A DNA stretch of 63,901 bases, counting the filler, from Octopus bimaculoides (taxonomy: Eukaryota), in the NCBI RefSeq assembly GCF_001194135.2. It is 9 parts of 9 records of this genome, joined end to end, with 100 filler letters (N's around TTAATTAATTAA, not from the genome) between each part and the next. Parts side by side here need not be neighbours in the genome. Positions count along the whole stretch, not along the records: positions 22,151 to 27,988 come from NC_068983.1; positions 28,089 to 41,612 come from NC_068981.1; positions 41,713 to 50,125 come from NC_068987.1; 6 more parts are not named here. One strand, 5' to 3'. Below the pieces are notes generated by a model that saw only the letters and a program-made list of their open reading frames with translations, searched no databases and was not told the origin of the DNA. Below are positions 1 to 63,901 of the stretch, piece after piece (position 1 is the first letter of the stretch; each line of letters starts with the position of its first letter). The translations under genes were made by a program, and so were the position numbers.

Positions 1-12
1 GTGTAGAGAGTA

Positions 13-70
<58 letters not shown>

Positions 71-240
71 ATATATGTATATGTTTGCGTGTATGTTTGT
101 GTATGTATGTTATATCTGTATGGTTACCTATGAACATGTGTTTGTGTGTATGTACATGCGAACGGTGTAGGTTAGATCATGTGACCATTAGGGATTTGAC
201 ATCAAATAGGAATACCAACGCTCAGACCATCATCAGTTAA

Positions 241-305
241 TCTTCGTCACCGCCACCGTCACCACCGTCACCATCCCTCAGATCATCACTACCACCACCA
301 CCACC

Positions 306-360
<55 letters not shown>

Positions 361-730
361 CTACCACCACCATCACCACCCTCATCACCACCACCACCAT
401 GCTCAGATCATCATCATCATCATCATCATCGTCGACGTTGTCGTCATCATCATCACCACTATCATTCTTATCTTCTTTACGTAAATCAAATTCTTCGTTT
501 CCTCCCTCTTCCCCCTCCACCTCCTCCCCGTCACCCTTATTATCATCCAGTTCCTAATTATTATTATCTCGTGCCTCCTTCTTTCTATTATCCTCATCGT
601 TATTCCGATCATCATTTTCAAAATCAACATTGTTGTCCTCGTCGTTTCACTACTGTCACCGCCTCTGACACTGCCACCACCTCAGCAACCACACACACAC
701 ACACCACACAACCAAAACACACACACACAC
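241..730. repeat. (CAC)n/(CAT)n trinucleotide low-complexity tract
   Basis: Runs of caccac, catcat and acac. The overlapping poly-V/M/D ORFs are repeat translations. Confidence 0.9.
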
Positions 731-804
731 GATCGCAGCAACTTTCGTATAGATCTTTCAGTAAAATATCGAGACAACAGACAGACTCACACCTATTTGG
801 TCAT

Positions 805-1100
805 CCTTATTAATTACAATGGCGATATTGAAACTGACGTCAACCATGGAATTGGCAAAGCCACGACGTATTTCAGAGAATGCATGCTCTCCGGTGCTGC
901 AACACCAAAGGCTTACACACGAAGCCATTCCTGCTCTATAATAACATGGTTCTGGTAACAGTTCTCTCTGCCAGTGAGACATGGAAGAGTACCGTGAAAA
1001 GAGAGAGAAAGCTAAATGTTTTCCATTAAAGATGCTTGGGAAGAATTCTGAGAACACGCTGGCAAAAGTACATAACCAACGAGGACATTCTAAAGAGAGC
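805..1100 (+). mobile_element. RTE-clade LINE reverse transcriptase C-terminal relic
   Basis: Frameshifted translation gives DIETDVNHGIGKA...SETWKSTVKR...NVFH*RCLGRILRTRWQKYITNEDILKR, resembling the RTE post-RT region. Confidence 0.75.
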
Positions 1101-1113
1101 TAAGACAAGATTA

Positions 1114-1188
<75 letters not shown>

Positions 1189-1344
1189 TAGATTTAATCA
1201 AAAGATTAAATGTGGTACTTAAAATGTTTGTGGCACCAGAATTTGGTAGGGTAAAAACCAAAGACAAAATCAAGAGATTTGGTGAATTATATATATAACG
1301 TTTTATGTATGTATAATATGACTTTACTAGTATAATGAGTCGAT

Positions 1345-1700
1345 GCCTCCTATCAATATGCACAATTTTCTTTCAAGATGTTCTCCTCCATCACATGTTC
1401 AGTCGGATGGACTGGAAGAGATTCTGCTTCTGGGGACATTTCTTTGCCTCTTGTACCGAAGCACCCTGTTATTATGGCCCTTGTCTCCTGCTGCGTCTGT
1501 TACACTTTACAAACACTGTTTCCATATCTTTGCTATTTGGATAGCTTCTGGCACTCCTTATTATGTGCAAATGTTCCTGTCAGCTGGGCATGACGCATTA
1601 ATCAGGACAGAAGTCATGCTCTATTGACCGTTGATGTTTATGTCAGGTCGCAATCGCAACGACCCTTTTGTCAATATTTTTGCTGATCTTAATATTGGCA
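1345..1700 (-). mobile_element. R4/Dong-type (RLE endonuclease) non-LTR relic
   Basis: Degenerate minus-strand translation RPDIN...LINASCPADRNI...QKLSK...TRAIITGCFG matches the RLE-domain pattern RPD..D.SCP.D.NI..KE.EKL.KY....P.IIGALG. Its 5' junction is next to (TAA)n on the element strand. Confidence 0.6.
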
Positions 1701-1743
1701 CCGCAATTCTTCCCCTTCTCCTTCTTCTCTTCCTTCTTCTGCA

Positions 1744-1810
<67 letters not shown>

Positions 1811-1959
1811 TGAGGCGGGAGCTAATAGAATCGTTACCGCGCTGTACAAAATGCCAAGTGGTGTTTCGTCCGTCTTTACGTTTTGAATTCAAATTCCTCC
1901 GAGATTAACTTTGCATTTCATCTTTTCACGGCCAATGAAATAAGTACCTACTGAGCCCT

Positions 1960-2264
1960 GTTAGGGAGCATTTCGGGTGTTGTGCCGAGTGCACCAATTA
2001 TCACAGGAATGATTGTTGTCTTGGTCTTTCAAAGTCTCCTCGACTTTCTGGCTTGATCTTGATATTTCGCAATTTTTCCACAATTTCTCTGCTATCGACT
2101 CTGCTTTCATAGCGAAATGCAAAATCTATGACCTTCCGCTGTTCATTTTGCTCTCTTTAATCACCTCTGGTCTTCTTGATTTAATAGTATGGTCAGCTTT
2201 TATGGGAATGTCCCACAAGATCTTGTAATTCTTATTTTTCATCACAGCCTCTGGTTCGTGTTCA

Positions 2265-2267
<3 letters not shown>
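1960..2267 (-). mobile_element. R4/Dong-type RLE endonuclease relic
   Basis: Translation YEHEPEAVMKNKNYKILWDIPIKADHTIKSRRPE..., then after a frameshift IDFAF...KLRKYQD...KTKTTIIPVIIGALGTTP. Confidence 0.8.
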
Positions 2268-2353
<86 letters not shown>

Positions 2354-2482
2354 TATTTGATATTATGCCAGAAAATGTGAAATGAAGAATATGAAAATAT
2401 TAACACAAATATTAATTAGAAAATTACTATTTTAAAATCTCACAACGAGACATATAGAGCAACAGTACTTTGGAGTAAAGAA

Positions 2483-2763
2483 TGTTTGCCAACATAACAT
2501 GGCAGTCCTGGTTTAGGACGAATGTTGCTGTAATTTAGCCCCAGGAGACATCGTCTCCAGCTGGCTATACGACACGATCTGTGTACTTATATATATGTAT
2601 ATATATATATATATATTGAGCTGAGTGGGGGTGCTAGATTCCTTTGTTTGAAAATATAAGGACACAGATCGTGTTGTATAACCAGCTAGAGACGATATTT
2701 CCTGGGGCTAAATTACAGCAACATTCGTCCTAAACCAGGACTGCCATGTTATGTTGACAAACA
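2483..2763. repeat. Long inverted repeat (two ~110-bp arms facing a central (TA)n tract)
   Basis: Left arm tgtttgccaacataacatggcagtcctgg...gatctgtgtacttatat and right arm atataaggacacagatc...ctgccatgttatgttgacaaaca are near-perfect reverse complements. Confidence 0.9.
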
Positions 2764-3015
2764 ATCCGTACCACAAATATTAATATACATTTTATTTTCC
2801 AATTAAAGGGTGGGGACTCCCCCTCATATCATTACACATTTTTAATAACAATTCCACATTCATCTTTCAAAACTTTCCATTAAAACTGTGAGAAGAAAAA
2901 TTCCAAATCGGAGATTGTGTTGTATTCAAATATTGGTCTACAGATAAATGTCTAATTTTTTGTTCGGTCACTGGAACCGTTTTGGTCAGACTCAGCAAAT
3001 GAAATAATTTTCAGT

Positions 3016-3316
3016 CGTGGCACTCCATCGGTTGCGACGACGAGGGTTCCAGTTGATCCGATCAACGGAACAGCCTGCTCGTGAAATTAACGTGCAAGTG
3101 GCTGAGCACTCCACAGACACGTGTACCCTTAACGTAGTTCTCGGGGATATTCAGCGTGACACAGAGTGTGACAAGGCTGGCCCCTTTGAAATACAGGAAC
3201 AAGAGAAACAGGAAGAAAGAGTGAGAGAGAGAGAGTACAGCAGGGTTCGCCACCTTCCTCTTCCGGAGGCTCAGGGGGCTTTAGGTGTTTTCGCTCAATA
3301 AACACTCATAACGCCC
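3016..3316 (-). mobile_element. tRNA-derived SINE family A, 5' part lost in gap
   Basis: Reverse complement of the full copy at 37740-38120. Confidence 0.9.
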
Positions 3317-3670
3317 NNNNNNNNNNNNNNNNNNNNNNNNNNNNNNNNNNNNNNNNNNNNTTAATTAATTAANNNNNNNNNNNNNNNNNNNNNNNNNNNN
3401 NNNNNNNNNNNNNNNNCCCCCAATCGCCACGGGTCCTTTTTATGAAATTGCCTTGAATGTTACTCTTCAATACACTGAAAAATTTTGCCCCTGAATCTGC
3501 AGCGCTGAAATTAGGTTGCGTGTGTGTAATGGCTGGCTGTCTTTAATGCCATCAAATCTGGAAACTCTGAAGGCTGCTTGCAAGAGTTGTGTTTTGAAGT
3601 TTTGCTGGTCTTTGTAAGTTACTAGCGACATTCAGTGACACGTAAACTGTTTCTCTCTGCTAAAAACAGA

Positions 3671-3714
<44 letters not shown>

Positions 3715-3799
3715 AGACACACACACACACACACACACACATACTTCTGGTTAAGTCGGTCTTTCTAAAATATTAAATAGATATTAAATACATTATGAA

Positions 3800-4560
3800 T
3801 TTACATCGCCTGGCAAAACAGGCAATAACGTTCATACTATACTGTACTGTTAGTTCGGGGTTGTATCGATTGGTTACGTTCGCATTCGTCTCCGGGAATA
3901 GAAAAGCAACAGAAACATAATCTGATTAGCATATTAAAATTAATGTTAAAATACAGAATGCATCATTGATCCCGAGCCTCGTCATTTTACGTTGAAGATA
4001 ATGCGAGAGGCTTTTTCTCATTTAGATAAACGTCTTGTTTTATTTGAGGAAATGGATCCCAGTGCAGAACGTTTTATAAAAGAATTGGGGATTGTCAAGA
4101 AACTGTTGCAGCTTATTATCTAATCCTTGAAGAGAAGAAGAAGAAAAAGACAAGTCAATGAACTTTAGACAAGTTCGCACAACGATCTACCGATCGCCGT
4201 CACAACAGGAGTCAGCAGACGATTCCCAACCATCGGCATCTAGTGTGTAATCTCCTCCTCTTCCTCCTCATCGGCTGCGCATATTCATGAAAGAAGTGGA
4301 CATTGAGGACAAAATTAGCTGAAGGGAGACTCACCTTCTCCTCAAGGAACCGAACTGATATTCTTTGAGGTAATTATAAAGAACGAAAAAAAAAAAAAAC
4401 CAATAAAATGCCATCAAATACGGCGAGTGTTTTCCAGATGAAAACGTGAAATGGTTTCTCTTTAGAGGAAAGTGAACGCGTTTTCACGCGCAAAATGTGA
4501 AACATTTATTAATCCCCCCCCTTTGATATACAAATGGTAAACAGATCAAATATCTTTAAA
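3800..4560. promoter_or_regulatory. Non-repetitive CpG-containing island, candidate promoter/first-exon region (possibly of ELOC, possibly bidirectional)
   Basis: Unique CpG-rich sequence upstream of the ELOC exon. It has a plus-strand donor-like GAG|gtaatt at 4369/4370 and a consensus minus-strand donor AAG|gtgagt at 4335/4334. No transcript evidence. Confidence 0.3.
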
Positions 4561-5372
4561 TAAATGGACAAATCTATCAATATTATTTAAAATGACAAAG
4601 GTGGCAAAGTGACGGAATCATTAGTGCGTCGGACAAAATGTTTAATGGTCTTTTGTGCGTCTTTACGTTCTGAATTCAAANNNNNNNNNNNNNNNNNNNN
4701 NNNNNNNNNNNNNNNNNNNNNNNNNNNNNNNNNNNNNNNNNNNNNNNNNNNNNNNNNNNNNNNNNNNNNNNNNNNNNNNNNNNNNNNNNNNNNNNNNNNN
4801 NNNNNNNNNNNNNNNNNNNNNNNNNNNNNNNNNNNNNNNNNNNNNNNNNNNNNNNNNNNNNNNNNNNNNNNNNNNNNNNNNNNNNNNNNNNNNNNNNNNN
4901 NNNNNNNNNNNNNNNNNNNNNNNNNNNNNNNNNNNNNNNNNNNNNNNNNNNNNNNNNNNNNNNNNNNNNNNNNNNNNNNNNNNNNNNNNNNNNNNNNNNN
5001 NNNNNNNNNNNNNNNNNNNNNNNNNNNNNNNNNNNNNNNNNNNNNNNNNNNNNNNNNNNNNNNNNNNNNNNNNNNNNNNNNNNNNNNNNNNNNNNNNNNN
5101 NNNNNNNNNNNNNNNNNNNNNNNNNNNNNNNNNNNNNNNNNNNNNNNNNNNNNNNNNNNNNNNNNNNNNNNNNNNNNNNNNNNNNNNNNNNNNNNNNNNN
5201 NNNNNNNNNNNNNNNNNNNNNNNNNNNNNNNNNNNNNNNNNNNNNNNNNNNNNNNNNNNNNNNNNNNNNNNNNNNNNNNNNNNNNNNNNNNNNNNNNNNN
5301 NNNNNNNNNNNNNNNNNNNNNNNNNNNNNNNNNNNNNNNNNNNNNNNNNNNNNNNNNNNNNNNNNNNNNNNN

Positions 5373-5417
<45 letters not shown>

Positions 5418-6526
5418 TACATGTATGTGTGTGTGTATATATATATGTATGTATGTATTAATAACCCCACCCCCACCCCCCACACGTGCATATATATATT
5501 AACAGTCACTGGGTGTTAATGCTGAAAGTAGAAAAGGTCGGTGACCGTAAATATAGGCTGACTTGATTCATCTGGTTGAGACGAGTGGAAGAGTGCAATG
5601 AATGGTTAGTGATTGTGCTGGGATAAGGTGTTAGACTGGGGTGGGGGTGGGGTACTGTGGTGATGGTGGTGGTAGTGGTGGTGAGGAGGAGATATTACCC
5701 CATGATCTTTGCAGTTAGAGCTTTTCTGGGGAAACTGATTTAGATAAGGGTCAAGTTGGTTAAGTTTACAGGTTATTGTGNNNNNNNNNNNNNNNNNNNN
5801 NNNNNNNNNNNNNNNNNNNNNNNNTTAATTAATTAANNNNNNNNNNNNNNNNNNNNNNNNNNNNNNNNNNNNNNNNNNNNTTACAAATTTTTACAAAATT
5901 TTTTCAATTCTGTCTTCTGCATAATGGAATTGATATGATTGTGCAACAACAAAAGAATCTCCCGTCCCTCACAATTTTTTTTTAAATTTGTTTGTTTTAA
6001 AATACAGACAGTCTGAATCTACCATTTGTTTCTCTTCTTAATTGCCAAATAATTTTTTAATACTTTTATAGAAGAAAGTCAACTGACGGTCTTCGCACTT
6101 TTCACATAATCCTGGAATTTATGTGAAATGCCAGTGACATGCTGCATGTCCTTTGGCAATATAAGCAGACAGTTGGAAGAGTGATGAAGAAGTTTGGGAT
6201 ACTTGTGATTGTCGTAACCAATGATGTGCCAGTTTTTTGTGTGTATGTGCGTGTATAAAGATATAATTAAAATAATGCGTATACACCCACGTATATATAC
6301 ATATATATATATACACATACAACAAAGCCTCATGGTGTGAATTTTCAAAAACTCCTTTAGGGACAAACAATTTCCATAATGAATTCCAATTTAATCAGAA
6401 TCTACTTGATCTGAAGCATATTTGTAGAAAAGAAATATTAAATTTTCTCAAGGTTATGAAGAAGCAAATCTTTGGGGCACAATTGTATATATAGATATGC
6501 CAAAATATTGTCCCATTTTTTAATTT

Positions 6527-6559
<33 letters not shown>

Positions 6560-6830
6560 GCGTACGTACACTTTGGTCTCTTATATGTAAGTATATATTT
6601 ATCTAAATCTTATACGACTCTATTCTTTTATTCTTTCCTTCTTTCTATCAGCCCTTTCACACTTACTTCATTCCACTCTTTGTTCTTTCATTCCCCCTCT
6701 CTCACATTTCCTTGCCTTCTCTTCATGCTCACTTTCTCTCCTCTTTTCACTTCACTGTCCTTGTTTTCTTTGTATCGGCTATCTGGATGTTTTGCAGTCT
6801 TGTCCCATTTTGTATTATATATATATATAT

Positions 6831-6935
6831 ATCATCATCATCATCATCATCGTTTAACGTCTGCTTTCCATGCAAGCATGGGTTGGACGATTTGACTGAG
6901 GACTGGTGAAACCGGATGCCCTTCCTAACGCCAAA
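6831..6935 (-). mobile_element. (GAT)n-tailed short repeat family (3' end)
   Basis: atcatcatcgtttaacgtctgctttccatgcaagcatgggttggacg recurs reverse-complemented at 53490-53590 and in related form at 50350-50590 and 55723-56165. Confidence 0.7.
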
Positions 6936-7157
6936 TATATATATATTTATATTATTATAAGATCTGGTAATTAGTCATATATTAATATATTAATTAATAT
7001 CGATTAATTATCAGGGGGCCAGCACATTTAAAGAATCAGAGATTCAGAAATATTATCTGCAATCTCAAGACCTAAAAAGTTCTCAACATGAAATATAGCA
7101 GCATACCAAAAACGTGAGCGGGCAAGACATTTAAAATCATCTAAAAAAATCATTATT

Positions 7158-7223
7158 AAACAGGAACCAGGTTTCGGATTTAACAAATTCTTACCATTTG
7201 TCTATTCCTCATCAGCCTGATTT
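7158..7223 (-). ncRNA. Type I minimal hammerhead ribozyme motif (family 1)
   Basis: Minus strand reads aaatcagg CUGAUGA GGAAUAGACAAAU..AUUUGUUAAAUCC GAAA C CUG G UU / CCUGUUU. Core intact, stem I CAGG/CCUG, stem II 11 of 13 pairs. Confidence 0.75.
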
Positions 7224-10200
7224 GTAATGTAACAGCAATTATCAGAATCGTATACATAGTTGCCCACCGCCATGGGTGCGCGTGCATATGGTTCTGCTAA
7301 TTACAGCTTANNNNNNNNNNNNNNNNNNNNNNNNNNNNNNNNNNNNNNNNNNNNNNNNNNNNNNNNNNNNNNNNNNNNNNNNNNNNNNNNNNNNNNNNNN
7401 NNNNNNNNNNNNNNNNNNNNNNNNNNNNNNNNNNNNNNNNNNNNNNNNNNNNNNNNNNNNNNNNNNNNNNNNNNNNNNNNNNNNNNNNNNNNNNNNNNNN
7501 NNNNNNNNNNNNNNNNNNNNNNNNNNNNNNNNNNNNNNNNNNNNNNNNNNNNNNNNNNNNNNNNNNNNNNNNNNNNNNNNNNNNNNNNNNNNNNNNNNNN
7601 NNNNNNNNNNNNNNNNNNNNNNNNNNNNNNNNNNNNNNNNNNNNNNNNNNNNNNNNNNNNNNNNNNNNNNNNNNNNNNNNNNNNNNNNNNNNNNNNNNNN
7701 NNNNNNNNNNNNNNNNNNNNNNNNNNNNNNNNNNNNNNNNNNNNNNNNNNNNNNNNNNNNNNNNNNNNNNNNNNNNNNNNNNNNNNNNNNNNNNNNNNNN
7801 NNNNNNNNNNNNNNNNNNNNNNNNNNNNNNNNNNNNNNNNNNNNNNNNNNNNNNNNNNNNNNNNNNNNNNNNNNNNNNNNNNNNATATATATATATATAT
7901 ATATATACATACAAGGATGTATATAAAACTCTGTAAAAAAATGTATGTGTGTGTGTATATCTACTTGTATCTTTCTGTATGCATTTATACATGTATATGT
8001 ATTTAGTTTCAGAAGATATTAGAATAATGGAATAAAAGTCAGTCATAACAAGAGATCTCCCAAAAATCTATTTCCTTAATTTTCAACTACTGTTTCTGGC
8101 ACACAATTTTAATTTTGAAGTATTTAAAAAACTATTTGGAAATTATAAAGAGAAACAAATGGGAGATTCAGACTGTCCATATTTTAAAACCACAAATTAA
8201 AAAAGAATTCTGTGTGTCAAATTTTTTCTCCAGATGTTTATGGCTTCATAGGAATAAGCATGGAAAACTACATCAAGATAACCAATTGTCAGGCTTTTTA
8301 CTGCCTTTTAAAAAATGCAGACTTTGTGAATGAAACAAACTAGATCCTGAATAAGAAATGAATGTTTAATATGACAAATTTTCAGATTTTTTTACATCAT
8401 TTTAAAAGGGGGCTGATTTTTGTTACTTAAATGAAGTACATATGTATTTCACCAATTTCTATCAAATACACTCTCTTTCTTGAACATAAAAAATCCTCTT
8501 CCTGGGTGACAATAACTCGTATGTCAAATTGTTGCGCAACTTTTAGCTGTTTTGATAAGGGAAATAGGAAAGGTTTGAAATGATTTCATCGGCATTTACT
8601 TGCACCAAAGAGAACTTATTTTGATAGACAACACATTGACCTCATAAGTGTCGCAATTTTGCATTTCAATTTGTACATCTGTACTCCCAACTGTGTACAA
8701 GCGCATATGTAAAATGACGCCCTTTATTTTTTAATCATTATCTGGTGATATCAAAATAAGTAGTATATTGAAAAATAAAAATTGGGGGGGGGGGCATTTG
8801 TGATTCCAAGGGTCAAAAGAGGGCCTTTGGCCAAAATGGGTTGAGAACCTTTGCCCTAGAGGATTCATCAGGTCATTTGTATCACAGAACTCTCTTCATT
8901 TCTAGATCCAAAGCTATTGACTCCATGTACACCATGGAATCCATCAGTGGTGCCCAACATGTCTGTTAAAGTTACCAGTCACAAAGATTAGAACATTGAC
9001 ATTTAGCATCATCATCATTATTACTATTCTATACAGTTTGTCTGTAAAAGTTACTCTCTCTCAACCAGAGGCAAATGATGTAGCTCCATCTCCCACACTC
9101 CTCACTCAGTAATAACACTGAATACAGGCAGAAAGACTTCTTTTGATGTAAGGTATTTTGCAGCTTCACTATCAACATGTGACTGTAACATTTGTCACCT
9201 ATCAGTCTATTTCAATGTAAGTTGAAAGGTATGGCATAAATTGTACTTGTCTAGCATCAAAATATTGACCATTTTATTGAATAAAATGCATTACATTGGC
9301 ATGTTTGTCATGAATTGCTAACCTTTTTTGGGTGGTTAGTGCCTACTTTGCATCTTCTACATTGAAATTCTTTCTGAAATCTGTCAATAACTAAGTTGGT
9401 CCAAATGGTTTTTTATACTTCTAATATTTTTTACATTATCATCAACTTAGAGGGGAAATCCAGGAAAGATTTGGAACAATTAGTTCAGTGTTCATCATCA
9501 TTTAATGTGCATTTTCCATGCACATTAACCCCTTGCAGGTGGGAAATGGTACAGTGTGTGTGTTGCTGGACAATGGCTGAGGCCGTTGCCACATTAGTGT
9601 ACAGTTGCATAGTGGCTATGGCTGCAACCTACTTTTCTGTTAGGAATTTCTGATAATAGTGGATGATGGCTATGGCTGCAACCTACATTTCTGTTTGGAA
9701 TTTCGGATAAGCTGGGTTTTTTTAGTTATTGTTATGTGAAGCCCACAGATGAGGTTATATGCAAGTGATTGGTGTATAGTCAAACATATCTCTGTTGTTA
9801 GTGTGAAAGAGTGAATATTACTTCCACTCAGAAGCTTGCAAAAGTGAATAATACTTCTGCTCAGTTTCATAAACCAGAGCGATCTGTAAGAGCATTGATA
9901 TTGCTATTGACTTCTTCATTAATTTTCTCACAATCAGTATGCCTCTGAAATATAAAGTTCAGAGGCACAAGGAACTGGTTGTGATGACACACTATAAAAT
10001 TCCATGTATGAAAAATTATGTAGTCACTGAATGGCCTAATACCAGCACACAGCCCAGGCTGCCAGTACTAAATCCATCTGCAAGGGATTAACAGAAACTG
10101 ACAAATCAGAAGGCTACCCCAGGGAGAAGTATTGAGGAACAAAAGAAGAGGAGAAACATGGCTACCCTAAGCAGAGAGGGAGAGAGTGAAAATGTAGTGG

Positions 10201-10975
10201 ACCAGGGATTGCAAAAGGAGAGTGGGAGCATGGAGTAGGGATGATGAGTGAGCACAGGTAAAGGGAAGGGGTATTAGGATATGTTATGAAGAAGGGATTC
10301 AACAGGAACATATTTTGTACAGCTAGGTACATGAGAGAGAATGGAGTGTGGGGAGTATGATGGTAGTGAGGGTTAGGCATAGACATAAGGATCATGCCTT
10401 TGTGTCCTGGATTTTAGCTGGGTGTGCCTCCTCAAGCACAGCAAATCACTAAATGTCTTGGTCTTTTGTCACCTCTGTGAGGCTCAACATCTGCTGATCA
10501 TTTCCTACCTCGTCATCCCATGTCTTCTTGGTTCTTCCTCTTCCACAAGTTCCCTCCCCATTTAGAGATCAGTAAAAAGTAATGGGTTTTGAGTTTTGGG
10601 CACAGGTCATAACTGATTGAGTAGACCTATGATTGGAAGCTGTGCGGCTACTATCCGATTGGAATTGTGAATCTAGGACTGCATTATCTAACGTATCTTT
10701 TTTTTTAAAAAAAACTGTGAAATATACTTTAAGGGATATTTGGCTGTGATTCCTAACATGTTGAATGACATAGATGAGCCTTTGTTGGCTCCTGATAGGT
10801 TTAACCAGCAACAAAGGTAGTACAAATGTAAGCAAACTAATTTCCAAATCTAACCAACACAACATAGGAAACTATTCATCATGAGAATTGTAGCACAAGT
10901 TTTTTTTTTCTTTTTACTAAGATTTTGTGTATAAAAATTAATGTTATTTTTAAACCTCATTTTCCTCTTTTTCAG

Positions 10976-11024
10976 GTCAGTTCTCTGAGAACGAGACTAA
11001 TGAGATCAATTTCCGTGAGATTCC
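10976..11024 (+). CDS. ELOC: Elongin C internal coding exon (G)QFSENETNEINFREI(P)
   Basis: Polypyrimidine tract + ttcag acceptor, gtaagt donor. The translation matches the Elongin C segment GQFAENETNEVNFREIP as I recall it. The other coding exons are not visible and probably lie in N-gaps. Confidence 0.93.
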
Positions 11025-11104
11025 GTAAGTGTACTTTTATTCTTGCCCTCTGAATCAAGTGTAAAACACCCTCAAATGTAACTAAATAAAAAGATTATTG
11101 TATA

Positions 11105-12352
11105 TGCAAGGTGAATTCAAAAATTATCCATTAAAAAAAATTTTCACAAATTTTATTTAATCACCTTCAAAATATTTCCTTTGAGAGTTCATACACTTCT
11201 CCTAGCTGTTCTGCCATTACTGGTAACACCTCTGGATCGATATGGAGCTTTGCCATCATTTTTCTCATGATTTCCTCTTGTGACTCAAATCGCTTCCCTT
11301 TCAGCATGGTTTTCAGTTTGGGAAAGAAGACCTAGAAGTCACATTGTGCCAGCCTGTCGAACAAGTGATGTGCTGTTCTTTACCAGGAAAGCTTGGATTA
11401 TGTGGGTGGAATGAGCAGGCGCATTGTTGTGAAGTGGCTTATTCTTCAGCACCCACATGTTCAGACACTTTCGATGCACACATGTTCAGTCATTTTTGGT
11501 ACACAGCACCATGAAGGCAACACATAACTGCCTGCTAGTATTTCATATTGATTGTTTGGCCTTGTAGTACCTATTCATGATGCACAATACCATGGGAGTC
11601 AAAGAAACAGGTCGACATTACCTTCACATTGTTGTGAACCTGTTGTGCTTTTTAAGCCTTGATGATGACAGACGCTTCCATTGGGAAGTCTGGAACTTGG
11701 GTTTTTAATCATAACCATAAACCCATGTCTCATCACCAGTGCAACATGTCTTCAGTGATTTCCATGCAGAGTTGCTTCTGCTGCTCAACCAGCACCTTGG
11801 CGAATTTTGCTGACACTCTCCACATACATAAATATTCTGTTAAAATGGAGTGCACTGATCCTGTGCTTATTCCCCCTTTGTGAGCAGTTTCCTGAATTGT
11901 TACATGACAGTCTTCCATGTCTATTCGCTGAACCTTCTCAATCGGCTCCTTATTTCAGCTTATGGATGGCCTACCTAAGCGTGCCTCGCTCTCCACTGAG
12001 GTGCAGCCATGTTTGAAGCGGTTGTACCACCCCTTGATCTGAGTTTTGCCCATAACATCATCGCCAAGGGCCACCTGAATTTTCTGAATGGTTTGAGCTT
12101 GAGTATCATCAAGCTTTTGGCAAAAATTGATGCAGTATCTCTCTGCTTGGTGTGTTTGGTCATCTTATGTGAAAACGAGAATCCAGCGAGTACGCATTAC
12201 ACATCTGTACTCTAGGTATAACAGCTGAGAACTGGACCTACTGGTGCAAAAATTTTCACACATGTGCAGGAATACCCAAAGGATTCTGCCCATGTGGTAT
12301 TGATTTTGGTGGGGAAAAAATAAAGTCAGATACTTTTTGAATGCACCTCGTG
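11105..12352 (-). mobile_element. Near full-length decayed mariner (Tc1/mariner) transposon
   Basis: Degenerate TIRs (TA-TGCAAGGTGAATTCAAAAATTATCC vs TA-CACGAGGTGCATTCAAAAAGTATCT) with TA flanks, ~1.25 kb. Frameshifted transposase: QRYCINFCQKL...WYNRFK..., HVTIQETA...ISTGSVHSILTEYL..WRVSAKF. Confidence 0.85.
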
Positions 12353-12906
12353 TATTAAATATTTAATACATACATCACATATTTATAACAGAATTTGTCT
12401 TGGCAGAGCCAATTTAGCCATCTAAAAGCAGAAAATCTGTAAAATTCATTTCTCAATTTTTTCTTGGGTTTGTCACACCTGTTGTGACTTGATCACTGAC
12501 ACAGTTGTCTTAACTCAGTTTCCACTGGTAGCTGCTGTAATAGTATAGTCAGGAGGAAAGACAGCATCTTTGACTTTTTTTTCATAGCCTCTGAAACAGT
12601 CAAGGCCAAGTTATTGTATAAAGGAGTGGACTCCAGGCACCCAAGGTCCAGCTGGTGATGTTAAACCACATCAAAGATGATATGTACTAGTTGTACAAAA
12701 AGTGAAATGTTTAGTTACACTGGACATTCTGGAGCCTGTATTTTGTCCTTTCAGAGTTGACCATCTGTTATAAATTTAAACTACATGCATAACTAAACAA
12801 ATGGTAGTTATTGTACAAAGCCACAATAGGTACAGACACAGCTGTTTGATTAAGAAGTTTTACTTCACAACCACTTGACTTTTGGGTACAGACCCACTGA
12901 TGTGTT

Positions 12907-12943
<37 letters not shown>

Positions 12944-25412: not shown

Positions 25413-26925
25413 GGCATACATAAAAACAGATACACACATGAATATACATATATACATATATACATATACATACGTATATATATATATATATATATATACT
25501 AGCTGGACCCTGTGCCGTCAAAAATGACGGCTAATTGTAGTATTTTATATATAAATAAGGTACAAACCCAAGATTTGGGTTTAATAATTCTTTTATTACT
25601 AATTTTTTTTTGTGAAAAATCTATCCGCAACTAACATCCTTTGACTGCTTTTTTCCTTGAAAATGATTTTCAAGTTTTCCTTCCTTCTTGTCCGACTTAA
25701 GGTCACATAAAGATGGCTGTGACTAAATACGGAAGCTGGCAAGTAAATACCAAATACACAGAGTTGAAACACTGTTTGATTTCTTTTCAGCGTTGAATGT
25801 TAACCATCTCACTTCCATTGCGCGCGCACACGCGCACACACACAAACACACACACACATGCACACACACACACATTCACATACCCACCTTTTACATACAC
25901 ACACATATATTCACACAGAGTTGAAACGCTGTTTAATTAATTTTTTTCAGCGTACAATTTTTATCATCCTACTACCAAGTATGACATCACCCCTTTCTTT
26001 CTTATTCATCTATCACCCTTTACTTTCTCATTCATAAGAGTATTATTATAGTAGATTATCTCAGTAACCATGGGAACTATGAAAAATACAAAGCCCAGCA
26101 ACACCACCGGATCATTCTACACATCTGTGTAATTTTTCGTGCAAGTCCACCCAGCCGTCTGACCGTGAATCCCAAGACAAGAGAATATACAAGAAAGAAT
26201 AGCCCATGTCAAATTTATATGTATAAATATAATAATAATAATATAAATAATATATATATATATGCGTATATACATACATACATGTACACACTTACACACA
26301 TATGTACATATACATGCATATATGGGTACAGGACGTCAAAAAACGTAAACAATATGAAAAACGAGAACATGAATTACAAAAACATGGAAAACGAACTTTT
26401 TTTTGAACAACGAAAGAAACAAATAGAAAAACGAGACAGACAACATAAAGAACAATCCCTTCATCAGTTGTCCACTGTTTTATCTACTCTGCATTTCGAG
26501 CGTTAGGATAAGATGCGTCTTCGCCAAAAGAGTCGCAAAGAAAATTTAATAAAATTTGGGATTTGCGGAGGGTCAAAGTTGGTAACAAAAACAGGAAAGT
26601 TAAAACAAACGGTAAGGGCTGTTAAGCCATAACGAAGTGAAATGGTGAACGCTGGAGAACAAGCTTTGGCAGGAGACAGACAAAATGCGTGCTATCTCTT
26701 GTAGCTGAACGAGAAGAAAGAAAGAAATTCGAGTTAGGATAAGAAAGATGACTGCTGGTCACGTGTGAGCAACGAGAAATTCAAGGAGAAAGTGCGAGGG
26801 AGAGAGAGGGAAAGATAGAGAACGGTGAAGGAGGAGAAGAATTAGAGAAAGGATGGGAGAGAAAAAAGAAGAAAAGAAGAAGAATATAGAAAGAGGAAGT
26901 GAAAGAGGAACATATATATATATTC

Positions 26926-27033
<108 letters not shown>

Positions 27034-27048
27034 GTGTGTGTGTGTGTA

Positions 27049-27569
27049 GTTGGAAAGATACTTGCCCACATTCTGTTAGAACGTTTAAATACCTTCATAG
27101 CTCCAAATATAGTGTCTGAGTCTCAATGTGGTTTTCGCTCCTCCAGGTGCACAGTTGATTGTATCTTTAGTATCAGAGAATTCCAAGAAAAGTGCATTGA
27201 ACAAAATCTTGTCCTATACCATTGCTTTGTTGATTTAAGGAAGGCATTCGACGCTGTTAATCGAAATGCTCTGTGACTAATTCTAAGGAAAATAGGTTGC
27301 CCAGAAAAATTTGTGAAGATGATCAGGGCTTTGCATCATGATATGAAGGCTAGAGTTAATTTTGGTGGTAGACTCTCTGAATCTTTTGCTGTAGAAAATG
27401 AAAAAAAGCAAAGAGACCTTGATGAACCAACCCTCTTTGCAATATATTTTACTGTTGTGCTATCACACGCTTTTCAAAACTCCGAGGAGGGTATTTACAT
27501 AAAACATCGAACAATAGGGAATGCTTTTAATCTGACCAGACTGATATTCAATTCAAAACAAACGTTTTA
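27049..27569 (+). mobile_element. RTE-clade LINE reverse transcriptase fragment
   Basis: GKILAHILLERL...SESQCGFRSSRCTVDCIFSIREFQEKCIEQ...FVDLRKAFDAVNRNAL*LILRKIGCPEKFVKMIRALH... Confidence 0.92.
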
Positions 27570-27708
27570 ACATTATTTACATTTGACGGATATTTGTCCT
27601 CATCTTGTTTGTTGTTAACACAACGTTTCAGCTGATATACCCTCCAGCCTTCATCAGGTGTCTTGGAGAAAATTCGAAGTTGGGTTCTCATTCCTAAGGT
27701 ATTTTCGA
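27570..27708 (-). mobile_element. Short hammerhead-bearing repeat element (family 4), interrupting the RTE fragment
   Basis: atcgaaaataccttaggaatgagaaccc...gacacctgatgaagg...aatgtaaataatgt, with a second copy at 40175-40318 (+). Confidence 0.85.
27617..27662 (-). ncRNA. Type I minimal hammerhead motif (family 4)
   Basis: GACAC CUGAUGA A GGCUGG agggtata UCAGCU GAAA CG UU / GUGUU. Stem III is reduced to the loopless palindrome ACGU, and there is an extra A after A9. Confidence 0.75.
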
Positions 27709-27730
27709 TATTATTATTATTATTATTATT

Positions 27731-27988
27731 TTATGTTTGACTTTTGTTTTGCATTTGTACAAGTTGGATCCAAGTCTCACCCAGAGACCTCAAGAGACAA
27801 CAAGTTAGAAGTTCATGTAGGTGTTATGCCTAGGGTACCATATATTTGGATTTGTACAGTTTTGTTCAAGTGAATGTTTAAGAAACCATAAGAAAATTAT
27901 GTTTGCTTTAAAATTTGAGATCACATAGACAGTATTTTACGTAGGATATGGGCAGTTCCCATGAGCACTATCTTTTGGACTTCAGCCA
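27731..27988 (-). mobile_element. 3' end (ORF terminus + 3'UTR) of an R4/Dong-type LINE, ending in (TAA)n
   Basis: AEVQKIVLMGTAHILRKILSM* (stop at 27921-27923), then UTR, then (TAA)n at 27709-27730. Confidence 0.8.
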
Positions 27989-28105
27989 NNNNNNNNNNNN
28001 NNNNNNNNNNNNNNNNNNNNNNNNNNNNNNNNTTAATTAATTAANNNNNNNNNNNNNNNNNNNNNNNNNNNNNNNNNNNNNNNNNNNNGTATATATATGT
28101 ATATA

Positions 28106-28846
28106 TATAATTCAATAATAGGATAAAGTCTTTATAAGAATTTATCAAGTAGTTAGCGTGAAAAAACCTCATAAGGGAAAAAAACATCATTAATCCCTAT
28201 AAATATATTTAATGTATATAAGGGCATTACTATACAATAACGCCTCACGCTAAGTGGGACTCCAGAAGTAAAACTACTATAATAAACACATTTTTACCAA
28301 TCGCGAGGGAATGGAACTCTCAAAGCTAACCTCATAAAAACTTTTAACTTAACGGTAAACCATGATTTCATAATCAACGCAGCAGTCTGCATCTATTTTT
28401 CATCAGTACACGTATGGTCAAGACACATAAGAATAAACAAAAATCAACATACCCGACGAACACTCCATGTATTCAGTAAAGTACATACACAATTGTTTAT
28501 CCCTATATATCCATGAAAGAGGCGGGCTTCTTTAACTACACTTCGGCACATATGCTTTTTCAGAATAATGTTCAGCACTGAATATTTTCTAATTATTTAT
28601 AATTCAATAATAAGATAAAGTCTTTATAAGATTTTATCAAGTAGTTAGCTTGAAAAAAACCTCATAAGGGAAAAAAAACCCATCATTAATCTCTATAAAT
28701 ATATTTAATTTATATGAGTGCATTACTATACAATAACGCCTCACGCTAAGAGGGACTCCAGAAGTCAAACTACTATAATAAACACATTTTTACCGATCGT
28801 GAGGGAATGCAACTCTCAAAGCTAACTTCCTAAAAACTTTTAACTT
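28106..28846. repeat. ~245-bp direct repeats (28106-28350 and 28598-28846) flanking a ~247-bp spacer
   Basis: tataattcaataata.gataaagtctttataaga...aaaaacttttaactt occurs twice with scattered substitutions. The left copy abuts (TA)n. Confidence 0.9.
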
Positions 28847-29425
28847 GGTTGAAATTACCGAAATACGACAACTTTAACACGAAATAACTTTGAAAATACA
28901 AACTTTTCTCAACAGCACCAAGAGTAAGAGATGTTTTATATGACACATTCTACCAGTGTCGGAAATTGGAAAGTGTTTAGTTACAAAAAATTAATTTCTT
29001 GATGTGCTGTTCAAAGGGAAAGGATCCCATATTATTTCTCTTCCTATACTAACAGCNNNNNNNNNNNNNNNNNNNNNNNNNNNNNNNNNNNNNNNNNNNN
29101 NNNNNNNNNNNNNNNNNNNNNNNNNNNNNNNNNNNNNNNNNNNNNNNNNNNNNNNNNNNNNNNNNNNNNNNNNNNNNNNNNNNNNNNNNNNNNNNNNNNN
29201 NNNNNNNNNNNNNNNNNNNNNNNNNNNNNNNNNNNNNNNNNNNNNNNNNNNNNNNNNNNNNNNNNNNNNNNNNNNNNNNNNNNNNNNNNNNNNNNNNNNN
29301 NNNNNNNNNNNNNNNNNNNNNNNNNNNNNNNNNNNNNNNNNNNNNNNNNNNNNNNNNNNNNNNNNNNNNNNNNNNNNNNNNNNNNNNNNNNNNNNNNNNN
29401 ATATATATATATATTTACATGCGTG

Positions 29426-29458
<33 letters not shown>

Positions 29459-30187
29459 ACGCACACGCTCACACAAACACACACATATAAAGAGTGGTTA
29501 GGTGGGGCCACTCTCCTTCGTGAGATCGTTGTTTCGATTCCCTGACAGGGCTCAGTGTTCCGTTCCGGTGTTGCGTTCCTGTGCATAACACTTCATTTCA
29601 TGCTACCCTGCGATCATGTCGGCATATAACGCATGGTACACTCGTGCATATGTACAGGAAATGTCTGTTTGATTGCAGGTGGGAGTTTACATGAGCACAG
29701 TCATGTGAGTATTCGGGCTATTCAGCAGAACCCTTACTCCGCGTTTAACGACAACGGGGTTCATAGAACAAATGCACGAAGCTTTCTTCTCCTTCCATTT
29801 TCCACTTTCCTCGAGTAGTCTTTCTGTAGAAGAGCATAGGCTCAAAATGTAAAAAACTTCTTCCACTTTATCTGAACATCAGCATACTGCCCTGTGTTTG
29901 TTGTTCTTTCGCTATGTCTTGGTTTTATCTTTTTATTCTGTCCATACACCGACCACATGCATACACAAAATCGCACACACCTATGTATATACACCCATAC
30001 ACATATATGTAATATACGTTTATATACACAAAAATACTTTAATATAAATATGTATTTATATTCTTATTTATATGAATGTATACAAGCATACATGCGTATG
30101 TGTGTACCCTCGTGTATATTTATATGCTTATTACACACATATATATTCATATATGAACACACAAATATCATCATTTTAAAGAATTTA

Positions 30188-30425
30188 AGGCGGCGAGCTG
30201 GCAGAAACGTTAGAACGCCAGGTAAAATGCTAAGCGGTATTTCGTCTTCCGTTACGTTCTGAGTTCAAATTCCACCGAGGTCGACTTTGCCTTTCATCCT
30301 TTCGGGGTCGATAAATTAAGTACCAGTTACGCATTGGGGTCGATGTAATTGACTTAATCCCTTTGTCTGTCCTTGTTTATCCCCTCCGTGCTTAGCGCCC
30401 TTGTGGGCAATAAAGACATAAGAAA
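30188..30425 (+). mobile_element. SINE family C, full copy
   Basis: Same sequence as 20108-20340. Confidence 0.9.
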
Positions 30426-33039
30426 TATTTTATAAAATACTCACACACGCACATTTATATACATAGTTCTTTCACGATATTATCATTCAAAATTATCATT
30501 CAAAAATACATTAAAGTAAGTGAAAACAATATCGTATTAAGTGCAATGCATTAATAGGTTTCGTTTCCTTGCGTTTTGAGTTCAAATCTCATCTCGTGAG
30601 CAGCTATTCTTTTTATCTTTCCTGGGTTTCACAATACCACCCTCAAAATGAAATTAATAAATTTAATTACTATATAATTTAATTTAGTTGATTCAATCGA
30701 CTTCATAAAGCTAAACACGTGTCGCTTCGGGACATACTTCTTTAATCTTCCTTCCTCATTTTCATTTCTTCGTTCATTTCTGCTTTTCGTTCTATTTTTT
30801 CTTCCTTTCTTCCTGTATGACAGTCTTTCTGTCTTTTATTCTTTCTGATATTATTTATTCGTTTATATATTTATCTCTTTCTAATTGATTATACTTCGTT
30901 CTTATTGATATTGTCATAGATTTTTCTTTTTTCCCTTCCTTAATTCCTTCATTTTTCTTTCACTCCAACTTTATTTCAGTAAATATGTATATACATTTAT
31001 TTTTGTGTTTCTTTCATTATTTATATATTTGCTTATTTACTATGAAAATTGTTTCTTTCTCCCTCTGTTGTTTTTCTTTCTCCTTTTCATTGATTTCATT
31101 CTATTTCTTACTTTCTGTCTTTCCTTGTCTTTGATTCTTTAGCTCATCTTTTGTGTTCCTCTATATATTACGTTCCTTTTTCTCACTCTTTTTCATTCGT
31201 TCAATTTTTTTCTATCATGCTTTCTTTATATTAGTTACTATTTCCATTCAGTTCTCTGCTGCTTTCTTTTTTTTTTACTTTATCTTTGTAAAGTATTCTT
31301 TTTTCTATCTTTTCCTCATTTGCTATATTCTTTGATATTTTTAATCAACTTACATTTTTTCACTTTCGCTTTCTTCACATATTTTCATTTCACTTTATGA
31401 TCATTTTTTATATATCTATTTACAGTTCCTGTTGATATTTTTGCTTTAATAGATGGGCTTCCCTGATCCAAGATTCGCTGAGTTACTAAAGCTGTGAACA
31501 AGCTGTCTTTCCGTTAACTAGCTGCGTCATTTTATGTTCAGGTTATTGTTGGTTTTAAATTCTAGAGTGAAATGTACTATATTTATCGTTCCAGGAATAG
31601 CAATAAAATAAAGCACCAATCTTAACAGTGTGAATTGACACACACTTTAAAATGTTGCGTTGAATGGCTACAGTATTCGTTCTAGCTTCCGTCGTTCTTA
31701 ATTCGAATGTCATCAAGATCAGCCTCCTTTTTCGTCCTTTGGAGGACGATAAATACATATTCTTTTAAAGGTCGTTAAACATGTCATTCTAAAAGTTTCT
31801 TTATACGATTTCCTGTCCTTCCTCATCTTGAAGATAGGTTGTGGTCACACATGGCTCTCGAGAGTTTTAAGTACGATAGACACAGTAAACATAGCCCACT
31901 TCACATTTGAATTTAATTTCAACCAACTATAAACCTGAACATAAAAAGACGTAGATAATTAGCTAAAAGGAAGCGTGTTACCTGCTTTAGTAAATCTATG
32001 AATGTTGGAGAAGTTTAAAAAAATATTTTAAAAAAAGATCAAAAACTGAGATAAACATTTATGAAGAAAGTGGAAGTGAACTTTACAATTTTTACAAGAG
32101 TTGAAGTGCTGTGGCTGTTCAACAAATTTCTGCTTTATGTGACTTTATCAATTATAAAGTATTTCTCAGGCATTGGTTAATCTTTCATAGATTTCGTTCT
32201 TTTCCTTTTTTTCAATTATTAGCTTGACATTAGCTTTTCCACCTTCCGCTACTATCAGTTTTTTTTCTCCTTACTAATATACAAATTTCTATCTCCATTT
32301 ATTTATTTCTCTTCGGTCTATATTTCTTTCAGCTATCTTGGAATGCACCCTCCACCAAAATAGTATTTCACATTCTCTCTTTTTAAAAACATCCCATTTA
32401 GATTTTTCCACTCTTTTCGCATTAATCTAAATTCTTCCAAGACACAACAACGAGTATTTGGTTTCTTGGCTGCGCGACAATATAGAAACAAAAGCCAAAT
32501 CAATTTCAAAACGAACTGTAACACCTTTCACCTAGAAATATACGTCTGAAAATGTAGTACTAAGCATGCTACGTAAGACTGTAAACTTGTTACACATTTG
32601 ATCATGTCAAATCTTGACTAAACAGCAAACAACATTATCAACAGCAATAACATTTATCCTTCATTATTTTCCGTATCATCATAATCACCATAACTCTACG
32701 CTGGCAGTCGTCCTTCCTAAATGTACATTGTCTATTTCCTCATTAATACTTAGTTTTTTCTTAATATCAGTAATTCCTCTCTTTGCTCTATTTTTCTGTT
32801 CCTACATTCCTCTCCCAACTACTTTGTTAGCACTCAAATTTCTCGCACATATTTTGCATCCTCACCACTTTTTTTAAAAATTTTTACATTTTCATTTGGC
32901 TTAACACATTATACTTTGCGATCCCTCCCATTTTCTTTCGTTTTCTCTTTCGTTATTTCTTACTTTAATTTGCGTACCATGCACACACGCATGTATATGC
33001 ATATTTACATGCTCGTATATATGCATGGGTATCTATGTG

Positions 33040-33115
<76 letters not shown>

Positions 33116-34076
33116 TGTGTGTGTGTGTGTATGCATACATATACATATATGTGCATATGTATATATATATATATATGTGTGTGTGTATAGGCGTGTGTAT
33201 ATGTGCGCACATGCCTGTGTATGTTTATACATACATACATACATACATGCATGCATACACAAGAACACACATACCAACACACACACGTTATAGTCAAATG
33301 TAAGTCCTGTTCGAGCCCTCAGATCCAATTGACCGGAGTTTAGTTCAGATTTCAAGTTGTTTTAACAAAAAAGAGTACGGGACTCATGTGTGGAAGAGAC
33401 TTCAGTCCGTCTTAAACTCCCAGGTGAGTAAAATGTAGAAATATGAAATTTAGTGCATGGCTAAATACATAAAGTGCTTCGCGTTACACAAAAAAAGAAC
33501 TCTTGAATTGAGACAACAAACACACACACACACACACANNNNNNNNNNNNNNNNNNNNNNNNNNNNNNNNNNNNNNNNNNNNNNNNNNNNNNNNNNNNNN
33601 NNNNNNNNNNNNNNNNNNNNNNNNNNNNNNNNNNNNNNNNNNNNNNNNNNNNNNNNNNNNNNNNNNNNNNNNNNNNNNNNNNNNNNNNNNNNNNNNNNNN
33701 NNNNNNNNNNNNNNNNNNNNNNNNNNNNNNNNNNNNNNNNNNNNNNNNNNNNNNNNNNNNNNNNNNNNNNNNNNNNNNNNNNNNNNNNNNNNNNNNNNNN
33801 NNNNNNNNNNNNNNNNNNNNNNNNNNNNNNNNNNNNNNNNNNNNNNNNNNNNNNNNNNNNNNNNNNNNNNNNNNNNNNNNNNNNNNNNNNNNNNNNNNNN
33901 NNNNNNNNNNNNNNNNNNNNNNNNNNNNNNNNNNNNNNNNNNNNNNNNNNNNNNNNNNNNNNNNNNNNNNNNNNNNNNNNNNNNNNNNNNNNNNNNNNNN
34001 NNNNNNNNNNNNNNNNNNNNNNNNNNNNNNNNNNNNNNNNNNNNNNNNNNNNNNNNNNNNNNNNNNNNNNNNNNNN

Positions 34077-34107
<31 letters not shown>

Positions 34108-34845
34108 TGTACGTGCGTTTGTGACAACGAAACACGCAGGAATAAAGGAGGGAAGAAAGTAAGGAAGAAAAAACAAGGTAAGATAGAAAGAAGACAGAAG
34201 CAAAAGTAAAGGAGAACTGACTTGGCGTGTTTACACGTATATGTCTTGAGCGAGTTATTTTCTCCCTGAGAACATACAGAGAATGGATTTCTTAACAGTT
34301 AGAATATGCCTGAAGCACCTTTGAACTCGTAAAAAAGTGATAATAGTACACATCAATGCTTAGGGCGTCGATTTCCCCCACACACATATACTATAGGCGC
34401 AGTGGTGACTGTGTGGTAAGAAGTTTGCTTCTATCTATGTAAAGCCTTTATGGCAAATTTGATGAAATAAAGAAGTTTACTTGTCAACCACATGGTTCCG
34501 GGCCTAGTCCCACTGTTTGGCACCTTGGGCAAATGTTTCTATTATAACCATAGGCCGACCAAATACTGGTTAGTGGATTTGGTAGACAAATATTAAATTA
34601 AATACGTGTGTGTGCCTGTGTTTGTCACCCTCTTGACAGCCGATGCTAGTATGTTTATGTCCTCGTGAATTAGCGGTTCGGCAAAACAGATCGATGGAAC
34701 AAATACTAGACTTACAACGAATAAGTGGAAGAATTAAAGAACAAATTAGACATACACACACACTCACAGACACATACACTCACACACTCACACTGATACA
34801 TATACATATATATGTACATTTATAGTTTCATATATACATATTGTA

Positions 34846-35320
34846 AGGCGGCAAGCTGCTAGAAACGTTAGCATGCCAGGGGAAATGCTAAGCGGTATTT
34901 CGTCCGCCGTTACGTTCTGAGTTCAAATTCTGTCAAGGTCGACTTTGCCTTTCATCCTTTCGGGGTCGATAAATTAAGTACCAGTTACGCACTGAGGTCG
35001 ATGTAATCGACTTAATCACTTTATCTGTCCTTGTTTTTCCCCTGTATGATTAGCCCCTTGTGGACAGTAAAGAAATAAAGAACGTTAGCACACCGAGTGA
35101 AATGCTTAGCGGTATTTCGTGTATCGATATAATCGACTTAATCCGTTTGTCTGTTCTTGTTTGTCCCCTCTGTGTGTAGCCCCTTGTGGGCAGTAAAGAA
35201 ATAGGTATTTCGTGTATCTTTACGTTCTGAGTTCAAATTCCGCCGAGGTCGACTTTGCCTTTCATCCCTTCAGGGTCCAATAAATTAAGTACCAGTTACG
35301 TACTCGGGTTGATCTAATCG
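34846..35320 (+). mobile_element. SINE family C, one full copy plus two rearranged partial copies in tandem
   Basis: Repeated aacgttagca..., gtcgactttgcctttcatcc... and agccccttgtgg... blocks. Confidence 0.85.
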
Positions 35321-35669
35321 ATTGGCCCCCTCCCCAGAAATTTCGGGCCTTGTGCCTAGAGTAGAACAGCATATATACATACTGTGTGAAAGAATGAATG
35401 TGCGCGTATGTGATTGTGCGCGCGCGTTCGTATGGCTGTGTCTTTGAGTCTGTATGTATGCAAATAGCAAAACACGTGCTGCTGTGATTGTCTATGTCAG
35501 TATGCATGAGTTCATGCGTGTAAGCGTGTGTTTCTGAAATTCATGTCAATCAGCTGTTCACTCTCTGACTCATATAGTTCTTCCCTTCAGCTGTAGTGAA
35601 ACCATTCAGACTGTAGTGAAATTATAATCAAAATTAAAGTTGTCTGCTTCCGTAATTTATGCCGCAACA

Positions 35670-35991
35670 TCTATAACAAGTGAATCATCATCACCATCAA
35701 CGTCGTGATCATAGTCACCACCATCCTCCCCTTCCTCCACATCCTCATCAAATTATCATCATCACCGTCGTCGTCATCGTCATCGTCATTAGCAGCAGTA
35801 GAATCAGCAGCTTCGTCGTTAAAATCGCCGTCGTCATGATGATGACTATCATCATCATCATCATCGTCAACGTCGTTGGAGTCATCATCATCATCATCAT
35901 CATCATCGGCGTCGTCGTCGCTGTCCTCTATCCACACCACCACCGCAAACAAAAACAAGAAATCACAACCACCACCACCACCACCGCTATG

Positions 35992-36031
<40 letters not shown>

Positions 36032-36768
36032 GAAACAGTAATACTATGGGCATTAGCATTACCAAAACTATGAACGTTATAATTACAAATGTGTCTAATT
36101 ATCATCACTATCATCATCAATTTTTTCCACTTCAAGGTTTCGGCTCCATCTCCTCCGACTTCACCTCCTCCTCCTCCTCCTCTTCCTTATCGCCGTCACA
36201 CTCACCACACCCTCATCGCTTTCACCGTTTCCATCATTGTCGTTGTCAAGTTCTTCCTTGCCTGTCGTTACCGTTATCGTCACCATCATCATAAACATCT
36301 TCATCATCACCGTTATCTTCGTCATCGTCGCCGTCATCATGATCATCATTTGCAGCAGCAGCAGCAGCAGCAGCAGCACGAGTAGGAAGTAGATGAACAA
36401 CAGCGATGCCGGTAATAATAACGACATCAACAATTGCAGCTGTACATAACAAGAGCAACTGTGTCATCAGTAGCACTGACTGCAGCAAAGGAAACGGCAA
36501 GCAATCTACTGCAGTAGTTATCACGGCCGCGGAAACAACAGTTATATATATTAAAAAAAAATCTAGTTTGCCACAACAACAATCAAACCAACAGTAAGAA
36601 CAACAACAACAACAACAAAAAGTTTCAGCAACTAGAGTGGGAAGAAGAAGAACAAGAAAAAGACGATGTCAATAAAGAAAAGTAAATAACTTCGGCTAGA
36701 AACAACCAAAAAATCAGTTGCAATATTAAGCACAGCATCCAGAATACCACAACAAACACCAACGTTGT

Positions 36769-36809
<41 letters not shown>

Positions 36810-36848
36810 TTACTACTACTGCTACTACTACTGCTGCTGCTGCTGCTG

Positions 36849-36894
<46 letters not shown>

Positions 36895-37020
36895 AAAATG
36901 CAGCAGCAGCGACAATAACAGTAACTTCGTCAACAATAGAAGAATACGCAGTAACAGCATCGCGTTCACGGTATCGCTTGTCTTGCACGGGAAAGTAGAT
37001 AATTCACCCTTGCTCCTCCC

Positions 37021-37066
<46 letters not shown>

Positions 37067-37550
37067 TTCACACCTGAAATAATTTGGGACAATGTGGTCC
37101 TCGAACACAGTCAAGAATACACACGCACACAAACACACTACGCACACATAAACACACACACATATGCATACACTCGAATATTAAGCCTAAATAAACGACG
37201 TGATGGTCACGACTGGAACAAAACTAATCATAACCGATATGATGCACATCGACAACTGAAAGAATCATATCGACAACAACACGAGTAACAGCAGGAACAA
37301 AAACAACAACAACAACAAATCAGTAATAGCAACAGGCACATTAGTGTCAGCTGTTACAACTATAAGAAAAGCCTATGTCAGCCGCTTCAGTGTCTGCAGT
37401 AACAACACCGGCAACAGCAGCAGAAGTAGCAGAAAAGGGAGGAGTAACAAAATCAACAGCTGCATCTATTATTTCTACAACAATATTATCAGGAAACGCA
37501 ACAAGTTGACAATATCATCATCTGCATTTCTGGTACAATAACAACAGCAT
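35670..37550. repeat. ~1.9-kb mosaic of trinucleotide repeats (CAT, CGT, CAC, AAC, CAG, TAC, TGC)
   Basis: Read directly. The ORFs on both strands are homopolymeric. Confidence 0.85.
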
Positions 37551-37739
37551 TGGTAATGTAAGTTTTGCAGCAAACGGATCTCCCTCGGTTTTGACGATGC
37601 ATATTCTCTTGTTCAAGCGACAAATCTTTCTAATCATGGAAGTGGTGTGGCGTTTAAGTAGCTGAGAATTCCACATAAGCGCCTATCTTATTACTGTGAT
37701 GCATAAAGAGAGTTAGTGTAACAATATGATACCTAGAGT

Positions 37740-38120
37740 GGAGGCGCAATGGCCCAATGGTTAGGGCAGCCGACTCGCGGTCATAGGATAGCGGTTTCGA
37801 TTCCCAGACCGGGCGTTGTGAGAGTTTATTGAGCCAAAACACCTAAAGCTCCACGAGGCTCCGGCAGGGGATGGTGGTGAACCCTGCTGTACTCTTTCAT
37901 CACAACTTTCTCTCACTCTTACTTCCTGTTTCTGTTGTGCCTGAAATTCAAAGGGTCAGCCTTGTCACCCTGTGTTACGCTGAATATCCCCGAGAACTAC
38001 GTTAAGGGTACACGTGTCTGTGGAGTGCTCAGTCACTTGCACGTTCATTTCACGAGCAGGCTGTTCCGTTGATCGGATCAAATGGAACCCTCGACGTCGT
38101 AAGCGACGGAGTGCCAACAA
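37740..38120 (+). mobile_element. tRNA-derived SINE family A, full length
   Basis: A box TGGCCCAATGG and B box GTTTCGATTCC, with the body shared with 3016-3316. Confidence 0.9.
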
Positions 38121-39108
38121 GAACATGGTACCTAGGGTCATCTCATTTGTATCAATTGACTCTCGGCATAACAGTGCACAGGCCCATACTTTGAATTTCA
38201 AATTTTGGCACAAGGCCAGTAATTTCAGGGGTGGAGTTAAGTTGATTGTATCGACCCCGATTTTCAACTGGTACTTATTTTACCGGCGCTGTAATGAAAA
38301 GCAAATCGACCTCGGCGGATTTTGAACCCAGGACGTAAACTGACGCTAAGCATTTCGCTCCGCGTGCTAACGATTCTGCCAGCTCACCGTCTTACATTTT
38401 ATTTATGTATTGACCATAAGCCACATCATACATAGATTAGAATTGAAACCCTTAAGTTGGCACAGCTGATATCACATTTTCTCTTACATGTACAATCCAC
38501 CAGACGAGCTTACAACAGTTTCCGACTACCAGGGTTGAGTCGATCCAGAGCTATAGTAAAACGTAGTTATCTAATTTTTTTCCCGCAGTGAGATCAAAAC
38601 GGAGATTTCGGGATTAAAAACCGGATTAATAACATTTTCTGTGTCAGTAACAGCGCAGTACAAGTACATAAACAAGCGAACGGGAGACTCATAAGCTGCA
38701 GAAATAGCAGCTAAAACTCTTTGAAATCACCATTCCGCGTCATTTTTATACCCTGGGAAGATATACTAAGTCAATGAGGTAGCCTCTGCTTGTTCCTTCG
38801 AGGTGCTAGAAATAACAATTAAGCTTCCCTCAAATAAACTCCGACAACCTTATAAAAAGATTATATTGAACTATATGTTTATAAGTTCTGTACAAATATA
38901 AAAAGGACGGGATTAGAATGCTTTCATACATGGATTTATGACCAGATTCTAAACAACAGCATAAGCGATATATTCTGTAATGTGGCTTTAGATTTATAAA
39001 ATGAAATGGGTTTTGGTCTTTGGTTATAAAATCCGTACGATCAGGACTCAATGTTAACGATAGAACGATAGATTGGATAAAATAGTATTCGACAGAAAAA
39101 AAAAGAAA

Positions 39109-39144
<36 letters not shown>

Positions 39145-39825
39145 AGCGAAGGCAAAACATTTGAAACTCCAGTGATCATAATTTCATTAGGTTATCACTG
39201 ACCCTGATATAAAACAATAAGAATAACAACAATGTGAGAGACAATGTAGATTTCAGTGCGAAAAGATTGGATAGTCATAACTTGAAAGCCTTTGCTCCCA
39301 CATCAAACCAAGAATAACAAACGCCTGAGAGGCTCAAGAGTATAATGCAGTTTAAGATATATTGCCCTCCTCGGCAAAATATAGTATCTCTTATCTTTTA
39401 CTTGTTTCAGTCATTAGACTGTTGCGATGCTGGAGCACCGCCTTCAAGTGTTTTTAACCGAATGAATCAACGTCAGGATTTGATTTTGTTAAGTTTGGTA
39501 CTTAATCTATCGATTCTTTTGAAAAACGGCTAGGCTTCGGGTACGTAAACAGAGCAACACCCGTTGTCAAGCAGCAGTTGGAGAAAGAAACAAAGACACA
39601 CACATACACACACTCACACACTCACACATACATATACGACAATCTTCTTTATTTTTCCGCCTATCAAATCCGCTAACAAGGATTTGTTCGGCTCGAGGAT
39701 ATAGAAGAAGACAATTGCACGAGGTGCCACGCAATGGTACTGAGCCAGAACCATATGGTTGGAAAGTAAGCTTGTTTTCACACAACCACGTCTATGCTTA
39801 TGACGTAGGAAAAATAAAAAAAGGT

Positions 39826-40094
39826 ACCTATTCGAAAATGATATAGGCTTACCATCCCTACAGGAAGTGTAAAAATAGTGTTAACCGGAACGACTCATGT
39901 ACTGAGAAGAGCAATATCGCTGCGAAGACAGCATCTATTCATGAATTTATTTATTTATTAATTTTTTTTAAAATACAAATTCTACATGTTAGTTTGCGTG
40001 TGTAAACTGGGAATGCATACAATGAACTTCTCTGCCCTACGTGTACCGAAAACACTCGGCAAGAAATAGAAAATTTGAAGAAAGAAAAAAATAC
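39826..40094 (+). mobile_element. 3' end of a second R4/Dong-type LINE subfamily, ending in (TAA)n
   Basis: PSLQEV*K / IVLTGTTHVLRRAISL (one stop, one 1-nt frameshift), then a UTR unrelated to the 27.8-kb copy, then (TAA)n at 40095-40166. Confidence 0.65.
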
Positions 40095-40103
40095 AACAAC
40101 CAC

Positions 40104-40170
<67 letters not shown>

Positions 40171-40221
40171 CAACATCGAAAATATCTTAAGAATTAGAAC
40201 CCAGATTCGAAATTTCCCCAA

Positions 40222-40265
40222 GACACCTGATGAAGGCTGGGTTATATCTGCCGAAACTTTGTGTT
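40222..40265 (+). ncRNA. Decayed hammerhead motif (family 4, second copy)
   Basis: GACAC CUGAUGA A GGCUGG guuaua UCUGCC GAAA CU UU GUGUU. A G16.2 to U change and a stem II mismatch make it likely inactive. Confidence 0.6.
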
Positions 40266-42392
40266 AACAACAAACAAGATGAGGACAAATATCCGTCCAA
40301 TGTAAATAATGTAAATAAGAATCCAGGATATGTTTCGAATTTCTCATGACATATTAAGTATATACAGTTATTTCGGAGCCGTGATCTGATGTATGTGAAG
40401 AAACAAAACGTTCAGGTGAGAAAGCCCAGCCCATTCGCTTTTGGCACTAAAAGCTACTGAATGGATTTCAGCATAGAAGAAGTTAAATGACATGGGAAGA
40501 AAAAGAGAGTGAGGGAGAAAGAGAAGTAAAGACAGAGGGCGGAAGGAGTAAGGTAGTGAGGACTGCAACATATCTAATAGGAACAACAAGATATTCCGAA
40601 AGTAGTTGAATCTAAATCAACACCACTGTAATCTTCAGAAATGGAGGCAAAGATCGTTTTGTATATGTTCCATTAAATAGACAAAGGCAAAAGCCATAGA
40701 TCTCCTTTTACTTCACCATCCACTTGCTACGATGTGGGACCGCAATAAGTAGTAGACCATCAGGGAAGATAGAAAAACAGAGCAACGACTGAGGAAAATG
40801 TCGAAGCCATATCTGAAATATGCAAAATATTTTGAGAAATTTCTCTCCACCTGTTGTCATGACGTATAGATGGCTGCGAAAGGTTTGACGATATTCTCCA
40901 AGAAATGAATGATTTAAGGCCGATCAAAAAGAATCGAAAGAAAGGATTTTGGTGCTGAAGGCTTCGATGATGTATTCACGAAGCTCCAATGCTTTTCATC
41001 ATAACCGGCTCAAAGAATAATACGGATCCATTTGGTTGAATCTGCTTTCAATACCACGAGTAGTGGAATGAGAAATGACTTAGCTTGCTGGGAACTTCAT
41101 ACTCATATTCGGGGAATTTCCTCCATCTCACTCCATGTACTTCTTTAATTATATATATGTATGTGTCTGTGAGTGCGCGTGTATATATATATATATATAC
41201 GAATGAGAAAATGAAGGAAATGGATAAAATTGACTTACAGCGTTACTTATTTAAAGAATAGTTTCGAATATATGAATTTGAAATTTATTTCTGTAATTGA
41301 ATTGATTGAGTATGGGCAAAGCTGTACACGGGAATTTCTGAGTATGAATTGGAATGTATTTAAATAAATAACGTCCATAAGTCAATTTTATCCATTTTCT
41401 TTATTTTCTCATTCATAGTTTTTTTTTAATACCTATACGTTTCAGTGTTGAACTAATATTCTTCGTTTTCACTGAACGCTACTTTTAACCGATGGATTTG
41501 TTAGATTTGGTGAAAGAATCCCGTCGTATATATATATATATAGACTATATATATTGACTATTTGTTTTCTTCTCGCTAGACCACTGGTAGTAAATAAAAT
41601 TTCTATAATTTTNNNNNNNNNNNNNNNNNNNNNNNNNNNNNNNNNNNNNNNNNNNNTTAATTAATTAANNNNNNNNNNNNNNNNNNNNNNNNNNNNNNNN
41701 NNNNNNNNNNNNTATATATATATATATATATATATGTGTGTATGTATGTATGTATATATGTATATCTATGTATATATATGTATATATATATGTGTGTGTG
41801 TGTGTATATATACATATATGTATATATATATGTATGTATATACATAAATGTATATATATGTATATACTGTATGTATATATATATATATGTATATATATAT
41901 GTATACGACAGAAGACTGTTGTATATATATGTGTATGTTTGTGTATGTGGGGGATGCATGTTTGTGTTTGTACCTCCACCTTCGCTTGACAACCGATGCT
42001 GCTGTGTTTACGTCCCCATGACTTAGCGGTTCGGCAAAAGGCACAGGTAGAATAAGTACTAGGCTTACAAAGAATAAATCCTGGGGTCGATTTTTAAAGG
42101 TGGTGCTCCAGTATGGCCGCAGTCACATGACTGAAACAGATAAAAGAATAAAAATATCTATGCCATTTTATCCCGATAAACGCCGGGTAGCTCTGCTCGT
42201 ATATGTTTATATATGTATGTTTGTATGTGTGTTCTTTTTTTGCAGCTATATACGTATGTGTATATATATGTACGGATGTATGGATGGATGTGTAATACAT
42301 TATTGCTTGCGTGTGTATATGTGTGTGTATTGTATGTATACATGCATATACATGTATATATGTATGTATGTATGTATAAGCATATTTGTATT

Positions 42393-42425
<33 letters not shown>

Positions 42426-43579
42426 TATGTGTGTATGTGTGTGCTTGTGTCTGTGTGTATGCAGATGTGTGAGTTTGTATGTATGTGTGTATGTATTTAT
42501 GTACACTTGCAATGATGTGGTAGTGTGGTAAGAAGTTTGTTTCCTAACCACATGGTCCCGGGTTCAGTCGCACTGCGTGGCACTTTGAACACGTGTCTCG
42601 TGCTATAGCCTCGGACCTGCAAAAGCCTTGTATGTGGATATGGTAGACGGAAACTGAAAGAAGCCCGTCGCACACACATATGAAAATATTGTGATTGTTT
42701 TATTGTTAGAATGACATTTTAGGATAAGTCTGAGAGGCCGGACCTGGCTGATTTGAAAATAAAATAGGTGGAATATTTGGGACAGTTATGGCCGGTTTGA
42801 ATGCTAACAGGTTAAAAGAAAATTGGTTGCTGATCAATGTATGCTTCAGAAAGTTGTCAACTGAGCAAATGACCAGATATAAGCAATGTTCTTTCAAATA
42901 TTTTGGTGTTGGTGTGCGCAGGAATTTGTTTGTATGCAATTTTTTCCCCCACAAAGTATGTTCGCATCCATGCATGTATCGTCTTTTTCATTTTCAATTA
43001 AAAGAAAATTCCGATTTCGTCTTGAAAACCTTGGGCGCACATATTTCGTTTTGCGTTAGTTGTGTGCACATATTTCGTTTTGCGTTAGTTGTGAAACGTT
43101 TGCGTTAGTTGTGTGCACATATTTCGTAGTACGCTAGTTGTAAAACGTGGGCGCGCGCGCGTACAATACTCAGCTTAGAAGGAACATTGGACAAAACTCT
43201 GATCTGACCAAATTAATAGACAAAAAAAAATCTAATGCTTACAGTAGGAGAAATTTGAGCACATCCATTTTGGAAAAGAGGATGTACTTCAATAGCTATA
43301 TTCTCTCATGGAATTTCAGTAACGTAAGAGAGCTAAGTGTAACAACAAGAACAACAACCTCGTCTGGAGTGCTTACAGCATAAAAAGAAAGAAAGAAAAA
43401 AAAATACTTCAAATGAGGTGCAGGAGGAATTTTTGGTCAAGACAAACTTCCGCTGCGAAGATCCAGATATTATCTTTTCTTTTCCTTAGTTTATGCACAG
43501 TTAGATTATGCCTAGAATGCAAATGTTCTTTCTGGTTTTCTTCGAAATATTTCATTCTAATTTCGACTGACACTTTATT

Positions 43580-44202
43580 TTATCGACCTCGAAAAGATGA
43601 AAACCAAAGTTGACCTCAGAGGAATTTGAACTCAGAATGTAAAGACTCAGAGGAAATGCCGCGAAGCATTATTTTTGTCCTGATGCGTTAACGATTCGGC
43701 CAGCTTGCCGCTATAAAAAATTCTCTCTAATTTTGGTACAAGGCTAAAAATTTTGAGGGAAGAGTGAGCAAGTCGATAACCTCGACCCCAGTACTCGACT
43801 GGTTTTTTATGTTACCGACCTCGAAAGGACGAAAAGCAAAGTTGACCTCAGAGGGATTTGAACTCAGAGCGTAAAGACTCGGAAGAAATGTCGCTAAGCT
43901 TTATTTTTTTCCAACGTGCTAACGATTCTTATTTCTTTATTGCCCACAAAGGGCTAAACATAGAGGGGACAAAAAAGACAGACAAAGAGATTAAGTCGAT
44001 TACATCGACCCCAGTGCGTAACTGGTACTTATTTAATAGACACCGAAAGGATGAAAGGCAAAGTCGACCACAGCGGAATTTGAACTCAGAACGTAACGGC
44101 AGACGAAATACCGCTAAGCATTTCGCCCGGCGTCCTAACGATTCTGCCAGCTCGCCGCCATAAGCAATTCTCTCTAAAGTCAGTAATTTTGATTGAAGTA
44201 AT
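43580..44202 (-). mobile_element. Cluster of SINE family C copies (two decayed 5' parts plus one full copy at 43925-44202)
   Basis: Three occurrences of gatgaaa...aaagt(t/c)gacc...atttgaactcaga. Confidence 0.85.
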
Positions 44203-44392
44203 TTGGCGGAAGGCCAGTAGTCACCTCNNNNNNNNNNGCCAAGCATTTTGCCCGCCATACTAAAGATTCTGCCGGCTTACAATCTTAATCTCACCCAAAC
44301 TATTATGAAGAATGAAGCATCTCAGAGAGGGCAATTGTGAAAGAAATAAGTAGACAAATATATAAATAAATATGTAAATACATACATACATA

Positions 44393-44790
44393 GGCGCAGG
44401 AGTGGCTGTGTGGTAAGTAGCTTGCTTACCAACCACATGGTCCCGGGTTCAGTCCCACTGCGTGGCATCTTGGGCAAGTGTCTTCTACTATAGCCTCGGG
44501 CCGACCAAAGCCTTGTGAGTGGATTTGGTAGACGGAAACTGAAAGAACCCGGTCGTATATATGTATATATATATATATATGTGTATATGTTTGTGTGTCT
44601 GTGTTTGTACCCCAACATCGCTTGACAACCGCTGCTGGTGTGTTTACGTCCCCGTAATTTAGCGGTTCGGCAAAAGATACCGATAGAATAAGTACTAGGC
44701 TTCCAAAGAATAAGTCCTGGGGTCGATTTGCTCGACTAAAGGCGGTGCTCCAGCATGGCCACAGTCAAATGACTGAAACAAGTAAAAGAG
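44393..44790 (+). mobile_element. tRNA-derived SINE family B (ggcgcaggagtggctgtgtggtaag...internal (TA)/(TG)n...gactgaaacaagtaaaagag)
   Basis: Full copies at 48691-49100, 59196-59605, 59830-60222 and 39393-39790 (-). Halves or decayed copies at 12790-12900, 17070-17290, 20452-20680, 34395-34720, 41950-42150, 42510-42672, 46370-46515, 55530-55722, 56185-56370 and 57575-57725. Confidence 0.9.
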
Positions 44791-44835
44791 TATACATATA
44801 TACATATATACATACATGCATACATACATACACCC

Positions 44836-44881
<46 letters not shown>

Positions 44882-45314
44882 ACAGGCAAGCATGCACAGA
44901 ATATGAAATGAGGTTTGCTACTAAATATTACAATGGTGATAGTCATTATATAAGATAAACTGACTGATGGCAGATGTGATAATAAAAAAAAAGGATATCG
45001 AATGATATGTTTTATTGAGTAATAGCAAAATGTCATGGTATATCATTTCGTGTATGGTGGTGGTAGTGGTGGTGGTTGTGGCTAGTGGTAGTCGTGCCTA
45101 GAGATGGAGGAGAATCTGGTGGTAGCCAACGGTGGTGATATATATGTATGAAATACACACATACACACACACACACACACACACGTATTAGACCATATAG
45201 ACCATATACATATTTCATATATTATATATCATATACATATTTACATACATATAAACAATATCCGAATGGAACCGCTGAAATAGATCTGTATGGATTTATG
45301 TGTGTATATGTGTG

Positions 45315-45375
<61 letters not shown>

Positions 45376-46797
45376 NNNNNNNNNNNNNNNNNNNNNNNNN
45401 NNNNNNNNNNNNNNNNNNNNNNNNNNNNNNNNNNNNNNNNNNNNNNNNNNNNNNNNNNNNNNNNNNNNNNNNNNNNNNNNNNNNNNNNNNNNNNNNNNNN
45501 NNNNNNNNNNNNNNNNNNNNNNNNNNNNNNNNNNNNNNNNNNNNNNNNNNNNNNNNNNNNNNNNNNNNNNNNNNNNNNNNNNNNNNNNNNNNNNNNNNNN
45601 NNNNNNNNNNNNNNNNNNNNNNNNNNNNNNNNNNNNNNNNNNNNNNNNNNNNNNNNNNNNNNNNNNNNNNNNNNNNNNNNNNNNNNNNNNNNNNNNNNNN
45701 NNNNNNNNNNNNNNNNNNNNNNNNNNNNNNNNNNNNNNNNNNNNNNNNNNNNNNNNNNNNNNNNNNNNNNNNNNNNNNNNNNNNNNNNNNNNNNNNNNNN
45801 NNNNNNNNNNNNNNNNNNNNNNNNNNNNNNNNNNNNNNNNNNNNNNNNNNNNNNNNNNNNNNNNNNNNNNNNNNNNNNNNNNNNNNNNNNNNNNNNNNNN
45901 NNNNNNNNNNNNNNNNNNNNNNNNNNNNNNNNNNNNNNNNNNNNNNNNNNNNNNNNNNNNNNNNNNNNNNNNNNNNNNNNNNNNNNNNNNNNNNNNNNNN
46001 NNNNNNNNNNNNNNNNNNNNNNNNNNNNNNNNNNNNNNNNNNNNNNNNNNNNNNNNNNNNNNNNNNNNNNNNNNNNNNNNNNNNNNNNNNNNNNNNNNNN
46101 NNNNNNNNNNNNNNNNNNNNNNNNNNNNNNNNNNNNNNNNNNNNNNNNNNNNNNNNNNNNNNNNNNNNNNNNNNNNNNNNNNNNNNNNNNNNNNNNNNNN
46201 NNNNNNNNNNNNNNNNNNNNNNNNNNNNNNNNNNNNNNNNNNNNNNNNNNNNNNNNNNNNNNNNNNNNNNNNNNNNNNNNNNNNNNNNNNNNNNNNNNNN
46301 NNNNNNNNNNNNNNNNNNNNNNNNNNNNNNACACACACACACACACACACAAACATGCATCTATTTATACGACGGGCTTCTTTCAGTTTCCGTCTAGCAA
46401 ATCCACTCACAAGGCTTCGGTCGGCCCGAGGCTATGGTAGAAGGTACTTGCCCAAGGTGCCACGCAGTGGGACTGAACCCGGAACCATGTGGTTGGGAAG
46501 CAAGCTATTTACCACCCACCTATATAATAATATATACTTAAATACACATGCACATACGTATGTATGGCTGTGTATGTATATACATTTGCATCCATATAGG
46601 AACATGCGTATGTATACACACGCGCGCATGCGCACACATAATCATTGAGAGTACAATCAATAACGTAGTCAAAGTCCTCTAATTAGAGGTGAGTGAATTT
46701 GTAATATACGCATATATAATTGTATTATAATATATGTATGTGTGTGTATATATATATGCACATATATACACACATATACTTATGTATATATATATAT

Positions 46798-46860
<63 letters not shown>

Positions 46861-47790
46861 NNNNNNNNNNNNNNNNNNNNNNNNNNNNNNNNNNNNNNNN
46901 NNNNNNNNNNNNNNNNNNNNNNNNNNNNNNNNNNNNNNNNNNNNNNNNNNNNNNNNNNNNNNNNNNNNNNNNNNNNNNNNNNNNNNNNNNNNNNNNNNNN
47001 NNNNNNNNNNNNNNNNNNNNNNNNNNNNNNNNNNNNNNNNNNNNNNNNNNNNNNNNNNNNNNNNNNNNNNNNNNNNNNNNNNNNNNNNNNNNNNNNNNNN
47101 NNNNNNNNNNNNNNNNNNNNNNNNNNNNNNNNNNNNNNNNNNNNNNNNNNNNNNNNNNNNNNNNNNNNNNNNNNNNNNNNNNNNNNNNNNNNNNNNNNNN
47201 NNNNNNNNNNNNNNNNNNNNNNNNNNNNNNNNNNNNNNNNNNNNNNNNNNNNNNNNNNNNNNNNNNNNNNNNNNNNNNNNNNNNNNNNNNNNNNNNNNNN
47301 NNNNNNNNNNNNNNNNNNNNNNNNNNNNNNNNNNNNNNNNNNNNNNNNNNNNNNNNNNNNNNNNNNNNNNNNNNNNNNNNNNNNNNNNNNNNNNNNNNNN
47401 NNNNNNNNNNNNNNNNNNNNNNNNNNNNNNNNNNNNNNNNNNNNNNNNNNNNNNNNNNNNNNNNNNNNNNNNNNNNNNNNNNNNNNNNNNNNNNNNNNNN
47501 NNNNNNNNNNNNNNNNNNNNNNNNNNNNNNNNNNNNNNNNNNNNNNNNNNNNNNNNNNNNNNNNNNNNNNNNNNNNNNNNNNNNNNNNNNNNNNNNNNNN
47601 NNNNNNNNNNNNNNNNNNNNNNNNNNNNNNNNNNNNNNNNNNNNNNNNNNNNNNNNNNNNNNNNNNNNNNNNNNNNNNNNNNNNNNNNNNNNNNNNNNNN
47701 NNNNNNNNNNNNNNNNNNNNNNNNNNNNNNNNNNNNNNNNNNNNNNNNNNNNNNNNNNNNNNNNNNNNNNNNNNNNNNNNNNNNNNNNNN

Positions 47791-47835
<45 letters not shown>

Positions 47836-48097
47836 GTATATGTATATATATGTATATATATATATGTATATATACTTACCTTCCGACATCCATACCTACC
47901 TGCCTTCTTTCTTGTCTCACCATTTACTTGTGTGTGCGTTTAATGTACAGATTTTTCTTTCTTTCATTCTTCTTTCCTTCCTTCCTTTCTTCGCCTGTGT
48001 GTCTGTCTGTCTGTCTGTCTGTCTATCTGTCTGTTTATCTATCTATCTATGCATCTATCTATCTATCTATCTGTCTATCTATCAGTCTGTCCGTCTG

Positions 48098-48129
<32 letters not shown>

Positions 48130-48294
48130 CCGGCCTCCCTGCCTGGTTATCTCAACATTCTTCGACCATGAAAGGAATCGTATTCTTTGGTAAGTTGCTT
48201 CAATCCACGTAGCTCAAGACTTCCCCAGTATCATTTAAAACTCATCTGGACCCTCGCTACAACAGATTTATTGTCGTAGGTAGGGTGTTCGGGA

Positions 48295-48440
48295 TGTCAC
48301 AGGCATGTGCGACCCCGGACCAGATCTATTCATGAGAAACCCCTATGTCATGCGCTTCATCGTTGAGCGGATGTGTAATAAACATCTTTTCGGTGGGGCC
48401 TTGATTAATTTGGATCAATCGAAAGCTCTCCTTAGGGTTT
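48295..48440 (+). mobile_element. Tx1/L1-clade reverse transcriptase relic
   Basis: VMRFIVERMCNKHLFGGALINLDQSKALLRV resembles the LDQ.KAFDRV motif. Confidence 0.6.
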
Positions 48441-48690
48441 TGATCCTGGTTCGTTTTTGAAGGTTGTATCACTTCAACATACAGTACCTTCTAATGCAGG
48501 GGTCGGGGAACTTTTTTAACCAATTACCCCAAAATAAATTTATTTATGCTAATGTTACTCCCTTGACTTGAAAAGAAGAAAATCATAGGTTCTTTGAATT
48601 CAAAAGGTTTATTGAATCTATTTATATGGCGAATATAATTATAAATATAAAAGTACAAAACAATTGCGATAAAATAAACTAATATCTTCA

Positions 48691-49100
48691 GGTGCAGGAG
48701 CGGCTGTGTGGTAAGTAGCTTGCTTACCAACCACATGGTTCTGGGTTCATTCCCACTGCGTGACACTTTGGGCAAGTGTCGTCTACTATATCCTCGGGCC
48801 GACCAAAGCCTTGTGAGTGGATTTGGTAGACGGAAACTGAAAGAAGCCCGTCATATATATGTATATATATATGTATGTGTGTGCGTGTATATGTTTGTGT
48901 GTGTGTGTTTGTCCCCCCCCCCCCAACATCGCTTGACAACCGATGGTGGTGTGTTTACGTCCCCGTAACTTAGCTTTTCGGCAAAAGAGACCGATAGAAT
49001 AAGTACTAGGCTTCCAAAAAGAATAAATCCTGGGGTCGATTTGCTCGACTAAAGGCGGTGTTCCAGCATGGCCGCAGTCAAATGATTGAAACAAGTAAAG
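48691..49100 (+). mobile_element. SINE family B, full copy
   Basis: Matches 44393-44790. Confidence 0.9.
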
Positions 49101-49614
49101 TAAAATAAAAGAAATAAGGAAACAAAAGGTTTTTTTGTAGAAACTTTTTCACTTCAGGTTTTGGAGAAATGATGTTTCATTTTTGTTACAATTACATCAA
49201 AATTGGGGTATTTTGATGTGAGAGCAATTTGGATACAGTCTTCGGGGTCCAATCGATTACTCTGCTTTGTTTTTTATGTTCATTAGAGTGCAAAATCCTT
49301 ATTTGCAAAGGTAGTTTGTTGGAAAAGGCAATCAAAAGTTGCTGCATTTTGCAGCAACCTACCTCAGGCCAGAAGAAATATTTCTGTCGTAACAAAGAGC
49401 ACGTTTTTTATATGATTTTGCGTATGTTTATTGAGTTCTCATTACCCACAAGAATTTCATTTATCCCGGTTTGTCAACCCCTGATATAATGGGTAGATCA
49501 AATAAATGGGAATCTATCGAGACTGCTTCAAAGCACAAGCATGGCCCACATACACAATCGCACTTACACATACACATGCAATGCACATACACTCATTTAT
49601 AGATACGTATAAGC

Positions 49615-49920
49615 GGTGAAGGTGCATGGCTCAGTGGTTAGAGAATCGGTTTCACGACCATGAGGTAGCGAGTTCGATTCACGGACCGAGCTGTGTGTTG
49701 TGTTCTTGAACAAGACACTTTATTTCACGTTACTCCGGTTCACGCAGCTGTAAAAATGAGTTTCGACATTGCTGGTGCCAAGCTGTATCGGCCCCTTTGC
49801 TTTTCCCTCAGATAACATCGGTGGCATGGAGAGGGGAAGTTAGTATGCATGGGTGTACGCTGGTTTTCCATAAACAACCTTGCCCGGATTTGTGCCTCGG
49901 AAGAGAACTATCTAGTGGTG
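49615..49920 (+). mobile_element. tRNA-derived SINE family D
   Basis: A box TGGCTCAGTGG and B box GTTCGATTC, followed by gtgttgtgttcttgaacaagacactttatttcacg. Confidence 0.75.
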
Positions 49921-51469
49921 GTGGTGGTGGTACTGTTAGTGGTGGTGGTGGTGGTGGTGGTGGTGGTAGGGTGATGGTGACCAAATATCGATGGTCGCAT
50001 GTTTGAGTCATGTTTGAGAAAAGATCACATATTCAACATTTCAATTGATACATTCACATTTCTAAACCGACATTAACCTTGCTAACGTCTATCGTTGCTC
50101 CAATTCCAATAACATATTATATATCNNNNNNNNNNNNNNNNNNNNNNNNNNNNNNNNNNNNNNNNNNNNTTAATTAATTAANNNNNNNNNNNNNNNNNNN
50201 NNNNNNNNNNNNNNNNNNNNNNNNNTATATATATATATATATGGATGAAGTATTGAAGGCTGATCTCAAAACACCAAACCTTATGGAGATGAGAGATATG
50301 TGGCATATTGCTGTCCTCATGAAGACTTGCTCATCACAGCAGAATTGAGATCCTAAAACCAAGGTGCCACATAAAAGGCATTGGTGTGAGTGCTGGTGCC
50401 ATGTGGAAAGCACCCAGTACATTATGTGGAGTGGTTGGTGTTAGGAAGGGATCAAGCCATATAAATCAAACCAAAACACTACAGAACTCACTACGGCCTC
50501 TAGCCTTGCCAGTTCTTGTCAAGTTGTCCAACCCATGCCAGCATGGAGAATGGGTGTTAAATGTTGATGACGATGACAATGATGATGATAACGACGTTGC
50601 TAGTGCTGCCTACATATTGTGCATGACTTCTTCGCTTTCGATTGTGCAACTCAGACAGTAAGCTCTCTCTGCACACAATAAATTCTATATTCATTAACCA
50701 TTCTATATATAACAGCTAATAAAATAATTCAACACACACATCTATATAACCAGTACCTAACACTATAACACCTACAACGTACCCGATGCATATTCTTCAC
50801 AGCTGCACTGCATTAATGCATTAAAACTGCACCACATCATCTACTCAATCATTCTGGCAATAAAATACATGAATTCAATTACACAGCAGCTGCAAAACGT
50901 TTCCATCACCTGACAAATTAACACAACCCAAATTGTGCAAATGACAACAATAATAATTATTATTATTCCAAATTTTTTCCACAAGGGCAGCCTGGAGGAG
51001 GTGGGTATGAGTTGATTACATCGACTCCAGTGTTCAACTGGTACCTATTTTATTAATCCCGAAAGGATGCAAGGCAAAGTCAACCTCAGTGGAATTTGAA
51101 CTCAGAACATAGCGACGGGTGAAATACCGCTAAATATTTCATCCAGCGTGCTAACAATTCTGCCGGCTTGCTGCCTTAATCCTGACACTCTGTTGAATTC
51201 CTAGTGTGAAACTGATTGGTAAGATCGGCCATAATGGATATATAATACTGTACACTTTTGATAATATACCCACTCTTTTGACAGATATACAAGGGCATTT
51301 TTTTCTGACATCTGGACTCTTAGGCAATTTACACTTACATACATACATACATGATGATGGCTTCCCCCTCATTATCAAGTATGGCCATTGCATGAGGCTT
51401 AACTGTTAACGGTGCTGTGATCAAATGTGACTTTTTAGCCCAGCTAAAAATCTACAACGTCTTGGACAG

Positions 51470-52125
51470 AATTGGCAGCTAAATCTTTACTGGCAATAAC
51501 TGGCTGTAATTGTAATGGGCTTCGTGTACCTTTGCATGTTGTTTAATTCCTCCCACTGAATCACACTCCCTTCCACATGCCCGACAGACATGATTAGTAT
51601 GGTGTCTAGCATCATCACCAGTGGCCTGGTAGTCAATCATTGGTCTCACTTTATGACTACGAAGATGACTCTTGAGTCCAGCTTTACTGAGGCAGGGTCT
51701 TGCACAGACACTGCATGTTAGCGTCATAGGAAGACCCTTACCATCTGGAAGTGCAACTGCGATGCCCTTCCTAACATTCCTTACTTTGTCATGTGCAACT
51801 CGAGATTTCTCAAAAGTAGCTGTCCCCTCATGCACAATCCTTCTCCACCTGCCACGGTCAATAGCTAAGCCCTCCCATGTGTCAGGAGAGATGCTAGCAT
51901 CTTTGAAGGAAACCTTCAGCAAGTCTTTATACCTCTTTTTGGTTTATGTGGAGGTCGTTCTCCTTTAGTTAACTCTCCATAAAAGAGTTGTTGTGGCATC
52001 CTTGAATCTTTCATCCTGACCAGATGACCACTCCATCTGAGCCTTTGCTTCAACACACAAGAACTTCTATACTTTCACACTGAGAGCCTTCCAATAGCTG
52101 AAGATCACTGATGCTGTCCTCCCAC
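51470..52125 (-). mobile_element. RTE-clade LINE ORF 3' end with two C2H2-like zinc fingers
   Basis: RLRWSGHLVRMKDSRMPQQLFYGEL...DRGRWRRIV...CSVCARPCLSKAGLKSHLRSH...CRACGRECDSVGGIKQHAKVH. Confidence 0.88.
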
Positions 52126-52384
52126 TTAATGCCATACATGCATACATAGATACAAACATACAAACATACATACATACATACATACATACATACATACATA
52201 CATACATACATACACACATACATACATACAAGGAAAGGATTAAAAGATTAAAAGATGATCTATGCTTATATTATTTTTCCTTTCTTTATCCTTTATTTAT
52301 TGATTATACCAATACTGAATATATAGTTTTTATATATTCTTTGCTTGGATTGTACTGGTGGACTTAGAAGGATTTTGGTCCTTC

Positions 52385-52415
<31 letters not shown>

Positions 52416-52506
52416 AGTACTGCTATCTGTTGAAGTTTTAGCACTTTAGCTGCTATTTCTGAACTTTGGTATGTGGTGAAGCAACTGTTGCTGATCCCTT
52501 AATTAT

Positions 52507-52552
<46 letters not shown>

Positions 52553-53624
52553 ACACACACACACACACATACATACATACATACATACTGACAAAATAAT
52601 GTTAGATCAATAGTAAAAGCAGGGAAGCAAAAGAAACTTGTCCAAGGGGTGAATGTTTGGCAGAAAGTTATAATATATATTTCTTTATTGCTCACAAGGG
52701 GGCTAAATATAGAGGGGATAAACAAGGACAGACAGAAGGATTAAGTTGACTACACTAGTCCCAGTGTGTAACTGGTACTTATTTGATCGAACTTGAAAGG
52801 ATGAAAGGCAGAATTTGAACTCAGAATGTAATGGCAGACAAAATATCACAAAGCATTTTGCCCGGCATGCTAACGACTCTGCCAGCTCACCACCCTGAAA
52901 GTTGTAATATACTTTAATAAGTATTCTTAGATTACAGCTTTGTTGTTAAAATTTGTAAAAACCAAAACGAAGAACAATATTATGGAGAAAATTGGAAAAA
53001 AAAAAAAGCTATTGTTATTTATTGAACAACAAGGAAACCAACAACAATCAATGTAATTTCCAGAGATTTGTAAAAAGAAAACTTAAAGAAACTTGTTAGT
53101 GTAAAGAATTACACTTTGTGCTGAAGTAGAAATAAAATATGNNNNNNNNNNNNNNNNNNNNNNNNNNNNNNNNNNNNNNNNNNNNNNNNNNNNNNNNNNN
53201 NNNNNNNNNNNNNNNNNNNNNNNNNNNNNNNNNNNNNNNNNNNNNNNNNNNNNNNNNNNNNNNNNNNNNNNNNNNNNNNNNNNNNNNNNNNNNNNNNNNN
53301 NNNNNNNNNNNNNNNNNNNNNNNNNNNNNNNNNNNNNNNNNNNNNNNNNNNNNNNNNNNNNNNNNNNNNNNNNNNNNNNNNNNNNNNNNNNNNNNNNNNN
53401 NNNNNNNNNNNNNNNNNNNNNNNNNNNNNNNNNNNNNNNNNNNNNNNNNNNNNNNNNNNNNNNNNNNNNNNNNNNNATATACATATATTGGAGCTTGGTG
53501 TTGCCATCCGGTTTCACCAGTCCTCAGTCAAATCGTCCAACCCATGCTAGCATGGAAAGCGGACGTTAAACGATGATGATGATGATGATGATATATATAT
53601 AGGGAGAATTCACAAAAAAAAAAC

Positions 53625-54180
53625 AGATGAAGATGGATTGCTGCATTTAATTTGTCCAGCTGGTCATTGTACACATCTGAATTGATTGTCCTGTCTGTAG
53701 GAAGAAGATTGTAAAAGACAACACCCTTCCAAATCCACCAAATCGAAAGCATAACTTTTTGGGGGTGAAGTCCTGCTTTGGAGGTTGTTTGTGGTGGTTT
53801 GCTATGTTTCTCATATGATTGTTTGCACTTCACCTTGTTGTAGACCATCCATTTCGCATTCCCTATCACTGTTCTTTTCCATAAAGGATTGTTTGCTCCA
53901 TGTTTCTGCACCAAATCATAGATAGAAATCTATTGAATGTGGCTAGCCTCATTTAGTTGACTCAAGCACTGAGCCTACTGAAGTAAACAAATTGATACAG
54001 ATGGTGTATATCTATGACCATCCTGGGAGTATAACAGGTTTTGGTGATGTCTAATACCATTTTGTCACTGTCAATCTCAACTGGCCTACTAGAGGAAGGT
54101 GTATCTTGAACCAAAACATTTCCCATTCGAAATCTTGAAAACTACTTCTGGCACACATGTTCCGTAACAGCACATGTCTT
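53625..54180 (-). mobile_element. Mariner transposase relic (Mos1/mellifera-like)
   Basis: CQK*FSRFRMG...SSRPVEID, then VIGNAKWMVY...GLHPQKVMLSIWW...INSDVYNDQLDKL. Confidence 0.85.
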
Positions 54181-54364
54181 CATCCGCAGCACATAGCTTC
54201 CTGTAGGCTCCTGCCACCTACGTATACCTGTCCAGCTCATGTTAGCCTGAAGCATTTACATTAAACGATGATGTATGCTCACATGCACATACTTCAAAAG
54301 AGAAACAAAGAAGAAAGGATGTATGTTTTATACATCAGTAAGTGTGTGAGAAAGAGAGAGAGAG

Positions 54365-54418
<54 letters not shown>

Positions 54419-55722
54419 AATATCATGCCCCTCCCTTTCGTTTATACAGTTGATTTCGATATTTATTCTCATAGAAACAATCAAACAACAAAAACACCAC
54501 CCCCTCGCCAATGGATCTAAGACAATGGCTATTTTTAGCAGCACTGCATTTCCATGTTAACGACAGTCAAAGACTTTTAGAGTCAACATCTTTCAAATTC
54601 CTCCTTATTCTGTTTGTTCTATGCACTCAGTAAATTCTTTCTTTCTTCTCCTTCTGTAGAAACGGATCAGTTCTTTATCTTCATACATATCTACCATCTT
54701 GACCTCCACTTCTGCTCTTATGCAACAGAGATTACACACATGCATACGTGCATGTGGGTGTGTGTCTGTGTGTGTATATGCACAAATGTGCAGACATACA
54801 CACATGCATACATATGTGTGTGTCTGCATCTATATATCTTTTGGGCTATTCACACCCACATGTACACTTCAATACATACATAACTATGTGAGTGCATCTG
54901 TGTGTGTGTGTAACTATATGTGTTTTTGTGTATACATACAAAGATGCATGTATATGCACACCTGCATAACTACATATAAATATATATGTGTTTATACATA
55001 TGTATGTGTCTGTATAGATATGTGTGTACATAGATCTGTATACAGCTATGCATGTGTATGTATATATATGTATGTGTCTGTGTATATATATATATATATG
55101 CATGTACATTGATGTGTATACAGGTATGCATACATGTGTGTATATAAAATTACAACACCCTGTTTAATGAAATAAATAAAAAGAGTAAATAAAAGCAAAT
55201 AAGACTTTACCCTCGATGTCTGTTTTTACATTTTGTGCAGCTAAAACAAAGAGAAAATAAACATTTTTTAAGCCAGCCCCTTTTCCCCTTATCTGTTTGT
55301 TTTTCTAGTCCCGTCCTAACATTCACAGTTTTATGAACTTCAGAATAATCTGTCTTTGCATTATAATTAGTTAATTAGTTTTGCTCTATTTACTTGTTCA
55401 CTGGAATCAATAGAAACTGTACCAATTGCAGTAGCAACTTTACTGTTAAGTCCTAGTGTCCCCTTCTCATGAAGGGAACCTGACTCTTGTTTTTTGGTAT
55501 TTAAAGGAAACAAAAATACTTTTATCTTTTGTCTTTTTCTTGTTTCAATCATTAGACTGTGGCCATGCTGGGGCATTGCCTTGAATCGACCCTACTACTT
55601 ATTTTTTTAGAGTGGTACTTATTCTGTTGGTCTCTTTTGTCAAACTGCTAAGTTACAGAGATGTAAACACAGCAACACCAGTTGTCAAGTGGTGGTGGGG
55701 GACAAACAAAGACATACACACA

Positions 55723-55985
55723 GCATGGTCAATGTCAGTGCCGCCTGACTGGCACCCGTGCCGATGGCACATAAGAAGCACCATTTGAGCATGGCCATTG
55801 CCAGTGCCACCTGACAGACACATGTGCCGGTGGCATATAAGAAGAACAATTCGAGCATGGCCAATGCCAGTGTTGCCTGACTAGCACCCGTACTGGTGGC
55901 ACATAAAAAGCACCATTCGAACATGGCCAATGTCAATGCTGCCTGGCTGGCCACCATGCTGGTGGCACATAGTTAAGCACCCACT
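55723..55985 (+). repeat. Four tandem 66-bp units inside a (GAT)n-tailed element nested in a family B SINE
   Basis: Units start at 55723, 55789, 55855 and 55921 (gcatgg.ca.tg.cagtg...ggcacataa.aagcaccatt). Confidence 0.9.
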
Positions 55986-56169
55986 ACACTCCCAGAGTGG
56001 TAGGCATTAGCTAGGGCATCCAGCTGTAGAAACCTTCCCAAATCAGATTGGAATCAGGTGCAGCCTCCCAGCTTACCAGTTTTCAGTCGAACCATCCAAC
56101 TCATGCCAGCATAGAAAGCGGATATTAAATGACGATGATGATGATGATGATAATGATGATAATGATATA

Positions 56170-56210
<41 letters not shown>

Positions 56211-57284
56211 GCAATGGACTTCTTTAAGTTTCAGTCTACCAAATCTACTGACAAGGCTTTATTTGACCCAAGGCTATAGTAGAAGACACTTGCCCAAGGT
56301 GCCAAAACAGTGGTACTGAACCTTGAACCATGCAGCTGGGGAGCAAGTTTCTTACCACACAGCCATGGCTACGTCTGTTCATATAGTTTTAATTTTTTTT
56401 CATTTATGGTTGAGTTTCCTTCACTAGATTCCTAATATTCTTCCAAACATTCAACTGTGAAGTAGGAGTGGAACAAAAGGACTTTTGTGTGTCTTTTGCT
56501 TCTAAAATCTATAGAAAATCTGTAGAAATAACCTGAATAAGTGATGTAAAGTGCACTGTTAACACAGTAGAACACAGTATTTGAGCAACAAAATATGATG
56601 TACCTATTGGTCTGAATCCATTAACACATATAAAACATCAAAGAGTATATTATTTTTTACCCTCAGAAGATATTATGCTCAGGTCATATAAATACAAATT
56701 TAATATTTACTTAATGTTTACTGACTATTAATTGAAACAGCTGTCAGTAAAGATCATTAATTTGCTGTTAATAATAAACAATTATTAACTTCCTAATCTC
56801 CATTTTCTTTTTCTTCTTTTATATGAATACAAACTATATGTTTATATATATATATATGTATATATATACCTATTATTTTAAAGAAATTAATTCCCCCAAA
56901 ATACTAGCTATCAAACCAGTATTTCCTTAGCTGAAACCATCCCTTCATGANNNNNNNNNNNNNNNNNNNNNNNNNNNNNNNNNNNNNNNNNNNNNNNNNN
57001 NNNNNNNNNNNNNNNNNNNNNNNNNNNNNNNNNNNNNNNNNNNNNNNNNNNNNNNNNNNNNNNNNNNNNNNNNNNNNNNNNNNNNNNNNNNNNNNNNNNN
57101 NNNNNNNNNNNNNNNNNNNNNNNNNNNNNNNNNNNNNNNNNNNNNNNNNNNNNNNNNNNNNNNNNNNNNNNNNNNNNNNNNNNNNNNNNNNNNNNNNNNN
57201 NNNNNNNNNNNNNNNNNNNNNNNNNNNNNNNNNNNNNNNNNNNNNNNNNNNNNNNNNNNNNNNNNNNNNNNNNNNNNNNNNNNN

Positions 57285-57332
<48 letters not shown>

Positions 57333-57738
57333 ATGCCTTTTGGATAGTGTTTCTTGAATTTCTATCTGTCAAGTCCATTCACAAGGCATTGGCTGGCCTG
57401 GAACTAGGCAAAGTAGGAGACACTTTCCCATGGCACCAAGCCCAAAACCCACATGGTTAGGGAATTAACATCTTGACCTCACAGCTCTGTCCATGCCTAC
57501 CACATCGATAAGTCACAGTTAAACAGCTTAAATCACTTCTAATGGTCAAGATATATATGTATGTGGGTATGGGTGTAGGCCTGGCTATGTGGGAAGGAGT
57601 TTGCTTCCCAACCCAATTCAATGCCACTATGTAGCACCTGGGCAGGTGTCTTGTACTATAGCCTCAGGTTGACCAAAGCATTTCGAGTCGGTTTGGTAGA
57701 TGGAAACTGAAAGAAGCCCATTGTATATATATATGTCT

Positions 57739-57791
<53 letters not shown>

Positions 57792-57792
<1 letters not shown>

Positions 57793-57867
57793 ATAACTGA
57801 TTAAGTAACCAGAAGATGGATTTGGTATTAATAGCAAATCCATCTTCTGGTTAATTAATCAGTTATC
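57792..57867. other. Near-perfect hairpin: 33-bp arms, one mismatch, 10-nt loop
   Basis: gataactgattaagtaaccagaagatggatttg / caaatccatcttctggttaattaatcagttatc. Confidence 0.9.
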
Positions 57868-58540
57868 CTTATCTCAACTAACACTGCAGAGTTCCTGAAG
57901 TAGATCCAACAGAAATATACCCTGACTGAGGATGAAACCAGGTAGCCCCANNNNNNNNNNNNNNNNNNNNNNNNNNNNNNNNNNNNNNNNNNNNNNNNNN
58001 NNNNNNNNNNNNNNNNNNNNNNNNNNNNNNNNNNNNNNNNNNNNNNNNNNNNNNNNNNNNNNNNNNNNNNNNNNNNNNNNNNNNNNNNNNNNNNNNNNNN
58101 NNNNNNNNNNNNNNNNNNNNNNNNNNNNNNNNNNNNNNNNNNNNNNNNNNNNNNNNNNNNNNNNNNNNNNNNNNNNNNNNNNNNNNNNNNNNNNNNNNNN
58201 NNNNNNNNNNNNNNNNNNNNNNNNNNNNNNNNNNNNNNNNNNNNNNNNNNNNNNNNNNNNNNNNNNNNNNNNNNNNNNNNNNNNNNNNNNNNNNNNNNNN
58301 NNNNNNNNNNNNNNNNNNNNNNNNNNNNNNNNNNNNNNNNNNNNNNNNNNNNNNNNNNNNNNNNNNNNNNNNNNNNNNNNNNNNNNNNNNNNNNNNNNNN
58401 NNNNNNNNNNNNNNNNNNNNNNNNNNNNNNNNNNNNNNNNNNNNNNNNNNNNNNNNNNNNNNNNNNNNNNNNNNNNNNNNNNNNNNNNNNNNNNNNNNNN
58501 NNNNNNNNAAAAGAAAAAATAACAACAAAACTACAAAGGA

Positions 58541-58657
58541 TTCCGCGGTACACGTGTTTCAAGCTCTACATGTGTATAATATAATATAACATAATATAAT
58601 ATAACATAATATAATATGTGTATAATCTACAATGTAAAGCTATCTTCAGCCGCAAAA
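58541..58657 (-). ncRNA. Type I hammerhead motif with a satellite-expanded stem II loop (family 5)
   Basis: UUUUGCGG CUGAAGA U AGCUUUACAU...(AUAUU)n-like loop...AUGUAGAGCU U GAAA CACGUG UA / CCGCGGAA. 8-bp stem I, 10-bp stem II, palindrome ACACGUGU, U.U at 10.1-11.1. Confidence 0.78.
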
Positions 58658-59195
58658 TTATCTCTCTCCCAGGAAATTATACCATCTCGACGTTGAAGTA
58701 GGAGGAAATGTGTGATGTAAGAGGTGAAGATCCTTTCGGTATTTTGTATAGTACTATATCTGTTATAATTCTCCACCCAGACATAATCTCTCTGGTCCTT
58801 GGAAAACCTTCCATACCTTGAGACGATTCAGTGTGTAGTGTTAAGTTGGTGGTTAGGAACAATACAATACCATAAAAAGACATACACAGATATTCATGTA
58901 AAAAAGTAAGAATAAACTTAAAATAAAAATAAAACTTGAAATAAAATAAAATAAAAAATAATAAAAAATAAATAAAATAAAAAATAAAATATAAAAAAAT
59001 ATAAAAAATAAATAAATAATAAAAAATAAAAAAATAAAAAATAAAGGGAGTCAAGTAAGCTACATGGAAGCTATTTCGATGGGTTGGTGAAGGGTGGTGA
59101 GGAACAATTTGAATGTAGAAGAAGATAAAGTGATAAATAGAATAGATACAGAGATCTTANNNNNNNNNNTTAGTTCAATATATTAAATACATATA

Positions 59196-59605
59196 GGCAC
59201 AGGAGTGGCTGTGTGGTAAGTAGTTTGCTTACCAACTACCTGGTTCCGGGTTCAGTCCCACTGTGTGGTACGTTGTGCAAGTGTCTTTTACTATAGCATC
59301 GGGCCTTTGGTAGAAGGACACTGGAAGAAGCCTGTCATATATATATATATATGTATATATATGTATGTATGTGTGTGTATATGTATGTATGTGTGTGTAT
59401 ATGTATGTGTGTCTGTGTTTGTCCCCCCAACATCGCTTGACAACCGATGCTGGTGTGTGTACGTCCCCGTAACTTAGCAGTTTGGCAAAAGTGACCGATA
59501 GAATAAGTACTAGGCTTACAAAGAATAAATTCTGGGGTCGATATGCTCGACTAAAGGTGGTGCTCCAGCATGGCCGCAGTCAAATGACTGAAACAAGTAA
59601 AAGAG
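59196..59605 (+). mobile_element. SINE family B, full copy
   Basis: Matches 44393-44790. Confidence 0.9.
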
Positions 59606-59619
59606 TATGTGTATATATG

Positions 59620-59651
<32 letters not shown>

Positions 59652-59751
59652 NNNNNNNNNNNNNNNNNNNNNNNNNNNNNNNNNNNNNNNNNNNNTTAAT
59701 TAATTAANNNNNNNNNNNNNNNNNNNNNNNNNNNNNNNNNNNNNNNNNNNN

Positions 59752-59783
<32 letters not shown>

Positions 59784-60276
59784 TACATACACACACATAC
59801 AATATGCATGTATATACATACAATATATGTATATAGTTTCAAGTGTGACTGTGTGGTAAGTAGCTTGCTATAAAACCACATCATTCCGGCTTCAGTCCCT
59901 CTATGTGGGAACGTTGGGCAAGTGTCTTGTACTAAAGTCTCAGACTGATCAAAGACTTATGAGTGGATTTGGTAGATGCAAACTGAAAAGAAGCCCATCG
60001 TATTTATGTGTGTGTCTGTATGTTTATGTATCTGTGTTTGTCCCACTCACCAACACTTGACAACCAATGGTTAGTTTACATCCCTGTAACTTGGCGGTTT
60101 GGTAAAGGCAACTGATAGAATAAGTGCTAGGCTTACAATGAATAAGTCCTGGGGTCGATATTTTTAAATTAAAGTGGTGCTCCAGCTTGGCCACATTCAA
60201 ATGACTGGAACAAGTAAAAGAATACATGCAATACATACATATATCCTCTAAACTTTCAAAACAAGAGAAAAGGAGA

Positions 60277-60785
60277 CATTGATGATCCTCTGGAGGACAT
60301 ACATACTCAGCCGCTTAGACTATTGCTCCCAACTATGGTCTCCACACAATAAAAAATCAACGGCGGAACTCGAAGCAATCCAACGAAGCTACACCAAGAA
60401 AATTGTCTCAATGCAACATGTCAGCTACTGGGAAAGACTTAAAGAATTAAAACTCTTCTCCCTGGAACGAAGGCGGGAGAGATAAGCAGTGAAACACATC
60501 TGGAAAATCCTAGAAGGCCTTGTACCAAACTTTGGCATTGGAAGTTATTCAAACTACAGAACAGGGCGCCACTACATAGTGCCAAAGATCCCAGCAGCAC
60601 CATCAAAATACAGGACCAGATACAGCAACAGCTTGGGCTTCAGGGGCCCACAGTTCTTTAATATCCTTCCAAAATGCCAGAGAGACCTGCATGGGGTGGA
60701 TGTAAGTGTCTTTAAAACAAAGCTGGATCTCTTCCTATTACGGGTTCCAGACGAGCCTACCTCACGGCAAGAAACACAGATGAGG
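60277..60785 (+). mobile_element. CR1/L2-superclade LINE ORF2 3' fragment
   Basis: LSRLDYCSQLWSPH...LEAIQRSYTKKI...SYWERLKELKLFSLERRRER*...FKTKLDLFL. Confidence 0.9.
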
Positions 60786-61058
60786 GCAGCAGCATCGAAC
60801 TCCCTCATGTGTAGTGGTTAGCGATCTATCATTTACAGATATATATACAGATATACATACATATATAGACATACATATATATACATACATACATATATAT
60901 ACATACATATACAGATAAATATATATATCCATATAAGTACATATACATATATATGTACATATACATATAAGTATAAATATATATATATATATATATACAC
61001 ATAAAAATATATATATACATATATGTATGTAAATATATATATACATATATGTATGTAA

Positions 61059-61093
<35 letters not shown>

Positions 61094-61910
61094 ATATAAA
61101 CTTTTAATACAATAAATGCAAATGTCATTGTGTCATACCTTCTCAACATTATTGTTAGACACCGTCGCCAGACACATCACACCATTTTAGAATTAGGCTG
61201 AGTCTGTGAGTAAATTAAAAATATTTCAGGCCGAATTTTATTTTAACGATAATTTTAACCAGGTGGACCAGTGATAACTTCACGGAAATCATAAAAATGT
61301 AAACACATGTAAATAGCCACTCCATTTAATTACTGTCGAATAATTATGTGCATATATCTACAGATGGATACGCCACTGACTTTGTTGCCTTATAAATTCC
61401 ATAAATAACTGCTTGGATCCTGTTGATTGAGTGTATGTTAAGATTTACTGCAAAAAATTTTTCTGAGGGGTGTGGGAGAGGAGTTTCGGAAAATTCACAT
61501 GACCTGACATTTTCCCCCTCATAGCTTTTGGGAAAATTGTTATTTTTTAATGAAATTTTATACAAATACCTCTCAAACGGCATAGAATAATTGTCACAAT
61601 GGCTTTATCGTATATTGTCCAAAACGTGAAGTTAGCCAACATTTTGTCTCTAAGAATAGCTTCATTCTCTTTATCTATCACTCTCTATCCCCTCCTTTTG
61701 TTCACTTAATCTATCTCGCTAAATTTCTTACTCCGTTTCCTCTCCCGCCTCTATTACTCCTTGCCTCTAACTTTTCTTGTGTTTAATGTAGTATATATCT
61801 CTGACCGCTCACTCCCTCTTACTCCCTATTCTTTGCCACATTGTCCCTTATTTCAACTATACTTCTGTTTAACAAGCTTAATTTCTCTCTTTTTATCTCT
61901 TCTTTTCAAG

Positions 61911-61931
61911 TATGTGCGACACACACCACAG
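61911..61931 (+). CDS. Candidate 21-nt phase 0-0 microexon (YVRHTPQ if coding); host gene unknown
   Basis: Long pyrimidine tract ending tcttttcaag, then TATGTGCGACACACACCACAG, then gtacgt. Confidence 0.4.
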
Positions 61932-62425
61932 GTACGTATGTATGTAACTATGTAGGTTCTAGCATATTAATATAACGATTTTTTTAACCAGGAAATGAAT
62001 TTGGGAATAATCAAAATAAATTGCTAAATCCAGCAAAAGTTAGCCATGAAACAGAACTAATTATTTGTATGAGAAGTGAGGACCAACATACATGAAATTG
62101 TCTTTAGATTAAGTGGCGGCAGTAGAATTATCATTCATCTTTTAAATATTAACATAATACTTAAATACAGTGATCAATTTACAGTTCTACTGTAGTTTAT
62201 TGTTGCCTATCACATACGGCAGCACTACGCCACGCAAAATTAAACCTACATCAAAAGAGGACCAGACTGCAAAGAAAACTATCATTTGCAAGATATTGTT
62301 CAATTTTAATAAAATTTAATGTGTATTCGATGAATGTAGTGTTACTGTCGGGCCAAAGGCTCAATCAAGGACACTTCTCAGGAGCTAGATCAAAAGCCAC
62401 CCTATTGGGCAGCTTTTCAGTTATT

Positions 62426-62510
<85 letters not shown>

Positions 62511-62754
62511 GATACATACATATGTATATACATATATACATACATGTGCGTACACATACATATATATATATACACACAATATATATATATATACACGCAC
62601 AAAAATATATATACATACACAAAACATATATATATACATACACAAAACATATATNNNNNNNNNNNNNNNNNNNNNNNNNNNNNNNNNNNNNNNNNNNNTT
62701 AATTAATTAANNNNNNNNNNNNNNNNNNNNNNNNNNNNNNNNNNNNNNNNNNNN

Positions 62755-63901
62755 CATGTGCTTTTGTCTTTGCAATTAATTTTCTTTTCTTTGCAGCAGC
62801 CGTTTGCGCATTTACTTCAACCTGACCAATCTGGTGGGTATCTAAGAGATCAGTAGCGAATTTTTTCTTCTCTTTCAGAATAGAGTGAAGTTTTTTCGGT
62901 CTTTCATGTTTTTCAACAAGTTTCAGCATCCAATCGTTGGTTGTTTCAAGGTATTTGGCCAGTCCGATTGTGGTGGTTTTGTACGTAAGTTCAAGCTGGA
63001 TCAAGCCTCAACCTCCCTGAACTCTGGGAAGGTAAAGACGATCCACGTCTGCCTTCGGATGGTGCATCTTATTACAAAGTAGTAGCTTGCGGATTTTTCT
63101 ATCAATTTTGATTATTTCACTGGTTTTCCAGTTGAGCACATTGAAGCTATAAAGAACAACTAGGACTGCTAAGGAATTTATGGCTAACACCTTATTATAT
63201 GCATTCAGCTCAGACTTCAGAACTGCTCGAACTCTTCTATAACATTCCTTCCTAACCTTCTCTTTCATGCTTGCGTGCTGGATACCAGAGCCTGCATTCA
63301 TTCCTAGGTATTTATAGGTTTGTTCTTGCTCAAGTTCCTTTATTACTGTTTCGACATCTAATTCTATTGAACTTAAGTGTGGCTTTGGCACTTTTCAAGG
63401 CCAAACTCCATCCCGATATCATCACTGAATCCTTTCACAGTATGTAGTAGTCCTTGAAGCTCTTCATCATCTTTGCCATACAGCTTTAAATCATCCATAT
63501 AAAATAGATGGCTTATTTTCCTGTTGTCACTTTTGTAGCCATAACCTGTTCTATTCGGTTCACTTGAGAGTGGTATTAGTGCTTAGCAGAAAATTAGTGG
63601 TGAAAGCGAGTCACCTTGGAAAATGCTACAGTTAATGCTAATATTGTTTGAGCGCAATACTCCATTAGCATGATATAATTGGAGCTTCGTGTTCCATAGA
63701 GACATATTATACTTTTAAAAATCTGAAATCACAGGAGAAATTTTGAAAATGTCCAGCGATTTCAGAATCCACGAATGTGGTATGCTGTCAAAGGCTTTTT
63801 TTATAATCAAACCATGAAGAGCTGAGATTTCTGCGCTTGTTATTCTCAAGAATCATGCGATTAATTAAGAGTTGATCTTTGCATCCGTATGAGCCTCGTC
63901 T
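62755..63901 (-). mobile_element. R4/Dong-type non-LTR reverse transcriptase, decayed, running off the window edge
   Basis: DYKKAFDSIPHSWI...IFQGDSLSPLIF...YMDDLKLY...YKYLG...MHHPKADVDRLYLPRVQGG. Confidence 0.92.

What the first reader, a model, noticed from the sequence alone, without database searches (positions are those of the whole stretch)
27570..40318. The same hammerhead element sits directly behind an R4/Dong LINE 3' end at two independent loci
Seen: at 27570-27988 (-) and 39826-40318 (+) the order is identical: R4/Dong ORF terminus (KIVL.GT.H.LR), 3'UTR, (TAA)n, atcgaaaata..., hammerhead. The two LINE UTRs are unrelated, so these are two different subfamilies. Established: Dong elements target (TAA)n. 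Inference: the hammerhead element carries a (TAA)n that acts as a landing pad for Dong (a parasite of a parasite). Alternatively, read-through Dong transcripts are trimmed about 90 nt past the tail by the ribozyme, which would make the pair a functional composite.
Basis: partly seen in the sequence, partly recalled or inferred. Interest (0 to 1): 0.72.

Follow-up and report, generated by a model that had tools for sequence, protein, structure and literature searches.

The report
Dong LINEs nested before Penelope stumps
Two different jumping genes, of a kind known to home to TAA repeats, sit directly in front of two copies of a very common short repeat with a hammerhead-ribozyme-shaped motif; they likely just landed in that repeat's TAA run, an ordinary nesting, and nothing suggests that the ribozyme trims them.

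Summary
Observation confirmed: at both loci an R4/Dong 3' end, an unrelated UTR and (TAA)n precede the same ~140-bp element (89% identical). The element carries a minimal type I hammerhead of the Penelope (PLE) kind. In sequencing runs it has a sharp 3' end 52-62 nt past the predicted cut, mixed AT-rich (not TAA) 3' flanks, and a few inverted or tandem joints. It behaves like a PLE terminal stump, although no parent ORF was found. The trimming-composite idea fails: copies end well beyond the cut, both ribozymes carry private changes at conserved positions, another Dong tail runs into different DNA, and no RNA read bridged the junction in one piece. The landing-pad reading fits best: truncated Dong starts at (TAA)n in other contigs, and at locus A Dong looks younger than the element (p about 0.05). 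Enrichment beyond TAA frequency is untested. No genome was available, and the window alone gives p 0.01-0.1 post hoc. The scan has noted Dong nesting in other elements' TAA tails in other genomes, and PLE hammerhead stumps in this one. Ordinary nesting of two known systems.

The parts
27921..27988 (-). R4/Dong LINE subfamily A, last 21 codons and stop; the 5' part is lost in an assembly gap (27989-28088)
   Evidence: (75% identity over 20 aa to the C-terminus of P0010)
27734..27920 (-). Dong-A 3' UTR
   Evidence: flat, high repeat depth in 4 of 4 runs
27710..27733 (-). (TAA)7 tract between Dong-A and the element
27570..27709 (-). Hammerhead element, copy A (likely Penelope-like terminal stump); ends in AAATAATGT unit(s)
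27617..27662 (-). Minimal type I hammerhead motif, copy A; predicted cut after 27622; base of helix II is G-U here, G-C in the family majority
39803..39925 (+). R4/Dong LINE subfamily B, decayed and frameshifted ORF end; its 5' edge abuts a SINE, with no TAA there
39926..40103 (+). Dong-B 3' UTR
40104..40175 (+). (TAA)21 followed by CAA units
40176..40318 (+). Hammerhead element, copy B
40222..40265 (+). Minimal type I hammerhead motif, copy B; predicted cut after 40260; helix III palindrome broken (ACUU), U-U mismatch in helix II
39389..39802 (-). Abundant SINE-like repeat abutting the Dong-B 5' edge; hides that junction
   Evidence: (many window copies)

Best explanation
The ~140-bp hammerhead element is a very abundant, likely Penelope-derived terminal stump that likely brings a (TAA)n run at its 5' side, and two unrelated R4/Dong LINEs likely inserted into that run at different times. 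Steps: (1) inferred: a Penelope-type RT starts 50-60 nt downstream of the hammerhead, at AT-rich nicks, and copies back through the motif to the TAA run, leaving stumps; shown: fixed 3' end, mixed AT-rich flanks, inverted and tandem joints. (2) Known, and seen in this organism: Dong opens (TAA)n, so its 3' end comes to lie on the remaining TAA, in front of whatever follows and on the same strand. (3) Inferred: the ribozyme plays no part in the pairing, and both copies are decaying.
For: Motif anatomy matches the PLE minimal hammerhead of PMC4209133: 5-bp helix I, unpaired base after A9, G10.1-C11.1 in the family majority, palindromic ACGU in place of helix III. Sharp 3' end: 910 X1 contigs leave the element at 27570-27573 into mixed AT-rich DNA (agreement 0.45-0.48, not TAA-periodic), and X5, X13 and X21 do the same, so the TAA is not a split target of the element. 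3 inverted and 1 head-to-tail joints among 15 shown of 49. In the anole PLE, RT starts about 85-92 nt past the cut, at AT-rich DNA (from positions given in PMC11167929). Dong-B 5' truncation directly behind (TAA)6 in 4 contigs. Dong-A differs from its family majority at 2 of 248 sites, element A at 5 of 131 (p 0.051). Summed depth of the element is 3.6-10.5 times Dong-A plus Dong-B. Dong-B tail followed by other DNA in 33 RNA reads. If 15-40% of TAA tracts are Dong tails (2 of 7 here), both elements fall behind Dong with chance 0.02-0.16.
Against: The DNA upstream of the TAA was seen for only these 2 copies, because the read tool skipped 27701-27740; that the TAA belongs to the element is inferred. 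No parent PLE ORF was found. At B the two parts are equally diverged (19 of 258 vs 8 of 135, p 0.68), and no TAA remnant lies at the Dong-B 5' edge, which a landing in TAA should leave unless the SINE removed or displaced it. Two composites and no lone element in one window is somewhat unlikely under the null: P(>=2) 0.0002-0.19 over my rough brackets. Summed depth is not copy number, and O. vulgaris has 51 Dong families (PMC13282606 supplement), so the depth ratio cannot bound the total share behind Dong.
Confidence: 0.62

Rival explanations
1. Penelope-driven transduction: a Dong once landed in the TAA run of a source copy, and the Penelope machinery then copied the chimeric RNA (Dong 3' end + TAA + hammerhead end) to new sites as one unit.
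For: PLE terminal repeats can mobilise upstream DNA in trans (PMC3846280). At B both parts are equally diverged and the Dong piece is short, with no TAA at its 5' edge. 2 of 2 elements here are composites.
Against: Needs two separate source chimeras (unrelated UTRs). At A the Dong looks younger than the element (p 0.051). RNA depth is 0 at 27720-27739 although roughly 120 reads could bridge it, whereas 8-9 reads were laid across the skipped stretch; this is soft, because TAA length varies and 4 joint rows were dropped unseen. No shared target duplication at B (longest common word 5 nt).
Confidence: 0.14
2. Reverse order: Dong came first, and the Penelope-like element later inserted at the edge of Dong's TAA tail because both favour TAA/ATT DNA.
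For: The anole PLE endonuclease prefers 5'-ATT-3' (PMC11167929). Both copies start exactly at the end of the tract.
Against: Nicks inside a tract should leave TAA behind the element, but the 3' flanks are mixed and not TAA-periodic. At A the element is not the younger part.
Confidence: 0.12
3. One reading: the hammerhead trims Dong read-through RNA about 85-88 nt past the tail and serves Dong transposition.
For: Same strand and like spacing at both loci (88 and 85 nt). R4/Dong elements do use a ribozyme, but a 5' HDV-like one (PMC3774820).
Against: Inserts made from trimmed RNA would end at the cut; the family ends 52-62 nt further on, and depth is highest past the cut. A tested minimal hammerhead was inactive as a single copy (PMC4209133), and in the anole PLE cleavage needed the PLE protein (PMC11167929). 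A has lost G10.1-C11.1 and B the helix III palindrome. A Dong-B tail without the element exists.
Confidence: 0.03

Closest known systems
Terminal repeats (pLTR plus tail) of endonuclease-bearing Penelope-like elements with minimal hammerheads (PMC4209133; PMC11167929; PMC3846280)
   Same: Minimal type I hammerhead anatomy, mostly single dispersed motifs, fixed end some tens of bases past the motif, AT-rich targets, inverted and partial-tandem joints.
   Different: No RT/GIY-YIG ORF linked here; end 52-62 nt past the cut instead of about 85-92; apparent fixed 5' edge at a (TAA)n run and a 9-nt repeated end unit.
Dong (Bombyx mori), DongAg, DongBg, ostracod Dong1/2; R4 clade (PMC3812793, PMC7998251)
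   Same: C-terminus like that of RT-RLE proteins, 3' end on (TAA)n, 5' truncation behind (TAA)n.
   Different: Only terminal remnants here; the TAA target lies at the head of another repeat. Full-length ORF and 5' HDV-like ribozyme not seen.
Metazoan non-LTR retrozymes (PMC7229834; 10.64898/2026.07.22.740005)
   Same: Non-coding, type I hammerhead, PLE-related.
   Different: Retrozymes are tandem 150-450-bp units with canonical hammerheads; this element is single, 140 bp, with a minimal motif.

Membership tests
Penelope-like element terminal repeat | Minimal type I hammerhead (short helix I, extra base before helix II, G10.1-C11.1, palindromic 15.2-16.2) | tested here: met
   family majority base; each copy has one of these features mutated
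Penelope-like element terminal repeat | Fixed 3' end downstream of the hammerhead, joined to AT-rich targets | tested here: met
   loose ends at 27569-27573 in 4 of 4 runs
Penelope-like element terminal repeat | Inverted and partial-tandem arrangements | tested here: met
   3 opposite-strand and 1 goes-back joints among 15 shown of 49, one contig per run each; none in the window
Penelope-like element terminal repeat | Link to an ORF with telomerase-like RT and GIY-YIG endonuclease | tested here: inconclusive
   only one host isoform carrying a piece of the element; no genome to walk
Hammerhead ribozyme | Self-cleavage | not testable with these tools
   needs an in vitro assay
R4/Dong clade | C-terminus homologous to RT + restriction-like endonuclease proteins | tested here: met
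   (A clear; B weak by profile, supported); reference P0052 matches R2 structures, six references carry RVT_1
R4/Dong clade | (TAA)n target | tested here: met
   3' TAA at both loci; 5' truncation behind (TAA)6 in 4 contigs; not seen at these two 5' junctions (gap at A, SINE at B)
R4/Dong clade | Placement in the R4 clade by RT phylogeny | not tested
   no RT sequence at the two loci; the clade name rests on recalled motifs, unnamed homologues and the TAA target
Non-LTR retrozyme | Tandem units of 150-450 bp with a canonical hammerhead | tested here: not met
   single 140-bp copies, minimal motif
Mobilised Dong-hammerhead composite | Insert ends at the cut site; shared target duplication; obligate pairing | tested here: not met

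The most novel reading that the evidence does not exclude
The pairing is a real, enriched liaison: Penelope machinery picks up Dong 3' ends that landed in its TAA head and spreads Dong-TAA-hammerhead chimeras as units, so one retroelement class disperses the ends of another; or most copies of this element sit behind Dong because Dong prefers this TAA context.
Probability: 0.17. Interest if true: 0.55.

Novelty: new member of a known kind. Interest (0 to 1): 0.24.

Why it matters
If the best reading holds it matters little: one more case of TAA-homing LINEs nesting in another repeat, and one more Penelope-type hammerhead family in an octopus. The element itself is abundant (rough bracket 5,000-56,000 copies) and shared by two species labels. 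My searches found no description of it in print. If the pairing proved enriched or co-mobilised, it would show cross-class hitch-hiking between PLEs and RLE LINEs, and one genome count would test that.

Tried and rejected
No whole genome held, so the decisive genome-wide count was not run. Rfam: 0 gathering hits in the window; 5 chance hits, no hammerhead, at locus A. Free folding of the elements gave no unusual stability (z -0.45 to 0.55). Pattern scans: 3 metagenome, 0 genome and 8 viral loci, all chance word matches. Protein searches with the element's open 48-codon frame: 1 host isoform, then none; no sign that it codes. No tRNA gene; a B-box-like word in the element was not pursued. No RNA holder listed. 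No pile of read ends at the predicted cut in X21; such libraries need not show it, so it is not used as evidence. A possible upstream Dong-B piece at 39151-39195 scored within shuffles and was dropped. Target-duplication search at B: none; at A blocked by the gap. The TAA tract and element of B were not part of the second lay, so that junction was not examined in reads. Earlier-findings look-ups by sequence, relatives, eight words and near gave nothing. The original Dong paper is not held.

Full report
Setting. The window is AT-rich, gappy animal DNA full of microsatellites and SINE-like repeats. A piece of the element sits in a protein labelled Octopus bimaculoides, so an octopus is likely. 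No whole genome was held, so genome-scale evidence comes from two read lays on coded runs. One of these runs may be the window's own source.

Observation. Both loci read Dong-like ORF end, UTR, (TAA)n, element. The elements are 89% identical and are the only two copies. The UTRs are unrelated (416 of 2000 shuffles score as well); the ORF ends are related (15 of 2000). Using 35 long proteins of 151 fetched and a profile of 25 of their C-termini, A is a clear match and B a weak one; B is confirmed as a repeat family by 738 contigs. Three further R4-like pieces lie in the window, none followed by the element: 2266-1965 (3' end lost at a SINE), 1680-1362 (old, no TAA tail) and 63901-62759 (3' part beyond a gap). 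Of 7 (TAA)>=4 tracts, the same 2 carry Dong and the element: p 0.048, or 0.0095-0.10 by threshold, chosen after the fact.

The element. The motif is GACAC, CUGAUGA, an extra A, helix II, GAAA, CG, UU, GUGUU. This matches the minimal hammerhead described for Penelope-like elements, where a tested single motif showed no cleavage and dimers little (PMC4209133, parts 1-2 of 4 read). Copy A has G-U at the base of helix II where 79% of X1 depth has G-C; copy B has lost the ACGU palindrome. In X1, 910 contigs leave the element at 27570-27573. Their consensus shows one more 9-nt unit and then mixed AT-rich DNA (agreement 0.45-0.48); X5, X13 and X21 agree (24 loose-end rows shown of 1289). The end is thus 52-62 nt past the predicted cut. 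The anole PLE starts reverse transcription 111-118 nt into its ORF with the cut at 26, and nicks AT-rich DNA (PMC11167929, parts 1-2 of 4 read). Among 15 joints shown of 49, 3 change strand and 1 goes back head to tail, the layouts described for PLEs (PMC3846280, parts 1-2 of 5; 10.1101/2021.04.23.441226 and PMC8557442, passages). No parent ORF was found, so it works like a PLE end, but membership is not closed. It is not a retrozyme (PMC7229834, passages; 10.64898/2026.07.22.740005, part 1 of 5).

The Dong side. TAA targeting by Dong is in print for insects, a snail and an ostracod (PMC3812793, PMC7998251, passages; PMC4640811, passages, lists transposons and microsatellites as targets; the 1993 paper was not held). 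Here 4 contigs show a truncated Dong-B starting right behind (TAA)6. Dong's known ribozyme is HDV-like and at the 5' end (PMC3774820, passages). Dong-R4 covers 92.7 Mb in 51 families and PLEs 191 Mb in O. vulgaris (PMC13282606, passages and supplement rows; PMC8967140, passages), so both partners are common in octopuses.

Is the pair a unit? Peak summed depth of the element is 4.3 (X1), 3.6 (X5) and 10.5 (X21) times Dong-A plus Dong-B; the tool warns that this is no copy number, and other Dong families were not measured. Of 18 loose-end rows shown of 110, 6 lie behind the Dong-B UTR. One clearly passes the tail into other DNA (33 RNA reads), one probably does (3 contigs), four stop inside the tail, and none shows the element. 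Contigs are biased against showing it. RNA depth across the locus A junction is 0, against roughly 120 reads able to bridge it, while 8-9 reads crossed the skipped stretch; TAA length varies and 4 joint rows were dropped, so this only says that like-length composites are not common among expressed Dong-A ends. No target duplication flanks B. The pair is therefore not obligate, and it does not end at the cut.

Order of events. Dong-A differs from its family majority at 2 of 248 sites and element A at 5 of 131 (p 0.051; four of the five cluster in 14 nt and one may be a subfamily variant). At B the figures are 19 of 258 and 8 of 135 (p 0.68); the B element was scored by hand against the majority letters. 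With non-TAA 3' flanks, this favours TAA at the element's head and Dong arriving later. Against it: the upstream side was seen in only two copies, and B has no TAA at the Dong 5' edge.

Enrichment. If 15-40% of TAA tracts are Dong tails, both elements fall behind Dong with chance 0.02-0.16, and two composites in one window have chance 0.0002-0.19 over a rough copy bracket (genome size taken from the letters of run X1). A true excess is neither shown nor excluded.

Novelty. Three motif strings gave 0 papers. Octopus plus hammerhead gave 5 papers, 4 listed, none on this by title or abstract start. Hammerhead plus R4/Dong gave only the 5' ribozyme paper. Repeat libraries such as Repbase and unseen supplements (including those of bioRxiv preprints) may already hold the family. 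Earlier scan notes report Dong nesting in TAA tails in other genomes and PLE hammerhead stumps in this genome; they are leads, not support. Verdict: ordinary nesting of two known systems, interest 0.24; 0.17 chance of an enriched or co-mobilised liaison.

Noticed in passing
window 28110-28846 (-): Partial tandem just upstream of the gap before Dong-A: 245-bp direct repeats (93%) around a stretch with another hammerhead-like motif at about 28410-28355 (long helix II, near-palindromic helix III); a different family. It did not pass my strict descriptor.
   Followed up: partly
window 7219-7160 (-): Hammerhead-like motif of a third family (CAGG/CCUG helix I, GAAACCUGGUU) next to a gap; it did not pass my strict descriptor.
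   Followed up: partly
window 1129-2355: Pile-up: (TAG)n directly followed by a truncated R4-like piece (2266-1965, -), a SINE-like repeat, (TAA)21, an older R4-like piece (1680-1362, -) and another TAA tract on the opposite strand; suggests an R4 family that uses (TAG)n.
   Followed up: partly
window 62759-63901 (-): Longer decayed R4/Dong RT region, cut by a gap and by the window end.
   Followed up: partly
loose end before 39870: A Dong-like tail plus (TAA)6 precedes a truncated Dong-B in 4 contigs: likely Dong stacked in another Dong's tail.
   Followed up: no
window 27569-27712 (-): One reading frame is open across the whole element and the TAA run (poly-Asn); part of it appears in an annotated octopus dystrobrevin isoform (P0001), probably an exonised or mispredicted repeat.
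   Followed up: partly
window 2469-2777; 20842-22007; 5985-8198: A fold-back element and two pairs of inverted repeats (79-93%) of unknown class.
   Followed up: no
window 26890-27550 (+); 51479-51943 (-); 53528-53929 (-): RT fragment of another LINE, a zinc-finger-like ORF remnant and a mariner-type transposase piece.
   Followed up: no
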